Part shown: in pieces, positions 1 through 64,000 of the stretch | Position numbering within the stretch: the stretch's first letter is position 1 | Layout: every line of letters begins with the position of its first letter | Virus record (IMG/VR): IMGVR_UViG_2974644955_000001 | Location: 1 to 64,000 of that record | From: a virus | Taxonomy: Duplodnaviria > Caudoviricetes | Length of the DNA stretch: 64,000 nucleotides | Strand: one strand, 5' to 3' | Made by a program: the position numbers and the translations under genes | Notes under the pieces: generated by a model | Databases searched by the model: none | The model's input: the letters and a program-made list of their open reading frames with translations, nothing else | Told to the model about the DNA's origin: nothing

Positions 1-255
1 ATGCTTGATGGCAACACAATCTCACAACTCGTCTCAGTGGTCATGATGGTAGCACCATCAGCTTCAGATCAGCATCTGGAGAACCACAGCCGTGAGACAA
101 TCTACCAGTTCCACGTAGAATCTGGAGCGCATGAACTTGCGCTCTGGGATGCGTGCGAAGAACTGGCCACAGCGTTCAATCAATTGGACCTGTGGGTGAT
201 GTACCAAGACACTTTGCAGCAACCTCATGCTTGGTGCAAAGGCATCTACAAGTGA
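1..255 (+). CDS. Hypothetical early protein (may extend upstream of the window)
   Basis: 84-codon ORF ending just before a terminator-like hairpin; no recognisable motif. Confidence 0.5.
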   Translation: MLDGNTISQLVSVVMMVAPSASDQHLENHSRETIYQFHVESGAHELALWDACEELATAFNQLDLWVMYQDTLQQPHAWCKGIYK

Positions 256-262
256 ACCATAG

Positions 263-294
263 ACCTCAACACCTACACGGGTGTTGGGGTTTTG
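263..294 (+). terminator. Intrinsic terminator
   Basis: ACCTCAACACC...GGTGTTGGGGT stem followed by TTTT directly after the ORF stop. Confidence 0.6.
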
Positions 295-363
295 GGTTTC
301 GCTGGGATAGGCAACCGGACTGACCTGTTCGAACGTCGGACGACAAAACCTTCCGGTTTTGCG

Positions 364-383
364 GGGGCTAACGCCCCTCGTGG
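364..383 (+). promoter_or_regulatory. Virion-RNAP hairpin promoter upstream of gp2-like gene
   Basis: GGGGC-TAAC-GCCCC-TCGT-GG: 5-bp stem, 4 nt, then GG, the N4 vRNAP promoter geometry; the same pattern recurs at 1057. Confidence 0.7.
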
Positions 384-429
384 CAGTTGAAAGACTGTCT
401 CAACCATGATCAACCAAAGGAGATATCTC

Positions 430-825
430 ATGGCTTTTAAGGCAATTGCAACCAACCGTGCAAAGACAACCGCAGCCAAAGCAGACGAAGACGAGTTCCA
501 GGGTCTCTGGATCAACGTCGGTCTTGTGACTGCTGACGGTGAAGGCGACGACGCCGAAACCAAGTTCAACCGTTTGCCTCGTGGCATCGCGGTGAGCGAC
601 CTGACGGAGCACAAAGTGTATGCTTCGACGAATCCCGAGTGGGCAGCGGAGGCGAACCTCGTCAACGCTCTGATCGCAAAGATCCGGGAGAAGGGCGCAC
701 AGCTTGGCGAAGGCGAAGCGATGCCGTTGGAATTCAGTGTCCAACTGTACCGTCGCCAGGAGCAAGTTGCTTCCGTCGGCACACCTGAAGTTGAGGTCGA
801 TCTCGACTCTCTGTTCGGAGCATAA
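430..825 (+). CDS. N4 gp2-like ssDNA-binding activator of RNAP II (middle transcription)
   Basis: LWINVG...RLPRGIAV...NALIAKI...SVQLYRR pattern; AAGGAG RBS before ATG 430; early position after a vRNAP promoter. Confidence 0.72.
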   Translation: MAFKAIATNRAKTTAAKADEDEFQGLWINVGLVTADGEGDDAETKFNRLPRGIAVSDLTEHKVYASTNPEWAAEANLVNALIAKIREKGAQLGEGEAMPLEFSVQLYRRQEQVASVGTPEVEVDLDSLFGA

Positions 826-832
826 CGCTCAA

Positions 833-870
833 ACCCCTCGTCACTTCGGTGGCGAGGGGTCCACAATTTT
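833..870 (+). terminator. Terminator hairpin after gp2-like gene
   Basis: ACCCCTCGTCAC-TTCG-GTGGCGAGGGGT 12-bp stem with UUCG loop; weak T tract. Confidence 0.7.
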
Positions 871-1056
871 ATTGCCAAAAATCATAGATTTTTGACTCTT
901 TCTTTTTGTGTTCGACTGAAACCTGACTTGATGAAGAATCAAGTCAGATTCAGCGAACTTAAAGTTAAGAGCAGATAGACCAGGAGTTCACACAAGTTGA
1001 ACTTCAAACATCAGCTTCAGACTCGGATAGACATCCATACCTTGTGCTCATCTCGT

Positions 1057-1076
1057 GCGGCTAACGCCGCTCTTGG
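1057..1076 (+). promoter_or_regulatory. Virion-RNAP hairpin promoter upstream of NADAR and RNAP1
   Basis: GCGGC-TAAC-GCCGC-TCTT-GG; same loop and spacing as 364-383, with compensatory stem changes. Confidence 0.75.
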
Positions 1077-1162
1077 TGTTTTGACTGCCATTTGGCTGAC
1101 TAAAACCTGAAAGTTCACAAATACCCGTGATCTGACTAAACCAAACAGAAAGGTAACTACCG

Positions 1163-1648
1163 ATGGAAATGACTGGAAACCTGCCTAAAACCACCAAGAA
1201 ACCTATCATGGGATTTCAAGGTGAGTACCGTTGGCTGTCCAACTTTTGGACTGCACCAATCGTCGTAACAGGGTTCGAATATCAGAACACTGAGGCAGCC
1301 TATCAGGCAGCCAAGACCATCAACGTGGCTCACCGTATGCAGTTCAAGAACATGACTGGTGGTGAGGCAAAACGTGCTGGTCGGAGTGTCATCATGAGAC
1401 ATGACTGGGACTTCGTGAAGCTGGAGATCATGGAACTGGTGCTTCGTGCCAAGTTCATGGCCCATGCTGATCTGGCTCTCAAGCTCATTGAGACTGGTGA
1501 TCGTGACATCGTTGAACTGAATACCTGGGGAGATACTCACTGGGGTCAGGTCAAAGACAAAGAAGGCAACCTCGTCGGAGAAAATGTGCTGGGCAAATTG
1601 CTCATGAACATTCGTTCGGACATCAATAAAGGACTCGCAAAGATATGA
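1163..1648 (+). CDS. NADAR (YbiA-like) family ADP-ribosyl hydrolase
   Basis: WLSNFW, TEAAYQAAK, WDFVKLEIMELVLRAKF, IVELNTWGDTHWG, GENVLGKLLMNIR: hallmark NADAR motifs. Confidence 0.9.
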   Translation: MEMTGNLPKTTKKPIMGFQGEYRWLSNFWTAPIVVTGFEYQNTEAAYQAAKTINVAHRMQFKNMTGGEAKRAGRSVIMRHDWDFVKLEIMELVLRAKFMAHADLALKLIETGDRDIVELNTWGDTHWGQVKDKEGNLVGENVLGKLLMNIRSDINKGLAKI

Positions 1649-2427
1649 CATCAATGGTCACAACTCAGTTGAATCTCGAAGAACTCTGCCATCGGAACCA
1701 ACTGATGGACGTTCTGCGAGAGCAGTTCTCACCTCTGACAGAAGATCCATTCAAGCTGGATGTTCTGTGTCAGATGTATCTGCACAAGCAAACGGACGTT
1801 CCGACTCTCGTTGGACTGTTCAGCCCCAAATGGGGTGAACCACAGGAAGTGGCAGAGATGCTCAAGGAAGTGGTGGAGGAAGACCTCGTGGACTTCGACA
1901 TGGAGAACATGAGGTTCATCCTCAAATATGAGATCACTCAAGATGTCGAAGACATCCTGGCTCATTACCAATTCCCACTGCCCATGATTGTTCCACCGAA
2001 GAAAGTGCAGAACAACCACATGGGATCTGGCTACTACGACAAACGTGGTCGGATTGTCCTCAATGGTTCAGATGTCTTCGATGACGAAGATGTGTGTCTC
2101 GATCACATCAATCGCTGCAACAGTGTCGCACTGACACTGAACACAAATGTGGTTGCATCGGCTGAAGGCAACATGATCCTTCCCAAACGAAAGATTGGTG
2201 AGGATTTCCTGGAATTCCAAAAGCGTCAGAAGCAGGCAGAAGTCTTCTACAACACATCCTTCGAAGTCATGACAGGGATGCTGACGTTGGGCAATGAGTT
2301 CTGGCTCACTCACAAGTATGACCGTCGTGGTCGTACCTATGCAGTGGGATATCACGTCAACTCGCAAGGCACAGACTACAACAAAGCTGTGCTGGAACTC
2401 TCACGAAAGGAGAAAATCATTGGATAA
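1645..2427 (+). CDS. RNA polymerase II subunit 1 (N4 gp15-like)
   Basis: FWLTHKYDRRGRTYAVGYHVNSQG (DxRGR motif of T7-type RNAP N-terminal half); size and position. Confidence 0.9.
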   Translation: MTSMVTTQLNLEELCHRNQLMDVLREQFSPLTEDPFKLDVLCQMYLHKQTDVPTLVGLFSPKWGEPQEVAEMLKEVVEEDLVDFDMENMRFILKYEITQDVEDILAHYQFPLPMIVPPKKVQNNHMGSGYYDKRGRIVLNGSDVFDDEDVCLDHINRCNSVALTLNTNVVASAEGNMILPKRKIGEDFLEFQKRQKQAEVFYNTSFEVMTGMLTLGNEFWLTHKYDRRGRTYAVGYHVNSQGTDYNKAVLELSRKEKIIG

Positions 2428-2512
2428 CTTCACCGCTGGCTTCGTATGTGGAGGATTGAGCGTATGCTTTCTCCTCTTCATCGTCGCCGTGTTACCGGAG
2501 ATTGTGTCATGA
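2420..2512 (+). CDS. Small membrane protein (TTG start)
   Basis: AAGGAG RBS before TTG 2420; hydrophobic segment; overlaps both neighbours. Confidence 0.4.
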   Translation: MDNFTAGFVCGGLSVCFLLFIVAVLPEIVS

Positions 2513-2652
2513 GAAAACTGGAATGGTTCTGTTACCAGCGTCAGTTGCTCATGCAATCCTTCATCAAAATGGCACAGGATATCACTGGTTCAACTGAACC
2601 CAGAACATGGTTTCCTGTCTATCATCGTCTCTACGAAAGGAACATGAAATGA
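2509..2652 (+). CDS. Hypothetical early protein
   Basis: ATGA coupling to both neighbours; GGAG RBS. Confidence 0.5.
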   Translation: MRKLEWFCYQRQLLMQSFIKMAQDITGSTEPRTWFPVYHRLYERNMK

Positions 2653-2753
2653 AATGGCCACTCGACGCCTTCTGGTATGACTTCTGGGAATTCTTCCTGG
2701 GAGCCAACCACATGAAGGCAAACTACATCCGCTGCTCGAATGTGAGGTACTGA
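2649..2753 (+). CDS. Hypothetical early peptide (34 aa, MKWPLDAFWYDFWEFF...)
   Basis: ATGA overlap and AAGGAA RBS; below the ORF-track size cutoff. Confidence 0.45.
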   Translation: MKWPLDAFWYDFWEFFLGANHMKANYIRCSNVRY

Positions 2754-2756
2754 ACC

Positions 2757-2942
2757 ATGTGGAATGTTATCAAAGCCCTCCTGGTTATAGCAGCCTTTCT
2801 CTTTCAGTTCGTCATTGTCTATGGCGCTGAATCAATAGCTGAAGAAACAGGAGACTATGGCCAAGCTATCTACGAAATGCTTTGGCTTCTCCTGCTGTTC
2901 TTCATCGCAGAATCTATGTTGAAGGAGGACAAAGATGGGTAA
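2757..2942 (+). CDS. Small two-TM membrane protein
   Basis: Two hydrophobic stretches; GAGG RBS. Confidence 0.55.
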   Translation: MWNVIKALLVIAAFLFQFVIVYGAESIAEETGDYGQAIYEMLWLLLLFFIAESMLKEDKDG

Positions 2943-3249
2943 AGAACCTGCACCCAAATCAGAGATGGTCAAAGAAATTGCTAGTGCCTATGGCATGACC
3001 GTCGAGGACAAACCCATGTCCAAAAGAGAAAAGCTGAAAGCCTGGCAAAAGAACTACGACAAGCTGGGCTTCAGCAACTTCCTATGTGGTGACGAAGCAC
3101 TCGTCACTGTCATGGAAAACGACAAGATCGAAGTGAAGATCCGGAAACAAACATCCGCAGATGAGTCCCGGAACTATCGCTTCGTCTTCGACACTCAATC
3201 GCAGTGTGAGCGTTTGCTCCCTGCCCTTCTGAAAGGACTCACCAAATGA
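2935..3249 (+). CDS. Hypothetical early protein
   Basis: 104-aa ORF with AAGGAGG RBS and phage-like codon usage. Confidence 0.65.
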   Translation: MGKEPAPKSEMVKEIASAYGMTVEDKPMSKREKLKAWQKNYDKLGFSNFLCGDEALVTVMENDKIEVKIRKQTSADESRNYRFVFDTQSQCERLLPALLKGLTK

Positions 3250-3374
3250 TCATTGTCAACGGTCTAACGAGGTCACTCGTGGTCTTTGGCAATGTATCAC
3301 ACAATGACTTCCAACTGTTCATGGCTCAAATGCAACACGCTGTGAACCTACACAAAGGGGATGATCCAGCATGA
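3246..3374 (+). CDS. Hypothetical early peptide (42 aa)
   Basis: ATGA-coupled at both ends; AAGGA RBS. Confidence 0.45.
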   Translation: MIIVNGLTRSLVVFGNVSHNDFQLFMAQMQHAVNLHKGDDPA

Positions 3375-3550
3375 TCACCGCTGAGATGTATGAAAAAGCC
3401 ACAGGCCACAAGCCTGTGGATGATGACCTGGAACGTGCAAACTGTCGTCAGGCAGGAGAACTGGGTCATTTCCACTGTGGATGGAACGAGGAAGAAAACC
3501 TTCCTCGGACCATGACTCCACCCTTCATCAAAAAGGAACTTCAACCATGA
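3371..3550 (+). CDS. Hypothetical early protein (MITAEMYEKATGHKPVDDDLERANC...)
   Basis: ATGA-coupled at both ends; C..GH..CGW motif. Confidence 0.55.
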   Translation: MITAEMYEKATGHKPVDDDLERANCRQAGELGHFHCGWNEEENLPRTMTPPFIKKELQP

Positions 3551-3792
3551 TCACCGGAGATGACATCCGTCGCCTTGAAGAAGAGGCGGCCAACAAACCA
3601 AAGAAGCTGCTTATCATCGACACGATGCAGTTCTTTGAAATCGAGATCCCAGAGGATGTCGATGCTGAGTCCTTCCTGGACTCTGACCTTTGTCGCCAAG
3701 TCTGTGCTGACAAAATCCTGAGTGGCATGACTGATCTTGAGATCAATCGTGTCATGAAACAAAACCCTCAAACCAAGGAGTTCGAAGAATGA
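3547..3792 (+). CDS. Hypothetical acidic early protein
   Basis: ATGA coupling; AAGGAA RBS. Confidence 0.55.
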   Translation: MITGDDIRRLEEEAANKPKKLLIIDTMQFFEIEIPEDVDAESFLDSDLCRQVCADKILSGMTDLEINRVMKQNPQTKEFEE

Positions 3793-3938
3793 AATTCTCA
3801 CATCTGAAATCTCAAGAAGAGATTGACCGCGAAGAAAGCAACCGTGCCATCAAAATGTGGGCATGGGTGATCATCTTCAGTGCAGCATTCTATGCACTGC
3901 TGTTCGCAGCGTTGATCAAATATGTCTTCTTCAACTGA
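3789..3938 (+). CDS. Small single-TM membrane protein
   Basis: AAGGAG RBS, ATGA overlap, hydrophobic WAWVIIFSAAFYALLFAALI. Confidence 0.5.
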   Translation: MKFSHLKSQEEIDREESNRAIKMWAWVIIFSAAFYALLFAALIKYVFFN

Positions 3939-4224
3939 AGAGGAAATCACGGAGCCTACAACAGCAGTCCAGGATCGCCACTACCTTTGTATGGAGATCC
4001 GTGAATACCGTCAGTTTGCAGAGGCTCTGATGTCGAACTGTTATCTCAACAGAGAGGCACAACCCTGCAAACTGAAAAACGCCAAAACCAAAAAGCTCAA
4101 AAATCTGAGGTCTGGAATTCGAAAATCTCCATACCTGCTGAAGTCCATCATCTGGAAAGAACAGCTTCGACAGATTGAGCAGGAGTTGGCCAAACGTATT
4201 CATAATGGAAGGAGATATCCGTGA
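3922..4224 (+). CDS. Hypothetical basic protein
   Basis: 100-aa ORF in the coupled early string. Confidence 0.5.
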   Translation: MSSSTEEEITEPTTAVQDRHYLCMEIREYRQFAEALMSNCYLNREAQPCKLKNAKTKKLKNLRSGIRKSPYLLKSIIWKEQLRQIEQELAKRIHNGRRYP

Positions 4225-4418
4225 GTAACCGCAAAAACTTTCTGTTCAGAAAGCACGCTGCTGCATTTGAGAGATACATCGTTCCGGCTCATGCGAGTCG
4301 GGCCGAGATCATGAGAGACTCTGAAGGCTACTGGCTCAACGTCTGGTGGCACTGTGGAGAAATCGCACCGCTTACGGTGCAAGAAGAAGCACAAGCATTA
4401 GGAGAAATGAAATGCTGA
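4221..4418 (+). CDS. Hypothetical protein (GTG start)
   Basis: AAGGAG RBS; GTGA overlap with the previous stop. Confidence 0.55.
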   Translation: MSNRKNFLFRKHAAAFERYIVPAHASRAEIMRDSEGYWLNVWWHCGEIAPLTVQEEAQALGEMKC

Positions 4419-5614
4419 AGGTCCAAGACTTCCGTGAACTGACTGGCCTCGAATATCTCATGGCTGACATCGCGTGCAAACACGATAAAGCCTACGAGAA
4501 GAAAGGCTGGGACGAACGTCTTCATCACTTCTCGGAGATCGACTTCAAAGATCCGAAGACTTTCAAAGACGCCAGCAACCCAATCGGGTTGAGGGCAGCC
4601 TACATCGCACTCGAAGATACTGCGATGGGTAAAGACAGTGGCTATACAATCAGCCTGGATGCTGCATCATCTGGACTGCAACTGCTGTCACTCTTGGTTT
4701 CATGTCCAAAGTCATGGAAACTGTGTGGTGGTGATGAGGGTATCCTCGACGCCTACATGCACATCTATATGTCACTGCACATGGACACGATCCTTGATCG
4801 AAAAGATGTGAAGCAGTGTATCATGACTGCTCTCTATGGTTCAACTGCACAGCCGAAGGCAATCTTCGGTGAGAGTGTAGATGTCTTCTACGAAGCAATG
4901 GAGAACATGGCACCTGGAGCCTGGGACTTGAACCTTGGTATCCAGGAGTTGTGGGATGAAGTGGATGGTACAACCTATGATTGGGTGTTGCCTGATAACT
5001 TCTATTGCTGCATCGAAACCCACGACAAGGAGATGATTCCTTTCACATTCCTAGATCAAGAATTCACAGTGATCCAGAAGGTGAATGAACGTCCCCGGTT
5101 CCACAAGGGACTGGGACCGAATCTGATCCACAGCATCGACGGCATGGTAGTGCGGGAGATGTATCGTCGGTGTCAGTATGACCTCAACATGATGGAGCGA
5201 GTTATGCTTCTGTTGATGTCTGATCCAGCCAAAATGGGAACCACTGGTAAATCTTCACAGATGGTTCAGACCCTCTGGGAGCATTACCAGGAAACTGGGT
5301 TCCTCAGTGTTCGTATCCTCGACTATCTCTATGAGGATACGTGTGGACTGGTGGACATGAATGTAATCCGTGCTTTGGTGAGCACCATGCCACTGAAACC
5401 ATTCGAACTGCTATCGGTGCATGACTGTTTCCGGTGTCACCCAAACTATGGCAACGATCTGCGTAAGCAGTACAATGTCATCATGGCTGACATCAATGAC
5501 AGCACAATCTTGCCTGTTATGGCCTCGCAAGTGGCCAATCAGAAGATCCAGGCAAAGAAAGTGGGTCATATCCCTCGGGAAGTGATCCTCAATGCGAACT
5601 ATACCCTGTCATGA
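4412..5614 (+). CDS. RNA polymerase II subunit 2 (N4 gp16-like, catalytic)
   Basis: Motif A SLDAASSGLQ, motif B RKDVKQCIMTALYGS, NLIHSIDG, motif C SVHDCF; GGAG RBS before ATG 4412. Confidence 0.93.
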   Translation: MLKVQDFRELTGLEYLMADIACKHDKAYEKKGWDERLHHFSEIDFKDPKTFKDASNPIGLRAAYIALEDTAMGKDSGYTISLDAASSGLQLLSLLVSCPKSWKLCGGDEGILDAYMHIYMSLHMDTILDRKDVKQCIMTALYGSTAQPKAIFGESVDVFYEAMENMAPGAWDLNLGIQELWDEVDGTTYDWVLPDNFYCCIETHDKEMIPFTFLDQEFTVIQKVNERPRFHKGLGPNLIHSIDGMVVREMYRRCQYDLNMMERVMLLLMSDPAKMGTTGKSSQMVQTLWEHYQETGFLSVRILDYLYEDTCGLVDMNVIRALVSTMPLKPFELLSVHDCFRCHPNYGNDLRKQYNVIMADINDSTILPVMASQVANQKIQAKKVGHIPREVILNANYTLS

Positions 5615-5781
5615 GACCAGTTCGTATCTACCTCAAGCATCATGTTCATGTTTCTGAACAAGATTTGCATCTCTACACAATCTTTTTGTGGAAGGAGTAT
5701 CATGTGGATTTTCTGGCTAATCGTTTCAACTATGATGAAACGAAAGGAAAATATGTCTACTTCTTTGAAGTGATGTACTGA
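5611..5781 (+). CDS. Hypothetical protein (56 aa)
   Basis: ATGA overlap with RNAP2; ends right before a terminator. Confidence 0.45.
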   Translation: MRPVRIYLKHHVHVSEQDLHLYTIFLWKEYHVDFLANRFNYDETKGKYVYFFEVMY

Positions 5782-5787
5782 CAAACA

Positions 5788-5824
5788 AACCCCTCCAGCT
5801 TATAGCTGGGGGGGTTACTTTTTT
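5788..5824 (+). terminator. Intrinsic terminator closing the early operon
   Basis: AACCCCTCCAGCT-TAT-AGCTGGGGGGGTT followed by a T run. Confidence 0.75.
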
Positions 5825-5846
5825 GACCAAACCAAGGAGACGACTG

Positions 5847-6032
5847 ATGTGGAGATACTATTACCTCGACGATCATACAAGGACTGTTTTTTACACAGAG
5901 ACAGAACTTGGTGAAGATCGGCCAGATCTGGTCTTCGTTGGCATGAGCCAAAACCCAAACCCAAGGATGGCTGTTGCTCTCTTTGTTCAGAAAGACTTGT
6001 CTCCACAAGGGTACAAGATAAAAGCTCTCTGA
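5847..6032 (+). CDS. Hypothetical protein
   Basis: AAGGAG RBS before ATG 5847. Confidence 0.55.
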   Translation: MWRYYYLDDHTRTVFYTETELGEDRPDLVFVGMSQNPNPRMAVALFVQKDLSPQGYKIKAL

Positions 6033-6076
6033 CTCTTTCTTTCTGGTTTTGATTTTTACCAGAAGGAAACAAACAA

Positions 6077-7258
6077 ATGTCCGCAGACATTCTTAAACTA
6101 TCACCCTCTGAGGTGTATGAATTCGTCACCGCTGCTCTCAGCTTGAAGCAGGTTCCTTACATCGCTGGTCCTCCGGCCATTGGTAAGTCGCAAGTTGTTC
6201 ATGGAGTGGCAGATGATGCCAATGCTTTCATGATCGACGTTCGTTTGAGCCAATACCTCTCTGAAGATCTCACAGGTCTTCCTGAGAAGGACGAAAGCCG
6301 TGGCAAAGCCAAGTACCTGCCATTCGAAACATTCCCCCTCGAAGGCGACCCTATCCCTGCTGGGTACAGTGGTTGGCTTCTCTTCCTGGATGAACTTTCC
6401 AGTGCCAGTGAAGAAGTCCTGGCGGCTGCTTACAGCCTCATCCTGGATCGTACTGTTGGGGGTAAGAAGCTGCACCCCAAGTGTCTCGTTGTTGCAGCAG
6501 GCAACCGGGCAAGTGACTCTGCAATTGCACGAGAACTGCCAGACACACTGATCACCCGTATGCTGCCTTGTGAGATGAAAGTCTCATCTAAGGACTGGCT
6601 GTACTGGGCTGACAATCACCACAGCAAGAACGATTCTGTCGTGGACTTCATCCGCAAGGATCCGAAGATGCTGTATGCTCCGACCAAAGCCAAAGAGCGG
6701 AAGGAACTGGAGACCTACGCCACTCCTCGTGGATGGGAAAAAGTAATGGCTCATGTCAATCTGCATGAGAAAACCACCAAAAAAGAGGAAGAAGGCGTTG
6801 ATGCGTCTGGAGTCCCAACTGGTCAGAAGATCATGTCTGGTGAGCCTGTCTCTCCCGTGATCTTCAACCTGATGGCTGCTGCTGTTGGTCCGATGGCTGC
6901 TCGTTCCTTCAAGGAAGAGTATGACGAGAACATCCAACTGCCCTATCCCTGGGAGATTGCACAATCTCCTGCAAGTTCCAGGATCCCTGGAGCGGGTGTG
7001 GCCAAGGCACGTCTCATGAATGATCTGTCCAAGTTCTTCATGGAGTCCGACTCTCAAACCCGTGACAACGTATTGATCTATGTCAATCGTGTGGGTGGTG
7101 AGTACAGCGAACTGTTCCTGAATGAGATCAAAGGAAAACTGAAAGAGACACCGAGTGATCAGCGTTTGCTGACCGAGACGGCTCAACGGTTGAACATTGA
7201 TCCTCTGCTGGGGACGGCTCCGAAAGGAGGTAGTTCCTCCGGGAGCAATCCCTTTTGA
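6077..7258 (+). CDS. MoxR-like AAA+ ATPase (N4 gp24-like)
   Basis: Walker A GPPAIGKS, Walker B LLFLDELS, AAGNR sensor; paired with a VWA gene. Confidence 0.88.
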   Translation: MSADILKLSPSEVYEFVTAALSLKQVPYIAGPPAIGKSQVVHGVADDANAFMIDVRLSQYLSEDLTGLPEKDESRGKAKYLPFETFPLEGDPIPAGYSGWLLFLDELSSASEEVLAAAYSLILDRTVGGKKLHPKCLVVAAGNRASDSAIARELPDTLITRMLPCEMKVSSKDWLYWADNHHSKNDSVVDFIRKDPKMLYAPTKAKERKELETYATPRGWEKVMAHVNLHEKTTKKEEEGVDASGVPTGQKIMSGEPVSPVIFNLMAAAVGPMAARSFKEEYDENIQLPYPWEIAQSPASSRIPGAGVAKARLMNDLSKFFMESDSQTRDNVLIYVNRVGGEYSELFLNEIKGKLKETPSDQRLLTETAQRLNIDPLLGTAPKGGSSSGSNPF

Positions 7259-7592
7259 GGGTCTCCGGATAGCTGCTCGAACTCAAGAAGCAGAGAACAT
7301 CCTCAGAGAAATCCAAGATAAGTTCCACAGAGGAATTATCGAGGTGGAGGAAGTCAAACATCTGTTGGAAGATCTGCTTCAAGATGGAGCAATTGCCATC
7401 GACAAAGATATCGCCAACCCAACCCGATCACCTTTTGATGCTGGTTCCAAGAAACGTTGGGACCAGAAAACAAAAGCTAACCCATTGAGTGGGAAAGGAA
7501 AATCCTATGCAGACCGAGTTGAAGGACCAGACGGATGGGGCCAACACGTCCCAGTCACCCGTGACGACGACGACTACGACCTCCTCTTCTGA
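7197..7592 (+). CDS. Hypothetical protein overlapping both neighbours (start uncertain)
   Basis: Only long ORF covering the 250-nt gap between the ATPase and VWA genes. Confidence 0.4.
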   Translation: MILCWGRLRKEVVPPGAIPFEGLRIAARTQEAENILREIQDKFHRGIIEVEEVKHLLEDLLQDGAIAIDKDIANPTRSPFDAGSKKRWDQKTKANPLSGKGKSYADRVEGPDGWGQHVPVTRDDDDYDLLF

Positions 7593-8829
7593 TCCATTGG
7601 TTTCAGCCAATGCAGATCTCTCCGATTATGTCGAGGAGATGCTTCAGAGGGATAAGAGATTCAAAGGCATGAGTCGCTATGTCTATGACATCAACTTCTA
7701 CTGGTCCACTCAGATTCCTACAGCATGTGCTGGACATGGATTCATCTTCTTCAACCCTCAGTGGTGGGATAAGATGGTTCATGAGGAACGCAAAACTGTG
7801 ATTGCACATGAGATCTATCACCTTGTGTGCAACCACTTGGAACGTGGCATGGACAAAGATCCCGAGAGCTATGCTCAAGCGATTGACCATGTGGTGAACC
7901 AAGCATGTGAAGACGATGGTTTCATGACCAAGCACACCTTCAATGGCCGCCAGAATACAGATTTTGGTGGTATGGGAATGGTCTTGGATCATCGCTTCAA
8001 AGGCATGGGATCGGATGCAATCTACAAGATCATCCACGAAGAGCGGAAGAAAGATCCGAAGTCTCACCCACAATCTGGTGCTCCTTCCAAAGACGAGATC
8101 GAAGATCTGGTCAAGGAAGCCCTGAAGGCTCAAGGCTCTGGCAAAGATCTTCAGCAACAAGCTGAAGACAATGAAAAGGCTCGTAAAGAAGCTGTTGCCA
8201 ATGGCCTTGAGCCAGGGAAAGGCGCTGGAACCAATCAACAAATCCTTCGGACAGAGGGCAAATCAGTCTGGATTCTCAAAGCTCCTTATGAGGAGATCTT
8301 TGAAGAATATCTGACAGATCCACTGTCCGGGGGTAAGCGTACCTTCATGCGTCCATCTCGTCGTCAAGTTCGAGGTGGACTCAGGATGAAAGGCAAGTAT
8401 CCAAAGAAGGGACGTAAGAACCGACTGGCTCACCTTGCCTATGCTCTCGATGTGTCTGGTTCAATCCAGGAATACGAGAAGAGACAGTTCCTTCGTTCAG
8501 CTAAGACGCTGAAAGAAAAGCTGAATCCGGTGCTCATGACAGTCCTGCTCTGGGACGATGGAATTCGTTTCGAGAAGGTTTACCGGGAAGACGAAGAATT
8601 GGACAACCTCCACATTCAATCAGGTGGTGGCACCAATCTCGGACCTGTCTATCGACGGATGGAACAGATCAATCCAACTGCTCTGGTCATCTTCACCGAC
8701 CTCCAGGTTGGCATTCCACCTCAACCATCGTGGGATACAATCTGGTTCGTCTCAACTGAAAAGGTCTCTGACCATTATTTACAGAAAGTGACATACGGCG
8801 ATGTCTACCTTATCCCCGAAGAACGATGA
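7507..8829 (+). CDS. Metallopeptidase-like plus VWA domain protein (N4 gp25-like)
   Basis: IPTACAG, HEIYH (HExxH), RTFMRPSRR, MIDAS DVSGS, SGGGTNL, LVIFTD. Confidence 0.88.
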   Translation: MQTELKDQTDGANTSQSPVTTTTTTSSSDPLVSANADLSDYVEEMLQRDKRFKGMSRYVYDINFYWSTQIPTACAGHGFIFFNPQWWDKMVHEERKTVIAHEIYHLVCNHLERGMDKDPESYAQAIDHVVNQACEDDGFMTKHTFNGRQNTDFGGMGMVLDHRFKGMGSDAIYKIIHEERKKDPKSHPQSGAPSKDEIEDLVKEALKAQGSGKDLQQQAEDNEKARKEAVANGLEPGKGAGTNQQILRTEGKSVWILKAPYEEIFEEYLTDPLSGGKRTFMRPSRRQVRGGLRMKGKYPKKGRKNRLAHLAYALDVSGSIQEYEKRQFLRSAKTLKEKLNPVLMTVLLWDDGIRFEKVYREDEELDNLHIQSGGGTNLGPVYRRMEQINPTALVIFTDLQVGIPPQPSWDTIWFVSTEKVSDHYLQKVTYGDVYLIPEER

Positions 8830-9256
8830 ACTAATCCCAATCTCTGATGACTGGGAACCAAGTGATGAAGAGATCGCTAATTACTGGGCAGGTGAGGGTC
8901 ATCTGATCTTCACTGTAAAGTCATATGACCCATCCTCCCACTACTGCCCCTATGAAATTGAATATGAAGACTATTCAGGCTGTGTTGGTGGTCTCGATGA
9001 AATGGTCGGCATTGAATATGCAGTCAATGAAGGCATCCTTGATGTCGGAAAGTTGCATATTGGATGCACATACGAAATTCATGGGATCACTGCTCACTTC
9101 ACAAGGGGCGATGGCTGGACAACTGATGATGATGTAGAATACTACATCGAATCGGTGACTCAATATGCAGTTCTGCATCAACTCATCTACGCTTGGTGGT
9201 GGCACCTCGTAGGTCATCGCATAAGGAATTGGCAAAATGCTCGTTCTAAAACTTGA
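8801..9256 (+). CDS. Hypothetical acidic protein
   Basis: 151-aa ORF in operon context. Confidence 0.6.
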   Translation: MSTLSPKNDELIPISDDWEPSDEEIANYWAGEGHLIFTVKSYDPSSHYCPYEIEYEDYSGCVGGLDEMVGIEYAVNEGILDVGKLHIGCTYEIHGITAHFTRGDGWTTDDDVEYYIESVTQYAVLHQLIYAWWWHLVGHRIRNWQNARSKT

Positions 9257-9506
9257 GCTTCATTCTGCTCGCACCGGGGAGATCGAAGAAATCGGTCGAA
9301 CCATCATTGCCAACGTAGGAGGAACCTCCCATCGTGGTAACTACATCTGCAAGATAGCTCGGAAACGTGACACCTTCAGCAACACAGACACATGGCGTGA
9401 ACCTCTCCGCACAGGAGATGTGAAGAACTATCCTCGTCTCTCATATAATGTGTGGAGATTGGTGATTCGTGCTCTATTGTCTGCCTTTCCAGAGGAGAAA
9501 AAATGA
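9237..9506 (+). CDS. Hypothetical phage protein
   Basis: AAGGAA RBS; IANVGG..RGNY..YPR..YNVWRLV pattern. Confidence 0.65.
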   Translation: MLVLKLELHSARTGEIEEIGRTIIANVGGTSHRGNYICKIARKRDTFSNTDTWREPLRTGDVKNYPRLSYNVWRLVIRALLSAFPEEKK

Positions 9507-9934
9507 GACCTGGATTTACTGAATGGGCATTGGGATTGGCTCAAGCCGTATCCCTACGCTCTCGTGACCCTTCCACCAAGGTGGGAGCAGTCATCATCCG
9601 TCCTGACAAGACAATTGCATCAATGGGTTACAATGGTTTCCCTCGAACCATGCAAGACAAAGACATCTGGTGGAATGACCGAACAGAGAAATATGCTCGT
9701 GTCATTCATGCTGAGATGAACGCATTGCTCAATGCCAAAGAGTCAGTGAATGGGATGCAGTTATACTGTACCCATCCCTGCTGTGAGCATTGTGCAAAAC
9801 ACGTCATTGCTGCTGGGATTCGTCATGTTCACTTCTATACGAGTGAAGACATTCGCAGCCGTTTTGACATAACCCGCTCTCTGCAACTCTTTGAGGATTG
9901 TGGTGTAGCAGTAACTGAACTGGAGACAGATTGA
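9503..9934 (+). CDS. dCMP deaminase (cytidine/deoxycytidylate deaminase family)
   Basis: RSRDPSTKVGAVI, GYNGFP, HAEMNA, PCCEHCA zinc motifs. Confidence 0.92.
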   Translation: MRPGFTEWALGLAQAVSLRSRDPSTKVGAVIIRPDKTIASMGYNGFPRTMQDKDIWWNDRTEKYARVIHAEMNALLNAKESVNGMQLYCTHPCCEHCAKHVIAAGIRHVHFYTSEDIRSRFDITRSLQLFEDCGVAVTELETD

Positions 9935-10392
9935 TGTCCAAAACACAAACCAAAATGGAACTCGTCGATACATCGGAATCGACCGAATTCAAAAAGACAC
10001 GCATGAAAGAAGTGCGTGCAATGGTCAGTACGGCTTTGCGTCAGAACCAACGGATCGACCTCATGGAATTCACTGGGACTGACATCCCCCGTGTGATGGT
10101 TGCTCTGCAAGATGAGGTGATGGACGCTCGTGGGCGTCACGCCAAAGCGACAAAGCACATCGCTACCATGAAGGATGAAGTGGCACTCATCATGCCTTTG
10201 CTTCAATTCACCATCGAAGGCCAAGGCTATCTGGTTCAGCGACTCTCGGAAGAGAACGAAGATCTGACCACTCAGATCTCGGTTGAACGCAGTGCTGCTG
10301 AAGATGTCATTCAAGGCATCAACAGTGACCGTATCACCCAAGCTCGTGAGATCGAAGGTCTCAAGACGGCCCTGAAAGGTGTTCTGCGTTGA
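9934..10392 (+). CDS. Hypothetical coiled-coil protein
   Basis: Helical heptad-like sequence; coupled to neighbours. Confidence 0.6.
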   Translation: MSKTQTKMELVDTSESTEFKKTRMKEVRAMVSTALRQNQRIDLMEFTGTDIPRVMVALQDEVMDARGRHAKATKHIATMKDEVALIMPLLQFTIEGQGYLVQRLSEENEDLTTQISVERSAAEDVIQGINSDRITQAREIEGLKTALKGVLR

Positions 10393-10820
10393 GCTTCGGA
10401 ACCACTGAAACCGGAGCGCAGCGGCAGTCTATTGGAACCAAGATCGACACAGATCTGGTTCCTTTTGAACTGACTGTCGCTGCTGCTGTGGGACTTGGAC
10501 TCGGTGAGCACAAGTACGCAGCCCGGAACTTTGAGAAGGGGCTGAGTTATCGCTCCCTGATCAATTCACTGGAGCGTCACTGCAAAGCATTGAAGGATGG
10601 CGAAGAGTTCGACAAGGACACTGGCATCCCTCATTACATGCTGATCGCATCCTCAACAGCCATGTTGGTTCACAATGTCATGCAAGGCAAAGTGATCGAC
10701 GACCGTGCTCCACCCAAGGAATACACCTTGGATATCGGTGAGTTGGCAGAACTTGGTCAAAAAGAACTGACCAAAGCAATCGCATTCTGGCAGGAGAAGC
10801 AAAATGCAGATGACAACTGA
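10389..10820 (+). CDS. dATP/dGTP diphosphohydrolase-like protein (DUF5664 type)
   Basis: GEHKYAARNFEKG...SLERH...DKDTGIPH pattern. Confidence 0.75.
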   Translation: MSFGTTETGAQRQSIGTKIDTDLVPFELTVAAAVGLGLGEHKYAARNFEKGLSYRSLINSLERHCKALKDGEEFDKDTGIPHYMLIASSTAMLVHNVMQGKVIDDRAPPKEYTLDIGELAELGQKELTKAIAFWQEKQNADDN

Positions 10821-11727
10821 TGGATCCATCTACACTTATGTGGAGCAACCACAGTTACAGGTGGAGGTCATCTTGGCCTCTACCGCTGCTGATGCTCCTC
10901 CGATCTACACCATTCGCATGAGGTATCCTCGTCCGATTCATGGTGAGATCATGACACACCGTGTCTTTGGCCGGAATGCTCGTTCATCTCGTGCTGTCCC
11001 AGTCAGAACCATGCTCAATGAGGTTCGGACGATTCCTTATGTGCCTTGGCATTGGCTCAAGAACAAGCCTGGAATGCAGGGTACAGAGCCTCTGACACCT
11101 GAAGAACGGGAAGAAGCCATTACTCTTTGGCTATCTGCTGCAAACACAGCATGTCATCATGTGGATCAACTCTTTGATCCAGATGGTCTCAACATCCACA
11201 AGCAGAACCCTAATCGACTCCTGGAGCCTTTCTCCTGGATCGACACTCTGATCACAGCCACTGAATGGAATAACTTCCTATGGCTTCGTCAGCATGGGGC
11301 TGCTGAACCTCACCTTCAGGATCTGGCCAACTTGGTCTATCAAGCCATTGAAGATACTCAGTTAATTCTTCGTGACCCAGATGAATGGCACATGCCGTAC
11401 ATCACCTACGAGGAACGGACTCAGTATCATTCTGATGTCTTGCTGAAGATCTCTGCTGCTCGATGTGCTCGGATCTCGTACAAACCATTCAATGGAGATG
11501 GTTCCGTCTCTAAAGAACTGGAGCGTGCAGATCTGTTGATGAATGATGAACGTGTTCACGCTTCACCATTCGAACATCAGGCCAAGCCGGATACACTTTC
11601 CTGGAACTTCCCAGAATTTGAAGGTGAACCTGATGTCAAAGCATGGGCAAACCCAATGCTGCATGGCAACCTAACTGGTTGGATTCAGTATCGTAAGCTC
11701 ATTCCGAATGAAGTTTACCACGGATAG
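10804..11727 (+). CDS. thyX: Flavin-dependent thymidylate synthase
   Basis: IHGEIMTHRVFGRNARSSRA, WNNFLWLR, SAARCARISY, HASPFEH. Confidence 0.88.
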   Translation: MQMTTDGSIYTYVEQPQLQVEVILASTAADAPPIYTIRMRYPRPIHGEIMTHRVFGRNARSSRAVPVRTMLNEVRTIPYVPWHWLKNKPGMQGTEPLTPEEREEAITLWLSAANTACHHVDQLFDPDGLNIHKQNPNRLLEPFSWIDTLITATEWNNFLWLRQHGAAEPHLQDLANLVYQAIEDTQLILRDPDEWHMPYITYEERTQYHSDVLLKISAARCARISYKPFNGDGSVSKELERADLLMNDERVHASPFEHQAKPDTLSWNFPEFEGEPDVKAWANPMLHGNLTGWIQYRKLIPNEVYHG

Positions 11728-11739
11728 CACCCGTGTTAA

Positions 11740-11771
11740 GGGAGTCCTGACCTATCTTGGAAAGGACTCCC
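11740..11771 (+). promoter_or_regulatory. RBS-sequestering hairpin
   Basis: GGGAGTCCT/AGGACTCCC perfect 9-bp stem covering AGGA just before ATG 11773. Confidence 0.55.
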
Positions 11772-11772
11772 C

Positions 11773-12933
11773 ATGAGCAAATATCATGATTATTGGAGCC
11801 AGAATGGTAAGCCAACATACAAGGACGTGGCAAAGCATTTTGGTGTTAACGAATCTACAGCCCGACGGTCAATTCAATTACATGAAAGTCGCTTAGAAAC
11901 CCAAGTGGATGCAGAACAAGCAATCCTCGACGGAATGGAAGACCTTGGTTTCATCGGTCATCCTGACGCTGGTTGGGTCAAAAGCCAAAAACCTGACAAG
12001 CATGGTCGTACATATTCCTTCCGTTTCGACAAGAAGAAACAACAGGAAGAAGAAGACCGAATGGAACAGATCGCAGAACGCTTTATCGGCATGTCTCCGA
12101 TCAAATTTAACCCTCCCAAACTACGGATCAAAAGTCATCGTGTGAAGAAAGCCTTCATCTCGATCAACGATCTCCACTCAGGTGCTCTCGCCTGGGGAGC
12201 AGAGACTGGATACGGTGACTGGGATCTCCCACTGGCCATGAAACGCCTAGAAGAATGGCTCTGCCGTCTTTTTGATCACATCGAAAAAGAAGGCGTTCAT
12301 GAGATCATCTTATATTACAATGGTGACATTCTTCATGCCAACGGCCAAGTCCCAATGACTGCCACTCACGGATCAGATCACATCCTAGATGTTGACTCTC
12401 GTCACTTCAAAGTCGTTGATACAACTGGCGAACAAATCATCCATACTACTGATATCGCTGCACAAATCGCTGATGTACGTCTCGTCATCAAGCGAGGGAA
12501 CCATGATGGAGACAGCTATCTGTCGCTTCTTCAGGGTGCCAAATGGCGGTATCACAATCAGAAGAATGTCACTGTCGAGATGGATCCCAATGCCTATTGG
12601 GCGCACATCTTTGGCAAGGTAGCAATCTTCGGACACCACGGTGATCGCATCAAACCTGACCGTCTCATCATGCAATTTCTGCAACGTTACCGAAAAGACA
12701 TTGCAGACGTGGAGCACATCACGGTATGGACAGGTGACAAGCATCACCGTAAGGTCGAGCAGTTCCCCGGAGTAATCTGGGAGCAAGCATCGAACTGGTC
12801 TGAGCCTGATCTCTATGGTTCAGCCTTTGGTGAGACAGCGATGGCTCAAGCAGTCGTCTATGATGAAATCGAAGGCGAGACCTCACGTTTCACGGTCAAA
12901 CCTTCCCAGATATTTGGAGAAGACCATGGCTAA
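11773..12933 (+). CDS. N-terminal HTH plus calcineurin-like metallophosphoesterase
   Basis: YKDVAKHFGVNESTARR (HTH); DLH, GDILH, GNHD, HHGD, GDKHH metal-binding motifs. Confidence 0.82.
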   Translation: MSKYHDYWSQNGKPTYKDVAKHFGVNESTARRSIQLHESRLETQVDAEQAILDGMEDLGFIGHPDAGWVKSQKPDKHGRTYSFRFDKKKQQEEEDRMEQIAERFIGMSPIKFNPPKLRIKSHRVKKAFISINDLHSGALAWGAETGYGDWDLPLAMKRLEEWLCRLFDHIEKEGVHEIILYYNGDILHANGQVPMTATHGSDHILDVDSRHFKVVDTTGEQIIHTTDIAAQIADVRLVIKRGNHDGDSYLSLLQGAKWRYHNQKNVTVEMDPNAYWAHIFGKVAIFGHHGDRIKPDRLIMQFLQRYRKDIADVEHITVWTGDKHHRKVEQFPGVIWEQASNWSEPDLYGSAFGETAMAQAVVYDEIEGETSRFTVKPSQIFGEDHG

Positions 12934-13189
12934 ATGGGATCTCAACAAAGAAGCAGACAAAGAAGCACTACCGGAACCAACCTATGCAACACGCATGGAC
13001 AAAGTGGAAAAGCTGTTCCGGTATGAGCATCTCCCTGATCATCTTCAGGAAGTCAGCAAGCCATTCCATGACATGGCTGTTGATCTTGTGGAGAATCTTC
13101 TGCCCAGTGCAGAAGTGACCTTGGCTATCCGGAAACTCTGGGAAGCGAAGAACCTGGCAGTGTATGCTGCCGTTGAAGCAACTGATTAA
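12926..13189 (+). CDS. Small helical-hairpin protein, candidate Tad1/Acb2-like nucleotide sponge
   Basis: FRYEHLPDHLQEVSKPF...SAEVTLAIRKLWEA resembles the S-x-E-x3-A-L-x-K/H-L/V-x-E-A hairpin motif of Tad1-like proteins. Confidence 0.45.
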   Translation: MAKWDLNKEADKEALPEPTYATRMDKVEKLFRYEHLPDHLQEVSKPFHDMAVDLVENLLPSAEVTLAIRKLWEAKNLAVYAAVEATD

Positions 13190-13202
13190 GGAGGTGCAAA
13201 AT

Positions 13203-13319
13203 ATGTTTGAATTTCTCATGGGAATGGGGGTTGGCCTAGTGGTTGGCTGGAACGTCCTTCCCCAACCTACCTGGGTCCGAAACCTTTACTCCCGCTGGAC
13301 GGGAGGAGGTGATCTGTAA
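13203..13319 (+). CDS. Small membrane peptide (38 aa)
   Basis: AAGGAGG RBS; MFEFLMGMGVGLVVGWNVLPQP hydrophobic N-terminus. Confidence 0.6.
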   Translation: MFEFLMGMGVGLVVGWNVLPQPTWVRNLYSRWTGGGDL

Positions 13320-13351
13320 TCTCCCTGATCCATTGGTTCAGCGGTAAACAC

Positions 13352-13379
13352 AAACCCTCGCCTTCGGGCGGGGGTTTTT
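13352..13379 (+). terminator. Intrinsic terminator
   Basis: AAACCCTCGCC-TTCG-GGCGGGGG-TTTTT. Confidence 0.85.
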
Positions 13380-13459
13380 CTTGACAAAACAGTTTAATCT
13401 GGTCTTGTGTCCTTCTATTTGGTACAGCAAGCTAACCCTTGAGAACCAAAGGAAGCATC

Positions 13460-13789
13460 ATGGCCGATACAGTCACATATCCATTTGTCCGAGGTGATGA
13501 CTTCAGCATCACAATGACACTCACAGATCCACAGAACAACGATGCCCCAGTTGATATTACCAACTGGACCATTGCTTCTCAGGTTCGTTATCAGCGTCGT
13601 CTCATTGATGATCTGGTCGTCACCAAAGATGACCCCGTAAATGGTGTCCTGACGCTCTCCAAGATCCGGACTGATACAATGCTCTGGCCAGCACGTACAG
13701 TTAAGTGCGACATTCAGTTTGATCGTCCTGAAGGACGTATCTCCTCTCAGACCTTTCTGATCGAAGTAACAGAGGATCAAACCCAATGA
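13460..13789 (+). CDS. Tail-fibre adaptor (BppU-like beta-sandwich)
   Basis: FVRGDDFSITMTL...PVDITNWTIASQVR...CDIQF..ISSQTFLIEV; first gene of the fibre module. Confidence 0.65.
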   Translation: MADTVTYPFVRGDDFSITMTLTDPQNNDAPVDITNWTIASQVRYQRRLIDDLVVTKDDPVNGVLTLSKIRTDTMLWPARTVKCDIQFDRPEGRISSQTFLIEVTEDQTQ

Positions 13790-15747
13790 ATGATCTGAAC
13801 CTCACAGCAGTAATGGAACCACGATACGTCCTGACTATTCAGGATCAATCTGTTGTTGTGGGTTCTGACTTCAATCTGACTCTTCAGGAAAACTCTGCAC
13901 CCCTGAAGCTCACTCTTGGTCTCCAAGGCCAAAAGGGTATTCAGGGTGATGTAGGCCCACAAGGTCCAGTTGGCCCTGCTGGTCCCGCAGGAACAGACGG
14001 TACAGATGGTGTCAGCTTTGCCTTTGATGGCACAGATACCTTTGCCAATCGTAACCTTTACGACGCTGAAGTTGTCGGCTGGAGATTCTTGGCTTCAGAC
14101 ACTGGAGAGATCTATGTTCGACTGGATCCTACAGGCTGGTCTGCACCTATCCAACTGAAAGGTGACACTGGTCCCCAGGGACCACAAGGTATTCAGGGTG
14201 TCCAAGGACCAATTGGACCTCAAGGCAACCCTGGTGCTGATGGTCAAGGCTTCACAGTCGATGCTTATGCAGAACTCGTGAACCTTGGAACCTATGACAA
14301 CGAAGCTGAAGGCTTCTCTGTTGTCGATCCTGTCACTGGTTTGCTCTACATCCGGTACAGCGTAGCTGGAACGTGGACCAATGGTATTCAATTCGTCGGT
14401 CCTGAAGGTCCAACCGGACCAATTGGACCTGCTGGCCCAACAGGTGCTCCGGGGGCTGCTGGTGCAGACGGTGCTGACTTTGCATTTGATGCAGTCGGAA
14501 CACTACCAGAAAAGAACCTCTATAACGCTCAACCAGAAGGTTTCACCTTCCTGGATGAAGTCAATGGTAACTTCTATGTCCGAAATGATGCCACCATTGG
14601 TGCATGGACGAATGCTATCCCATTCCAAGGCCCGACAGGACCACAGGGTGCTCAAGGTGACGCAGGTATCAGTGCCTACGATCTGGCTGTCTCTCAGCAA
14701 GGTTTCGTTGGTTCAGTGTCTGACTGGCTCACCACTCTCACTGCATACGGTGTAGCTGTCTCCAATGGTTTCGTGGGAACTCAAGCTGACTGGTTGATCC
14801 ATATCAACGCATACGGCATTGCCGTACAGAATGGCTATCTGGGAACTCAGGCCCAATGGCTTCAGGACATGACTGCCTACGGTATCGCTGTCCTCAATGG
14901 ATACGCTGGAACCGAGCCTGAATGGCTGATTCACATCAATGCCTATGGACGTGCTCTGGACAACGGATTCGTTGGTACAGAACTCGAATGGCTGGATAGT
15001 CTCACAGCTTATGGTGTGGCCCAGTCAAACGGATATGCTGGAACCAAAGCAGCATGGCTCACAAGTCTGACTGCCTATGGTGTCGCCGTGGACAATGGCT
15101 TTGTGGGTACTGAACCAGAATGGCTCACTCACATCAGTGCATATGGTGTGGCAGTTCAGAACGGATTCGTAGGGACCGAGCTTCAATGGCTCGACTCTCT
15201 GGTAGGCCCAATTGGCCCTCAAGGTATCCAGGGACTCAAGGGCGATACAGGTCAATCTCTGATCCCAGATGCCATTGATTTGTTCGCAAATCGTGCTCTT
15301 TATGACACGGAACTTGAAGGTTTCGTGTTCATGGCATCAGATACTGGCTTGATTTACTTCAGAGAAACCGTTTTCAATGGAACATGGTCTGTCGGTGTAC
15401 CCTTCCGGGGTCCAGACGGACTTCCAGGGGATGTCACAACTCGATCTTTGATCAACACAGCGACCTATACGGTTCTCAATACCGACCTTCAAACTGGTCG
15501 TGAGATCAAGAAAGTCGATCATGCTGTCGGTTGTGCCATCACAGTTCCTGCTGGACTCACAAACCAAGAGCCATGCACATTCATTCAAACCAATGTAGGA
15601 CAGATCACCTTTGCAGGGGCTGTCGGAGTGACAATTCTCAGTGCTGATTCAGCACTACTCTCCCGTGTTCAAGGGAGTTTTGTCACTCTCTTGCCAGACG
15701 GTGATACGGCTGATCTGTATTACCTCACAGGGGATATCGTAGCATGA
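13786..15747 (+). CDS. Collagen-like modular tail fibre protein
   Basis: Gly-X-Y runs interrupted by four ~50-aa D..YD.E.GF.F..DTG.Y.R..G.W modules and eight 22-aa repeats; C-terminal FIQ..GQITF domain. Confidence 0.8.
   Translation: MNDLNLTAVMEPRYVLTIQDQSVVVGSDFNLTLQENSAPLKLTLGLQGQKGIQGDVGPQGPVGPAGPAGTDGTDGVSFAFDGTDTFANRNLYDAEVVGWRFLASDTGEIYVRLDPTGWSAPIQLKGDTGPQGPQGIQGVQGPIGPQGNPGADGQGFTVDAYAELVNLGTYDNEAEGFSVVDPVTGLLYIRYSVAGTWTNGIQFVGPEGPTGPIGPAGPTGAPGAAGADGADFAFDAVGTLPEKNLYNAQPEGFTFLDEVNGNFYVRNDATIGAWTNAIPFQGPTGPQGAQGDAGISAYDLAVSQQGFVGSVSDWLTTLTAYGVAVSNGFVGTQADWLIHINAYGIAVQNGYLGTQAQWLQDMTAYGIAVLNGYAGTEPEWLIHINAYGRALDNGFVGTELEWLDSLTAYGVAQSNGYAGTKAAWLTSLTAYGVAVDNGFVGTEPEWLTHISAYGVAVQNGFVGTELQWLDSLVGPIGPQGIQGLKGDTGQSLIPDAIDLFANRALYDTELEGFVFMASDTGLIYFRETVFNGTWSVGVPFRGPDGLPGDVTTRSLINTATYTVLNTDLQTGREIKKVDHAVGCAITVPAGLTNQEPCTFIQTNVGQITFAGAVGVTILSADSALLSRVQGSFVTLLPDGDTADLYYLTGDIVA
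14671..15201 (+). repeat. Eight tandem 22-aa (66-nt) coding repeats, consensus xAYGxAVxNGFxGTxxxWLxxL
   Basis: Read directly from the translation; 23 + 7x22 = 177 aa. Confidence 0.9.
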
Positions 15748-16400
15748 GATATGGACTGATCGCATCAGTATTATCTTCAATTCCAAAAGGAGCGACTTTT
15801 CAGTATCGCTTCTGGAGGGTTTGGGGAATCAATAATCACCACGCTTCCAGTAACTATCTGACGGCTGGTGAGATTGAATTCTATGCCAATGACAACACGA
15901 CCGACCTTACTATCGGGACATCAGGTGCAATCGCATCTTCTGTCTTGAGTGCTACCTACATTCCAGAACATGCTTTCGACAATGACCCAACCAACACTCG
16001 TTGGGCCAGTAACAACACAACTCCAGCAGGGATTGGATGGGACTTTGGAGAAGGAAACGAAGTTCAGCTTACAGGTCTAAGCATCACTCCAGGTCAAATC
16101 CCTACAGAAACTCCAAGAGAGTTTTATCTTCAGTATTCTGAAGATGGAGTCACTTGGTTTGATTATGCCTACTTTGAGACAGCAGCCCCTACTACTGCGG
16201 TCAAACAGATCTTCACTTTCCCACTGACTTCAGACATTGAAGTTCAGGACTTCTCAGCAAACCTTGTCTATGGTGGCCCTTCAGAGGGTGATTTTGTGGT
16301 AATCAATGACCTCTCTGCCAATCTTGTCTATGGCGGTGGAGGCTATCCTGGGATAATCCTCAACGATCTATCCGCTAATATCGTCTATGGAGGGCCGTAA
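15744..16400 (+). CDS. Discoidin (F5/8 type C)-domain virion protein, candidate receptor-binding protein
   Basis: EIEFY, AFDND..TRWAS, IGWDFG, PREFYLQYSEDG.TW; three C-terminal (N/Q)D(F/L)SAN(L/I)VYGG repeats. Confidence 0.7.
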   Translation: MRYGLIASVLSSIPKGATFQYRFWRVWGINNHHASSNYLTAGEIEFYANDNTTDLTIGTSGAIASSVLSATYIPEHAFDNDPTNTRWASNNTTPAGIGWDFGEGNEVQLTGLSITPGQIPTETPREFYLQYSEDGVTWFDYAYFETAAPTTAVKQIFTFPLTSDIEVQDFSANLVYGGPSEGDFVVINDLSANLVYGGGGYPGIILNDLSANIVYGGP

Positions 16401-16402
16401 TC

Positions 16403-17353
16403 ATGTCCGTAATCTTTGCCACAAACAGTGCCATTCACTACAAGAGTATGTCACAAAGCACGTCAACAATCTATAAACGGAGCCAAGTAACACAGGCTTA
16501 TCGGGTGTTTGACAACTCAACTCACGCCATTACCATGTTGCCAGCTAACATTGATAATGAAACCGAACTTTGGTTTCAATTTCAGTGGTATAAATCCGGT
16601 GGAGGTAACTCTACCGATGACGGTTATATGGCCCGAGTTTTCGATTCTAATGGACGAGAGTGTTTTCGTTTGGATGTGAGCAATGGTTATCTGTTTCTAT
16701 CAGTTTATGGTAATGCCACTTACAACACTGCATCTGCATTTCTTGGAGCAGGCATGAACAGCATCAAAATCCGTTATCGTAATGATGGACCTGGACTGAC
16801 TCTTCAAGCAGATTTGTATATGAATGGTATCCTAGCGGGAACAACCGCTGGAACCAACAACACCAGGTTAATGCCTCGAAACTGGAGTTTTGAAATGGTC
16901 GATGCTTCTTCGACCACTGACTACATGAGTGAGTTCATCTGTAGTACCGTTGATCTTGAGACCTATGGTCTCAGCAAATACGACATCATTGCAGCAGGGA
17001 CTGACAATGATTTCACTGGTCTTGTTACAAATGTCTCTGATGATATCGGAACCTCTGGAATGGTCGGTGCAAGTCCAGGAGACAAGCAATCGTTCATTCC
17101 ACCTACTATCAACACAGCAAAACTCATCCACTCCTATGCTCCTAACGCATTGGTTTGGTGTGGTAATACTCAACGAACAGTTCGCTTCTATCTCAAGATT
17201 GGTGGTGTTCAGTACAATGGTCCCAACCATGTTCTGACCATCAACAAACAGAATTTGCTCCAAGAGAATTTCCTATTGGATCCTTCCGACAACCAACCTT
17301 GGACTTCTGCCAAGATCAATGCAGCAGAAGTTGGAATCGAGATCGTTTCATGA
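16403..17353 (+). CDS. Putative tail-tip or lectin-like virion protein
   Basis: Beta-rich, Cys-poor, AT-richer; last large gene of the fibre module. Confidence 0.55.
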   Translation: MSVIFATNSAIHYKSMSQSTSTIYKRSQVTQAYRVFDNSTHAITMLPANIDNETELWFQFQWYKSGGGNSTDDGYMARVFDSNGRECFRLDVSNGYLFLSVYGNATYNTASAFLGAGMNSIKIRYRNDGPGLTLQADLYMNGILAGTTAGTNNTRLMPRNWSFEMVDASSTTDYMSEFICSTVDLETYGLSKYDIIAAGTDNDFTGLVTNVSDDIGTSGMVGASPGDKQSFIPPTINTAKLIHSYAPNALVWCGNTQRTVRFYLKIGGVQYNGPNHVLTINKQNLLQENFLLDPSDNQPWTSAKINAAEVGIEIVS

Positions 17354-17547
17354 ATCACAAAAATCAGACTCTATACCGAGCAATTGATAACCAGACGACT
17401 CCCTTGAGATTTCTACATCTCTCAGGGGAGTCTCTGACCAGGGATAAGAATTACTCCTGGATTGGCACAGAAGATCAATTTGATCGACTCTGTGAGATAT
17501 TTGAATGGGATGCGTTGAGCCTTGTCTCCGCTGAGATATTCAAATAG
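17350..17547 (+). CDS. Hypothetical protein
   Basis: ATGA overlap with the previous gene. Confidence 0.5.
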   Translation: MNHKNQTLYRAIDNQTTPLRFLHLSGESLTRDKNYSWIGTEDQFDRLCEIFEWDALSLVSAEIFK

Positions 17548-17595
17548 ACCTTTCTTTCTTGGTTTTCATGAACCAAAAAACAGAAAGGAAAACTC

Positions 17596-18159
17596 ATGTT
17601 CGCAAAAGCAATCCCTGCTGAAGTGTTCGCTGTCCAGCGAGAATTCATCAGGTCAATGGGAGGTAAGCTCGATTTTCTATGGGCTGCCGAAACCCTCGTC
17701 GTCGAAGAAACGAAGGAACTGCGTGAGGCTTACGAAAAGCCTGAGACAACAGATGCAAATCTGGCTGATATCTTCAAAGAAGGTGCCGATCTCATCTACG
17801 TCGTCTGTCACTTCTACAACACCATGCCAGTCTATGCTGTCGAGGTGCTCAGTGAAGAGCAGAACCAACGTGTGCAGAGCATCATCGACGAGGCTTCTAG
17901 CCTGATGAGCACTGTCTCACATCGCCTCCAGATCCCTCTGCCTCTGTTCATCGCAGCATTCGAGATCGTCCATGCCTCAAACATGAGCAAGCTCGATGAC
18001 GACGGCAAACCTGTACGTCGTGAAGATGGTAAGATCATGAAGGGTCCAAACTATGTGGCTCCGGACATGATGCCCATCGTCGAGCAGTACAAGGAGTTTC
18101 TTGTGCATCACGAAGCTCAGAAGCAAGGAGAGGTGGAAGATGCTGAGATCGTTGAGTGA
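17596..18159 (+). CDS. MazG-like (all-alpha) nucleotide pyrophosphohydrolase
   Basis: VEETKEL...DLIYV...IVHASNMSKLDDDGKPVRREDGKIMKGPNY. Confidence 0.85.
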   Translation: MFAKAIPAEVFAVQREFIRSMGGKLDFLWAAETLVVEETKELREAYEKPETTDANLADIFKEGADLIYVVCHFYNTMPVYAVEVLSEEQNQRVQSIIDEASSLMSTVSHRLQIPLPLFIAAFEIVHASNMSKLDDDGKPVRREDGKIMKGPNYVAPDMMPIVEQYKEFLVHHEAQKQGEVEDAEIVE

Positions 18160-18454
18160 CGCTGATTTCAATCAGGAAGTACGAGAAAGCTCAGAGCCTA
18201 TCGTGATCATGTTCACTGGCTCATGGTGTCAGCCATGCAAACGCTTCAAGCCAACTGTGGTAGAAATGTCACAGAACTTCCCCGACATCCGATTCGCTGA
18301 AATGGATATCGAACAGTCTCAAGACACGGTTGCTCACCTGAACATCCGTACTGTTCCTTCTTTGGCGATGTTTGTGGACGGCATGATTCGTGAAGTCCAC
18401 TCCGGAACCATGAACAAGACAGAGCTTCGTCTCTGGATTCAAGAAAACATCTGA
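18140..18454 (+). CDS. trxA: Thioredoxin
   Basis: WCQPC active site, IRTVPSL cis-Pro loop; 104 aa. Confidence 0.92.
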   Translation: MLRSLSDADFNQEVRESSEPIVIMFTGSWCQPCKRFKPTVVEMSQNFPDIRFAEMDIEQSQDTVAHLNIRTVPSLAMFVDGMIREVHSGTMNKTELRLWIQENI

Positions 18455-18464
18455 AAGGATCAAC

Positions 18465-18887
18465 ATGAAACGTCTTCTCATGGGGGCTGCTGCTATAGCC
18501 TCTGCCTTTGTCCTGGCTGGCTGCCAGACTGATGCTACCAAAGCATCGTACAATCTCAGCCAAGCTGCTGACAACTTCGAGATCGTTCGTCGAGTCGTGT
18601 TCTACAACGGCATCACTGGCGAATATATGCTCGAAGTGACTGGTCTCTGTTCTATCAGTGATCAGGGCAACCAACTGGAACTTACCTGCAAAGAAGGAGA
18701 TGCTGGCTACGTCAAGCACTTCCTGGGTCTCTCGGACAACGTGACCTACTTTGCAGAACAAGTGAGTCCCGAATCGGTCTCTGTGTATCACACACGGATC
18801 ATCTGGAAGCCTCAGAGCATCATTCCAGACATCGACCTTCAATTCAACGGTGAAGAACTGATCGAGAATCAGAACTCCAACGGCTGA
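18465..18887 (+). CDS. Phage beta-sandwich lipoprotein
   Basis: Signal peptide with lipobox LAGC; ASYNLSQAADNFEIVRRVVFYNGIT...KHFLGLSDNVTYF family pattern. Confidence 0.75.
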   Translation: MKRLLMGAAAIASAFVLAGCQTDATKASYNLSQAADNFEIVRRVVFYNGITGEYMLEVTGLCSISDQGNQLELTCKEGDAGYVKHFLGLSDNVTYFAEQVSPESVSVYHTRIIWKPQSIIPDIDLQFNGEELIENQNSNG

Positions 18888-18912
18888 TTGAAAGTCAAAC
18901 CTCGACCAATTG

Positions 18913-18943
18913 AAACCCTCTGCTGAAAGGCAGGGGGTTTTTT
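18913..18943 (+). terminator. Intrinsic terminator
   Basis: AAACCCTCTGCT-GAAA-GGCAGGGGG-TTTTTT. Confidence 0.85.
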
Positions 18944-18960
18944 ATTTCTGGAGAAATAAA

Positions 18961-19146
18961 ATGCCACTGCAACGACAACCGACAGAAGCAGAGATGGGAG
19001 AGATTCTCAGGTTTATGGACATTATGTCCATTTACATCACTGATGATTATCAGGTGGAAATGAAAAACTACAATTCCGCTGAATGCAAATCCATTGTCAA
19101 ACTTTTCAAAGCTCTCACTGGCAGAGATTTGGATATCATTTCGTAG
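18961..19146 (+). CDS. Hypothetical protein
   Basis: GGAG RBS before ATG 18961. Confidence 0.55.
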   Translation: MPLQRQPTEAEMGEILRFMDIMSIYITDDYQVEMKNYNSAECKSIVKLFKALTGRDLDIIS

Positions 19147-19158
19147 GAGAACGAAACA

Positions 19159-21795
19159 ATGCAAGTAATGGACACACGGGAATTCGAACAGGATCATGTC
19201 CTGGTCGGACAGAAAGGTGAAGTTGGTAAGGCTACCGTAACCAATGATCCGATTCTCATGTCAATGCTTTCCACGGGACTGTACGCAAACCCGTTGAAAT
19301 CCATGGTGCAAGAAGTCACCTTCAATGCCTGGGACGCTCACCGCATGGGCAAGTGCCTGGACAAACCCATTGATATCTACTTCAACGATACAACGGGACT
19401 CATCATCCGTGACTACGGTCCTGGGATTCCTCCCGGAAAGACTTTCACTGATGTCTATTTCACCTATGGTGGATCGACGAAACGTGACGATGATGACGCC
19501 ACTGGTGGCTTTGGTTTGGGATCCAAATCTCCCTTCGCCTATACGGACACGTTCAATGTGACCAGTCACCATGATGGTGCCAAATATATGTACATCATGC
19601 ACCGTGTTCACGAAGAGAATGATGGTGGCCCTGGCCATACTCCCATCATCCAAGGTGCTCCAACCCCAGAAAAAGGTCTGATGGTTTCTGTTCCTTTCAA
19701 GAACAGCCGTGACAAGATCCGGGCATATCAGTACCTTAAAGACATCCTCTATATGTCTGGAATCAAAGCAACAATTCACTTTGATGGTGATGATGACGAC
19801 GAAAACATTCCCCCAGTGGAACTCGTCACATCTGCTTCGCTGAAACCAACGGAATTCATCACTGATGAAGACAATTGTCATGGCACACTCTATGCCGTGT
19901 ACGGTGGTGTCAGCTATGAGATCCCTCATCGTGATGAGTATGCCAGCGATTACGACTTTCTTCGGAAGATCGCCAATCAGTTGGGGAATATCTATGTTGG
20001 TTTCGCACCAAACACCCTGACGCCTCTCCCGACTCGTGAAGGTCTGAACATGAGTGAACGCTCCCTGGAGTCGATCACCTCTGCTCTGGAGACAATCCAA
20101 GAGCACTTCATGAACCTGATCATTCCAGCGACCAAAACTATCATGCTGGAGACCCTGAAGGAAACCAAAGAACTTGGGATCCAGCCTCACTTCGTCCGTC
20201 GTAAGTGGGCAGGTGTTGGTCTTGATCGGAATCTCTCCGATATGGTCGATGGTCAGGCTCCAATTGACGCAGCGATTGAGCGTCGTTCGGACAGTCAGAA
20301 TGAAGCAAGCTGGAACAGCATCATGCGTCTGGCTTTCAAGAACACCCGGATGATCACAACTCTCATGAGTCGTAACAAACGGGACACACTGGTGTCTCTG
20401 GTTTGGGCAAAGGTCTATCCTGAGTTCCTTCACTGGCGTCGTTCCTTTGGACCCGTCAATAAGAACGCTCCAGAGGAACTCCTGGTCGCCACACGAGACG
20501 TACACCGTCAGTGGGGTGAAGACTTCATGAAGCTCTGGAACGATCTCTGTGATGTCTCTGAGCAGGAACTGGAACCAAGAGCAAACAGAGGTCATTACAA
20601 TTCCAAGTGGGAACCTCTGACCAATATCCGTGCTGCTGGTGGTTACAATCACATCACACACAGCCGGAAGCTCAACATCATCAAGCGTCTGGACAAAGAG
20701 AACAAGCTGAAGGTTCCTACCAAACCATCACTTGATACCTTCTGGTTCAAACAGAATGGTGGTCGTTTTGACGGTCCAATGTTGCAGAAAACTGTTGTTG
20801 TCGCCAAGACTCTGACAGCCCTGAACAAGACCGATTTCCGGATGCTGATTCAGGATGCAATGGTCCCTGGCCATTCTCGTGAAGCCTTCAACTCCTATCA
20901 TTCCCTGAACTGGGAATCGTGGGTTGGACAAGGTTCCACGTATCCTGTGGCTGCCTTCGTCATTCACAAGAAAAAGGGTCAGTATGACGCTGCTGTGGAA
21001 TGGCTTCAGGACAATGGCTACAATGTCATCGAAGCAGATGAACCAGAGGAAAGAGCAAAGCCTGCTCCAAAGGTTCAGCAAGATGGTGCAACGGTTGTCG
21101 TTGAAGAGAAACCAAAACCAAAGGGTTATCCCAAGGTTGCGATGCACGAGTACCAGACCTGGGCCAGTGAAAATGAGTTCGTACAAAAACCCTCAACGTA
21201 TCTGTATGTCACCCAAACTCAGATCGCTTCCTATGGAGACTATCCCAACAAAGATCTGGTTCGAATGATCCAGGGATATGCTCCAAACATGGTCTTGGTT
21301 GGCAACAAACGTCAAGCTACCAAGCTCGACAAGGCAGGTGCATTGTCACTGTGGGAACGTCTGGACAAGATCGTAGAAGACATCTTGGCTGACAAAGAGC
21401 GTCTGAAACTGATGTATTTTCATCACTATCTCCACAACTATTCGGAATTCCCGGATGAACTGTTGGAGTTGCCTCAGATGCACAAGCTGATGGGTGTCCC
21501 CTACATCCGAACCAAAGATACCAAGAAGTTCTTCCGGGATCTGAAGTTCATTCAGTTTGTAGGCAAAAATGATCGTTATCGTGACGGTCGTGATGTCCCA
21601 CAAGATCTTCGTAAGAAATGTCAGGACGCTTTGGAAGCTGCTAAACAGGAGGACTCTCTTGTTTTGGCTCGCAAGATGAACAAAGCATCTCGTATGTTCG
21701 ACAAAACTGCCATGGGTCGTATTCTTTCGGATATGAAACGTGGTGAGAAAAAAGTCTTCATCGAGAAACTGGCTCGATTCTTGCGGACTGTTTGA
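19159..21795 (+). CDS. rIIA: RIIA-like protein (GHKL ATPase N-terminus)
   Basis: LYANPLKSMVQEVTFNAWDAH, RDYGPGI, GGSTK, GGFGLGSKSPFAYTD. Confidence 0.9.
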   Translation: MQVMDTREFEQDHVLVGQKGEVGKATVTNDPILMSMLSTGLYANPLKSMVQEVTFNAWDAHRMGKCLDKPIDIYFNDTTGLIIRDYGPGIPPGKTFTDVYFTYGGSTKRDDDDATGGFGLGSKSPFAYTDTFNVTSHHDGAKYMYIMHRVHEENDGGPGHTPIIQGAPTPEKGLMVSVPFKNSRDKIRAYQYLKDILYMSGIKATIHFDGDDDDENIPPVELVTSASLKPTEFITDEDNCHGTLYAVYGGVSYEIPHRDEYASDYDFLRKIANQLGNIYVGFAPNTLTPLPTREGLNMSERSLESITSALETIQEHFMNLIIPATKTIMLETLKETKELGIQPHFVRRKWAGVGLDRNLSDMVDGQAPIDAAIERRSDSQNEASWNSIMRLAFKNTRMITTLMSRNKRDTLVSLVWAKVYPEFLHWRRSFGPVNKNAPEELLVATRDVHRQWGEDFMKLWNDLCDVSEQELEPRANRGHYNSKWEPLTNIRAAGGYNHITHSRKLNIIKRLDKENKLKVPTKPSLDTFWFKQNGGRFDGPMLQKTVVVAKTLTALNKTDFRMLIQDAMVPGHSREAFNSYHSLNWESWVGQGSTYPVAAFVIHKKKGQYDAAVEWLQDNGYNVIEADEPEERAKPAPKVQQDGATVVVEEKPKPKGYPKVAMHEYQTWASENEFVQKPSTYLYVTQTQIASYGDYPNKDLVRMIQGYAPNMVLVGNKRQATKLDKAGALSLWERLDKIVEDILADKERLKLMYFHHYLHNYSEFPDELLELPQMHKLMGVPYIRTKDTKKFFRDLKFIQFVGKNDRYRDGRDVPQDLRKKCQDALEAAKQEDSLVLARKMNKASRMFDKTAMGRILSDMKRGEKKVFIEKLARFLRTV

Positions 21796-21815
21796 TCAAG
21801 CGAAAGGAAAGAAGC

Positions 21816-23261
21816 ATGTCTTCAAACACGAAGAATATCGTGTCAATGTTGACTTCTGCTAACAAGACCACCCTCTACACAGAAACGGGTGAAGTCTTGG
21901 AGTTGAAGAACGACGGACCACACGATTTAACAAGACTCAGCAGGAAACTACTGGGTTCTCTGAAAGGCACGAACTCCGTGCCTATCGACCTGAATGATTA
22001 CCTCATGCTCAAATCTGCGATTGTCCCAGAGGGATACAAGCAGGAAGGTATTGTGGTGACTCAGATGGTCAATGGACAGGAGATCCAAGGAATCTTCTAT
22101 CCCTCGAAAGTACAGGTTGCTGTGCAACATGAGGGACGTGAAGTGGTCATCCCAGATGTGGAGAAGCTGCAAAAGCACGCAATTCGTGCCAATGCTGACA
22201 ATTCACCAGCAGTACGCAACTTCTTGCGTCGGATGGCAACCGTGGTCGAATCTCGACTTCACTCTGCTGAAGATCTGATGAACTTCATCGAACGGTCTGA
22301 GCTTCCGCTCACCAACGATGGTCTGATCATTGGATACAAGAAGGTGAAACAGGGAAAAGAACCCGGTACGTTCGTTGATTGCCACACAGGCAACATCGTT
22401 CAATCTGTTGGCTCACGAGTCTGGATGACCGTAGAAGACGTTGACCCGTCTCGCTACCGTTCATGCTCTAACGGCCTTCATGTGGCCAACCTGGGCTATC
22501 TCAATGGCTTTGGTGGAACTCACACGCTGATCGTCCTCGTGGACCCTGCAAACTTCATTGCCGTGCCTGTAGGGGAGAACGACAAATGTCGTGTCTGCTC
22601 CTATGACATCATCGGTGTGATGACTGCACGGGGTCATGAAATGGTCAGCAGCGGCAGCTTTGTCAAACGGGATCAGACGTTCAAATCTCTGATTCAAGAT
22701 GCAGTTGCTGGACGGCATATTCAGCCTACTGAGGCTGTAGAGGTCAAGAATCAGCGGGTAGCCTCACGGGTGCCAATCGAAGCTGGTTCAGCAATCTCTG
22801 TAACTGCTCTGCCGTTGGAGGAAGTCAATGCTGAAACCAAGGAGTCTTCTGGCAAGTCCCTCAATACGGACAAACCATTGCCGAAGAAGCCAAAACAGAA
22901 GGACATCTTGAAGATGGCAAAAACCAAGACCGCTAACTCCCGGAACATCTGGGATCAGGCTCCGACTGAAGTGATCGCAGTATTCGAGGATCTCCGTCAG
23001 GAGAAAGGCTCGAAGACAGCAATCGCTGCTCTGCATGGCACATCGACTCGTTCGATTGGTCGTTGGCAGGACAAGTACGACTTCGACGGCTATGTGAAGT
23101 TCAAGGCAGGCAATTTGACTGTCGCTGAACAAGCACGGCTGTACTTCAACCAGGGTGCATTCGATGCTCTGGCAGCCTTCAAGAAGGCGAAGAAGAAGAG
23201 CTTCAACGCACTGGGCTTTACCGCTCGTGAAGAGAAGCAGATCTTGGCTGCAATCAGTTAA
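21816..23261 (+). CDS. rIIB: RIIB-like protein
   Basis: LPLTNDGLIIGYKKV, DCHTG, CSNGLHV, LVDPANFIAVP, KCRVCSY; follows rIIA. Confidence 0.88.
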   Translation: MSSNTKNIVSMLTSANKTTLYTETGEVLELKNDGPHDLTRLSRKLLGSLKGTNSVPIDLNDYLMLKSAIVPEGYKQEGIVVTQMVNGQEIQGIFYPSKVQVAVQHEGREVVIPDVEKLQKHAIRANADNSPAVRNFLRRMATVVESRLHSAEDLMNFIERSELPLTNDGLIIGYKKVKQGKEPGTFVDCHTGNIVQSVGSRVWMTVEDVDPSRYRSCSNGLHVANLGYLNGFGGTHTLIVLVDPANFIAVPVGENDKCRVCSYDIIGVMTARGHEMVSSGSFVKRDQTFKSLIQDAVAGRHIQPTEAVEVKNQRVASRVPIEAGSAISVTALPLEEVNAETKESSGKSLNTDKPLPKKPKQKDILKMAKTKTANSRNIWDQAPTEVIAVFEDLRQEKGSKTAIAALHGTSTRSIGRWQDKYDFDGYVKFKAGNLTVAEQARLYFNQGAFDALAAFKKAKKKSFNALGFTAREEKQILAAIS

Positions 23262-23274
23262 GTTCTGAAGTTAT

Positions 23275-23341
23275 ATCCCACTACTGCTATTTTTGGCCTT
23301 AAATCCCGAGTCTGGGAGCCTAAAAAAGCAAGTAGTGGGAT
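23275..23341. other. Long imperfect inverted repeat (67 nt)
   Basis: ATCCCACTACT/AGTAGTGGGAT outer 11-bp stem plus further paired segments. Confidence 0.7.
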
Positions 23342-23417
23342 TTTTACTCCCTGTTCTTGGTTTGTTCTTCATGACGCGAACCGCGCCGGGAAATTGAAAT
23401 CGAAGGAGTTTTTCCAA

Positions 23418-23717
23418 ATGTGTCGTCGCTCAGAAATTCATGAAAAAGTGTATGGCAATGTTGTCATAGATGAGATGACTGGCTGTCATATTTGGCAAGG
23501 CTCAGATTCCGGTAACGGAAGGGGTGGGGGCTACCCCAGGATGTGTCTAAGTGGACAGACAGTGGCTGTGCATCGTGTTATGTACACTCACGTCCATGGA
23601 TACATCCCTGGCAAGAAACAGATTGACCACAAATGCAGGAATCGTATGTGTGTCAATCCTGATCATTTAGAAATGGTTACTCACAAAGAGAACCAAAGGA
23701 GAAGAGACAATGCGTAA
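23418..23717 (+). CDS. HNH endonuclease (homing type)
   Basis: GCHIWQG, GYPRM, VHRVMY, IDHKCRNRMCVNPDHLEMVTHKEN. Confidence 0.88.
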   Translation: MCRRSEIHEKVYGNVVIDEMTGCHIWQGSDSGNGRGGGYPRMCLSGQTVAVHRVMYTHVHGYIPGKKQIDHKCRNRMCVNPDHLEMVTHKENQRRRDNA

Positions 23718-24276
23718 ACTGTTAATGATACTTGCACTGCCCTTGGTATTGGCGGCATGTGCTTCACCCCAACCCATCTGTGACCGAGAGGCACAGGAAT
23801 GGAACAAATTTGATACCCAGGAGGATCAATGTGATGGAACAAGCAATTATGGCAACTGGAGTGGTTTTGGTTGGCCTGGTGATTCTCGGCCTGACAATGC
23901 AGGTGATCAATCTGGTCCGGATTCAGACAACCCTTCGACGGGTGGAGACACTGGAGGCCCGGATACTGGCTCGCCTTCTGATGGCGGAAACCCAGGTGGC
24001 GACGGAGACTCTGACGGAGATTCCGGGAATGACTCCGGTGACACTGGAGGATCTGGTTCGAATGACTCAGGAGGAGATGGATCCGGATCTGATAACTCCG
24101 GCGACGGACGAGGAAATTCTGGAGGTTCTAAAGGGAACAATGGTCACGGAAACGGAGACCAATCATCCCCAGGGAATTCTGGAGGCAACAATAATGCCGA
24201 AAACTCAGCGAACTCCGGACGAGGAAACTCGGGTAAAGGCAAAGGCGGACACAAAGGTGAAGCCAACAACAACTAA
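23710..24276 (+). CDS. Lipoprotein with long Gly/Asp/Ser/Asn low-complexity tail
   Basis: Lipobox LAAC after a hydrophobic signal; C...C pair; disordered G/D/S/N-rich C-terminal ~135 aa. Confidence 0.72.
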   Translation: MRKLLMILALPLVLAACASPQPICDREAQEWNKFDTQEDQCDGTSNYGNWSGFGWPGDSRPDNAGDQSGPDSDNPSTGGDTGGPDTGSPSDGGNPGGDGDSDGDSGNDSGDTGGSGSNDSGGDGSGSDNSGDGRGNSGGSKGNNGHGNGDQSSPGNSGGNNNAENSANSGRGNSGKGKGGHKGEANNN

Positions 24277-24288
24277 GGTGTATCCGAA

Positions 24289-24678
24289 ATGATCTTTGTC
24301 TTTGGTTCAAACAAAGCAGGCATCCATGGTGCAGGAGCGGCTCTCTATGCCAAGAAGCACCGTGGAGCCAAGCAAGGAATCGGAGAGGGCATAGTTGGAA
24401 ACAGCTATGCCCTTCCCACTAAAGGATTCAAGGTCGAGGAAATCCCTCTCCTTGAAATCAAAAACAGCGTCAATCGCTTCATCGAAGTGGCTGAGTATTG
24501 GGCTTTGCGTGGTGCAGAGTTCCAGGTTACACGAGTTGGCTGTGGTCTAGGAGGTAAACTGGATTCGGACATCGCTCCGATGTTCAAGGCTGCCCCTGAC
24601 AACTGTCTGTTTGATGAGTATTGGAAGCCCTGGCTCGACACATATGATGTGAAGCGGAGGTACTGGGGTACATTCTGA
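24289..24678 (+). CDS. Macrodomain-like protein (DarG/TARG1-type loop)
   Basis: IFVFGSNKAGIHGAGAA, YALPTK and FQVTRVGCGLGG correspond to macro-fold ADP-ribose-binding loops. Confidence 0.65.
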   Translation: MIFVFGSNKAGIHGAGAALYAKKHRGAKQGIGEGIVGNSYALPTKGFKVEEIPLLEIKNSVNRFIEVAEYWALRGAEFQVTRVGCGLGGKLDSDIAPMFKAAPDNCLFDEYWKPWLDTYDVKRRYWGTF

Positions 24679-24971
24679 TGGCCAATTTCTCTCGCAAATT
24701 TGAGTCCATCAGCGGCTCGTACAGCGGGGGCTATACATCGAAGTCACTCAGTCCATTACACCCGGACATTGACACCCAAAACAACAGAGGCGTGATCCAG
24801 ATACACATTGTGTCTGGGTCCGTCACACTCGAAGCTCGCCTTGCTCCTGATGCTCCATGGCTTCCGCTAAAGACATGGACTGTATCTGCAATGGAAGAGG
24901 TCGTACTCGCCAACCAACTACGAGTTGTGGTAACAGACGAAGCACACTGTTGGCTTGGAGAAGTACGATGA
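24678..24971 (+). CDS. Hypothetical beta-rich protein
   Basis: 97-aa ORF coupled to its neighbours. Confidence 0.6.
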   Translation: MANFSRKFESISGSYSGGYTSKSLSPLHPDIDTQNNRGVIQIHIVSGSVTLEARLAPDAPWLPLKTWTVSAMEEVVLANQLRVVVTDEAHCWLGEVR

Positions 24972-25111
24972 TCAGTGGCATGTTCAAACCCATGCTGTCT
25001 GGAATGTTTCCAGGTTCATCCAAGTATGCAGGTGTTGAGTTCACTCCTGAACTTATTAAACTGCTCGTCTTAGGACGGCTCAAACGTGCTTATGAAAGGA
25101 CAAAGATATGA
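24968..25111 (+). CDS. Hypothetical peptide (47 aa)
   Basis: GGAG RBS; ATGA coupling. Confidence 0.45.
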   Translation: MISGMFKPMLSGMFPGSSKYAGVEFTPELIKLLVLGRLKRAYERTKI

Positions 25112-25269
25112 TCTGGAGAATCTTCCTTGATGGTCTTGTTCGCACACGTCTTCTGAACCAAGCCACTCTTCGTGTATTGTTGGACATCCAAACCAACAAT
25201 CTGAGTGCAGCAGACAATGCGATCATTGATTCTTATCTCGATGAGACCATGCCACCAGCTACACCTTAA
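25108..25269 (+). CDS. Hypothetical peptide (53 aa)
   Basis: AAGGA RBS; ATGA coupling. Confidence 0.45.
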   Translation: MIWRIFLDGLVRTRLLNQATLRVLLDIQTNNLSAADNAIIDSYLDETMPPATP

Positions 25270-25318
25270 TAATAAAGTGTCCTCGGTCCTCGGATCGGGG
25301 ACACACAAGGAGAAAACC

Positions 25319-25900
25319 ATGGAGATTTATTATGCAGGGATCGGCGCACGAGACACTCCCCAAGACGTATGCAGAAAGATGTTTACAGCGGGTAAAGTCC
25401 TCTGGGAAGCAGGAGTTACACTCAGATCCGGAGGAGCCAAAGGTGCCGACACTGCATTCGAATCTGGCGCTCTCTGCGCGGCAAATGGGGAAAAGTCATC
25501 TGATGCAGTCCATGATCTACGGAAAGATGATGGCACTAACTGGGATCGCATCGAAATCTATTTGCCCTTCAAGAGATTTAACGGCCACCCAAGTTCTCGC
25601 TATGGAACAACAAAGGCTGCACGGCAGATCGCAAGTCATTTCCACCCTAAGTGGGAGATACTCTCATGCACAGGACGCGATTTTATGGGACGTAATGCGT
25701 ACCAGATTCTTGGAGCCGGACTCGATCTACCAGTCTCTTTCGTCTTATGTTGGACTCCTGAAGGACGGATCACGGGGGGAACAGGACAAGCTCTCCGACA
25801 TGCCAAACACCTTGACATCCCCATCCTCAATTTCGCAGTTGAAGATGACGACACTATCAGTGATTTTATCATCTCCACAGCAGAAAGGATGCGTGCATGA
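25319..25900 (+). CDS. SLOG/DprA-like (Rossmannoid) protein
   Basis: YAGIGARDTP, LRSGGAKGADTAFE, RNAYQILG, CWTP, GGTGQALRHA. Confidence 0.8.
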   Translation: MEIYYAGIGARDTPQDVCRKMFTAGKVLWEAGVTLRSGGAKGADTAFESGALCAANGEKSSDAVHDLRKDDGTNWDRIEIYLPFKRFNGHPSSRYGTTKAARQIASHFHPKWEILSCTGRDFMGRNAYQILGAGLDLPVSFVLCWTPEGRITGGTGQALRHAKHLDIPILNFAVEDDDTISDFIISTAERMRA

Positions 25901-26244
25901 GAAACCCAAAGAAAGGCATACGTTGGCTAGTCTTCAAGCTCTTCGGCCCACCGGAATTGAAGAACTTGGTGACATACATCGACGAGATATCGGACAAAGG
26001 ATTCGATATTGCGATATATCCCATGGGAGAATTTCCGTTTGCCATGAAGACCTCAATGGAGGACGACCTGGAACCGATGATCTTCCCGACACCCCAAGAA
26101 CGAGCAGCGTTCCAGTATGGCTTGAACTATGGGGTGAATCTTATGGGAGGCACCACACAAGTGCTGACTAAAGATCAGTACGACGAGATTTCTGAGATGG
26201 AACAATTTGCAACACCTAGTGTAAAAAAGTCTCGGATGAACTAA
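25897..26244 (+). CDS. Hypothetical protein
   Basis: ATGA coupling; 115 aa. Confidence 0.6.
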   Translation: MRNPKKGIRWLVFKLFGPPELKNLVTYIDEISDKGFDIAIYPMGEFPFAMKTSMEDDLEPMIFPTPQERAAFQYGLNYGVNLMGGTTQVLTKDQYDEISEMEQFATPSVKKSRMN

Positions 26245-26250
26245 ATGTGC

Positions 26251-26279
26251 TTGCTCCAGTAATGAACCACTGGTACATC
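26251..26279 (+). promoter_or_regulatory. Candidate host sigma70 promoter for nrdJ
   Basis: TTGCTC-N17-TACATC in the intergenic gap; the same TTGCTC-N17-TA occurs at 58050-58078 on the minus strand. Confidence 0.35.
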
Positions 26280-26316
26280 GAAAGACCCAATTTCACCCAA
26301 AACCAAGAGGTCAACT

Positions 26317-28647
26317 ATGAGCGAAACACATTTTCCTCAACCTATCAGCGAGCAGATCTGGAATCAAAAGTATCGGTTCAAAACCGACCGCTCTGATTTT
26401 GAATCTGATCTAAGTGTGGTTGATACGTGGGGCAGGATTGCATCTGCATGTTCCAACCTGCCACATCTCCACAACAATCATGCAGAGCGAGAGGCTCTCG
26501 AACAACGCTTCTTTCAAGCCCTGTATGATTTCAAACTCTTGCCAGCAGGCAGGATCAACTCCGGTGCAGGAACAGGCCGGAACGTAACCCTCTTCAACTG
26601 CTATGTCATGGGAACCATTCCAGACAGCCTTGATGGTATCTTCGATATGCTCAAGGAAGCTGCACTCACAATGCAGCAAGGTGGTGGTATCGGTTACGAC
26701 TTCTCTACCCTTCGTCCGAAGGGAGCACCTGTGAAGGGCGTGGAGAGCTTCTCCAGCGGTCCTCTCACATTTATGGATGTCTGGGACTCGATGTGCAAAA
26801 CCATCATGTCAGCAGGCTCCAGACGCGGTGCTATGATGGCCACCATGCGGTGTGATCATCCGGACATCATGGAGTTCGTCCATGCCAAGCAGGATCCCCT
26901 GCGTCTGCGTAACTTCAACGTGTCGGTGCTCTGTACCGATGAGTTTATGGAAGCAGTGGCTAACGATGAAGAGTGGGATCTGGTGTTCAATGGTGTCGTA
27001 TATGAAACCATTCGAGCAGTAGAGTTGTGGAACACAATTCTCCAGAACACCTACGACTATGCTGAACCGGGAGTGATCTTCATCGACCGGATCAACAAGG
27101 AGAACAACCTCTGGTTCCTTGAGACAATCGCAGCAACAAACCCATGTGGTGAGCAACCCTTGCCACCTTACGGTGCGTGTCTGCTTGGCTCAGTCAATCT
27201 GGCTAAACACGTCTTCGCTCCATTCACGGAGCAAGCTGATGTCGATATGGCAGAACTGGAAAAGTCTGTACGTACAGGCGTTCGACTGTTGGACAGTGTG
27301 GTTGACACAAGCAAGTTCCCTCTCCCTGAACAAGAGGCGGAAGCCAAAGAGAAACGTCGGGCTGGTCTCGGTGTGACTGGATTGGCAGACTTGCTTTTCA
27401 TGACTGGTTATCGCTACGGCAGCGTACAAGCTGTTGATTGTACTGAAACTATCATGATGAACATCGCTATCTGGGCTTATGAAGAGTCCATTGAGATGGC
27501 GAAGGAGATGGGTCCAGCACCTTGTCTTCAAACTACCGAAGCTCGGATGAAGTTCATTCAATCAGGCTTCATGCAGAGGATGCCAGAATACATTCGTGAT
27601 GACATCATCCAATGGGGTATCCGAAACACTCACCTGCTGTCAGTCGCTCCTACTGGGACAATCTCGATGTATGCAGGTAATGTCTCATCGGGTGGAGAGC
27701 CTATCTTTGCTCCATCCTTCCAGCGTAAGGTGACAAACGACGACGGAACCAAGCGTACTGAGACAGTCTATGACTATGCGATTCTCTTGTTTGAGAAACA
27801 CTTCGGTGAAGATACCGGGGCAGCACAGGAATGGATGGACAACTACTTGGCGACGGCTCAAGACCTAGAGCCACAAGATCACATCGTCATGCAAGCAGTG
27901 CTCCAGAAATGGGTGGATTCGTCCATCTCCAAGACGGTGAACTTGCCTGAAAACATCAGCTTTGAAGACTTCAAGGCTGTGTACGACATGGCTTATGAGA
28001 CAGGGTGTAAAGGTTGCACCACGTATCGGCCAAATGATGTGACAGGATCCGTCCTGTCCGTTGAAACCAAAGAAGAAAAACCAGAACCTGAGATCGTCAA
28101 TGAAGAATACGACGGTGACATGCGAGTGGTTGCTCGGCCTCATGAGGTCGTAGGCAGCACCTACAAATGTCGCTGGGGAGGTGACAGCTACTACGTCACT
28201 TTCAACAACGTCATTGATCCTGATCATGACTGGTTCATGCCATTCGAGATCTTCATCAACTCGAAGAATGTGGAACACCACCAGTGGACCGCAGCTTTGA
28301 CACGGATGGTCTCGGCAGTCTTCCAGCGAGGAGGCGACGTTCGCTTCGTTGCAGAAGAACTGAAACAAATCCACGACCCCAAAGGTGGTCAGTGGGTGGA
28401 CGGTAAATACTGTCCTTCTTTGGTTGCTCTGATTGGCCAAAAGCTGTCTGAGCATCTCGACAACATCGGGTATCAATCGACCCCGGAAAGTATGCCTCAA
28501 CCGATTCAGGACGAGGAAGTGACCCAACCAGAGCAGTCGCCCGATCAGCCAGTCCCTGATCAATGCCCAAGCTGCAAGGGTTACAATCTGATCATGCAAT
28601 CTGGATGCCCGACTTGTCAGGACTGTGGCTACAGCAAATGTGGCTAA
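26317..28647 (+). CDS. nrdJ: Class II (adenosylcobalamin-dependent) ribonucleotide reductase with C-terminal TSCPD domain and zinc ribbon
   Basis: LPAGRI, NVTLFNCYV, RNFNVSV, ATNPCGEQPLPPYGACLLGSVNL, VAPTGTIS, GCKGCTTYR; CPSC...CQDC; no nrdB partner. Confidence 0.93.
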   Translation: MSETHFPQPISEQIWNQKYRFKTDRSDFESDLSVVDTWGRIASACSNLPHLHNNHAEREALEQRFFQALYDFKLLPAGRINSGAGTGRNVTLFNCYVMGTIPDSLDGIFDMLKEAALTMQQGGGIGYDFSTLRPKGAPVKGVESFSSGPLTFMDVWDSMCKTIMSAGSRRGAMMATMRCDHPDIMEFVHAKQDPLRLRNFNVSVLCTDEFMEAVANDEEWDLVFNGVVYETIRAVELWNTILQNTYDYAEPGVIFIDRINKENNLWFLETIAATNPCGEQPLPPYGACLLGSVNLAKHVFAPFTEQADVDMAELEKSVRTGVRLLDSVVDTSKFPLPEQEAEAKEKRRAGLGVTGLADLLFMTGYRYGSVQAVDCTETIMMNIAIWAYEESIEMAKEMGPAPCLQTTEARMKFIQSGFMQRMPEYIRDDIIQWGIRNTHLLSVAPTGTISMYAGNVSSGGEPIFAPSFQRKVTNDDGTKRTETVYDYAILLFEKHFGEDTGAAQEWMDNYLATAQDLEPQDHIVMQAVLQKWVDSSISKTVNLPENISFEDFKAVYDMAYETGCKGCTTYRPNDVTGSVLSVETKEEKPEPEIVNEEYDGDMRVVARPHEVVGSTYKCRWGGDSYYVTFNNVIDPDHDWFMPFEIFINSKNVEHHQWTAALTRMVSAVFQRGGDVRFVAEELKQIHDPKGGQWVDGKYCPSLVALIGQKLSEHLDNIGYQSTPESMPQPIQDEEVTQPEQSPDQPVPDQCPSCKGYNLIMQSGCPTCQDCGYSKCG

Positions 28648-28653
28648 CGAAAC

Positions 28654-28728
28654 GGGACGTAGTTCGTGCCAAAAGGTGAAGCAGTGGAAAGACTGTGACA
28701 CCTCACGAGCTTACTAGCTAGGCGTCCT
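28654..28728 (+). ncRNA. Candidate structured RNA (four nested stems)
   Basis: GGACG/CGTCC, TTCGTG/CACGAG, AGGTG/CACCT, GCAGT/ACTGT nested pairings in an ORF-free gap. Confidence 0.4.
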
Positions 28729-28732
28729 ATCG

Positions 28733-28790
28733 CCCCTCACCCATGCTCTTCCATACCTGGTTCACCAGGGAGCTAGGTGAGGGGTTTTTT
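28733..28790 (+). terminator. Intrinsic terminator with internal hairpin
   Basis: CCCCTCACC...GGTGAGGGG-TTTTTT. Confidence 0.75.
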
Positions 28791-28807
28791 ATTCAACGGA
28801 GATCAAA

Positions 28808-29164
28808 ATGATTGGTACACATAACAGAATGTTGGAAGCGATAGACAAGAACATTCCCATTCATTTCCTCTTCAAATGCTATGACCAGACAGCTTACTAC
28901 TGGGACAAAGCAGTGCATCTCTATGGAATCAAACCACGGAGAATGCCATCTCATGTACGGACACAAGGGATTCTTCCCAACAATGCGTTGGTTCGGTTTC
29001 TCCCTTTGAACCACAGCACATATGAGTCGTTACTTGGTTTTTCTGGTTGTGTTCTTATGCACCCTGACGTGACAGAGAACCTTCTAAACCCCCAGTACGA
29101 CTACAAAAATGTCCAAGGACAGATAATAGATCTTAACACAAGGAATCGACCATGGCGGGACTGA
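28808..29164 (+). CDS. Hypothetical protein
   Basis: GGAG RBS; 118 aa; overlaps the helicase start. Confidence 0.6.
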   Translation: MIGTHNRMLEAIDKNIPIHFLFKCYDQTAYYWDKAVHLYGIKPRRMPSHVRTQGILPNNALVRFLPLNHSTYESLLGFSGCVLMHPDVTENLLNPQYDYKNVQGQIIDLNTRNRPWRD

Positions 29165-30426
29165 ACCAAGACCAAAGAGATGCGTTCCAGGATGTCCTCG
29201 CATTCATCAACGACCCGAACCGCAAGTTCCATAGGGTCTCCGGTGGTGCAGGCACCGGGAAGAGCTATTTCATTTCGAAGATCGAGCAGGATATTCTGAA
29301 GCACAAGCGTGCAGATTCTCCTCTCACATACGTGGCAGTGACAGCCACGACCAACAAAGCAGCAGCAGTTCTCAAGAACTCCATGCAGTACAAGCGTGCA
29401 GAGATCCAAACGATCTACAGCTTCATGAACCTTCGTGTTCACAATGACTTCACGTCTGGTGAGCAGCGAGTGGTTCCAACTGCCAAGTGGGAAGTTCATA
29501 CGAACACGCTGATCATCGTGGATGAAGCATCCATGGTGAACAAAAATCTGTATGATTTCATCGACAAAGGTACGAGCAATACCTGCAAGATCCTTTTCGT
29601 CGGTGACAAGAATCAGCTTGCACCAGTCAAGGAGAACATCTCCCCGGTGTATGCGAAGAGCAAGAGTGAGAGCTTCCTGCTTTCACCTGTTCGTCAGCAG
29701 AACCAACAAGCTCTGATGGACTTGGCAGACATGGCCAAAGACACAGTGCTGACAGGTGTGTTCCACCCCATCACAGAAGTTCCTGGAGTGATTGATTTCG
29801 TATCTGGGAACCAGATGAAAGGCATCATGGAGCGTGAGTATATCAAGGAAGACGCCAATCGACGGATCCTCTGCTATACAAATGATCGGGTGAGAAATTA
29901 CAACCTGTACGTCCGGGAGCTTCGTGGCTATACCCGGAATTACGAAGTCGGAGAGATGCTGACCAACAACTCGGCAGCAGAACTCGTGGATAAGACACGG
30001 CTCTATACCGACCAAGTTGTGGAAGTCCTGGAACGGGGTGAACCATATGAACAAGAACCAGTCCCAGGTGGGATCTGTGACTTCGTTGATTTGGTGGTTC
30101 GTGATCCAGAAACGTTGCAAATTTACAACGTGACTGTGACCGAAGACCCTAACGACCGGGAAGAGGTTCTCAAATACTGGAAGTCCAGGAAGAAGTGGGA
30201 TCGGTTCTTTAAGTTCCGTGACAACCATCCTGATCTTCGCAGTGTGGCAGCCAGCACAACCCATAAAGCACAGGGTTCTACGTATGATGAAGTCATCGTG
30301 GACCTTGCTGACATCGGGAAGTGTACCCAGCCTGAGATGGCAGCACGTTTGTTGTACGTGGCCCTGACACGTCCAAAGAATCGTCTCTACATCCGAGGTG
30401 AATTGCCAGAGAGGTTTTTCAAATGA
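29152..30426 (+). CDS. SF1B (Dda/RecD-like) DNA helicase (N4 gp37-like)
   Basis: GGAGTGKS, IIVDEASM, VGDKNQLAPV, THKAQGSTY, LLYVALTR. Confidence 0.92.
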   Translation: MAGLNQDQRDAFQDVLAFINDPNRKFHRVSGGAGTGKSYFISKIEQDILKHKRADSPLTYVAVTATTNKAAAVLKNSMQYKRAEIQTIYSFMNLRVHNDFTSGEQRVVPTAKWEVHTNTLIIVDEASMVNKNLYDFIDKGTSNTCKILFVGDKNQLAPVKENISPVYAKSKSESFLLSPVRQQNQQALMDLADMAKDTVLTGVFHPITEVPGVIDFVSGNQMKGIMEREYIKEDANRRILCYTNDRVRNYNLYVRELRGYTRNYEVGEMLTNNSAAELVDKTRLYTDQVVEVLERGEPYEQEPVPGGICDFVDLVVRDPETLQIYNVTVTEDPNDREEVLKYWKSRKKWDRFFKFRDNHPDLRSVAASTTHKAQGSTYDEVIVDLADIGKCTQPEMAARLLYVALTRPKNRLYIRGELPERFFK

Positions 30427-30683
30427 AAAAGCGAATCATGAATGAGTACCGTATTGACACTCACTTCAATGGTGTGATCAAAGCGTACTTCTTGACCCTG
30501 AAATATCAGGGCTGGTGGAGAGGATATGAGGTTGTCCACGAAGAGTTGATCTACGAAGGACACCTTGAGAAAGAAGCTCACACAGCCATTGATAAACGAA
30601 TCACCAAAGAAAAAGGTGAAGAGGTCAAATGGTCTCGCTGGAAAGATGACCGGGGAGAAGCTCCAACTCCGGAGTGGCTATAA
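30423..30683 (+). CDS. Hypothetical protein
   Basis: ATGA coupling; between helicase and polymerase. Confidence 0.55.
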   Translation: MKKRIMNEYRIDTHFNGVIKAYFLTLKYQGWWRGYEVVHEELIYEGHLEKEAHTAIDKRITKEKGEEVKWSRWKDDRGEAPTPEWL

Positions 30684-30698
30684 CGAAGGATCACGCAC

Positions 30699-33323
30699 AT
30701 GAGATACGAGATAATCGGAAAAGGTTCTCCTGCAAAAATCGCTATCCTGGTTCCACGAATCCAGATCGCAGATATCCAGAAGCACTACATGCCGACTCTC
30801 TCTAAACTCAACGAAGAGATCATGGTATGTGACATCTATCTGAATCGTAAGAAGAAGAAGACATCCAACACCGAGATCAAAGAGTACCTTGAAGATCTTC
30901 TACCTAATCTCACAAATGCAGGGATCGAGACTTTGATCGTCTGCCAGCCAGATTACTTCAAGGTACTGAGCAAGCAGGGAAAAACAGATGCGAACATCGG
31001 AGACATCTTCACCGGGGTTGACGGATTCAAAGTCACCTACTGCCCCCACTATTCCCGAATCTTCTACGACCCAGACAAGACCCGAGCCAAAGTCGAACAG
31101 GCACTCACTGCCGTCATCGACGGAGCCAAAGGCACCTACACGAAGCTCGGTTCAGACATTATTCAACACGCAGTATATCCCTCCAATGTGAGGAACAAAC
31201 TTGATTGGCTCAACAAGCTGATCGAGATGGACTGCGATTTGACCTGTGATATCGAGGGCTTCTCACTGAAGCACTTCGATGCTGGGGTTGGTACGATCAC
31301 CTTCTGCTGGAACCAACACGAAGGCATTGCCTTTGAGGTGGATAATACCAGAACCAAAGAAGAGGATCCTGTCATACGGCAAGCCCTCAAGACGTTCTTC
31401 TACCGATTCAGAGAGTCGGGTCGGAAGATGATTTACCACAACATCTGCTATGACGCCTACGTGCTCATTTATCAGTTGTTCATGGATCATATTCTCGATC
31501 AGGAAGGACTGCTTGAGGGCTTGGATGTGATGCTCGAAAACTTCGAGGACACACAGATCATCACCTATCTTGCCACGAACTCGTGTGCTGGTAATGAGCT
31601 TGGTTTGAAGGCACAAGCCCAGGAATTCGCTGGGAATTATGCCGTCGAAGAGATCAAAGACATCACACAGATCGACCTGGATAAGCTCCTTGAGTACAAC
31701 CTCGTTGATGGACTGAGCACATGGTACGTGTACAACAAGCACTACCAGACAATGATCACCGATCTTCAATTGGGGACATACGAGAACTTCAAAGAATGGG
31801 TGGTGGATATCATCCAGATGCAGCTTACTGGCTTGCCAGTGAACATGGACAAGGTAGTGGCATTGGATAAGCTCCTCACTGCTGAGTCCGAACACAATAT
31901 CTGGAAGATGATGCAGACGAAAATCGTCCAAGGCTTCCAGTATCAATTGGAGGAAGAAGCCCTTGCGAAAAAGAATGCAAAGCTCAAGACGAAAACTGTT
32001 ACAAGGAAAGATCTCGGCCTCACGAAAGATCTCGAAGTTGCGTACAACCCCGGATCTGCTCCGCAGTTACAGAGACTACTGTATTCTAAGGAGTTTCTGG
32101 GACTCCCCGTACTTGATCTCACGGATTCGGGGCTGCCATCAACAGGGGCCGATACGCTAGAGAAACTTCTGAACCAAAATATTTCTGAGGAAACCAAGGA
32201 CTTCCTGAAGATACTGCTGGAATACAAGGCAAGTGCCATTATCTTGAGCACCTTCCTTCCAGCATTCCTCAAGGCTCATCCTGGTCCTGATGGTTGGCAC
32301 TATCTGTTCGGTAACTTCCGACTGGGTGGAACACTGTCAGGCAGACTGTCTTCGAACAATCCGAATCTTCAGAACATCCCATCCTCCGCTGGAGGACCGT
32401 TGAAGTCGAGGCTTGCAAAGCTCATCAAAGAATGCTTTGAAGCTCCTCCCGGCTGGCTCTTTGTAGGTCTCGACTTCGACTCATTGGAAGATCGCATCTC
32501 TGCTCTCCAGACAAAAGACCCTGAGAAACTGAAGGTCTATACCGACGGTTACGATGGTCACTCACTCCGTGCATACGGATACTTTGGAGATCAAATGCCA
32601 GACATCGACCCTTCTTCTGTGGAATCAATCAATTCGATTGGCAAGAAGTACAAGCCACTGAGACAGGAGAGTAAGGCTCCAACCTTTGCTCTCACTTATC
32701 AGGGGACGTATCACACGTTGATGCAGAACTGTGGCTTCTCGAAAGAGAAAGCTCAGATGATCGAGAATAAATATCGTCAGATGTACTCGGTCTCCATCGA
32801 CTATGTGAATGAAAAGCTGGAGCAAGCCACGCACGACGGTTACATCACCGTAGCGTTCGGTCTGAGGGTGAGAACCCCTCTTCTGGTGCAGACTATCCTG
32901 GGAACCAACAAGACACCCAAGGAAGCTGCTGCGGAAGGCAGGACGGCTGGTAACGCAATGGGCCAGTCCTACTGTATGCTGAACTCTAGGGCAGCTTCAG
33001 CTTTCATGAAGAAGGTCAGACGGTCATCGCATCGTCTCGATATCAAACCCTGTGCTCACATCCATGATGCTCAGTATTACTTGGTTCGAGATGGAGCATT
33101 CGACAGCCTTGTGTATATAAATACACACCTCCCCAAAGAGGTAGCATGGCAGGATGATCCTGAGATCTCTCACGATGAGGTCAAACTGTCTGGTTCATGT
33201 GAGATCTTCTATCCCAACTGGAACCATGGATTCGATATCCCCAATGGGGCTGACGTTCCGACAATCAAAAACCAGATCAAAAAGCATCTTGCTGATCTAA
33301 AAGAACAAGGAATTGCAGCATGA
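30699..33323 (+). CDS. Family A DNA polymerase with 3'-5' exonuclease (N4 gp39-like)
   Basis: CDIEG, HNICYD, SGRLSSNNPNLQNIP, LDFDSLE, RQESKAPTFALTYQG, HIHDA. Confidence 0.95.
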   Translation: MRYEIIGKGSPAKIAILVPRIQIADIQKHYMPTLSKLNEEIMVCDIYLNRKKKKTSNTEIKEYLEDLLPNLTNAGIETLIVCQPDYFKVLSKQGKTDANIGDIFTGVDGFKVTYCPHYSRIFYDPDKTRAKVEQALTAVIDGAKGTYTKLGSDIIQHAVYPSNVRNKLDWLNKLIEMDCDLTCDIEGFSLKHFDAGVGTITFCWNQHEGIAFEVDNTRTKEEDPVIRQALKTFFYRFRESGRKMIYHNICYDAYVLIYQLFMDHILDQEGLLEGLDVMLENFEDTQIITYLATNSCAGNELGLKAQAQEFAGNYAVEEIKDITQIDLDKLLEYNLVDGLSTWYVYNKHYQTMITDLQLGTYENFKEWVVDIIQMQLTGLPVNMDKVVALDKLLTAESEHNIWKMMQTKIVQGFQYQLEEEALAKKNAKLKTKTVTRKDLGLTKDLEVAYNPGSAPQLQRLLYSKEFLGLPVLDLTDSGLPSTGADTLEKLLNQNISEETKDFLKILLEYKASAIILSTFLPAFLKAHPGPDGWHYLFGNFRLGGTLSGRLSSNNPNLQNIPSSAGGPLKSRLAKLIKECFEAPPGWLFVGLDFDSLEDRISALQTKDPEKLKVYTDGYDGHSLRAYGYFGDQMPDIDPSSVESINSIGKKYKPLRQESKAPTFALTYQGTYHTLMQNCGFSKEKAQMIENKYRQMYSVSIDYVNEKLEQATHDGYITVAFGLRVRTPLLVQTILGTNKTPKEAAAEGRTAGNAMGQSYCMLNSRAASAFMKKVRRSSHRLDIKPCAHIHDAQYYLVRDGAFDSLVYINTHLPKEVAWQDDPEISHDEVKLSGSCEIFYPNWNHGFDIPNGADVPTIKNQIKKHLADLKEQGIAA

Positions 33324-34315
33324 AGAAAGTAACCAACAACCACATGGTTGACCTCCCCATCGCTGTATGGCTGCTTCAAAACGGCTACTACAGCGGTGCA
33401 GATGTTGCTCCAGAGGGTGAACTGATCTCAGTCACCACATTGATGAAGCCTACTCGTAGGCTCATCCTGGAGCGTCAGGTAGATCAGTCCCAGGAAGTCC
33501 TGGACATTGCTGATCTCGTAGCTTCCCGCTTCGGACATGGGATCCACGATTCCATCGAGCGGGCATGGACTGAAGGCGACTGGGCGGGGGCGATGCGGCG
33601 TCTCCATTATCCTCAGTCAGTGGTGGATCGAGTAAAGATCAACCCAGATCCTTCAGCGGTCAGTGAGGATGATATTCCCATCTTCTTGGAGCAGCGCCGA
33701 TTCAAGGAAATCGGGGGTGTTGTCCTCACTGGCCAACTGGACTTCAGCATCAATGGTGCATACCGAGATGTGAAGACAACCTCGACCTTTGCTTACACAA
33801 GCAACAAGAAGGATGATGACTACATCCTTCAGGGTTCTCTGTATCGTTACATCATGCCTGAAATGATTTGGCAGGATAAGATGCGGATCGAGTTCATCTT
33901 CACAGATTGGCAGAAGTTCCGTGCCAAAGCTGACCCCAACTATCCCCAAGCGAAAGTGGCTCACAAAGAGTATCCTCTGATGTCTCATGAAGACACTGAA
34001 GCATGGATTCTGAAGAAGATCGAGCACATCAAACAGAACGCCAAGCATGTGAAAAACCAGGATAAACTGGTTCGGTGTACTGATGAGGAACTCTGGAAAC
34101 AGGCTGATACCTACAAGTATTATGCCAATCCTGAAACTGCGAAAGCAGGGGGTCGTGCTCAAAAGAGTTTTGAAAAACTCGCAGATGCAGAACAGCATAA
34201 GGCAGCCAAAGGCAAAGGTGTAATCGTCACTGTCAGAGGTGAGGTGAAAGCCTGTGAGTATTGCCCTGCTTTCTCGGTCTGTGAACAACGTAAGGAGTAT
34301 TTCCCAGATGCCTAA
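33320..34315 (+). CDS. PD-(D/E)XK exonuclease (N4 gp42-like)
   Basis: FGHGIHDSIE, LTGQLD...DVKTTS, QGSLY, C-terminal CEYCPAFSVC. Confidence 0.8.
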   Translation: MKKVTNNHMVDLPIAVWLLQNGYYSGADVAPEGELISVTTLMKPTRRLILERQVDQSQEVLDIADLVASRFGHGIHDSIERAWTEGDWAGAMRRLHYPQSVVDRVKINPDPSAVSEDDIPIFLEQRRFKEIGGVVLTGQLDFSINGAYRDVKTTSTFAYTSNKKDDDYILQGSLYRYIMPEMIWQDKMRIEFIFTDWQKFRAKADPNYPQAKVAHKEYPLMSHEDTEAWILKKIEHIKQNAKHVKNQDKLVRCTDEELWKQADTYKYYANPETAKAGGRAQKSFEKLADAEQHKAAKGKGVIVTVRGEVKACEYCPAFSVCEQRKEYFPDA

Positions 34316-36503
34316 CTTCTATGATCGAACCATCATAGAGAACACACCGCACCATCCTGCAATGCAAGAACTGACTGACCTTCTGTGCCACCGTACAGGA
34401 CAGGTCAATCGTGACTTCTTTCAGGCTGAGACGGCGTATTTTCTCGGACTGATACCCTCAGTGATGAGGTGTAAGATTGATTCCCCAGAGCGGGGGATCC
34501 TTCCAGTGAACATCTATTCCATTGGTCTTGCGACCAGTGGTTTCGGTAAGGGTCACTCAGTGAACCTGCTGGAAGAAGTCACATCCGAGTTTCGAGATCA
34601 TTACATGAAATCCACATTCGGACAGGTTGCAGAAAACAATCTGTTCAACCTTGCAGTGGACATTGCTGCTGCAAAAGGTGGGGATGAAACCAAAGAACTC
34701 GAAGCATTGGAGACTGACTTCAAACGACAGGGCCATGCACCATTTCTCTTTGACTCTGGTACTGGTCCTGCTGTCAAACAGCTTCGCTATAAGCTGCTGC
34801 TTGCAGGCATTGGATCCATCAACTTCCAAATGGATGAGATGGGTTCAAATCTATTGGGCAACAATGAGGTGCTCAACACACTTCTGGAGCTTTATGACCT
34901 TGGCAAGATCAAGGCCAAGCTGGTGAAGAATACCCCGGACAACGAACGGGGAATCGACATTGCTGGTTCAACACCATCCAATGTTCTGATGTTCGGAACC
35001 AGTTCAAAGCTCTTTGACGGAGCCAAGATTGAGGAAGAGTTCTACTCCTTCCTGGCAACGGGCTATGCTCGACGCTGCTTCTTTGGCATTGGGAAAAGCG
35101 AAACCAAATTCGCTGCTGTAAATCCTGAAGATGTCTACAACGGGTTGATTTCAAAACAACAAAACCAATCGTTGACTCGTTGGAGAACCTACCTCGCAAG
35201 GTTTGCAGACCCCCGTCACTACAATCTCACACTGAAAGTCCCGAAGGACGTAGGTGTGGAACTCATTAGCTATCGTCTCCAGTGTGAAGCGGAAGCCAAT
35301 GAGATGCCAGAGCATGAGGAGATTCGAAAGGCTGAATTGGCTCACAGGTACTTCAAATCCCTGAAGCTGGCTGGGGTGTATGCTTTCTTGGACGAGTCCA
35401 AGGACATTGAGACCCGGCATCTTCGTCAGGCTATTAAGGTAGCCGAGGAATCAGGTGCGTCTTTTCAGAAACTTCTGAAGCGCGAACGTAACTTCGTTCG
35501 ATTGGCGAAATACATTGCCACAAGCCCGGACAACCTCACTCATGCTGATCTGGTCGAAGACCTTCCATACTATCCGACGAGCACCACTGCTCGGAAGGAG
35601 ATGATGGATCTGGCCATGGCATGGGGCGTGAGCAATCACGTAGTGATCACCAAGAACGTAGTTCAGCAGGTGGAATTCTTCAGTGGTTCAACACTCGAAG
35701 AGACAGACCTGAACAAACTGAGCTTCTCCTTGAGTGATCACTTTGCCTATGACTATGAGCCTCAACAAAGGTCACTCGAAGACCTGGAGAAGCTCTTCAA
35801 AGCTCCAGGCTACCACTGGTGTAACCATCACTTTGAAGGCGAGCATCGTTCTGAAGACAAGGTAATCCCTGGCTTCAACATGATCGTCATCGACATTGAT
35901 GGCCATGAGCGTGACAAGGATGGCAACGTCATCCAGAAGGGTCCAAAGATCGAGCATGTGCATGATCTGCTTCAGGACTACACCTTCGCCACGTACACCA
36001 CCAAGAGCCACACAGAGGATGAACATCGGTTCCGACTGGTCATCCCGACCAACTACGTGTTGCACTTGGACAAGGACGACTACAAGGAGTTCATGGACTC
36101 TTTTGCTATGTGGCTTCCATTCCACTCTGACACTGCTGCAAACCAGCGGAGCCGGAAGTGGAGGACGAACGACCTGGCAACTGTTCACATTAACCGTGGA
36201 CCGCAAGTCCTTGATGTGCTTCCATTTATCCCGAAGACGAAAGCGAACAACGAGTATGTTCAAAATGTCGTCGATCTCGGAAATTTGGATAACCTGGATC
36301 GTTGGTTCTTGAACCACATGCACGTCGGTGGTAGGAATAACACCCTGCTCAATTACGCTATGATGCTGAAAGACGCAGGGGCTGATTATGACTCCATCGA
36401 GAAGAAAGTCATCAAGCTAAATCAGGACTCAAGCTCACCACTGAAGAAGGATGAAGTCTATTCGACTGTCCTGAAATCAGTGGCTGCCAAGATGTCCAAG
36501 TAA
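34308..36503 (+). CDS. DNA primase (N4 gp43-like)
   Basis: SGFGKGHS, QMDEMG, IVIDIDG, YTTKSH..HRFRLVIP, GGRNNTL; AAGGAG RBS before ATG 34308. Confidence 0.88.
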   Translation: MPNFYDRTIIENTPHHPAMQELTDLLCHRTGQVNRDFFQAETAYFLGLIPSVMRCKIDSPERGILPVNIYSIGLATSGFGKGHSVNLLEEVTSEFRDHYMKSTFGQVAENNLFNLAVDIAAAKGGDETKELEALETDFKRQGHAPFLFDSGTGPAVKQLRYKLLLAGIGSINFQMDEMGSNLLGNNEVLNTLLELYDLGKIKAKLVKNTPDNERGIDIAGSTPSNVLMFGTSSKLFDGAKIEEEFYSFLATGYARRCFFGIGKSETKFAAVNPEDVYNGLISKQQNQSLTRWRTYLARFADPRHYNLTLKVPKDVGVELISYRLQCEAEANEMPEHEEIRKAELAHRYFKSLKLAGVYAFLDESKDIETRHLRQAIKVAEESGASFQKLLKRERNFVRLAKYIATSPDNLTHADLVEDLPYYPTSTTARKEMMDLAMAWGVSNHVVITKNVVQQVEFFSGSTLEETDLNKLSFSLSDHFAYDYEPQQRSLEDLEKLFKAPGYHWCNHHFEGEHRSEDKVIPGFNMIVIDIDGHERDKDGNVIQKGPKIEHVHDLLQDYTFATYTTKSHTEDEHRFRLVIPTNYVLHLDKDDYKEFMDSFAMWLPFHSDTAANQRSRKWRTNDLATVHINRGPQVLDVLPFIPKTKANNEYVQNVVDLGNLDNLDRWFLNHMHVGGRNNTLLNYAMMLKDAGADYDSIEKKVIKLNQDSSSPLKKDEVYSTVLKSVAAKMSK

Positions 36504-36512
36504 GGAGAACCA

Positions 36513-37250
36513 ATGGGAACTGCAATCAACCCACACAGCCTGCTCATATGTGGTGAGTCAGGCGCAGGGAAATCTATGTCCCTGTACGAAATGAGAGACA
36601 GGACTGATGTCCTGTACCTCAACTGTGAGGGCGGTAAACCACTGCCCTTCAAAAACAAATTCAAGAACAGGGTCATCACTGATCCTGAAGACATCATTCT
36701 GATGCTTGAATTTCTGGCAGATGAAGAGAACGACAACCCCTACAACTTCATCGTGATCGACACCATCAGCTTCATGATGGATATGTTCGAAACCATTCAC
36801 GTTCTGCCAGCACGAGACACCCAGAAGATGTGGGGTCAGTACGCTCAATTCTTTAAGCGTCTGATCGCTGAGTCTTCGAAAGTCGATTCGTTCTTCATCA
36901 TGCTCGGTCACTTGGACCGAGTGCTCGATGAGGAAGCTGGGATGTTTCGTACCAGTGTTCCCGTTAAGGGAGCGTTGGCGAAGAAAGGTCTGGAAGCCTA
37001 CTTCACCACAGTGATCAACGTCAGCAAGGAAACTGTACGGGATCTTCAGAAGACTCCCAATGACATGCTGAACGTCACTGAGGAAGATGAAGAGCTTGGT
37101 TTCAAGCACGTCTTCCAGACTCGAACCACCAAGAAGACACTTGGTGATCGTATCCGCTCTCCCATGGGGATGTGGAAAAGGGAAGAGTTGTTCATCGACA
37201 ACGATCTCGCCCCTGTCATCAAACGACTGATCGAATACTACGAAGACTGA
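36513..37250 (+). CDS. Sak4-like AAA ATPase (N4 gp44-like)
   Basis: GESGAGKS, IVIDTIS, GLEAYFTTV; located between primase and SSB. Confidence 0.85.
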   Translation: MGTAINPHSLLICGESGAGKSMSLYEMRDRTDVLYLNCEGGKPLPFKNKFKNRVITDPEDIILMLEFLADEENDNPYNFIVIDTISFMMDMFETIHVLPARDTQKMWGQYAQFFKRLIAESSKVDSFFIMLGHLDRVLDEEAGMFRTSVPVKGALAKKGLEAYFTTVINVSKETVRDLQKTPNDMLNVTEEDEELGFKHVFQTRTTKKTLGDRIRSPMGMWKREELFIDNDLAPVIKRLIEYYED

Positions 37251-37307
37251 CTCTGCTTTCGCGGTTTCGAACAGCCAATATCCTCATGAACAAAAAGGAA
37301 TAACATC

Positions 37308-38123
37308 ATGGGAAACATTTTCGCTAACAAAAAACCCGCTGTCACAACTGAGGTCGAAGACGACTTCATTGGCGGCGGTGGCGTACTGTCCACGGATATC
37401 TATCCAGCGACAATCAAATACGCCTACGTCGGCAAAGCTCAGAACTCCGACGCCCGGAACCTGACTCTTTGTCTGAAGGTCAATGGTCTGGAGATCAATC
37501 GCCAGATCTGGATGACGAACCGGAACGGTGACGTGACCTACACCGACAAGAAAACCAAGGAAGAAAAGAACCTTCCTGGTTACAATCAGGTCAACGGCCT
37601 GTGCATGTTGCTCGCATCGAAAGAAGTCGGTGACATGGACGTGGAAGAGAAGCAGCTTTCGCTCTACGACTACGAGTCGAAGAAAGAGATCCCACAAGCT
37701 GTGGATTGCTTCGTCGAACTTCATGGTTTGAATCTGCAAGTCGCCATTCAGGAACAGACTGTGGACAAGACCGAGAAGAACGAAGCCTCTGGTGAGTATG
37801 AGCCAACAGGCGAAACTCGCAATGTCAACGAGTTCATCAAGTTCTTCCCTGAAGACAAACTCGTGACGATCTCCGAAGTGGCTCACTTCGTGAAAAGCCT
37901 TGGTGGTGACTTCGAAGAAGTTCTCCAGGGTGGCGACATCGGCAAAGCCATCTCCAAGATGGAAGAAGACGGTGCGTATGCAACCACATGGCTGGAGAAG
38001 AATCGTGGCAAAGCCTACGACCGCTCCACTGGCAAGAAAGAAGGTAAGTCCTTCGGTGGTGGCAAAGCTGCATCGGGTGGTGGATCCGAGAAGAAAGCCA
38101 AAGCGAGCCTGTTTGACGATTGA
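37308..38123 (+). CDS. ssb: N4-type single-stranded DNA-binding protein (gp45-like)
   Basis: EDDFIGGGG...YPATIK, NLPGYNQVN, TGETRNVN, C-terminal KKAKASLFDD; conserved position. Confidence 0.85.
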   Translation: MGNIFANKKPAVTTEVEDDFIGGGGVLSTDIYPATIKYAYVGKAQNSDARNLTLCLKVNGLEINRQIWMTNRNGDVTYTDKKTKEEKNLPGYNQVNGLCMLLASKEVGDMDVEEKQLSLYDYESKKEIPQAVDCFVELHGLNLQVAIQEQTVDKTEKNEASGEYEPTGETRNVNEFIKFFPEDKLVTISEVAHFVKSLGGDFEEVLQGGDIGKAISKMEEDGAYATTWLEKNRGKAYDRSTGKKEGKSFGGGKAASGGGSEKKAKASLFDD

Positions 38124-39058
38124 TACCGTCAGACTTTGAAGAGATCTTCGGTAGGGTGAGGGATTCGTACAGTGTGCGGATCCCCACCTACGTTAACGTT
38201 TCCAAGAAAACTCAGAAAGCAGTGAACCTTAACGTTTACCGGAATCTCCATCACCATCATCTCAATACACAAAAGAAAAACTTCGCAGATGAGGTGACGC
38301 CATTACTTCGGGACAAGCCACAGGCAGAACAGATCTGGATCCACTACACAGTATTTGCCCCAAGTAATCGCAGACTCGACACCATGAATGTCGGATCTAT
38401 CGCTGATAAGTATTTCAGTGACACGATGGTGGAGGCGGGAAAAATACCAGACGATAACCAAGAACATATTGTGTTATCGACTTTTTCCTTTGGTGGTTTG
38501 TCCAAGATGGACGGCCATGCAATTGCAACAGTCCACATTCTGGACACAAAGAAAGAGAAGGAGCCAGAGAACATGCGTATCTTGCTCGACCAAGACGACA
38601 TCCAGAACGCTCTCAATGCCTACGCAAAGAGCCTTCAGCTTCCCAATGCTGAGAATGCAGAAGTTGAACTCTCCATAGAAGACGATGAGATCGTTGCTGA
38701 AGTCATCCTGGGCCAAGCCCCAGTGAAAAACAAGGGCGGACGACCCCGGAAGACAACCCGGAAAACTGCTCCTAAGAAGGAGGAGGTTGCCGATGATCCT
38801 GAAGAGTCTGCTGATGGCAGTGACGAAGGAAGTGGCACTGACTCTGATTCAGGAAGCAGTGACACAGCAGAGGCAGACGCTGAAGCAGGAGAGAAAACAA
38901 CTGCTCCAGCCGAAGGGAAAACCAAAAAGGGAAACCTTTTCGGGGACGAGGAAAGCCCATCCTCGGACTCAGCGGAGAAGACTGAAGATAGTCCCTCCAA
39001 AGGGGCAACCAAAGTTGTGAAGCCTGCGAAGAAGTCGAGCATCTTCGATGTTGACTAA
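38120..39058 (+). CDS. RusA-like resolvase (gp46-like) fused in frame to an acidic gp47-like domain
   Basis: NLNVYRN, RRLDTMNVGSIADKYFSD...IPDDN; internal AAGGAG plus ATG 38573 opens MRILLDQDDIQNAL. Confidence 0.72.
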   Translation: MIPSDFEEIFGRVRDSYSVRIPTYVNVSKKTQKAVNLNVYRNLHHHHLNTQKKNFADEVTPLLRDKPQAEQIWIHYTVFAPSNRRLDTMNVGSIADKYFSDTMVEAGKIPDDNQEHIVLSTFSFGGLSKMDGHAIATVHILDTKKEKEPENMRILLDQDDIQNALNAYAKSLQLPNAENAEVELSIEDDEIVAEVILGQAPVKNKGGRPRKTTRKTAPKKEEVADDPEESADGSDEGSGTDSDSGSSDTAEADAEAGEKTTAPAEGKTKKGNLFGDEESPSSDSAEKTEDSPSKGATKVVKPAKKSSIFDVD

Positions 39059-39248
39059 ACTCAAAGGGTTCATCGCTGGAGTAGCAGGTGTCATGGTTTT
39101 ATTCATGACCCTGCTCATCCTCGCAATCATTGGAGTAGCCATTGCATTCATTGGCTATTTCGCACTGCTTGGTTTCATTGGAATCGTAGCAGCTTTCTTC
39201 ATCTACTTCCTCATTTACGAGGCTGTCAGAGAGTGGAAAGGGAATTGA
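39048..39248 (+). CDS. Hydrophobic membrane protein (last plus-strand gene)
   Basis: About 45 contiguous hydrophobic residues. Confidence 0.65.
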   Translation: MLTKLKGFIAGVAGVMVLFMTLLILAIIGVAIAFIGYFALLGFIGIVAAFFIYFLIYEAVREWKGN

Positions 39249-39403
39249 TTTGCTTTGTGTGGCAGCAAAGGAAATCCTTGGCCACCCGGTTGGTACTTAC
39301 CAAATTCCGGCGTTAAAGAGGTTCGACGATAGAGGAACCAAAACGGCATCACAGAGTAGGTCGAAGGCACTAAGCCAGTGTCATCCTGTGTGGGGCGTAG
39401 AGA

Positions 39404-39426
39404 AGGCAGGGGTAGCTCCCCTGCCT
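39404..39426 (-). terminator. Hairpin at the convergence of middle and late transcription
   Basis: AGGCAGGGG-TAGCT-CCCCTGCCT just past the vRNAP stop codon. Confidence 0.6.
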
Positions 39427-39432
39427 CCCCCA

Positions 39433-42400
39433 TCAATCTAGCATCAGGTTGTACCATGGGTTCAGTTCTGGTGCTGCAAACAGCATTTCCATACCCGTAG
39501 CATAATCCAACCGTCCCTCGATCATGACCTGGAAGATGTTATCCTGGATCGGAGATCCGATATCAGGAAGCATCATGTTCAGAGCCAGTGACCGAACTGG
39601 GTTCTCCCGGATCTGCTTCATTGCGATCTTCGCAATACGCAGTTTGAAGGACGGGAACCACAGAAGACCCATACGTTCCAGATAGGATCGTGTCCGACCC
39701 GGAGCAGGAGTGAAGTTCACGAACTCTTCGTTCATCCGGGTAATAGCCTGCGACTCGCTAACTCCCTGTTTGATCAGGTGGTCGTAGTAGATAGACTTAG
39801 CCAAGAAGTCACCATACTGAGTTGCCCTGTTGGCAGCCTTGTACATATCGGTGGACTTCGAAACCATCCCAATCTTCACAATACCACCACCCACAGGCAG
39901 CTTGTCAGCGAGTTTCTCCATGTACTCAGCCAGCTTACCAGATGTGATTGCCACATCCAGGTCAGTGATACCCTCAGACAGTTGCTTGTAGGCACCAGCT
40001 TCGATCATAGGAGCAATCGTCATACGCTTGTTCAGATCTTCGATCACTCGGATCTTGTCTTCAATCACAGTCCGACGCTGTTGGTTGTTACCAGCAAGCA
40101 GCAACTGAGCCTGAAGCTCTTTGATCTTCACTTCGTTGTTGTTGTACTCTTCGATCTCAGCCAGCTTCGAACGGAAATCCTTCACCATGGTTTTGTGAGG
40201 GACACCAGCATTCATCAACTGGATAGCGTTCGAACGCATGTTCATGGCAGGAACGATCAGAGAGCGAACCACAATGATATCCTTGGCCGTGGCTACGATC
40301 CCCTGGAAGCCTTCCTCACCAGCACTGAGCCACCGCATAGCACTACGTCCCAGGAGACGCTCTGTGCTCACACGCACGGCTTTCTGGACCTGATCAGGCA
40401 TACGAGACTTCCCATTCCACATATCAGTGATGGAAGCCTCACGATAACCTACAGACAGATTGATCATGGCCCGAGGGATCATGACACCATCAGAACCGAA
40501 GATGTTCTCCAGATAAACCTTGGTGGTTTGTGGAACCAAAGACCAAGTATCCTTGTGGATAGGATCCTCAGACTCTTTGAAGTCAACGAACGTGCTCTCA
40601 GATCCACGCTCACGCTGATCCCAGACCTTCTTCAGTTCATCTGCCAGAGTCTTGTTGTATTCAGCAGCAAGGCTTTCTTCCACCTGACGACCAGCCCAAG
40701 CACCCATCATGACTGCAAGGTTCTCTTCACGACCAGAGTGCAGATCCATCACATCCTTGGAGACAGACAGTTCAAAGCCCTGGATGGAACCATCTTCAGC
40801 ATGGACAGGCATGACGTTTTCTTGATCATTTTCGACCGTAGTTGATTCACGAAGCTGATCGTTCACCAGACCGGGGACCAGACCATCCTCATTCGAGATG
40901 TATCCAGCAGTGTTCCCAGTGACGCTGAGACCGTTGCTTGTGTCCACACCACGATAGGTATTGGCCACGTTCTGGAGAGCACCCTGTGTATAGGCACCCT
41001 GACGACGAACGTTGGAGATGTAATAGGATTTCGGGAACACCGAAGATGCGTCACCTGTATAGGCTCCCAGCTTCTTGTACCCTTTCCGGTTCATCTCACG
41101 CTCAGACTCATCCAGTTCCACAACGATCTGGAGGTTTTTGCCACCTTCATTGGGGATATACCCCTTCCAAGCATTCAGACGTGCTTGGTTCGAAGGCTCT
41201 TTGGCTTCTTCCTGTTCGCTCAACTGTTGCAGATATGTCACAATAGCAACGATTGCATTGGGATCGTTCTGCCAAAGCTGAACCACATCCTCACGAGTGG
41301 ATGGATCCATGACATCAATTGCCTTGATCGAGATCCAACGATCCAGAAGACCTTCCACTTCAGCAGGAATCGAACCTTCCAGACCATTCATAATGGCATA
41401 GGCATTCCGCATCAGCATCTTGCCAACGATACCGTTGGACATGAAGTTTGCCAGTTGCTCACCCTTCTGGATAGCAGCATCAGCATTCGACTGGTTCAGC
41501 TTGGTCCGGATTTCGTTCTCGATGTTGTTCAGCATTGTCTGACGAGTCGAGCGTTCTTCCATCACCTTCATGGAGTTCTGCATGTTGTTCACATCCAGCA
41601 CTGAATAGACATCAGTCTTGGCCAGAGTGTTGAACATGGACTTCCACTGTTCCTTCGAAGGAGGAGTCTGGAACACACGCTCCAGGATACCAGGAAGATC
41701 CTCACGGAAAGCCTGACGCATACCAGCGATACCTGCGTTGATCTTATCCAGGAGAGCAGTGATACGCTCATTCTGACGATCTGTACCCACCATCTCAGTG
41801 ACCAGTTCCTGGAATGGAATCAAGACCTTCCATCCTTCAAACTGGTTCACGAACCGTTTCGAGGCTTCACCTGTCAGTGCAGCACCCTCACGAGAGAGAA
41901 GGTTTGTACCAGCCACAGTCACTGTACCCATCAACAGCTTCACAGCAGTGTTGCGAGTCGAGGCTTGAACATCAGCGTTCTTCTCACGCATCATGCCAGA
42001 GACGCTGGAGAATGCCCCAGACACATAGTTGTCTGCATTCTCCAGATTGGTCGTGATGTGAGACAGAACCCGATACTCTTCGTTCACGTCGTGATCGACG
42101 ATAGTAGCAGCAATCAGATCCAGAACCTCTTTCGGTGGCTTCGTGTCAGCGTCCAGAGAAGCAGTGAGCTTCTGCATGGTGAATGCTGTCATCTTCTGCA
42201 TGAATGCAGGCAGAGTGCCTTGGATCGAGTTGTCCCCAGTCGGTTGAGGGATCTGCTCCATCACAGCTTTCATCCGAGTGGATGTCTGGCTCAAACCAAA
42301 GAGAACAGCAACAGCGTGTCCAGGTGTTGCATCTTTGTCACTCAGAGTGTTCACCACAGCAGAGTAGATGTTGTTGGCTTCAGTACCTTCACCGAACATC

Positions 42401-45400
42401 TGAGGATCCAGATTGTCCAAGATATGCTGGAAGACACGAGTCAACTGGATCCGAGATTGAGGAGTCAGTTTCATCTCAGACAGCATGATACCGTAGATCG
42501 CTTTGAAGGTAGCCTGATCCCGTGTGTTGTGCAGCAGTCCAGCCTGACGCAGATCGTCGATCACCCGTTGGGCGTTGGCCAGTTCCAGAGAGGTACGCTG
42601 CACCTGCTCATCGGAAGCCTTATCAGCAATCCAGTCACGGAGAGTGTTGATCCAGTAGTTGGTGAAGTTGTGGAATGGATCATCCGTCTGAGGAGGACCA
42701 CCGTTACCACCACCATCTCCATTGTTTCCACCACCGGAAACAATAACTCCACCACCCCCGGTTCCACCATCATTGTCTCCAAATAGGACACGAGTGTTGA
42801 AGACCGTGTGGCTGAACATATCCTGACGAACACCACCCATGATCCGACGCATCAGTTTAACCACTGCATCAGAGATCTTCTTCAGGATGTTGGCCTGCTC
42901 ATTTTCCAGGGTACGACGTACACCCTGATTGGACAGAGCATATGCCATGAATTCATTGATCGCAGATGCCTTGTCCTGGGGCTTACCTTTGACAAAGCGA
43001 CGGTTCATCACAGACTGAGCACGCAGCACAGCCTTGTTATCGGATTCAATCTCGACGAACTGGCGAGCAAGATCTTCCAGACGCTCCACAGCAGGGTTCT
43101 TCTTCCCTTCGTAGTGCTCCAGCACTTTCCCATATGTGGCAGCATGAACCATCTCATGAAGGATAGTCTCGTTGCTCTTTGTGGTGATGTAGATGATGTC
43201 GTTCTTCGCATCATACGTCCCACGAGCACGCAGAACAGACCCATCATCAGGCATGTTCTCCCACTTCCATTGGTTCAATTGATCCAGAGTTCCGAAGATC
43301 ACACGAGTATCACCCAGCAGTGGCTTGAGGATATCCACTGTCTGCTTTTCATTCTGTGTCCATTTGGTCACTTTCAGAACGGTACGAGCATCAGAAACTG
43401 TGACTGGGGTTTTTGTCTCAGCCCGGTCATTGATGTTGGATCCAGGATCTTTCATCTCCAGTTCGATACGTGCATTGGTTTCCGTCCGGTTCCATTCAGA
43501 ACCATCTTCAGAGAAACCAATTCCACCACCACCCATCTGATCGACAGACTTCTGCATCTGAGCAATGATCTTCTTCCGAGCCTTGTTCTCTTTGTAACGC
43601 TCTTTCAGTTGCTCATGCAGTTCTTTCCAGTTGGCAGCCACAACGGTTTTCTTCTTGAAGTTGCCCAGCACATCAGCCGCAGCAGCTTCAAAAGTTGCTG
43701 GATCATCAACACGTTCCAGGAAAGACTCAAAGTTCTGAAGAGCCATGCCCAAGACATCACGCTTCCAGGATTTGTTCACAGCTTCGTTGATCTGAGGGCT
43801 GTAATCCCGGATCTTCGTAACAGGCACGTCAAGGCCGTCAAAGACCCCTAAAACGTCTTCAGGGGCATTATCTGACCCAAAGAAGAAATTCATCATCATC
43901 GCATCACCAGAACCAATGACCATGAATGGCAGGGCTTTCACACCGATATCATCAGGCAGAGGCATACGAGCCGGAGTCCGGATTCCTTCGTCCATGTTCG
44001 ACGACACACGCATGTCAGTCAGCTTCTTATCGAAGCCACCAATTGCCAGAGTCTGATCATCTGACCGGAAGATCGGAGTCAGTTGGTACATCTCTTTCTG
44101 GATCCGCTCAAACGTTGCACGAGGCAATTGAGCAGGACTACGGACACCAGCTTCCTTTACAGCGTCAGCGATGGCCTTGTCATACATCCGTTGGACATAA
44201 GCGTTCTGCATGTTGGTGACGAGCACCAGCATATCATTCAGTTGCTCGATACGAGGTCCAAGAACCTCACGAGTTGCATCAGTCAAAGCCTGACCAATGG
44301 TAAACTGCACAGCAGTTTTGAACTTGTTCACCTGATCAATCGGGAACACGAAGTTCTTGTCTGGATTCTTTGGCAGAAACAGACCCATGTTGGCCATGTC
44401 TTCCCGGATCTCAGGGTAGAAATACTCTTCATAGGATTGGTTCTCACCCATCCCTTGAGCCTTCTCATAGAAGTCCAGCAGCATGTCCCCAGCAACACCA
44501 GAAGCCACACCTTGGACACCAGAACCATAGTTGACCTTGGTCATCGGGTTCTTGGCAGAACTACGGGTCATCCGGTATTCGATAGATCCATCAGGAGTTT
44601 CGACCCTTTCACTCTCAGAGAATGCCCATGCCAGACGTTTGGCAGCAGCACGTTGCTTCCGTTGCCATGGTTTCAGATCCGTACCAGCGGCAGCCAGAAG
44701 GTCATCAGTCCGTTGAGCCACTTGCTCATAGAGGTCAGTGGTTTGCTTTGAACCAAAATAATCATTCACTGTCCGACCGATCTTCCCAAGGAAGAGACCG
44801 ATACGGTTGAAGTTTTCCCACTCTTCAGCAGCAATCAAACCATGGCCAAAGTTCACCATCATGTTTGCAGCACCGTTGGTCAAACCATCAAGCTCAAAGC
44901 TCAGAGATGTCTCAAAGGAAGTTTCACCACTTTCCAGAGCCAACTCCATAGATGCCATAGCTTCAATGGCCCCAAGCACAGCAGGGTCATCAGACTGGAG
45001 AGCCTCAATGTAGGTATCCACATCGACCTCACCCCCAGTGAGGATCGCCTTGGTCATGTCCACAGCAGGACGGAACTTCGCTTCAAAGGCTTCTTTCACC
45101 TCAGAAAGAACCTCTGTCTCATTCCGCTTCTCGACTTTGAACAGACCAGAAGCCTGTGCAATCCCCAACCAGAAACCATCCATATCAGCCTTGTCATTCG
45201 TATCGACAGTGCTCCACGTAGGAGATGCAAAGAAACGAAGGAGTTTATTGGCTTGAGGGTTCGGACCCTGATACTGGTGACGACCTACTTTCGTGATCCC
45301 GACCGGGTAGTAGATCAGAGCCTGGATGTTATCACCCAGAGCAGACATGATCTCATTCACCTCAATGATGTTCAGACGGACTGTGGCATTCTTGCCCAGT

Positions 45401-48400
45401 GCAGACTTCCGAAGGATAGGATGTGCAATCGTCGTAGCATCAGGAACGAAACCAAGCCACTTCTCCAGACCATCTTCACCCAGTGCTCCGAGAATCGTAC
45501 CCCGGTTCACATTTGCACGGTGGCCAGTATCCTGCATCTTCTTCACAGCTTTGGTGATCAACGAGGACAAACGTACATCAGACCGTTCCCCTTTGACTGG
45601 GACAGTCTTGATCTTCTCACCAATCGAATAGGTTGCACGCACGTCGTTGAAGATCGACTCACGAGCAGTGTTTGTGACACGTTCACCACCTGCGTTGCGG
45701 ATACGCTGTTGCAGTGTGGTAAGTTTGTCACCAGTGACTGTGATCGTCAGAGCCTCATCAGCATTCGGAGGAGTGATCTCAACAGATCCACCCAGTCCTG
45801 CACTGACCGAAGTTGCACCACTCAGTTTGATCTTATCAACAGAGACGATATCCATCTCATCCATGATCGTGATCATCTCAGCAGCAAAACCTTGAGCCAG
45901 ACCTTCCAGTTCATTGACTGGACGATCCTTGTTCTCAGAGCGGTTCATGAGACGCATGAAGTCAGATGCCAATTGGTCTTTGACCTGTGATGCAGGAAGA
46001 CCATTCAGGATCGCTTGTAGGCTGGACTCTTCCACATCGTTCATGGTCAGACCACGATCTTCGAGGGTGTCATCCAACTTACGAGGATCAATAGCAGCAG
46101 CAGATGTGATGAAGTCCACGATAGCAATCGTAGCCATTTCAATCACTTGGTTATCATATGCCTGAGTTTCAGGGTTCATCAGAGCAATCATCTTGAATTG
46201 CTTGAAGAATTTCCCTGACAGGAAGTGTTCAGCAAAGGTAGCTACCTTGCCAGAGTTCTTCACTTTCCGCTGAAGACGGGCATTCAATCGACGACCGATC
46301 TCAGCTTTCAGTTCCCTGGCGACAGTGATGTGTTCCTGGTTCATGCCTTCACGGGCAGCCAGATCATCAATCCCTTTGACTGGAGCTTCCCCACCCTTGG
46401 TAGGGAAGTTCTCATCAGCAGCCGGACTTACTTGGGCTTCTTCAGGGGTTCCATCTCCTGGCTCTTCGGTGGTGCTTGGAACGTCGATGGCGTCACCTTC
46501 GCTGACTTCGGTGCTTTCAGCGGGAGTTCCAACTGTATCTCTTTCCCTTGGGCCATAGACTTCCTCCATCAATTCCTTGGCTTTGTTCATACCATCCATC
46601 AAGGATGGATCTTTCGAGAACCACAATTCACTGATGATTGCGAAGATCTCTCGACGACGTTGTGTATCACTATCCTGACCAACCGCATAGTCATAACGAC
46701 CACGTACCCAGTCACCACGATCTTTCAGCAGTTCAAATTCAGCAGTGATGGCTCCATCCTGATCGAAGGAGACACGAGAAGAGATCTCACGATCTACATC
46801 ACCAAAGGATTTCTCAGAGAAATCAATGATGTGTGCCATTTCGTGAATGACCACAGCTTTACCGAGACGAGTCAGTTCCTGCTTCTCTGCATCCCAGAGT
46901 TCATCACTCAGGAAGATCTGGTTCGATTCATCATCGGCCATACCAGCATCATTCATGACTTCAGCAGGGTACATGACAATACCCTTCTCACGACGGGCCA
47001 GCTTGTTCCCGAAGTATTCCTTGATCAAAGAGCGAGCAGCACGACGGAAAGCAGTCTTCTGTTCATCCAGACGTTTACGTGGACCTTCAGGCCACATCTC
47101 AGGAGTTGTCAGAAGTTCATATACCTTTTGATACTCCTGCTCATCGGATGAAGATTCACCTCCCTCTTCATTTCCCTCCTCGGGTTCTGACTCGCTACGC
47201 TCATCAGAAGCCTCGTCGCTCAATTCATCACTCCGTGATTCTCCATCCTCTTCGACAGCCGTTGGTTGATCAATGTCCTGTTGCAAAATTGTCACACCAG
47301 AAGCGTCACGTTTCACAACCATGATCTCTCCGTCGAGACCTCGGACAATGGCACCATCATAGCCACCCTGAACCATCAAACCATTGAGATCTTTCTGGTT
47401 GTTGATCCAGAATTGATCTGGTCTCTGGCCAGGAACATCAATCTCCATAGGCTTTTGAAGATCTACAGCGACCTCTTTCACATGAGGATCGTTGCCACCT
47501 TTGAGGTTTGAAAGTTTGGCGTAATCACGAGCCAACTCAAGACTGTTCGTGAAGAACAGACCTGATTTGTCTTTCAAATTCTTACCTACTTTTCTGACAT
47601 CAAACTGCTCAAACCGACTTCCTGTACCGTGATACAGTTGCATCAGTTGTGGTTCACCAGCAGTCAGAGTAGCCCCTTCAGGAACATTGAAGTTATCTGG
47701 TAGTTCATCTGTACGGTCATTCAGGATCTCATTCAGAGTATCCAGATCTTCTTGACGTTCAGCCAACAGCTTCTCAAACTTCTGGATCGGACCTGTTTCA
47801 GTTCCAGGGTTCCGTGTCTCACGGGCAATCAATCGGTTCAGACGCTTACGAGCTTCTGCCACCTGCTTCTCAGCAAATGTGATCTGATCTGCCAGAGCTT
47901 CATCAGAGATGTTCTCATATGCCTTCTTACGTCGTGAGGCTTGGGTATCCTCCTCGACCTCGGTTGCCCCCTCGGTCTCGTCGATAGCCGTTGGGGTTTC
48001 TGTCTGTTCTTGTGTTTGTGGGTTTTGCTCGTCGGTTTCCTGGCCGGAAACCTCCTCGATACCCGTTGGTTTCGGGTCAGGCTTCGCCACCTCGATGTTT
48101 TCCATCGGCTTCGCATCAGCATCAAAGAACTCAGGGAATTCCTGAAGCAGAAGATTATACGTATCAATCAATGCGTTAGCATCCTGCTCGACTTGCAGAG
48201 CCAAGGCAGCAGACTTCTCATTGGTTGGGGAATACCACACACCTTTGATCGAAGTCTTGTTCCCCTCAGTGGTACGCAGTTCACCATTCATCAGAGCTTG
48301 GAAATCAACCGTAGGAGCCACAACATTCCCACTCTCAGTGGTTACGTTATTGGCAGCCGACTCATTCAGAGCAGTGACTTTGTTCACCATGTGCTGGGCA

Positions 48401-50715
48401 AAGTTACGCAATTCCTTCGCCACAACTCCCGCAGTGACGACCTGTCCTTTTTGGTTGATGATCGCAGCGTCTTTGGGGAAAATCCCCGTCTGGGCAACTG
48501 CCTGCGCTGCGAGGACTAGATCCCGTCCAAAGTCATTGATGGAACGATAACCCTTACGAACTTTAGGGTCATTCCGACCTTCGGTGAAGATCTGACGACT
48601 TACTCCTTTGATCGTCTTTTCTTGAGTCTTTGGGCGGGAGCCTGGTTTCAGTGAGATATTCTCACCTTCACTCAACTCAGCCTGGCTCTCGACATTACGA
48701 TTGATGATCTCAGCCAGACGAGAAGACACACGAATATACTTCGCGTCTTCCGGACTCACATCCCTCTCATTATCTTCCAAAAGATTGTTGCCCACATCTG
48801 GGTTCATGTTACCCGGATTGGTACGTGCAACGTTGACCACACTCGATGTGGATGTATCTGCACCCTCATCGTTCAGATCGACAGCAGCAGCCCTCTCACG
48901 GATGTTCTTGACCATCTTGGTAGACATCAAACGACCAACAGCCTTCTGTTGATCTTGAGGCAATGAACCAACGATAGACTCCAGACGGTTCACCATGTCA
49001 GCAGCATAGACCACATCTTGATCTGTTGGTTTGAAGCGACGGGTTCCCATCTTGGCCATAATACCAGTCAGGCTTTCAACGATATTCCGTCCACCACCAG
49101 CAACGTCAGAGAAGCCCTCTGGAGCTTCACGAGCATCCGGAGCGTCAATCACTTCAGTGACCTTGGGATCAATGGTTCCATTGGCAGCCTCGGTACGAAG
49201 AGCCTCAGTCACATCAATTGTGGTCTGTACGTTCTGACGAACTTCTTTGTTGTCAGTGGAGTCATCAATCCGATTGAGACCCTCATTGACCACTGCACCA
49301 GCAGCACGAGCCACAGGAGCAGCAGCAGCCCCGACAGCTTCACCTACAGGAGCGAGAGCACGTCCAGTCGCATCAGCAGCCCTGGAAGCCCGTGAGCCTT
49401 CTCCTGGAGCCGTTTCAGCGAACAGAGCATTAGCTGCATTGCGTGCTGTACCAAGAGCAACAGCAGGAGCACCCATGGTTCCAGCAGTACCCACACCAGC
49501 AACAAAACCTACACCTGCCCCTGTACCGACACCTTCCATGGAATCACGGCCAATGGCAGCGTAATCCTCAACGGCAATGTTTCGGTTATAGACAGACGTA
49601 CCTTCCTGACCCAGTTCTTCAACACCCTCACCTGCAATTTGCAGAAGGTTGGAAGCAACACCTTGGCCTCTGAATGCCAGAGGACCAAGAGCTTCAAAAC
49701 GAGAAGTGATGAAACCAATGGCCATAGTAGATGGAACCTGACGAAGCAGAGCAGTTTCAGCAGCCAAACCAGCAAGCTGAACCTTTGCTTCTTCGGGGGT
49801 CATAGTCGGATCTTCATCCAGCATAGCCTGCATGACAGGAGACGTAGCCAAGAGTTTCTCAGTTTCGATCCCCATGACATCTGTGACAGTCTCGGAATAG
49901 ACGTTACCCAGTTCAGGGAAACCTGTGGTCGCAGAAATGGCCATTGTTCCAGCAACACGTTGAGCCAGAACACTCTTGGTTGCCACACCAGCGGCTTGCA
50001 TTGCAGCCTTACCTGCCACACCACCCAATGGCGCTGTGAAAACCATATCACCAACAGACTCAGCAATCGTATTGGACAGCAAACCAGGATCACGAAGATA
50101 TCGTTGACCTGCATTTACAGCGTTACGACCTTCACGCTGCCATTTGGCAATAGTTTCACTTTTTCCTGCCTCAATGTCACGTTGGTATTGAGCCTCAGAA
50201 TCCTGTTCATCCAGTTGACCTTCGATACCCTCGAAGTACCGTTTGCCTTGGAGTTCGTCAGACAGGTTCATCTCTTGCATTCCTGCAACGATCTCAGCAT
50301 GAGCCTGCATGAGAGGAGCAGCACGTTCTGCACCTGAACCACCTTCAGGATTCAACCATGCACGAGCATAGGAATCAGCAAGAATACCTGCTTGTCCCAA
50401 GGAGCGATATGCCCCGGTGGAAGCAGAAACAAATAGATCACTGGCAGCAGTGTCTACATCATCAGAGGTATTGAGACGTTCTTCACCACGAACAAGACGG
50501 TGACGGTTGTTCGCAACATCATCCCCGTACTTCATACGAAGACCGGAGACACTCATTTCACGAAGGTCTGTGGAGAGTTCAGTATCTGCTAGATCGTTAC
50601 CACGCTTGTTGGCGACAGCGAGAGTATCTTGGACTTGTCGATCACGCAAATCTGGGGCTTGAGCCAGAGTAGCTTCAATCTCTTCGTCCACCGAAGGGGT
50701 AACTCGATCATTCAT
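39433..50715 (-). CDS. Virion-encapsidated RNA polymerase (N4 gp50-like) with inserted ART-like and zincin domains
   Basis: 3760 aa with no Cys seen; TKVGR, motif A FELDGLTNG, motif B RSSAKNPMTKVNYG, motif C VFDG; HEMVH zincin; extra LYHGT and HEMAH domains. Confidence 0.96.
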   Translation of the reverse strand: MNDRVTPSVDEEIEATLAQAPDLRDRQVQDTLAVANKRGNDLADTELSTDLREMSVSGLRMKYGDDVANNRHRLVRGEERLNTSDDVDTAASDLFVSASTGAYRSLGQAGILADSYARAWLNPEGGSGAERAAPLMQAHAEIVAGMQEMNLSDELQGKRYFEGIEGQLDEQDSEAQYQRDIEAGKSETIAKWQREGRNAVNAGQRYLRDPGLLSNTIAESVGDMVFTAPLGGVAGKAAMQAAGVATKSVLAQRVAGTMAISATTGFPELGNVYSETVTDVMGIETEKLLATSPVMQAMLDEDPTMTPEEAKVQLAGLAAETALLRQVPSTMAIGFITSRFEALGPLAFRGQGVASNLLQIAGEGVEELGQEGTSVYNRNIAVEDYAAIGRDSMEGVGTGAGVGFVAGVGTAGTMGAPAVALGTARNAANALFAETAPGEGSRASRAADATGRALAPVGEAVGAAAAPVARAAGAVVNEGLNRIDDSTDNKEVRQNVQTTIDVTEALRTEAANGTIDPKVTEVIDAPDAREAPEGFSDVAGGGRNIVESLTGIMAKMGTRRFKPTDQDVVYAADMVNRLESIVGSLPQDQQKAVGRLMSTKMVKNIRERAAAVDLNDEGADTSTSSVVNVARTNPGNMNPDVGNNLLEDNERDVSPEDAKYIRVSSRLAEIINRNVESQAELSEGENISLKPGSRPKTQEKTIKGVSRQIFTEGRNDPKVRKGYRSINDFGRDLVLAAQAVAQTGIFPKDAAIINQKGQVVTAGVVAKELRNFAQHMVNKVTALNESAANNVTTESGNVVAPTVDFQALMNGELRTTEGNKTSIKGVWYSPTNEKSAALALQVEQDANALIDTYNLLLQEFPEFFDADAKPMENIEVAKPDPKPTGIEEVSGQETDEQNPQTQEQTETPTAIDETEGATEVEEDTQASRRKKAYENISDEALADQITFAEKQVAEARKRLNRLIARETRNPGTETGPIQKFEKLLAERQEDLDTLNEILNDRTDELPDNFNVPEGATLTAGEPQLMQLYHGTGSRFEQFDVRKVGKNLKDKSGLFFTNSLELARDYAKLSNLKGGNDPHVKEVAVDLQKPMEIDVPGQRPDQFWINNQKDLNGLMVQGGYDGAIVRGLDGEIMVVKRDASGVTILQQDIDQPTAVEEDGESRSDELSDEASDERSESEPEEGNEEGGESSSDEQEYQKVYELLTTPEMWPEGPRKRLDEQKTAFRRAARSLIKEYFGNKLARREKGIVMYPAEVMNDAGMADDESNQIFLSDELWDAEKQELTRLGKAVVIHEMAHIIDFSEKSFGDVDREISSRVSFDQDGAITAEFELLKDRGDWVRGRYDYAVGQDSDTQRRREIFAIISELWFSKDPSLMDGMNKAKELMEEVYGPRERDTVGTPAESTEVSEGDAIDVPSTTEEPGDGTPEEAQVSPAADENFPTKGGEAPVKGIDDLAAREGMNQEHITVARELKAEIGRRLNARLQRKVKNSGKVATFAEHFLSGKFFKQFKMIALMNPETQAYDNQVIEMATIAIVDFITSAAAIDPRKLDDTLEDRGLTMNDVEESSLQAILNGLPASQVKDQLASDFMRLMNRSENKDRPVNELEGLAQGFAAEMITIMDEMDIVSVDKIKLSGATSVSAGLGGSVEITPPNADEALTITVTGDKLTTLQQRIRNAGGERVTNTARESIFNDVRATYSIGEKIKTVPVKGERSDVRLSSLITKAVKKMQDTGHRANVNRGTILGALGEDGLEKWLGFVPDATTIAHPILRKSALGKNATVRLNIIEVNEIMSALGDNIQALIYYPVGITKVGRHQYQGPNPQANKLLRFFASPTWSTVDTNDKADMDGFWLGIAQASGLFKVEKRNETEVLSEVKEAFEAKFRPAVDMTKAILTGGEVDVDTYIEALQSDDPAVLGAIEAMASMELALESGETSFETSLSFELDGLTNGAANMMVNFGHGLIAAEEWENFNRIGLFLGKIGRTVNDYFGSKQTTDLYEQVAQRTDDLLAAAGTDLKPWQRKQRAAAKRLAWAFSESERVETPDGSIEYRMTRSSAKNPMTKVNYGSGVQGVASGVAGDMLLDFYEKAQGMGENQSYEEYFYPEIREDMANMGLFLPKNPDKNFVFPIDQVNKFKTAVQFTIGQALTDATREVLGPRIEQLNDMLVLVTNMQNAYVQRMYDKAIADAVKEAGVRSPAQLPRATFERIQKEMYQLTPIFRSDDQTLAIGGFDKKLTDMRVSSNMDEGIRTPARMPLPDDIGVKALPFMVIGSGDAMMMNFFFGSDNAPEDVLGVFDGLDVPVTKIRDYSPQINEAVNKSWKRDVLGMALQNFESFLERVDDPATFEAAAADVLGNFKKKTVVAANWKELHEQLKERYKENKARKKIIAQMQKSVDQMGGGGIGFSEDGSEWNRTETNARIELEMKDPGSNINDRAETKTPVTVSDARTVLKVTKWTQNEKQTVDILKPLLGDTRVIFGTLDQLNQWKWENMPDDGSVLRARGTYDAKNDIIYITTKSNETILHEMVHAATYGKVLEHYEGKKNPAVERLEDLARQFVEIESDNKAVLRAQSVMNRRFVKGKPQDKASAINEFMAYALSNQGVRRTLENEQANILKKISDAVVKLMRRIMGGVRQDMFSHTVFNTRVLFGDNDGGTGGGGVIVSGGGNNGDGGGNGGPPQTDDPFHNFTNYWINTLRDWIADKASDEQVQRTSLELANAQRVIDDLRQAGLLHNTRDQATFKAIYGIMLSEMKLTPQSRIQLTRVFQHILDNLDPQMFGEGTEANNIYSAVVNTLSDKDATPGHAVAVLFGLSQTSTRMKAVMEQIPQPTGDNSIQGTLPAFMQKMTAFTMQKLTASLDADTKPPKEVLDLIAATIVDHDVNEEYRVLSHITTNLENADNYVSGAFSSVSGMMREKNADVQASTRNTAVKLLMGTVTVAGTNLLSREGAALTGEASKRFVNQFEGWKVLIPFQELVTEMVGTDRQNERITALLDKINAGIAGMRQAFREDLPGILERVFQTPPSKEQWKSMFNTLAKTDVYSVLDVNNMQNSMKVMEERSTRQTMLNNIENEIRTKLNQSNADAAIQKGEQLANFMSNGIVGKMLMRNAYAIMNGLEGSIPAEVEGLLDRWISIKAIDVMDPSTREDVVQLWQNDPNAIVAIVTYLQQLSEQEEAKEPSNQARLNAWKGYIPNEGGKNLQIVVELDESEREMNRKGYKKLGAYTGDASSVFPKSYYISNVRRQGAYTQGALQNVANTYRGVDTSNGLSVTGNTAGYISNEDGLVPGLVNDQLRESTTVENDQENVMPVHAEDGSIQGFELSVSKDVMDLHSGREENLAVMMGAWAGRQVEESLAAEYNKTLADELKKVWDQRERGSESTFVDFKESEDPIHKDTWSLVPQTTKVYLENIFGSDGVMIPRAMINLSVGYREASITDMWNGKSRMPDQVQKAVRVSTERLLGRSAMRWLSAGEEGFQGIVATAKDIIVVRSLIVPAMNMRSNAIQLMNAGVPHKTMVKDFRSKLAEIEEYNNNEVKIKELQAQLLLAGNNQQRRTVIEDKIRVIEDLNKRMTIAPMIEAGAYKQLSEGITDLDVAITSGKLAEYMEKLADKLPVGGGIVKIGMVSKSTDMYKAANRATQYGDFLAKSIYYDHLIKQGVSESQAITRMNEEFVNFTPAPGRTRSYLERMGLLWFPSFKLRIAKIAMKQIRENPVRSLALNMMLPDIGSPIQDNIFQVMIEGRLDYATGMEMLFAAPELNPWYNLMLD

Positions 50716-50776
50716 TGCAATATCCTAGCAAGTTGTCTTGATAGGTATTCTCATAAATGATCGAGCAGATCAAGCG

Positions 50777-52837
50777 TTACTGTACTCGACGGACTGAAGC
50801 CCCTGGACCTGGAGTAGCAAGAGCAGCCGCAGCTTCCCTTGCATCTTCTTCCTCAACGATAGAGGAGTATTGTTGCAGTTCTTTCACCAAACCTTCACGT
50901 TGTTCCCGCAAGTCTTGCAGTTGAGTCTCATAACGACGTTTCAGTTCTGGGTCATTCTGTACAGCAGAACGACGCAACTGAGACTGGATCTGAGCTTCTT
51001 GAGAAGCATTCAGAGTCATTTCACGATCAACACGATCAATGTTGTTCCGGGCTTCTGCGAAGTTCCGGCCACCATCAGTCGAGTATGTACCAAGCAGTTC
51101 TTCCATCCGGTCAATGCTGACTTGGTTGTTGAGTGTGTTACGACCAGTTGGGTCAGCTTCAAACACACGAGAAGCCAACGCATAAACCTCATCAATCGTA
51201 AGATCTGGATCCGATTTCCGAAGTTCACGGTGTGCTTTCTGCAAGTGCTGATCCATGGTTGCTGGATCAAAGTCTGCATCCCGACCAAAGATCGGGTTGT
51301 TCTCGAAGTCATCATCCATCAGACGGAACTGATCAATCAGAGCAGCCGACTTCTCAGTGGATGTGCTCATCCCTGCGAAACCTTCTGCATCCACAGTCAA
51401 CTGTGCTTCTGGTGTACCACCAACGGCACCACGAGCCAGACCAATATCAGTCTGTTGATCAGCCGTTTGTGTCTGACGAATCAACTGTTCAGCAGTAGAT
51501 TCACCTGGAGTGAGGTTTTCCTGAAGGATCGGGCTGCCATCATAGATCTCAGACAGACGTTGTTCCAACGCATAGATCTCTGGTTCAGACATATCCAAAC
51601 CAGTTTGCAGCATTTCTTCACGACCTTGACGAATGAATTGCTCTTTCGTTGTGATGTTTGGATCCTGAGACAAGCTCTCAGCAGTCAGCAGAGTCTGATC
51701 AAGGATAGTCTCAACACGCTGTTCTTCGTTGAGTGTATCACCCCGTGTTGCAGCTTCTTCCAATGGAGACTGTTCTGCTCGGATTTCAGAAGGAACGAAC
51801 AGACCAGATGCAGCCATACGAGCAGCAGTCTGATCACCACCAAATCCACGAATAGGTTCTTGATTGCCTTGGTTGTCCCGACGATCATTGACGATTGGAC
51901 CACCCCAAGCAGGCTGAGAAATAGCAGGGTTGTAATAGTGAGTCGCACCCTGTGTCGGATCTTCATACTGACCACTCAGAATTGCTTGAGCTACAGCCAT
52001 AGCTTCTTCACCTGGCTGGAAGTTCATATCCTGACCTTGTTCACCACCAGCATAGCCAGTTTGTGAATTCCAGGCAGAGAATTGGCCAGGTTTCATGATG
52101 ACGCCATCAATGCCTTCACCATATTTTCCTGACGCAGCACGGTTACGAATGACCGAACCAACAGCCAACATACCTTCAGCACCTTGGTTCCCGGCTTCTG
52201 CTTGCAGAGTACGAGCCAAACGCATGACAGTTTCAGGAGAAGCCTGAACGGCTCCTGTGTTACCGTTGACTGGGCCTTGGCCCGGATCAGCGTTACCAAA
52301 GACGTGATCACCAGCACGGACAAATTCACCTTGTCCCCGTGGGATCGAGCTACCATTGTTCAGACCACCAAGGCGATCATTGACGATACTGCCAGCATTT
52401 TCCTGAAGCCATTCACGTTGATCAACCATACGGCCATCTTCACGCATAAAGATCCCGTGTTTGTCACGAGATTGGCTCATGTTCTGATACGTGTTCGCTG
52501 TGCGAGCATCAGTATTTCGGGTGTTGGAATTCGTGTAATCCAGATCACTCCGACGAGTCATCGTATCACGAAGATCAGTCAGACCTTTCTCACCCAGATT
52601 CAAATCATCGAATGCACCAGCTTGGTACATTGCAGTGATCTCATCTTGGCTCTTACCACCAGTCCGACGAAGAAGTTCATTGTGTGCTTTGGTTTCAGCA
52701 CCTTCTTGATAAGACGAAAGAATTCCTTTGGCTGCCTCACCAGCAGCCATTAGAGATTCATTGGAGCCTCGCATCAAACCAGCCACATTAGGTTGGGCTT
52801 GGTTCAACTGTCGCCACTGGAGTCTTGGATCAGCCAT
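50777..52837 (-). CDS. Ejection protein (N4 gp51-like) with SleB/Hydrolase_2 cell-wall hydrolase domain
   Basis: LARTLQAEAGNQG..GMLAVGSVIRNR...GQFSAWN...GATHYYNP; position next to vRNAP. Confidence 0.85.
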   Translation of the reverse strand: MADPRLQWRQLNQAQPNVAGLMRGSNESLMAAGEAAKGILSSYQEGAETKAHNELLRRTGGKSQDEITAMYQAGAFDDLNLGEKGLTDLRDTMTRRSDLDYTNSNTRNTDARTANTYQNMSQSRDKHGIFMREDGRMVDQREWLQENAGSIVNDRLGGLNNGSSIPRGQGEFVRAGDHVFGNADPGQGPVNGNTGAVQASPETVMRLARTLQAEAGNQGAEGMLAVGSVIRNRAASGKYGEGIDGVIMKPGQFSAWNSQTGYAGGEQGQDMNFQPGEEAMAVAQAILSGQYEDPTQGATHYYNPAISQPAWGGPIVNDRRDNQGNQEPIRGFGGDQTAARMAASGLFVPSEIRAEQSPLEEAATRGDTLNEEQRVETILDQTLLTAESLSQDPNITTKEQFIRQGREEMLQTGLDMSEPEIYALEQRLSEIYDGSPILQENLTPGESTAEQLIRQTQTADQQTDIGLARGAVGGTPEAQLTVDAEGFAGMSTSTEKSAALIDQFRLMDDDFENNPIFGRDADFDPATMDQHLQKAHRELRKSDPDLTIDEVYALASRVFEADPTGRNTLNNQVSIDRMEELLGTYSTDGGRNFAEARNNIDRVDREMTLNASQEAQIQSQLRRSAVQNDPELKRRYETQLQDLREQREGLVKELQQYSSIVEEEDAREAAAALATPGPGASVRRVQ

Positions 52838-52847
52838 GGGTCATTCC

Positions 52848-53315
52848 TTACAGAGAGTTCTCTTGGATGTACGAATCCGTTTCAGCAGCACCTTTACCTT
52901 CAGTGAAGTGACGCGAACGAATACGATCTTCGAGAGCCGTATTATACGTTTGTGTTTGGTTCGCAAGGTTGGTGTCCCATTGCTCACGAGCAAAGTTCAT
53001 CTGTTCCTTGGCCATCTTGTGCTGTTGGAAAGAGTTCCACAGTGAACCAAGAACCTGAACACCACCGATGATCGTGTTCATTTTACCATGTTCACCAAAC
53101 CAGCCAGGACTGGTTTGAGCACCAACTCCACCACCTGTGCCACCAGTTCCACTGCCAACACTTCCAGAAGGAGCAGTGTAACTTAGAGCACCACCCCCAC
53201 CGCTCGACATGGGAGCTTGGGAGCCAATAGAATAATCTGCTGCCCCGGTAGCCCAGCTACCGAAGGTGCTTCCATTTCGGGTTGCATCACCCAGTCCAAA
53301 AGACAATCCACTCAT
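52848..53315 (-). CDS. Structural/ejection protein (N4 gp52-like)
   Basis: Gly/Ser-rich N-terminus; LGSLWNSFQQHKMAK...NQTQTYNTALEDRIRSR. Confidence 0.8.
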   Translation of the reverse strand: MSGLSFGLGDATRNGSTFGSWATGAADYSIGSQAPMSSGGGGALSYTAPSGSVGSGTGGTGGGVGAQTSPGWFGEHGKMNTIIGGVQVLGSLWNSFQQHKMAKEQMNFAREQWDTNLANQTQTYNTALEDRIRSRHFTEGKGAAETDSYIQENSL

Positions 53316-53318
53316 TTT

Positions 53319-56042
53319 TCAGTTCCTCGGCAAAGTTCTAGCGACACTTACGTAGTCATATACCATCGAATGGGTAAGTTCTACAATGTCCGTTCCAGTC
53401 ATCGTGGTTCGCCGGATGTACTCGTCAGCAGTCTCGGGCATATACCCTCGATTACCGCGTCGTCCATTGCCTCTTCCCCAGTTAGTAAGGAACATTGGGT
53501 TAAAATTCAAATTGTTTCCGCCCAAGTTATCAATAAGATCTTGGATTCGTTCCATTTCGTTCTCGTAGTCTTCACCATCTTCTTCCAGATCTGCGTTCAT
53601 TTCGTTGATGTCACCTTGGACCCAACCAGAATAACCATTGGCTACAGCACCACCCAGCTTCAGAAGACCTTCAGCAGAGAACATATCCACACCAGTGACC
53701 GCTGCACCGATTGCAAACCCAGCAATAGCAGCAAAGATAGCTCCCCACTTCTCACCGAACAGGGCTGTACCTACGACCTTCAGAATCTCTGAAATCACGA
53801 TGGATGCGATGTAGTTGGCAACGACTCCTGCAACCAAGGCAGCCGTGCCTGTTAAGCCCAGGGCGGCACCAACGGCAAGGTTACTACCTAAAATGCCTCC
53901 TCCTGCGGCAAATGCTCCTGGGAACACCACGACTGCAATGACGATGATTAGGATAACCAGCAGGATCTTGAAGATACCTCGCTGATACCAGCGTTGTTTT
54001 GTGACCTCGTAGCTGTTGAACAGAATGTGAGCATTGGCTGTCGCCATCTGCGTATAGTCTACGATGTTCATTTCTGACATCGTTGGATAATGCAGAGGGA
54101 TCAGGAAACCTGATTCTTCATTGTCATCAAGAGCTTGACTTGAAGTGATTTTGACAGCCTTGCCTTTATAGATGTAGTTCTCGGAAACAAATCCCCAGAT
54201 CGCCATCTTACGGTAGGTATTCGAATCAACCTGCCAGAAGATATACATCTTTTGGATCCGGCTTGTTTTGTATCGAATAATGGCATCAAAAATGTTGTAG
54301 TTGTCCCGTTCCTGCCAGACGAAATCATCACCTTTGTTCAGGTGGAAATCATCCACTGTGGGGACATCCACACCCACATGATCTGCATCATTGTGGTATG
54401 AACCAACATGCTGACTGATCTCCGTATGGACCCAGGAAAGTCGGTAATCGAAACCAAAAGTAGAATCCTTCAACTGAATGGTGTTGATCGGGGGTCGAGT
54501 AATCTTTGGCAGTTCAGGACGTTGAGGAATCGAAAACCAGCTTGTGTTATCCCAGTTGGTATTCTCCCACGTTTGTAGTGCAGACAAAGCTGTATTGTAT
54601 GCTGCAACATCAGCAGCAAGATCTGTCATGGCGTTACCAGATCCACCAGACTGGAAGGGGATCATTTTCTCCATGAAGTTGTAGATGTACTTTTTGCAGG
54701 CATTCTCTTTCACATTCAGAGATGCACCAAAGCACAGATACGCAAAGTCGATATCATCAATAGAGGGGTTATCCTCGACTGAAGTAATCAGATCATCGAA
54801 TTTCTTTCCCTGATAAGCCCGTTTGTAGGCTTTCTTGGTTGCTTCGTATTCTGTCTGATACTGTGGTTCAGTGATCGACACGTTGTCGATCCGGATAGGC
54901 ATGAAGGGGAAAAACTCCTGGAAACCAGAAGAGTCAGCCTCGGTTGCCAAAGCATCCAGAGTCGCATTGCCTGTGCCAATCTCATAGATGAACACCTGTT
55001 CAGGGCCATACTGTTGTCCCACATAGAGATCCTGAGTGTCATATCGTGTCGTCCACGATTCAGCCACCTGCTCTCCTGTGGTTGTTGCAGTCTCTGTCCG
55101 GATCAAACCACCACCAAGATCAGTCTGAGTGATCACGGTATTGGTATATCCACCCACCACAGTATCTGTCCCAGTAAAGTTCCAGATCTGCTTCTCACCT
55201 TGAAGCTCGATCCCATTCTGAGAGATCACCACTTCACGAGACCAGACTTCATCAGCAGTGTTCAACTGTGCAGAGACATCAGCATTCACTGCATTCTCAT
55301 GAGTGACATCCGGATCTCCGTTGCTGTACGAATAGATCGTCGTCCGGTTTCTCGTCAGAGTCACCGGGGTAAACGTCTGAGTGTCTGAATCAACATCGAA
55401 ACCAGTCAGAGAAGGAAGAGTTGTGACCCCTGTTGTTGGGGTTCCCTCAACTACTGCACTCTCTGAGGCGTTCGAGTATTCAATGAACTTGGCCCAGACA
55501 TATCGTTTGCTGGAGTCGAAGACAGGACCAGTGCTCCCATCATTGAGCCAAGAGAAAAAGTCATTGTTCGGAAACTCGACCGAGAATGTGTTTGTGGCTG
55601 GATTGAATTCACCCAGCCAATCCTCACCCAATCGGGTAGGATGATTCTCCAGGATCCATTTGATGATCCATGGTTCGAAATCCCCGTAGGAGAGTTCTGA
55701 AGAGAACACTGTGATCTGCAATCCAGGAGGTGCAGGTGGAGAAGCTGTTAGAGGAATCTGACCAGCTACAACTGTCGTATCCACTTTGATGTCATTCACA
55801 ATCGTAGTGGAAACCATCCCAGGAATGTTGTTTCGATCAGCGTACCGAAAGAACTGACGTTGTTTCATCCCAGGACCACCAAACAATGATGTCTGGATGT
55901 CATCAGACAAAGATGGACTGTTCGACATAACGCTGCCGAAGATGGTCCCTTTGATGAAATCAGGACGATCATTCTCGTCCCCAGCCATATTATACAATGT
56001 GCTGGAGACGGTGATGATTTTCTTGGATGAGAAAAGCCCCAT
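53319..56042 (-). CDS. Virion protein (N4 gp53-like)
   Basis: MGLFSSKKIITVSS.., FFPFMPIR, SIDDIDFAY, KQRWYQRG plus a hydrophobic Gly/Ala segment; synteny. Confidence 0.82.
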   Translation of the reverse strand: MGLFSSKKIITVSSTLYNMAGDENDRPDFIKGTIFGSVMSNSPSLSDDIQTSLFGGPGMKQRQFFRYADRNNIPGMVSTTIVNDIKVDTTVVAGQIPLTASPPAPPGLQITVFSSELSYGDFEPWIIKWILENHPTRLGEDWLGEFNPATNTFSVEFPNNDFFSWLNDGSTGPVFDSSKRYVWAKFIEYSNASESAVVEGTPTTGVTTLPSLTGFDVDSDTQTFTPVTLTRNRTTIYSYSNGDPDVTHENAVNADVSAQLNTADEVWSREVVISQNGIELQGEKQIWNFTGTDTVVGGYTNTVITQTDLGGGLIRTETATTTGEQVAESWTTRYDTQDLYVGQQYGPEQVFIYEIGTGNATLDALATEADSSGFQEFFPFMPIRIDNVSITEPQYQTEYEATKKAYKRAYQGKKFDDLITSVEDNPSIDDIDFAYLCFGASLNVKENACKKYIYNFMEKMIPFQSGGSGNAMTDLAADVAAYNTALSALQTWENTNWDNTSWFSIPQRPELPKITRPPINTIQLKDSTFGFDYRLSWVHTEISQHVGSYHNDADHVGVDVPTVDDFHLNKGDDFVWQERDNYNIFDAIIRYKTSRIQKMYIFWQVDSNTYRKMAIWGFVSENYIYKGKAVKITSSQALDDNEESGFLIPLHYPTMSEMNIVDYTQMATANAHILFNSYEVTKQRWYQRGIFKILLVILIIVIAVVVFPGAFAAGGGILGSNLAVGAALGLTGTAALVAGVVANYIASIVISEILKVVGTALFGEKWGAIFAAIAGFAIGAAVTGVDMFSAEGLLKLGGAVANGYSGWVQGDINEMNADLEEDGEDYENEMERIQDLIDNLGGNNLNFNPMFLTNWGRGNGRRGNRGYMPETADEYIRRTTMTGTDIVELTHSMVYDYVSVARTLPRN

Positions 56043-56046
56043 TCAA

Positions 56047-57240
56047 TTAGCTCCCGAGGCTGTTGTTTGTCCTCAGATTAGTCAGAACCTCGTTAACCTC
56101 AATGTTCGTGAACTGAGTTGGAGCCGTCAGACCCTCATCAAGAGTTTTCTGAGTGATCCAAGCATCGTTGAACAATTTGCCCACTTTGTACTGAGCATCC
56201 TTGATAAAGCTGTCGATCTGTTGAGTGTACAGATCTTTCTGTTTCCCAACGGAACCAACAACAGCAGAACCGTCTGTCCGGGTATCCACAGTCTTGGCAC
56301 GTTCAGCTTCATGTTGCTCAGAAACCAAATCAATCTGACGATTGATCAGAGAAGTCTCAGCAGGCTGACGGAGGTTCAGCATGTGTTGCTGCATACCCAG
56401 TTCGATTGGGAGCATGTTGTCACGACGGAACTCAGCCACATCTGCTTCAGCAGGAACAATACGATCACGCTGGATCTGAGCAATGGCTTCTTCAATTGGT
56501 TGAAGATTCCGGTTCTGGAACTCAGCGATAGCAGCCTGTGCAGGAAGGATACGATCCACCTGTACCTTGTTCATAGCCACAGTCGAAGGCATGACTTCGT
56601 TACGCTCGTAGTGAGTGACAGACAGATCAGCAGGTTGCTGATAGGTCCGCTGGAACTCTTTGATCGCAATATCAGCAGTCACAGAGTCATGGTTCGCTTC
56701 TTCCGTAGCAATCTGCATCTTGGTCAGAGCATACTGAGCAGCGATGAGGTTCAACTGGAAGTTTGCAGTAGCAGCTTCAATCTTCGTCTGTTCCAGACGG
56801 ATGAGAGCTTCTGTTGCTTGGATCTCAGCAATTCGGGCCTGCATCTGTGCGGTGACGGCTGCCCATTTTGCTTGGTCTTTCTGGAGAGTGAAGGAAACAG
56901 CTTGTCCCATCACCTGATTGGCCACAGCAGTATAGACTTCTGCGTACTGTGAACCAGTAATTCGATTGCCCTTGAACTCACGCTCAAGGTGTTTGTCCAT
57001 GGCTTGCATGAAAACGTCAAAAGCACCTGGACCTTCCAGAGTGCCTTCACCCGCTGTAACCTCTGCAATTGTTGCAGCACTGACATCAGAATACAGAGCC
57101 GAAGTCGGATCTGGACTGAAGTCATACTTTGGGTCAGAGAAGTCAGGAGCGGCGGGGATCGAAATCCCCACCGTCAGAGCGTCAAAAAGACCATTCGCCA
57201 AATCAGACGAGTTATCTACGTTGGTGAAAGTATCAGCCAT
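56047..57240 (-). CDS. Structural protein (N4 gp54-like)
   Basis: GAFDVFMQAMDKHLEREF..RITGSQYAEVY; VGKQKDLYTQQIDSF; synteny. Confidence 0.82.
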   Translation of the reverse strand: MADTFTNVDNSSDLANGLFDALTVGISIPAAPDFSDPKYDFSPDPTSALYSDVSAATIAEVTAGEGTLEGPGAFDVFMQAMDKHLEREFKGNRITGSQYAEVYTAVANQVMGQAVSFTLQKDQAKWAAVTAQMQARIAEIQATEALIRLEQTKIEAATANFQLNLIAAQYALTKMQIATEEANHDSVTADIAIKEFQRTYQQPADLSVTHYERNEVMPSTVAMNKVQVDRILPAQAAIAEFQNRNLQPIEEAIAQIQRDRIVPAEADVAEFRRDNMLPIELGMQQHMLNLRQPAETSLINRQIDLVSEQHEAERAKTVDTRTDGSAVVGSVGKQKDLYTQQIDSFIKDAQYKVGKLFNDAWITQKTLDEGLTAPTQFTNIEVNEVLTNLRTNNSLGS

Positions 57241-57280
57241 TTTTACACCCTTCTCCTGTGTTCACTTCCATATAGCCATA

Positions 57281-58015
57281 TTACGCAGCGATGTCGATTG
57301 CTCCGCGAGCCTTCTGGTCTTGAGCCAAACCTTGAAGCTCTTCCAATGACAGATCAGGAAGAATCTCAATGTTGTATTTTGGCATCTGGATGGTCTTGTA
57401 CTGTTTGACACCGAACGAAGAAACCTGGCCACGAACCTTGGATTCTTTCCGCATCGTGTACTTCTCTTCACGGAGAACATTCAGCAGGATCTGTGGAACG
57501 TGCCAGCCATGTTCGTTCTCGTCACCGAAGGGGATGTATTTCGACACCTTCCCGGTGAACTTGTTGTAAGCCGTCTTGATGACGCCTTCGAGAGCAGAGT
57601 CATTGGGATCGAGATTGTGAACCCGACAACGAATCAACTTCATTGCTCGTGCTCGGACAATCGCACGTCGTTCAACGTCAGAGAGACCTTTGGCATGAGG
57701 ATCCATGAGAGCCTGTGCAGTACGAGGCATGTCGAGGATCTTCTTTGGTTCAGTTTTCACTGGGCCTGTCGGTTCTGCTTGCTTTGCAGCAAGAGCTTTC
57801 ATCACCGGATCTTCCATATCGAGATCCTCATCTTCTGGACCTTCAGCTTTGGCTTGAAGAACAGGGATCAGTTTCTCTTTGAGAGTACCGACACCCGTGT
57901 TGCCAGAAAACGACACTTCGAGTTCGTTGGCGATGTACCGGAGCACTTCTTTGTCGTCGGTGTTTTCGACGATCACCAGAAGCTCTTCCGGGGTTTTGTT
58001 CGTGATATCATCCAT
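57281..58015 (-). CDS. N4 gp55-like protein
   Basis: AMKLIRCRVHNLDP...KYIPF...GWHVPQILLNVL...LAQDQ; synteny. Confidence 0.8.
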   Translation of the reverse strand: MDDITNKTPEELLVIVENTDDKEVLRYIANELEVSFSGNTGVGTLKEKLIPVLQAKAEGPEDEDLDMEDPVMKALAAKQAEPTGPVKTEPKKILDMPRTAQALMDPHAKGLSDVERRAIVRARAMKLIRCRVHNLDPNDSALEGVIKTAYNKFTGKVSKYIPFGDENEHGWHVPQILLNVLREEKYTMRKESKVRGQVSSFGVKQYKTIQMPKYNIEILPDLSLEELQGLAQDQKARGAIDIAA

Positions 58016-58049
58016 TGGGTTATTCCTTTTCAGTTACCATGGTGGAAAC

Positions 58050-58078
58050 CGCTTAACATACCCTAAAACCTAGAGCAA
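58050..58078 (-). promoter_or_regulatory. Candidate host sigma70 late promoter for gp55-like gene
   Basis: TTGCTC-N17-TAAGCG immediately after the capsid terminator. Confidence 0.35.
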
Positions 58079-58080
58079 GA

Positions 58081-58107
58081 AATGAAAGAGGCACCCGAAG
58101 GTGCCTC
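58081..58107 (-). terminator. Intrinsic terminator after the major capsid gene
   Basis: On the minus strand GAGGCACC-TTCG-GGTGCCTC-TTTCATT. Confidence 0.85.
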
Positions 58108-58129
58108 AATCAGTGTTATGTGCCTGAGA

Positions 58130-59575
58130 TTACTCAGGGATCGGGCTGTACGCCACGGCCATACGTTCGCCACGCAGCTTGATAAAGCCGTAGAAGAACT
58201 TGATCGAGGAGAACCCGATCTTGCCGTATGGGTCAGTCCGGTCAGCAGTTTTCTCACCGGGCTTCTTGACGATGATCCGGAACTTGGCTTTGCCAGCACC
58301 AGTCATGCCTTGCAGACCGATGGTTGCGAATGCCTCGTTACCGATGACCAGGAGAGGAGCCACGTCGTAGCGACCGCCAGTAGCTTGGTAGCCACCGTTG
58401 GTGCCTTCAGCAGCACCGACACCCTGCCAGCGCATCATCTGCGGAACAACGATGATACGAAGATGAGCAGTTGGAATCGCACCAATCTCACCGTTCATGA
58501 TCGTCGCTGCATCAGCATACTGCTCGACAGGAACGAAGTCCGCCCAGTCGGAGAGCATGATCTGAAGTTCCGAACCAATGTAAGCAATGCGAGAAGCACT
58601 GATCACACGAGTGTCGGTCATCCGCGAACCTTTGATGATTGTGGTTTTCTTCGGAGTCCGGTTGTCATCCAGGATGACGCTCAGACGCTTCAGATCACCA
58701 ACATCAAGAGCAGTGACAGCACCATCAGCACCGGAGACTTCAGTGACAGAAGTTGCCACACCCGGATAGATTTTGACATCAGCAGCGTTCAGAAGGTCAG
58801 CTTGCAGAAGATCTTCGTAGATCTCGTTGGCACCGCGCAGCATCTCACGGGACAGGTGGCCGTAGAGTTCCGAGTCCGTATCGAACATCAGAGAATCTTC
58901 GGTCCATTCCATGAAGAAACCGTGCTCCTGGATTTCACCTTTGCGTTCCAGACGAGTGAAGCCAACGCGGTTCACGCGGCCACCTTGTTCAGTCAGCGTA
59001 GGCATTTTGCCCAGGATAGTACCAACGTCACGCGAACCACCGTAGAGGGAGCCTGCGTTTTCCTGCTTCACACCAGCGCCAGCAGCAGTGATTGCTGTAT
59101 CGGCCAGAGCTTCGGTTGCATAGTGAATGACGTTCGTGGTGAACGTGATCAGCGTATGCGTGGCACCAGAAGGACCATCACCACCAGCGGCAGCAACAAC
59201 TTCAGCAGTACCAGTTGCCGAGTTTACGTTGTCGTTGATCGCAGTTACGGCAGCAGCCGCACTTGCATCGAGAACTTCGACAACAGCAGGGAACGTAACA
59301 GTGAAAGTACCCGGAACACGGGCAACACCGTTGGCGTCGATACCTTGGTCATTCACGTTGAGATCGTCCAAGAGTGGGACGTAGTAAAAGACCTTCAGTT
59401 CCTTACCGAAATGCTTCGGCATGGATTTTGCGTCAGCCAGCGGAGAGAAATACATCTCTTCGGCAGCGTCCATGAGGGACTTTCGGTCCCAGTAGTGAGT
59501 ATTGAACTGAGGACCAACCGAGCTTTGCGGCGAGCCATCAACACCCACTTTAGGTGCGTTATAAATCTGAGCCAT
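58130..59575 (-). CDS. Major capsid protein (N4 gp56-like)
   Basis: YWDRKSL, MPKHFGKELKVFYYVPLLDD.NVNDQGIDA, GGRVNRVGFTR, DRTDPYG. Confidence 0.95.
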   Translation of the reverse strand: MAQIYNAPKVGVDGSPQSSVGPQFNTHYWDRKSLMDAAEEMYFSPLADAKSMPKHFGKELKVFYYVPLLDDLNVNDQGIDANGVARVPGTFTVTFPAVVEVLDASAAAAVTAINDNVNSATGTAEVVAAAGGDGPSGATHTLITFTTNVIHYATEALADTAITAAGAGVKQENAGSLYGGSRDVGTILGKMPTLTEQGGRVNRVGFTRLERKGEIQEHGFFMEWTEDSLMFDTDSELYGHLSREMLRGANEIYEDLLQADLLNAADVKIYPGVATSVTEVSGADGAVTALDVGDLKRLSVILDDNRTPKKTTIIKGSRMTDTRVISASRIAYIGSELQIMLSDWADFVPVEQYADAATIMNGEIGAIPTAHLRIIVVPQMMRWQGVGAAEGTNGGYQATGGRYDVAPLLVIGNEAFATIGLQGMTGAGKAKFRIIVKKPGEKTADRTDPYGKIGFSSIKFFYGFIKLRGERMAVAYSPIPE

Positions 59576-59604
59576 GGTGTTTTCCTTTCAAGATCTCAGA
59601 GGTT

Positions 59605-60951
59605 TCACTCGGGAGGAGCCAACTTGGCGAATTCCTCATCCGACATTTTGTCGAAATCAACCTGACTCTTATTCGGAGTCGCGGACTGTTTCGATGGTGG
59701 TGTCGAAGAAAGATGTGGATTGGCAGCAGGTTTCTTCGGTGCCTGTTGCTTCCTTCCTCCCGTTGCGAGTGGGGTGTTCTGAGGTTGGCCCTGACGTACA
59801 GGAGCCATCGAACTTCCACCAGTAGCGGGATCATTTGGAGAACTGAGAACACCAGCATTCTTCATGGCTTCGCCAACTTGATCGAATGCCTGAAGGAAGG
59901 GTACTCCCTGCAAGTATCCGAGCGATTGCTGATACTTCAACTCTTCTACCACCTTGTCGTACACACCGCTCGACTTGAATCCTTGAAGAGTGCCGAGAAT
60001 ACTCGGGTTTTCGCGGAGACGTGCTTTGGATGTCTGATCCCAGTCTTTGTGGATATGACTTACCAGAGCCTGACCTTCCGGTGAGGTTAGTGCCATTTCC
60101 AACGCATCCCGGAAGTCATTATCCTGCGACGTGCCTTGGTAGTTATTTGCCTGATAACCTGAATCTTTTTCAGTATCAAGGTCCATCGGGTCAATATTGT
60201 GACTTTTTAGCAACTGTGTAATCGCTGCCTTGTCACCTTTTGACAGGTCGATCAGGAAATTGAGCTTCGAAGGATCATTCAATTTCTGGTCTTCCAGCAT
60301 CCGATTCAGTTGACGCATCGGTTTGATTTCCTGCATCCGACGTGAATAATTCACACCTTGCTGCATCAAACGAATTGCATCTTCTGGAGTTCGAACAGTG
60401 ATGTCCCGGCCATCAGCCTTGAACGGCACAGTAATCTTCTGGAAGAAACCAACGGCTTCATCCACTGCTGCTGTGTCCATTCCTTCAGGAAGTTTGTAAT
60501 AGCCTGCTTTCGCTGGAGTTTCCTTGCCAGCCTTTACAGGTTTTCCGTCTCCGGCTTCTTCATCGGGAGCCTTCCCTTCTTCTTCGGCGTCTGCTTTGGG
60601 TTGCTCACCTTCTTCAGTTTCACCGCTTTCTTCGGGTGCTGGTTCTCCTTCACCTGAAAGGGGATCTTTTCCGGGAGCTTCTTCTGCTTCCGGGTTTTCT
60701 TCAGATTGCTCAGAGGCGCTGGGATCATCGTTCCCGTCGGACTCATCAGGAGCAACACCGTCAGGAGGTGTGTCCCCAGCGTCAGAAGGTTCGGCAGGAA
60801 GTTCGTTCGAGACTTGCGTTGAGTCATCTTCATCTCCGTTGTTGGAAAGTGTGGTTTCGCCTTCGGGTACGTTACCCGCAAACTGTTCCTCATCCAACTT
60901 CAGGAAATCTTCGTCAGACATCTTGTCAAAATCGAGTTCTTTTTTAGCCAT
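59605..60951 (-). CDS. Scaffold / tape-measure-like protein (N4 gp57-like)
   Basis: Acidic disordered N-terminus, PFKADGR, LMQQGVNYSRRM, LNFLIDL; upstream of MCP. Confidence 0.82.
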   Translation of the reverse strand: MAKKELDFDKMSDEDFLKLDEEQFAGNVPEGETTLSNNGDEDDSTQVSNELPAEPSDAGDTPPDGVAPDESDGNDDPSASEQSEENPEAEEAPGKDPLSGEGEPAPEESGETEEGEQPKADAEEEGKAPDEEAGDGKPVKAGKETPAKAGYYKLPEGMDTAAVDEAVGFFQKITVPFKADGRDITVRTPEDAIRLMQQGVNYSRRMQEIKPMRQLNRMLEDQKLNDPSKLNFLIDLSKGDKAAITQLLKSHNIDPMDLDTEKDSGYQANNYQGTSQDNDFRDALEMALTSPEGQALVSHIHKDWDQTSKARLRENPSILGTLQGFKSSGVYDKVVEELKYQQSLGYLQGVPFLQAFDQVGEAMKNAGVLSSPNDPATGGSSMAPVRQGQPQNTPLATGGRKQQAPKKPAANPHLSSTPPSKQSATPNKSQVDFDKMSDEEFAKLAPPE

Positions 60952-60996
60952 GATATTTCTCCATCATTGGGCTTCAGGGAAAGTGAAGAGCCAGGG

Positions 60997-61380
60997 TTAT
61001 TCCCCGGCTGCCTCTTTGATTGCGAGATCTCGTGCTTCTTCCAGACCTTTGATTTCATCTTCAGCCATGTTGGACTGTTCGACGATGTTCTTCATATAGT
61101 TCCGGAATTTGCCGACTGCTTTGATCGACTCAGTGCAGTCATCGGCCACTTTGTCATTGAGACGACCAGACGAGAGCAGTTCTGCCATTCGACTTGGTTC
61201 ATCAACAAAATAACCCTGCATGATCAGCAGTTTGAAGTCTGCATTGTCTGCAAGACGACGAGCAGCCTCACCCTTTGCGATGATATCGGCAAAGTGAGCT
61301 TTGGCTTCTTCATACTGTTCATGGGTCAGTTCGATGGTTTCGGGTTCTTCTTCACCCAGAGACGCATTGTATAGGTCCAT
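60997..61380 (-). CDS. N4 gp58-like protein
   Basis: RLADNADFKLLIMQGYF; between portal and gp57. Confidence 0.72.
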   Translation of the reverse strand: MDLYNASLGEEEPETIELTHEQYEEAKAHFADIIAKGEAARRLADNADFKLLIMQGYFVDEPSRMAELLSSGRLNDKVADDCTESIKAVGKFRNYMKNIVEQSNMAEDEIKGLEEARDLAIKEAAGE

Positions 61381-61432
61381 TGGACACCTCCAGCAATTGA
61401 CTAGAACCCTGCCTTTCAGGGTTCCTTCAGTC

Positions 61433-63838
61433 TTACTGGGTGCTCAATGGACCAATTGGAACTCTTTGTCCAGCCTGTTGATCAAGCTGGGGAGGAACCA
61501 TCGAAGGATCTGAGAAGCCTGAACCAAGGGCAGGAGCACCAGATGGACCCGTTCCAGGAGCAGGGCCACTAGAGATCGGATTGTTCACTGGTGAGAAGGT
61601 GTTACGCTTTCCTTCTGCTTCCTGAACCTTGTTGTATCCGACGGCTGCCTCGATCATTCCCGATGGAGTTTCACCATTCAGGAGAGCCTTGGTGATCTCC
61701 AAGCTACGGTTGCCAGCAGCTTGAGCACCCATCTTCTCAACATCACGCTCATGCTTCATGCCAGACATCAGATCATCAGCTTCTTCCAGAAGTTTCGCAG
61801 CACGAGCACGGGCTTCTTCTGCACGAGCAGCATCAAGTACGATCTCGCCTTCAACCTTCTTGAGTTCAGCTTCTGCCATTGCAACCTGCATTGGATCAGG
61901 CTGTGGCTGATAGGAACGAAGTTGTTCTGCCAGATCAGGCATACGCTTGAGATCTGCAATCTTGGCCAGAATGATCTGACGAAGACTTGGATCCATGTCA
62001 GGACCAACAGTCTGAAGAACCATACCAAGATCTGTGGCACGTTGTTCATCAACCGAAGCAGTGGAGATGTCCACTTTCAGATCGAAGTTACCCATGAGTT
62101 CTTCACGAGAAACCTCAACAAACTCTTCGTTGGTTACACGGACAATCTCTTTTTCGCTCAAGAACTTAGCGTTCATGGCGATCATCTTTGTACCAATCGC
62201 CTGCATACCTTTTGCAAGACGACGGAGGATGCTCATCTCCCGAGTAGCAGCACTGTCGAGAGCGCCCCGAATACCAGTAGCAACTGACCCATAGGCATCA
62301 CCTGAAATACCCCCACTAAAGGACTTAACACCAGTGAGAGCTTCTGCTTCCGCATTCTGCATTTGAATCGTTTCATGGGCTGACCTCGGAATTTCCGGAT
62401 ACTCCATTTGGCGGATATTCGCCTTTGGATCACCGTTGGGGTTAAACTCGAAGTCTTCTCCATTGACGAATCGACGCTTGTTGACAGGATCCAGGAATCC
62501 TTTTGCATACCCCGTTTGTGCGTTCGCAGACCGACCCATAAGGTCAATCACACCGCGAGTAACAGCACCAATGATGCGTTGGTTGTCTTGGAGCAGCGAG
62601 GCGTCGGCTTCACCGAAGACCGACTTGAGAATAGGCATATATGGAACGATGACAAACGGAGGACGCTTGTCAGGGAATGGGTTTTCACGCATCTCGATAA
62701 TGGTTTCACCAACCCAAGTTACCACAATGGGAACCATGATTCCGTTGTCATAGATGTCATACAGACCCCAGTATTCGTAAACCAAGACCTTCTGTTTGTC
62801 TGTGGCTCCGGTCCCTGAAGTACGCATGTCGTTGTTCGGGGTGTTGGATTCATGATCCGGGTTGCCAGCATTCGATTGAATCTTGGCAGACTCCCAGTTC
62901 ACATTTTCCAGGTTCTGATATGTACCCTTCTTGGCCATCAGTTCTGACTTGGTGGCTTCGTAGGTGTAGACCATGTACTGCGACTGTTCCCAGTCACCTT
63001 CACAGGAAGGATCGACGAAGAGGTTTGCAATGTTCACGATACGAACAGACGGGCAGTTCTTCACCATCCGCTCTTCAACAGTCTCGACGACACCATCAGG
63101 TTCAGCCGTAACTGGCTGACCGATCTCAGCAGATTTCTCAGCAGCAGCTTTGAGGGACTCAGGAAGAGACTCCCAATCAGCAACTTCAGCCTGCATCATC
63201 TGCATGGCTTGTTGAACCATCTGAGCTTCTTCTTCAGACTGCACAGGGTAGAAATTGAAGTTGGTGGTCTCAACAGTTTCCTTGCGGTATTCCTGTTCCC
63301 AACCAACACGAACCACAACAGAACCTTCATCCACGGCTGTACGTACATACCGATCAATGAAGTCAGTTTTGTTGATCTTGGTATCCCACTGCCAGTTCAG
63401 GAGGATCTGGTTCTGCTTGGCTTTTGGTGCGTCTTCATGAGTACGAGGAAGAACCTCGAACATCCGATCCGTATTCAAGAACGGTTCACTCAGAGCAGGA
63501 TAACGCCATTCGTTGTGTTTGCGAATGAGCTTGGGCTGAACAGCAGATCGACCCGGCTTTGCCTTCTTCGGAGCTTCAGCCCCGGTAGCATTCCGAAGAT
63601 CCAACCATCCATCAACGTTGCTTTTCTGGTCGTTGGTTTCTTGACGAGCAAATTCGAGATCCTGACGAAGATCTTCAAGAGTTGGCTCTTTGGGCCATTC
63701 AGTCAGAGACGACTTGGATTCACCTTGAGTCGATTCTTCCATGATTGCTTCATCCAGATTCTCTGGATCAACACCTTTGTTGACCGCACTCTCGTTACGG
63801 TTCTCCGACTGTTTGTATGTGTTTTCGTCATTCATCAT
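61433..63838 (-). CDS. Portal protein (N4 gp59-like)
   Basis: WPKEPTLEDLRQD, GRSAVQPKLIRKHNEWRYPALSEPF, EALTGVKSFSGGI; 801 aa. Confidence 0.93.
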   Translation of the reverse strand: MMNDENTYKQSENRNESAVNKGVDPENLDEAIMEESTQGESKSSLTEWPKEPTLEDLRQDLEFARQETNDQKSNVDGWLDLRNATGAEAPKKAKPGRSAVQPKLIRKHNEWRYPALSEPFLNTDRMFEVLPRTHEDAPKAKQNQILLNWQWDTKINKTDFIDRYVRTAVDEGSVVVRVGWEQEYRKETVETTNFNFYPVQSEEEAQMVQQAMQMMQAEVADWESLPESLKAAAEKSAEIGQPVTAEPDGVVETVEERMVKNCPSVRIVNIANLFVDPSCEGDWEQSQYMVYTYEATKSELMAKKGTYQNLENVNWESAKIQSNAGNPDHESNTPNNDMRTSGTGATDKQKVLVYEYWGLYDIYDNGIMVPIVVTWVGETIIEMRENPFPDKRPPFVIVPYMPILKSVFGEADASLLQDNQRIIGAVTRGVIDLMGRSANAQTGYAKGFLDPVNKRRFVNGEDFEFNPNGDPKANIRQMEYPEIPRSAHETIQMQNAEAEALTGVKSFSGGISGDAYGSVATGIRGALDSAATREMSILRRLAKGMQAIGTKMIAMNAKFLSEKEIVRVTNEEFVEVSREELMGNFDLKVDISTASVDEQRATDLGMVLQTVGPDMDPSLRQIILAKIADLKRMPDLAEQLRSYQPQPDPMQVAMAEAELKKVEGEIVLDAARAEEARARAAKLLEEADDLMSGMKHERDVEKMGAQAAGNRSLEITKALLNGETPSGMIEAAVGYNKVQEAEGKRNTFSPVNNPISSGPAPGTGPSGAPALGSGFSDPSMVPPQLDQQAGQRVPIGPLSTQ

Positions 63839-63842
63839 CGAA

Positions 63843-64000
63843 TTACCTCAAGATTTCCGAGAGTTCTTCATAACCCTGTACAGCAATATCTTTTTCTTGG
63901 CCACACTCAATCAAAGCATCACCAAGTCGGCCCATACGTATCTCATCTGAACCAATAGTAGAACCCCGGACAGTTTTGATCACGTCCGAAGGGTGTGGAC
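63843..64000 (-). CDS. 3' end of a gene, probably the o-spanin (Rz1-like); truncated by the window edge
   Basis: Open frame ...PHPSDVIKTVRGSTIGSDEIRMGRLGDALIECGQEKDIAVQGYEELSEILR*; in N4 the lysis genes precede the portal. Confidence 0.45.
   Translation of the reverse strand, partial: PHPSDVIKTVRGSTIGSDEIRMGRLGDALIECGQEKDIAVQGYEELSEILR

Follow-up and report, generated by a model that had tools for sequence, protein, structure and literature searches.

Early region of the phage genome

The analyzed stretch of DNA, termed the window below, comprises 64,000 nt and represents the left 64 kb of the 74.7-kb genome of an N4-like roseophage (Schitoviridae, Rhodovirinae-like). Its early region contains the following features:

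364–377, plus strand: GC hairpin 1 (GGGGC-TAAC-GCCCC; DNA fold), preceding the gp2-like gene; candidate vRNAP early promoter 1
406–825, plus strand: N4 gp2-like early protein, a homologue of the RNAPII cofactor (PHROG 4099, E = 8.7e-35)
1057–1070, plus strand: GC hairpin 2 (GCGGC-TAAC-GCCGC; DNA fold), about 95 nt before the NADAR gene; candidate vRNAP early promoter 2
1163–1648, plus strand: NADAR, a predicted YbiA-type ADP-ribosyl N-glycohydrolase of 161 aa (PF08719); first cistron of the RNAP1 operon
1645–2427, plus strand: RNAP1, the N4 gp15-like small subunit of RNAPII (80–83% identity to the annotated RNAP1 of phages R2C and R7L)
4346–5614, plus strand: RNAP2, N4 gp16-like (PF00940, E = 2.3e-6; 75–80% identity to annotated RNAP2)

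The hairpin at 1057–1070 consists of a GC stem of 5 bp and a loop of 4 nt. A simple scan also rated it as terminator-like. Both hairpins carry the 10-nt core GGCTAACGCC, of which the window contains exactly two copies, at positions 366 and 1059; in a control for this recurrence, 3 of 100 shuffled sequences gave four matches with at most one mismatch. Hairpins with different stems, for example CCGCC/GGCGG, are present at the equivalent place in the relatives R7L, L092 and L093. In addition, all five phages that were compared share a leader, TGACTAAACC...TAAC, ahead of the first cistron; in the window, this conserved leader follows the hairpin at 1057–1070. The hairpin loop has a length of 3 nt in N4, as opposed to 4 nt in the two window hairpins. 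A scan for sigma-70 promoters across positions 1–6000 did not yield more sites than were found in shuffled sequences. We infer that the hairpins at 364–377 and 1057–1070 are candidate vRNAP promoters, and the injected vRNAP would transcribe the NADAR gene from the latter.

The first-pass annotation had described the NADAR gene as the first ORF after a vRNAP promoter, ahead of RNAP1, and as the first gene to be expressed. The analysis confirmed the NADAR and revealed the hairpin and the overlap with RNAP1, but the NADAR is not the first gene of the early region. The hairpin at 364–377 leads the gp2-like gene further upstream, the homologues of which are annotated as N4 gp2-like or as Pfam Phage_N4_Gp2 in R2C, L092 and L093, and therefore the NADAR gene opens the second of the units that are led by a hairpin. 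At its 3′ end, the TGA of the NADAR gene overlaps the ATG of RNAP1 by 4 nt (ATGA at 1645–1648), and the two genes may be translationally coupled. The conserved leader is located directly before RNAP1, with no NADAR gene between them, in R7L, DSS3phi2 and V12; in R2C/DFL12phi1, L092, L093 and G014, a NADAR gene lies between the leader and RNAP1. The NADAR gene is thus an accessory early gene whose position is precisely that between the operon's conserved leader and the start codon of RNAP1.

Classification of the NADAR

The product of ORF 1163–1648 matched the Pfam NADAR profile (PF08719) over positions 9–162 of 163 with 82.6 bits (E = 4.9e-23, cut-off 35.1), PHROG 1017 with E = 4.8e-43, and NCBIfam TIGR02464 with 76.5 bits (cut-off 73.7). 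The closest solved structure is that of E. coli YbiA (2b3w, E = 1e-14), and the V-E of the last strand is kept. The invariant residues are the SNF motif, E44, Y47, Q48, K51, E118, N120, W122, D124, W127 and G128, with no variation at E44, K51 and E118 across 27 homologues. The active-site roles in NADARs belong to a Glu and a Lys (E88 and K95 of the E. coli C7 NADAR) and to an acidic residue in the last strand (PMC11543638). At the level of sequence, the catalytic residues of the window NADAR are intact and its enzyme class is established.

Within this class, the last-strand Glu (E118, neither Asp nor His) and the bare core of 161 aa with no added domain place the protein in the YbiA subfamily. 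Two other types of NADAR were ruled out. For a DarT1-linked NADAR (DarG1, BC4488 family), the last-strand residue is Glu instead of Asp and the neighbors are the gp2-like gene and RNAP1; inspection of the window ORFs revealed no darT. For the T4 gp30.3/AdfN type, the window NADAR reached only 24.5 bits against PF08010, below the cut-off of 36, and carries Glu instead of His.

The ART module of the vRNAP

The vRNAP gene and the two modules relevant here are located as follows:

39433–50715, minus strand: vRNAP, a polyvalent protein of 3760 aa (PF21769, E = 1.3e-46) with N4_RNAP_helical, ART-PolyVal and zincin domains
46555–46956, minus strand: zincin metallopeptidase module (HEMAH, aa 1291), adjoining the ART module (Peptidase_M90, E = 6.9e-6; SprT-like, E = 5.8e-5)
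47287–47637, minus strand: ART-PolyVal module (PF18760), aa 1027–1143 of the vRNAP; an indel relative to the closest vRNAP

For the vRNAP, 93 homologues were found. Its ART module scored 36.5 bits against PF18760 at aa 1023–1096 (40.1 bits in a second search, cut-off 31.2), in a match that spans only positions 5–70 of the 140 profile positions, that is, the N-terminal half. In a full-length alignment, H1029, F1055-x-T1057, D1120 and E1130 are shared with 11 to 24 vRNAP ARTs; they correspond to the His of strand 1, the aromatic position of strand 2 and the acidic positions of strand 5 that characterize the family. The aromatic residue of strand 2 is Phe, not Tyr, in all aligned N4-type members. 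The AF2 model of the module (pLDDT 78) matched diphtheria toxin, SAIP, MbcT, RES and tankyrase with TM scores of 0.4–0.5. In the closest vRNAP (P0003; 81% identity in the polymerase region), precisely the residues of the ART module are missing. The nearest relatives of the ART itself (P0071 and L030) show 46–57% identity, but the vRNAPs that host them only about 37–43%. Because the ART is absent so precisely from the closest vRNAP, and because the nearest ARTs reside in distant vRNAPs, it is regarded as a cassette.

T4 Alt is an ART that is packaged in the virion and injected with the DNA. By analogy, the window ART would enter the host along with the DNA, and a T4 Alt-like modification of host macromolecules is predicted for it. 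Both would be capsid-delivered ARTs that are present at infection; however, T4 Alt is a stand-alone protein of the R-S-E clade, whereas the window ART, a domain of the H-Y-[E/D] clade, forms part of the vRNAP polyprotein, beside a zincin peptidase. The fusion of an ART to an N4-like vRNAP has already been described, with the prediction of a T4 Alt-like, protein-targeting activity (Iyer et al., 2017, PMC5512222), and the family has been named ‘N4-like’ (Iyer et al., 2022, PMC9503650). Judged by its sequence, the window ART is a member of this known group of H-Y-[E/D] polyvalent-protein ARTs, carried in the vRNAP as a shuffled cassette. With the ‘N4-like’ ART-PolyVal/Tox-ART-HYD2 family, the prototype of which is the vRNAP of Roseovarius Plymouth podovirus 1 (PMC5512222, PMC9503650), it has in common the Pfam assignment above the cut-off, the H...D motif, and the order of ART, zincin and N4-type RNAP inside one virion protein. 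It differs by its divergence, by an insert of about 10 residues after strand 1, and by its presence or absence as a cassette among close relatives.

A macrodomain and a DprA-like protein

Two additional genes named in the first-pass annotation are located as follows:

24289–24678, plus strand: compact macrodomain-fold protein of the A1S_2505 family, homologue of N4 gp14, TARG1/DarG-like (NF049995, AF2, Foldseek)
25319–25900, plus strand: DprA-like Rossmannoid protein, SLOG superfamily (PHROG 768, E = 2.5e-51)

The product of ORF 24289–24678 matched the NCBIfam family A1S_2505 (NF049995) with 127 bits; it matched no Pfam family, Macro included, and a sequence-only search of the PDB gave no match either. 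With its AF2 model (pLDDT 96.5), the best Foldseek matches were macrodomains, TARG1 (4j5q) being the first and DarTG (7omu) and DarG (5m3i/5m3e) among the others, with the exception of one designed hydrolase. In a weak profile alignment (E = 0.48), P-T-K45 falls on I-T-K84 of TARG1 and GCGLGG on GCGLD. The protein is called a macrodomain because the fold search was decisive, the profile search having given only weak matches to TARG1. Its probable function is that of a DarG/TARG1-like eraser or of a hydrolase of an ADP-ribose derivative. The macro fold, a Lys in register with the catalytic one and the phosphate loop GCGLGG connect it with the DarG and TARG1 macrodomains, with phage anti-DarTG2 factors (the chimallivirus DarG2-like protein, PMC13309987) and with N4 gp14, which belongs to the same NCBIfam family. 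In contrast to this group, it has only 129 aa and lacks a DarT-binding domain, and while gp14 of N4 precedes RNAP1, the macro gene of the roseophage lineage is found in the replication module instead.

The macro gene is present in 36 of the 43 Schitoviridae records, in genomes with as well as without an ART, including coliphage N4 (gp14), in which no ART was found. It is a near-core gene of the Schitoviridae, and a TARG1/DarG-like fold can be proposed for the entire A1S_2505 family including N4 gp14, which has been unannotated. The DprA-like protein, for which the match to Pfam DNA_processg_A was weak (E = 0.004, below the cut-off), is by its PHROG assignment a common phage protein of the SLOG family. 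PADLOC returned only weak, uninformative matches for the NADAR, the vRNAP, the macrodomain and the DprA-like protein. Three assignments of the first-pass annotation are thereby corroborated: the ART-like domain in the injected vRNAP, by the PF18760 score above the cut-off, the conserved residues and the ART-type matches of the AF2 model; the DarG/TARG1-like macrodomain at 24289, by the A1S_2505 and Foldseek matches; and the SLOG protein at 25319, by PHROG 768. The ART in the vRNAP had, in addition, been part of a proposal thought to be new for N4-like phages; the observation is correct, but it had been made before (PMC5512222).

Predicted ADP-ribose erasers upstream of RNAP1

A new observation is that an ADP-ribose eraser, either a macrodomain or a NADAR, and often together with DUF4326, recurs just 5′ of RNAP1 across the Schitoviridae. 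N4 has the gene order gp12 (DUF4326), gp13, gp14 (macrodomain) and gp15 (RNAP1), and G014 has DUF4326-NADAR-RNAP1. A further relative (G025) encodes a NADAR::DUF4326 fusion near a macrodomain and a weak YAcAr/SLOG match. No DUF4326 was found in the window phage.

The exchange of macrodomain and NADAR beside RNAP1 suggests a testable link between ADP-ribosylation defenses and the ssDNA-dependent transcription of N4. The site just upstream of RNAP1 might be a dedicated eraser slot, filled by a macrodomain in the N4-proper lineages and, in several roseophage lineages, by a NADAR; exposed ssDNA would provide the functional tie to the middle polymerase. N4-type transcription would expose ssDNA in extruded hairpin promoters and in the ssDNA templates of RNAPII and gp2, and such ssDNA is what DarT and other ssDNA-specific ADP-ribosyltransferases would modify. 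As the templates would be open to DarT-like ARTs, an eraser would be co-expressed with the middle polymerase. We offer this functional tie as a speculation to which we assign a low probability.

Independent occurrence of the ART and the NADAR

Relatives in IMG/VR were collected by a vRNAP alignment search (78 loci), which replaced a search with the single protein RNAP1 (6 loci), and 36 near-complete N4-like genomes were scored for both genes. An ART was present in eight and a NADAR in five of the 36 genomes: one genome, that of the window phage itself, contained both, seven contained only the ART, four only the NADAR, and 24 neither. There was no association between the two genes (odds ratio 0.86, p = 1). 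When the roseophage-like subset was considered together with L092 and L093, both genes were found in 2 genomes versus 2.8 expected. The order gp2-NADAR-RNAP1 also occurs in phages with an ART-less vRNAP (DFL12phi1/R2C, a 71,672-bp contig and G014), and at least seven near-complete ART-bearing phages had no NADAR. As weak evidence, no NADAR match was found for the contig of the closest vRNAP relative (70,533 bp) or for that of the closest ART (72,680 bp). Altogether, the ART and the NADAR occur independently across N4-like phages.

This distribution bears directly on the first of two models in the first-pass annotation, in which the virion ART would mark DNA or proteins of the host, perhaps the phage DNA as well, and the early NADAR or the macrodomain would reset the phage targets. 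If true, such a pairing would reveal a new logic of phage take-over, with the toxin being injected and the antidote expressed first. The window genome does encode both proteins with the family-conserved residues intact, a second contig (64,865 bp) pairs an ART-bearing vRNAP with a NADAR, and a precedent exists in YarT, an ART of the HYD1 clade that is neutralized by a YbiA-type NADAR (PMC11125620). However, the likeness to that toxin-antitoxin pair is confined to one genome encoding an ART of the H-Y-[E/D] clade and a YbiA-type NADAR: yarT and ybiA are adjacent, form one operon and are co-inherited, whereas the window genes are 46 kb apart, have different evolutionary histories and do not co-occur in relatives, and the window ART belongs to the HYD2/PolyVal clade. 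Moreover, ART-less phages keep the NADAR in the same slot while ART-bearing phages do without it, and the macro gene is near-core irrespective of the ART. NADARs are not known to act on ADP-ribose other than that linked to bases. The modeled ART, by contrast, resembles ARTs of the diphtheria-toxin, RES and MbcT types and not DarT, and proteins are its predicted targets (PMC5512222). Since the ART and the NADAR show no co-occurrence beyond chance, the model of a writer/eraser pair fails, and we regard it as highly improbable. The negative result is clear, and the parts fall into known classes, namely orphan counter-defense NADARs, ‘N4-like’ polyvalent-protein ARTs and phage macrodomains.

A putative counter-defense role of the NADAR

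All phage NADARs tested to date strip DNA of ADP-ribose that is linked to guanine, and DarTG1 is countered by several of them (PMC11257639, PMC11125620). Across aa 12–161, the window NADAR has 41.9% identity to the NADAR of phage HildyBeyeler, which is Bas33 (PMC11619597). The NADARs of Bas32 and Bas33 are identical, and this protein neutralizes DarT1 and allows plating again on hosts with DarTG1 (PMC11257639/PMC11825919). The window NADAR is most likely an orphan-antitoxin-like early counter-defense enzyme. It would hydrolyze ADP-ribose that is N-glycosidically linked to bases in phage DNA, with ADP-ribosyl-guanine as the presumed substrate, and the mark would be written by a DNA-ADP-ribosylating host defense of the DarT1 or YarT kind. 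Three points speak against this role. The window NADAR is of the YbiA type (Glu) and not of the Asp type that is linked to DarT1; E. coli YbiA and T4 gp30.3, although active in vitro, did not relieve the toxicity of DarT1 in one study (PMC11125620); and DarTG1 was not seen in a sample of the host class, in which DarT (PF14487) was detected in 15 of 401 Alphaproteobacteria. A Macro domain was immediately adjacent in all 15 cases (DarTG2 type) and a NADAR in none, a count for which the sensitivity towards DarG1-type NADARs is uncertain.

The lack of DarTG1 in this sample speaks for an alternative in which the NADAR, together with the macrodomain, the DprA-like/SLOG protein and, in relatives, DUF4326, would degrade soluble ADP-ribose-derived immune signals or toxins and not DNA adducts. 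Such a role has been proposed, and Macro, NADAR, SLOG and DUF4326 show non-random co-occurrence and fusions in DNA viruses (Iyer et al., 2022, PMC9503650); the gene orders in G014, G025 and N4, which group DUF4326 with a NADAR or a macrodomain, point in the same direction. However, the window phage lacks DUF4326, the tested phage NADARs act on DNA as described above, and cleavage of signaling nucleotides has been demonstrated for no NADAR, so that we consider this role rather unlikely. Far less probable still, and in our view close to negligible, is a metabolic function as a YbiA-like N-glycosidase that detoxifies intermediates of the riboflavin pathway, the NADAR then being an auxiliary metabolic gene. 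The match to TIGR02464, ‘riboflavin biosynthesis intermediates N-glycosidase’, is above the cut-off, and many homologues are labeled ‘ribA/ribD-fused’ by JGI, but no riboflavin genes were noted beside the NADAR gene. Its position at the head of the earliest polymerase operon, and the macrodomain that replaces or joins the NADAR in the RNAP1 slot of other Schitoviridae, argue for ADP-ribose biology.

On balance, and with modest confidence, we favor the explanation that the NADAR, the ART, the macrodomain and the DprA-like protein are independent modules and that the NADAR is a counter-defense eraser. This agrees with the second model of the first-pass annotation, erasers as independent counter-defense factors, which fits the distributions of ART, NADAR and macrodomain as well as the published orphan NADARs that neutralize DarT1. 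Similar to the orphan phage NADARs directed against DarTG1 (AdfN/T4 gp30.3, NADAR-Bas32 and NADAR-Bas60; Johannesman, Carlson & LeRoux, PMC11257639/PMC11825919), the window NADAR is a stand-alone protein with conserved catalytic residues and, by analogy, an early one. Unlike them, it is encoded as the first cistron of the RNAP1 operon in an N4-type podovirus of marine Alphaproteobacteria, and it is of the YbiA type (Glu), whereas gp30.3 is of the His type. The range of orphan NADARs would thus include N4-like podoviruses that infect marine Alphaproteobacteria, in which they occupy a fixed, putatively coupled position in the earliest polymerase operon.

Sequence features and phage placement

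The source record is a 74,704-bp IMG/VR virus rated 100% complete, of which the window covers bases 1–64000. Megablast places it among the N4-like roseophages (Schitoviridae, Rhodovirinae), with the Dinoroseobacter phages R7L, R2C and DFL12phi1 and the Ruegeria phages V12 and DSS3phi2 as nearest named relatives (~78% nucleotide identity, conserved early genes). The relevant features are:

364–377, hairpin with the same core as the next, preceding an N4 gp2-like gene (406–825)
1057–1070, GC hairpin GCGGC-TAAC-GCCGC, ~95 nt upstream of NADAR, candidate promoter of the virion RNA polymerase (vRNAP)
1163–1648, + strand, NADAR, 161 aa; Pfam PF08719, E 4.9e-23, 82.6 bits (cut-off 35.1)
24289–24678, + strand, macro-like protein; NCBIfam A1S_2505, 127 bits
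25319–25900, + strand, DprA-like protein; PHROG 768, E 2.5e-51
39433–50715, − strand, vRNAP, 3760 aa, with ART-PolyVal, zincin and N4 polymerase domains
47287–47637, − strand, ART module, vRNAP aa 1027–1143, a precise indel of 117 aa when set against the closest vRNAP

The NADAR also matches PHROG 1017 (E 4.8e-43); among solved structures, E. coli YbiA (2b3w, E 1e-14) comes closest. Among 26 aligned homologues, S26-N27-F28, E44, Y47, Q48, K51, E118, N120, W122, D124, W127 and G128 are invariant. The NADAR catalytic centre consists of a Glu/Lys pair and an acidic residue in the last strand, which sorts the family into a YbiA subfamily (Glu), a DarT1-linked subfamily (Asp) and the T4 gp30.3 type (His) (PMC11543638, PMC11125620). 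Because the last-strand residue is Glu and the protein passes TIGR02464 (76.5 bits, cut-off 73.7), it is a YbiA-type NADAR with intact catalytic residues.

ART-PolyVal (PF18760) scores 36.5 bits in the vRNAP (cut-off 31.2; aa 1023–1096), and the zincin carries HEMAH at aa 1291. The Pfam match is confined to the N-terminal half of the ART profile; alignment with 11–24 vRNAP ARTs shows the whole domain, with H1029, F-x-T, D1120 and E1130 conserved. An AF2 model (pLDDT 78) matches diphtheria toxin, SAIP, MbcT, RES toxins and tankyrase, which points to an ARTD-type fold. A second HExxH motif, HEMVH, lies at aa 2520 (~43150, − strand), distinct from the ART-adjacent zincin; its His and Glu (H2520, E2521, H2524) are invariant across 31 vRNAPs.

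The protein at 24289–24678 gave no Pfam match in the profile search. Its AF2 model (pLDDT 96.5) has, one designed hydrolase excepted, macrodomains led by TARG1, DarTG and DarG as best Foldseek matches, and in a weak profile alignment P-T-K45 coincides with the catalytic-Lys motif of TARG1, and GCGLGG with the loop that binds phosphate. These profile, alignment and fold matches therefore confirm the four domain calls of the first-pass annotation: NADAR, an ART in the injected vRNAP, a DarG/TARG1-like macrodomain and a SLOG protein.

Directly upstream of the macro gene, a 188-aa ORF (23710–24276, + strand; PHROG 23810, E 7e-18) carries a signal of lipoprotein type (…LVLAAC), after which comes an extended low-complexity stretch rich in Gly, Ser, Asp and Asn. 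A small ORF at 23394–23717 (+ strand) contains a motif resembling that of HNH endonucleases (…DHKCRNRMCVNPDHLE…HKEN) and, in line with the annotation of relatives, probably encodes a homing endonuclease.

Early gene order

The window contains exactly two copies of the 10-nt hairpin core GGCTAACGCC, one in each listed hairpin. Relatives have a hairpin at the equivalent place with complementary stems that differ in sequence, and a conserved leader reaching into the ribosome-binding region is common to all compared phages; both hairpins are therefore plausible vRNAP promoters. With one of them and the gp2-like gene standing upstream, NADAR heads the second of the two hairpin-led units as its first cistron and is not, as had been proposed, the first gene expressed. 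It does precede RNAP1, the N4 gp15-like RNAPII subunit, whose start overlaps the NADAR stop by 4 nt (ATGA, 1645–1648). NADAR forms an indel between leader and RNAP1 start; in R7L, DSS3phi2 and V12 the leader joins RNAP1 directly. Directly 3′ of the gp2-like gene, a strong GC hairpin (828–870, + strand; TTCG loop, T-rich tail), missed by a simple terminator scan, is likely a terminator between the gp2 and NADAR-RNAP1 units.

Distribution of ART, NADAR and macro genes

The first-pass annotation had proposed, as one of two models, that the virion-delivered ART and the early-expressed NADAR form a split toxin-antidote pair. We aligned 31 vRNAPs, retrieved 78 IMG/VR vRNAP loci and searched 43 whole records, the named phages R7L and R2C included (33 at least 90% complete), with Pfam and NCBIfam profiles. 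NADAR occurs in six of the 43: the window, DFL12phi1, R2C (conspecific with DFL12phi1), G014, G025 and, sub-threshold, G026. ART-PolyVal occurs in nine: the window, G003, G013, G035, R7L and four records equal in size to EE36phi1, V12, DS-1410Ws-06 and RD-1410W1-01. A custom HMM upheld the ART calls and the absence from DFL12phi1. Only the window has both. After exclusion of the duplicate species and records <84% complete, one genome has both, seven ART only, four NADAR only and 24 neither (odds ratio 0.86, Fisher p = 1). A 64,865-bp contig (L092) combines an ART-bearing vRNAP (P0006) with gp2-NADAR-RNAP1; a 71,672-bp contig (L093) has the same gene order, yet its vRNAP (P0031) lacks the ART. 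In the roseophage-like subset, with these two contigs counted, two genomes have both versus 2.8 expected. There is therefore no co-occurrence of NADAR with the ART beyond chance, an outcome the annotation had itself named as refuting the pair.

The independence of macro and ART is clearer still: A1S_2505 genes occur in 36 of the 43 records, including coliphage N4 (gp14, 153 bits), in which the ART-PolyVal search found no ART. In two otherwise complete N4-like records, the macro-like gene appears cut short or broken by TGA stops (G003:C1:58328-58573, G009:C1:5946-6044); a near-core gene may be decaying there, or the sequencing or assembly may be at fault.

The ART also has a history different from that of the NADAR. 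The closest vRNAP, P0003 (81% identity in the polymerase region), lacks exactly aa 1027–1143, its flanks abutting at residues 936/935, and the nearest ARTs (P0071 and P0069, E 1e-40; L030, 57% identity) reside in vRNAPs just ~37–43% identical to that of the window; this indicates that the ART is a cassette shuffled within vRNAP N-terminal regions.

A candidate eraser slot beside RNAP1

In ~20 non-roseophage Schitoviridae, the macro gene lies 100–1050 nt upstream of RNAP1, and DUF4326 is encoded close by. In coliphage N4 (NC_008720, 3605–5412) the order is gp12 (DUF4326), gp13, gp14 (macro, annotated as hypothetical) and gp15 (RNAP1); in G014 it is DUF4326, NADAR and RNAP1, with a 4-nt overlap; and G025 has a NADAR::DUF4326 fusion, macro and RNAP1 inside 3.5 kb. 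All of these lack the ART. In roseophage lineages NADAR occupies the RNAP1-adjacent slot, and the macro gene has shifted ~23 kb into the replication module. Macro and NADAR thus substitute for one another at a single position next to the gene of the middle polymerase, and an ADP-ribose eraser just upstream of RNAP1 recurs across Schitoviridae. One hypothesis is that ssDNA-dependent transcription in N4 would be specially exposed to ssDNA-directed ADP-ribosylation.

The G025 fusion (290 aa; L186, 3943–4815, − strand), from a non-roseophage N4-like genome, adjoins a protein with a weak YAcAr (SLOG) match, with the macro gene 1.4 kb away.

Candidate targets of the erasers

An injected ART with NADAR as its antidote is thus not supported: the sequence features are real, and the co-occurrence counts show no association between ART and NADAR. 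The toxin-antitoxin pair YarT-YbiA provides a biochemical precedent that keeps such an arrangement conceivable (PMC11125620), but its genes are adjacent and its ART is of the HYD1 clade, and it does not rescue the pairing against the distribution data. Nor is the ART in the vRNAP new. ARTs fused to N4-like vRNAPs were described with Roseovarius Plymouth podovirus 1 as prototype, which has an H-Y-D active site (Tox-ART-HYD2 clade) and was proposed to work on host proteins as T4 Alt does (Iyer et al., 2017, PMC5512222); a later survey counts the "N4-like" family as one of the most frequent kinds of ART in viruses (Iyer et al., 2022, PMC9503650). NADAR, vRNAP ART and macro each belong to already known kinds.

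The alternative, erasers acting as independent anti-DarTG defences, fits the distribution data, and slot exchange in phages lacking the ART supports independent early erasers. Orphan phage NADARs counter DarTG1, including NADAR-Bas32, identical in Bas32 and Bas33 (Johannesman et al., PMC11257639); Bas33 is phage HildyBeyeler (PMC11619597), and the protein tested is thus the one with 41.9% identity to the window NADAR. However, DarT was found in 15 of 401 sampled Alphaproteobacteria, and all 15 loci have an immediately adjacent Macro domain (DarTG2 type) and none an adjacent NADAR; therefore, DarTG1 was not found in this sample of the host class. The NADAR may instead counter another guanine-directed ART or target soluble ADP-ribose derivatives, the latter as put forward in PMC9503650.

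Follow-up and report, generated by a model that had tools for sequence, protein, structure and literature searches.

What would an ADP-ribosyltransferase (ART) do inside a polymerase that a phage delivers into its host? An earlier note on the stretch of viral DNA analysed here (positions 1 to 64,000 of IMG/VR record IMGVR_UViG_2974644955_000001, hereafter the window) had pointed to an ART-like domain in a giant N4-like virion RNA polymerase (vRNAP). Such a fusion is not new. The published prototype of the family is the ART in the N4-like vRNAP of Roseovarius Plymouth podovirus 1 (RPP1; Iyer et al. 2017, PMC5512222), and a Pfam family has been named from this fusion. The same study already proposed an Alt-like injected-effector role for the roseophage vRNAP ART, and PMC9503650 makes the same proposal. 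Iyer et al. 2022 refer to the family as N4-like or N4-ART, and PMC9503650 counts it among the most frequent viral ART families. The literature searched yielded no enzymatic, proteomic or infection data for any member of this family, ART-PolyVal.

An N4-like virion RNA polymerase with an extended linker

The ORF that carries the domain in this uncultured marine phage has the features of a Schitoviridae vRNAP of the N4 gp50 family (Table 1). It matched PHROG 2206 ('virion RNA polymerase') with 2503 bits and contains the Pfam polymerase domain vRNAP_dom (PF21769; 159 bits, aa 2259-2395), flanked by gp50-like N-terminal (NTD) and C-terminal (CTD) domains. The NTD is 25% identical to that of coliphage N4 gp50 (blastp, E 1e-31), and the core and CTD are 26% identical to gp50 aa 1045-3498 (blastp, E 0). 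The two proteins also share an HExxH motif in the CTD and the same ejection-protein gene neighbourhood, with gp51-53-like neighbours in the window. In the present protein, the motif within the core and CTD segment is HEMVH at aa 2520, the second zincin motif besides that of the linker module. The upstream neighbour of the vRNAP gene has a cell-wall hydrolase domain, as does gp67 of roseophage R7L.

The two polymerases differ in what joins the NTD to the core. N4 has a low-complexity linker of ~100 aa, whereas the present vRNAP has ~530 aa with the ART and a zincin metallopeptidase (MPTase) module in the same slot. Because the NTD aligns to N4 165-945 and the core to N4 1045-3498, the ART and zincin fill the position of N4's NTD-RNAP linker. 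Both modules are absent from coliphage N4 gp50, as the earlier note had suggested for the ART. The zincin is of the Peptidase_M90 type (31.7 bits against a cut-off of 26.2; SprT-like matches were sub-threshold) and lies in the same ORF ~150 aa downstream of the ART. The proposed order, with the ART upstream of the zincin and the polymerase core, agrees with both the domain layout and the matches. The proposal that two acidic linkers bracket the ART was half right: the downstream linker abuts the domain, but the upstream one lies ~90 residues away. Between that upstream linker and the ART is a charged spacer which, read by eye from its residues, is probably helical.

Table 1. Features of the vRNAP gene and codons of conserved ART residues, in window coordinates.
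Feature	Position	Strand	Remarks
vRNAP (virion RNA polymerase, N4 gp50 homologue)	39433..50715	(-)	single ORF, 3760 aa
NTD, aa 152-910	47986..50262	(-)	homologous to N4 gp50 NTD aa 165-945
First acidic low-complexity linker, aa ~885-925	47941..48063	(-)	D+E 23-33% per 30-aa window
Charged spacer, first acidic linker to ART, aa 926-1010	47686..47940	(-)	no family match
ART-PolyVal (N4-ART), predicted ADP-ribosyltransferase domain, aa 1023-1145	47281..47649	(-)	PF18760 match and structure model
Codon of His1029 (strand 1, YHGT)	47629..47631	(-)	invariant, 121/121 family domains; model strand aa 1023-1031
Codon of Tyr1065 (helix after strand 2, A..YA)	47521..47523	(-)	Tyr in 102/121
Codon of Asp1120 (GGYDG)	47356..47358	(-)	Asp 119/121, Glu 2/121
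Codon of Glu1130 (GEIMVV)	47326..47328	(-)	immediately precedes penultimate strand
Second acidic linker, aa 1150-1195	47131..47268	(-)	47% D+E
Linker zincin metallopeptidase module, aa ~1196-1390	46546..47130	(-)	HEMAH at 1291-1295
Third acidic/Pro-rich linker, aa 1391-1438	46402..46545	(-)	composition
RNA polymerase core and CTD, aa 1439-3757	39445..46401	(-)	blastp to N4 gp50

A predicted ART domain of the ART-PolyVal family

Profile and structural comparisons identify aa 1023-1145 as a genuine ART-fold domain of the polyvalent-protein type, within the HY-[EDQ] clade. An HMM search, which the earlier note had suggested as a check, matched PF18760 (ART-PolyVal; gathering cut-off 31.2) at 42.8 bits for the isolated domain, 36.5 for the whole protein and 40.1 in six-frame translation, in an alignment that spans HMM positions 5-70 of 140 only, the N-terminal half of the model. 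Querying 1.84 billion representative sequences with the domain (phmmer) gave 337 matches at E<=1e-3. A word-indexed homologue search limited to the ART returned just one other giant protein, and a pattern scan of IMG/VR found no relative.

The AlphaFold2 model of the domain was confident (pLDDT 88.6, pTM 0.82). When it was compared to solved structures with VIA-align, nearly all of the top 50 matches were ART-superfamily enzymes, including MbcT (Z 9.2), PARP2 (8.8), PARP1 (8.4), tankyrase (8.3) and diphtheria toxin (7.8). Foldseek, also among the suggested checks, returned nothing from the PDB at E<=1e-3, its first-ranked match being MbcT (E 1.9e-3), so that VIA-align gave the clearer result. 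The top viral match, in BFVD, was the vRNAP of roseophage RD-1410W1-01 (E 7e-9), followed by many 'ART-PolyVal-like' proteins. A profile search of PDB sequences yielded sub-threshold matches only (E 0.1-2), mostly to PARP, cholix or diphtheria toxin. Together with the expected motifs, the PF18760 score and the fold bear out the ART-like domain that had been placed at aa ~1025-1145.

The closest described relatives are the roseophage vRNAP ARTs (PF18760; prototype RPP1 vRNAP, CBX87992.1). They share the Pfam family, the carrier protein, the neighbouring zincin MPTase and the conserved His, aromatic and Asp residues, as well as the predicted role as an injected modifier of the host. Sequence identity with the ARTs of the cultured roseophages examined is only ~28-31%, and with that of the uncultured vRNAP P0003 it is 49%. 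The present domain differs in having a Glu at position 1130 besides the family Asp. Like other members of a family that typically occurs beside zincin MPTases in virion-delivered polyvalent proteins, it has a zincin neighbour and would be packaged in the virion, judging by the homology of its carrier to N4 gp50.

With PARPs and diphtheria toxin, which are ARTs of the H-Y-E type, the domain shares the fold and aligns at the N-terminal HG[ST] and Gx[YF]F[AT]...Y motifs; a weak HMM alignment to PARP12, for example, sets GxYFA...Y opposite GfFFt...Y. It differs from them in that the sequence similarity is sub-threshold (E 0.1-1), the conserved Asp of its family lies one strand earlier and a PARP regulatory or helical domain is lacking. 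The model also matched, as an ART-like domain, residues 1419-1610 of a phage ejection protein of solved structure, the pre-ejectosome protein of cyanophage A4 (PDB 9k3a chain B; Z 6.9, 20% identity over 118 residues). Unlike the present carrier, this protein is no polymerase and its phage is a T7-like cyanopodophage; ADP-ribosylation is absent from the A4 paper.

T4 Alt offers a conceptual likeness as a virion-borne ART that is delivered with the DNA and acts before phage gene expression; its targets, as cited in PMC5512222, are host RNAP alpha and other proteins. Alt belongs to the R-S-E clade, as opposed to the H-[Y/F]-D/E type found here, and is a separate head protein instead of a polymerase domain. 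R-S-E features (T4 Alt / VIP2) were lacking in the present domain, which has a His in strand 1, FFT in strand 2 and no ExE, and R-S-E toxins reached Z scores of only 4-4.6 compared to 8-9 for PARPs. The earlier description of the Alt class as unrelated goes too far, as Alt and the present domain fall into separate clades within one ART superfamily (PMC5512222).

Conserved residues and the candidate catalytic acid

The domain contains the motifs LYHGTG (aa 1027), GLFFTN (1052), GGYDGA (1117) and GEIMVV (1129), which provide the strand-1 His, the aromatics of strand 2 and the following helix, and the strand-5 Asp that characterise ART-PolyVal. Gly1030 is retained alongside His1029, Phe1054, Tyr1065 and Asp1120. 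The strand-2 aromatic is Phe1054 of GLFFT, in a column with 83 Phe and 33 Tyr among the 121 family domains, and it is Phe, not Tyr, in every vRNAP-borne copy.

The earlier note had taken these motifs for an H-Y-E signature ending in E.VV. YHGT, GxFFT, A..YA and GYDG are all present, but E.VV is not a signature of the family, where Glu occupies that column in only 28/121 domains and which has been described as H-Y-D. As the alignments indicate, the family's near-invariant acid is Asp1120, not Glu1130. Asp1120 was invariant in alignment A1, sits just ahead of core strand 5 (aa 1121-1125, DSSP of the model) and fits the strand-5 aspartate by which the family was defined (Iyer et al. 2017, PMC5512222). 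The Glu1130 column nevertheless holds Glu or Asp in all seven vRNAP-borne ARTs. Glu1130 opens the penultimate strand and, judging by strand order and aligned ranges (model 16-149 to PARP1 854-1010), may correspond to Glu988 of PARP1. Either residue is a candidate for the catalytic acid: Asp1120 as the near-invariant acid of the family, or Glu1130 at what would by strand order be the position of the PARP/diphtheria toxin glutamate.

Distribution and selection among roseophages

Mapping of presence and absence, another of the suggested checks, found the ART in 10 of 15 roseophages (tblastn, ten distinct phages) and not in N4. PF18760 fell within the vRNAP ORF in all five roseophages tested. Five of the 15 relatives lack the ART, and the domain is therefore dispensable for the N4-like life cycle. 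Across these phages, the ART and zincin were gained or lost independently of each other. DSS3phi2, EE36phi1, R7L and DS-1410Ws-06 have both, RD-1410W1-01 has the ART only, SupP_AX, V13 and DFL12phi1 have the zincin only, and phiCB2047-B has neither; zincin homologues were thus found in seven of the named phages. Where present, the ART is under purifying selection, with dN/dS of ~0.09 between R7L and DS-1410Ws-06 and ~0.07 between EE36phi1 and DSS3phi2.

A macro-fold gene at 24289-24678 of the window was considered as a dedicated eraser partner of the ART. This was unsupported: it is present in 354 phage records, some of them from N4-like phages whose vRNAP has no ART.

Predicted function and alternative readings

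We consider it moderately probable that the locus encodes a maintained ART-PolyVal domain in the NTD-core linker that acts as an injected, NAD+-using ADP-ribosyltransferase on host macromolecules. Family membership, fold, conserved residues, position, distribution and purifying selection are the parts of this reading that come from the present data. By homology to N4, the vRNAP would be carried inside the capsid and leave it by way of the tail, with the ART and zincin as two accessory 'beads' in a flexible linker that runs from the membrane-binding NTD to the polymerase core. The NTD would anchor at the inner membrane, and the ART, zincin, polymerase and CTD would refold on the cytoplasmic side; for N4 gp50, membrane binding by the NTD, the linker and cytoplasmic refolding are described in PMC13434306. 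There, ahead of all phage gene expression, the ART could draw on host NAD+ for the mono-ADP-ribosylation of at least one kind of host macromolecule, with proteins as the likeliest targets. Such early delivery can reasonably be inferred, given that N4 ejects its vRNAP into the cell (PMC13434306, PMC13492108). The zincin may also cut the acidic linkers and so free the ART, a speculative step since the vRNAP of N4 reportedly enters the virion unprocessed (PMC5512222).

Several observations were counted against this reading: PF18760 is covered by half, the strand-2 residue is Phe and 5/15 relatives lack the ART. In addition, there are two candidates for the catalytic acid, and MbcT, which gave the highest structural score, works as an NAD+ phosphorylase, not as a transferase.

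The tethering of the ART between a membrane anchor and the polymerase, with Glu/Asp/Ser-rich linkers on either side, might also suit an enzyme whose substrates are nucleic acid or lie in cis. In that case it would place a regulatory or protective mark on the incoming genome end, on nascent early transcripts or on its own linkers. The ART superfamily does contain modifiers of nucleic acid: KptA is among the structural matches, and DarT-like ARTs are discussed in PMC9503650. However, the domain has no specific affinity to DarT or KptA over protein ARTs of the PARP/diphtheria toxin type, and Iyer et al. place the family with protein-modifying ARTs (PMC5512222), so that we regard this role as unlikely.

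A broader proposal, which we also find doubtful, is that the NTD-polymerase linker of Schitoviridae vRNAPs serves as a general cargo slot for effector 'beads' that are independently gained, lost and diversified, and that other enzymes may fill in other lineages. Beads would collect there because the contents of the slot thread through the tail and stay tethered where the DNA-entry pore opens to the cytoplasm. The tethered ART would then have a local target, whether a host factor at the entry site, its own acidic linkers or nascent early RNA, and would not be a diffusible Alt-like enzyme.

The structural ranking raises the prospect that the domain, in the manner of the RES-domain toxins MbcT and NatT, is an NADase or NAD+ phosphorylase instead of a transferase, and lowers NAD+ locally or destroys NAD+-derived defence signals at the entry site. 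MbcT is the top match (137 residues aligned) and ranks first in Foldseek, and NatT reaches Z 8.1. Against this, PARP and tankyrase score within 1 Z unit of MbcT, which amounts to a tie. HGT, GxFFT and AxxYA align with PARP12, PARP10, cholix and diphtheria toxin in weak profile matches, among which there is no RES-domain toxin. The N4 virion moreover contains ~4 vRNAP copies (PMC13434306), too few for bulk NAD+ depletion. We judge an NAD+-consuming role improbable.

Still harder to sustain is a catalytically dead bead or spacer that only aids packaging or ejection of the giant protein. The strand-2 Phe of every vRNAP copy, the replacement of Tyr1065 by Phe in three relatives and the five relatives without the ART would fit such a role. 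Yet His, Gly and Asp are kept together with an acid at 1130 in 7/7 vRNAP copies despite ~30% overall identity, dN/dS is below 0.1 and Phe is the majority state of strand 2 family-wide, which makes a purely structural role very improbable.

Finally, the earlier note had remarked on AT-richer DNA, and the ART does have a GC content of 44.9%, compared to an average of 50.1% (sd 1.9) for the gene. Among 370-nt windows, this ranks within the lowest 1% of the gene and the lowest 5.6% of the whole 64-kb window. The domain also scores higher to unrelated polyvalent-protein ARTs (up to 83 bits) than to R7L (32 bits). We nonetheless reject a recent, AT-rich horizontal insertion peculiar to this phage as the least credible reading, since the dip is modest, third-position GC is unremarkable (43.9% against 49.9%, sd 7.8; 22nd percentile), the ART occupies the same slot in 10 roseophages and the metagenomic vRNAP P0003, and a tree in which all seven vRNAP ARTs were constrained to one clade exceeded the free tree in likelihood (p-AU 0.67), compatible with one origin.

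Significance

This analysis adds to the published fusion the placement of the ART in the linker slot relative to N4, the independent turnover of ART and zincin, Asp1120 as the family acid, purifying selection and a modest GC dip. As a further member of a described family, with an activity that is predicted from sequence and model, the present ART is of low to moderate interest in itself. The question of its target predates this analysis, the fusion having been published in 2017 and represented in Pfam from then on. If active, the injected ART would join T4 Alt as a second, independent instance of NAD+-based host modification before phage gene expression, and would be the first to be carried by the injected polymerase. 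Cultured roseophages with natural variation in ART and zincin, some of which infect the same hosts, provide a ready comparative system for finding that target.

An ADP-ribosyltransferase domain in the virion RNA polymerase

The virus record comprises 74,704 bp with a completeness rating of 100%, of which the window covers 64 kb. A single ORF encodes its virion RNA polymerase (vRNAP), which matched PHROG 2206 ('virion RNA polymerase') over the full length (2503 bits), and in which Pfam vRNAP_dom (aa 2259-2395, 159 bits) and, as a second match, N4_RNAP_helical were detected. The polymerase core shares 42-53% identity with the vRNAPs of most N4-like roseophages, those of EE36phi1 and DSS3phi2 being the closest, and 35% with that of phiCB2047-B, while nucleotide-level similarity to relatives is patchy. 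Together, these similarities indicate that the virus is an uncultured Rhodovirinae relative. Upstream of the vRNAP gene, the gene in the N4 gp51 position contains a Hydrolase_2 domain, and R7L gp67 is likewise annotated as a cell-wall hydrolase. The ejection proteins of N4 itself are said to be without peptidoglycan hydrolase activity (PMC13434306).

Coordinates of the vRNAP gene, its inserted domains and other genes discussed
Feature	Position	Strand	Details
vRNAP ORF	39433..50715	-	single ORF, 3760 aa
ART domain	47281-47649	-	vRNAP aa 1023-1145
ART motifs			LYHGTG aa 1027, GLFFTN aa 1052, GGYDGA aa 1117, GEIMVV aa 1129 (vRNAP translation)
Linker zincin	46546-47130	-	aa 1196-1390, HEMAH at aa 1291, Peptidase_M90 31.7 bits (cut-off 26.2)
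Cell-wall hydrolase gene	50777-52837	-	Hydrolase_2 (SleB-type) at aa 218-311
Macro-fold ORF	24289-24678	+	129 aa, PHROG 2072 'unknown function'

The earlier note had quoted motifs of an ADP-ribosyltransferase (ART) of the polyvalent-protein type. All four were found inside the vRNAP, and the excised domain matched ART-PolyVal (PF18760) at 42.8 bits (cut-off 31.2) in an alignment spanning the first half of the model only; DUF3990 was a second, weaker match. A phmmer search of 1.84 billion cluster representatives retrieved 337 proteins at E<=1e-3, mostly giant multidomain proteins, many with several ART copies, which resembles the usual polyvalent-protein picture.

Structure prediction agreed with the profile. 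The AlphaFold2 model, which was confident (pLDDT 88.6, pTM 0.82) and built from an alignment of 18 short homologues, was aligned exhaustively to 48,161 solved chains, and the top 50 were almost only ART-superfamily enzymes: MbcT (Z 9.2), PARP2 (8.8), PARP1 (8.4), tankyrases (8.3), NatT (8.1), diphtheria toxin (7.8) and ParT (7.3), as well as cholix toxin, exotoxin A, Arr and KptA. Foldseek agreed, but with weaker E-values. Among predicted viral structures, the vRNAP of Roseobacter phage RD-1410W1-01 was the best match (E 7e-9, rmsd 2.2 Å, 130 columns), followed by dozens of proteins with ART-PolyVal-like names. We consider the fold and family settled, and residues 1023-1145 are very probably an ART-PolyVal domain. 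Residues 1419-1610 of PDB 9k3a chain B, a podophage ejection protein solved by cryo-EM in the cyanophage A4 pre-ejectosome, are also ART-like (Z 6.9, 20% identity, 118 residues aligned to the model); the text of the A4 paper nowhere mentions ADP-ribosylation.

Candidate active-site residues

Residue conservation was counted over an alignment of 121 homologous domains. H1029 and G1030 are invariant, and A1062 (118/121), F1055 (111/121) and Y1065 (102/121) are widely shared; position 1054 is F in 83 and Y in 33. E1130, the glutamate of the H-Y-E signature that had been proposed, is E in only 28 domains (S in 20, Q in 10, D in 9), whereas D1120 is D in 119 and E in 2. In the model, D1120 directly precedes the fifth core strand (aa 1121-1125) and E1130 the next (aa 1131-1135), with one further strand following. 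The family definition names a strand 1 histidine, a strand 2 tyrosine and a strand 5 aspartate (Iyer et al. 2017, PMC5512222), and the window ART conforms to it, strand 2 bearing the common Phe.

E1130 is still a candidate because this position is E or D in all seven alignable vRNAP-borne ARTs (window phage, metagenomic P0003, R7L, DS-1410Ws-06, EE36phi1, DSS3phi2 and RD-1410W1-01) and because of the strand order relative to PARP1, whose residues 854-1010 aligned to model range 16-149. By strand order rather than residue-level superposition, E1130 may occupy the place of PARP1 Glu988. D1120 and E1130, both present in the window ART, are the two candidates for the catalytic acid.

Position within the linker

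Two blocks of the vRNAP aligned with coliphage N4 gp50 by blastp: aa 152-910 with its N-terminal domain (N4 aa 165-945), and aa 1439-3757 with N4 residues 1045-3498. Where N4 gp50 has a low-complexity linker of ~100 residues (907-1006; PMC13434306), the window vRNAP has roughly 530. These begin with an acidic stretch, followed by a charged spacer and the ART; a strongly acidic linker (47% D+E) then leads to a zincin, after which comes a third acidic linker. The zincin in this region is a second one, distinct from the conserved C-terminal zincin with HEMVH at aa 2520. In N4, the N-terminal domain enters the membrane, and the linker tethers the polymerase and C-terminal domain, both of which refold in the cytoplasm (PMC13434306). 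Because the vRNAP is homologous to N4 gp50, we infer that the ART would lie on the cytoplasmic side, adjoining the DNA-entry site. Between ART and zincin, the EE36phi1 vRNAP is ~150 aa longer than that of DSS3phi2 (HExxH at aa 1332 vs 1178), the extra segment repeating linker-like sequence (HMM match at aa 1192-1227). Linker length is evidently plastic even among close relatives.

Distribution and evolution

The phage collection includes 15 distinct roseophages with this vRNAP type. An ART (identified by PF18760) and a zincin (by motif and phmmer) both occur in the window phage, R7L, DS-1410Ws-06, EE36phi1 and DSS3phi2; ART only in RD-1410W1-01 and P0003; zincin only in SupP_AX, V13 and DFL12phi1; and neither in phiCB2047-B or coliphage N4. 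V12, V14, V17, V21 and RD-1410Ws-07, scored for ART alone, have it by tblastn, which gave no ART match in R2C. PF18760 had no match in G7C, Rhizobium phage RHEph24 or Achromobacter phage Axy04. Since all presence/absence combinations occur among relatives, ART and zincin are independent, dispensable modules.

A maximum-likelihood tree paired the window ART with P0003 and grouped five cultured-roseophage ARTs (SH-aLRT 94). Constraining the seven vRNAP ARTs to one clade gave a likelihood above that of the free search (p-AU 0.67), so the test does not reject one common origin with rapid divergence and losses afterwards. Between related phages the domain is under strong purifying selection (dN 0.15, dS 1.7 for R7L vs DS-1410Ws-06; dN 0.027, dS 0.38 for EE36phi1 vs DSS3phi2). 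Its DNA is AT-richer, as had been noticed (44.9% GC vs 50.1% for the gene), but third-position GC is inside the normal spread, and amino-acid composition is a more likely cause than foreign origin.

A macro-domain gene

Pfam gave no match for the 129-aa ORF. Its confident model (pLDDT 91.3) is a macro domain, for which Foldseek gave TARG1 and DarG as the nearest structures (probability 0.99-1.0, E 1e-3 to 1e-2). Homologues occur in 354 phage records, which span Schitoviridae as well as some jumbo phages and take in N4-like phages without a vRNAP ART. This conservation argues against a dedicated ART partner; the product looks like an ADP-ribose eraser common to the whole lineage, perhaps one that counters DarT-type defence.

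Proposed function

Polyvalent-protein ARTs 'are prototyped by' that of the Roseovarius Plymouth podovirus 1 vRNAP (Iyer et al. 2017, PMC5512222), and the 'N4-like' or 'N4-ART' family is among the most frequent viral ARTs (Iyer et al. 2022, PMC9503650). Our literature search found no experimental studies of ART-PolyVal, and the R7L isolate paper (PMC11934525) leaves its vRNAP ART unmentioned. The window ART is a divergent new representative, and the injected-ART hypothesis is already published; the earlier interpretation is essentially that hypothesis, apart from the acid residue, the GC dip and the relation to T4 Alt, an injected R-S-E ART whose placement in an unrelated class needed correction. 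Rival explanations are that the domain is an NADase, that it modifies nucleic acid or acts in cis, or that it is an inert bead. With moderate confidence, we consider most likely that the ART would be injected with the vRNAP and, from a membrane-tethered position, carry out NAD+-dependent mono-ADP-ribosylation of a host protein, the neighbouring zincin possibly freeing it.
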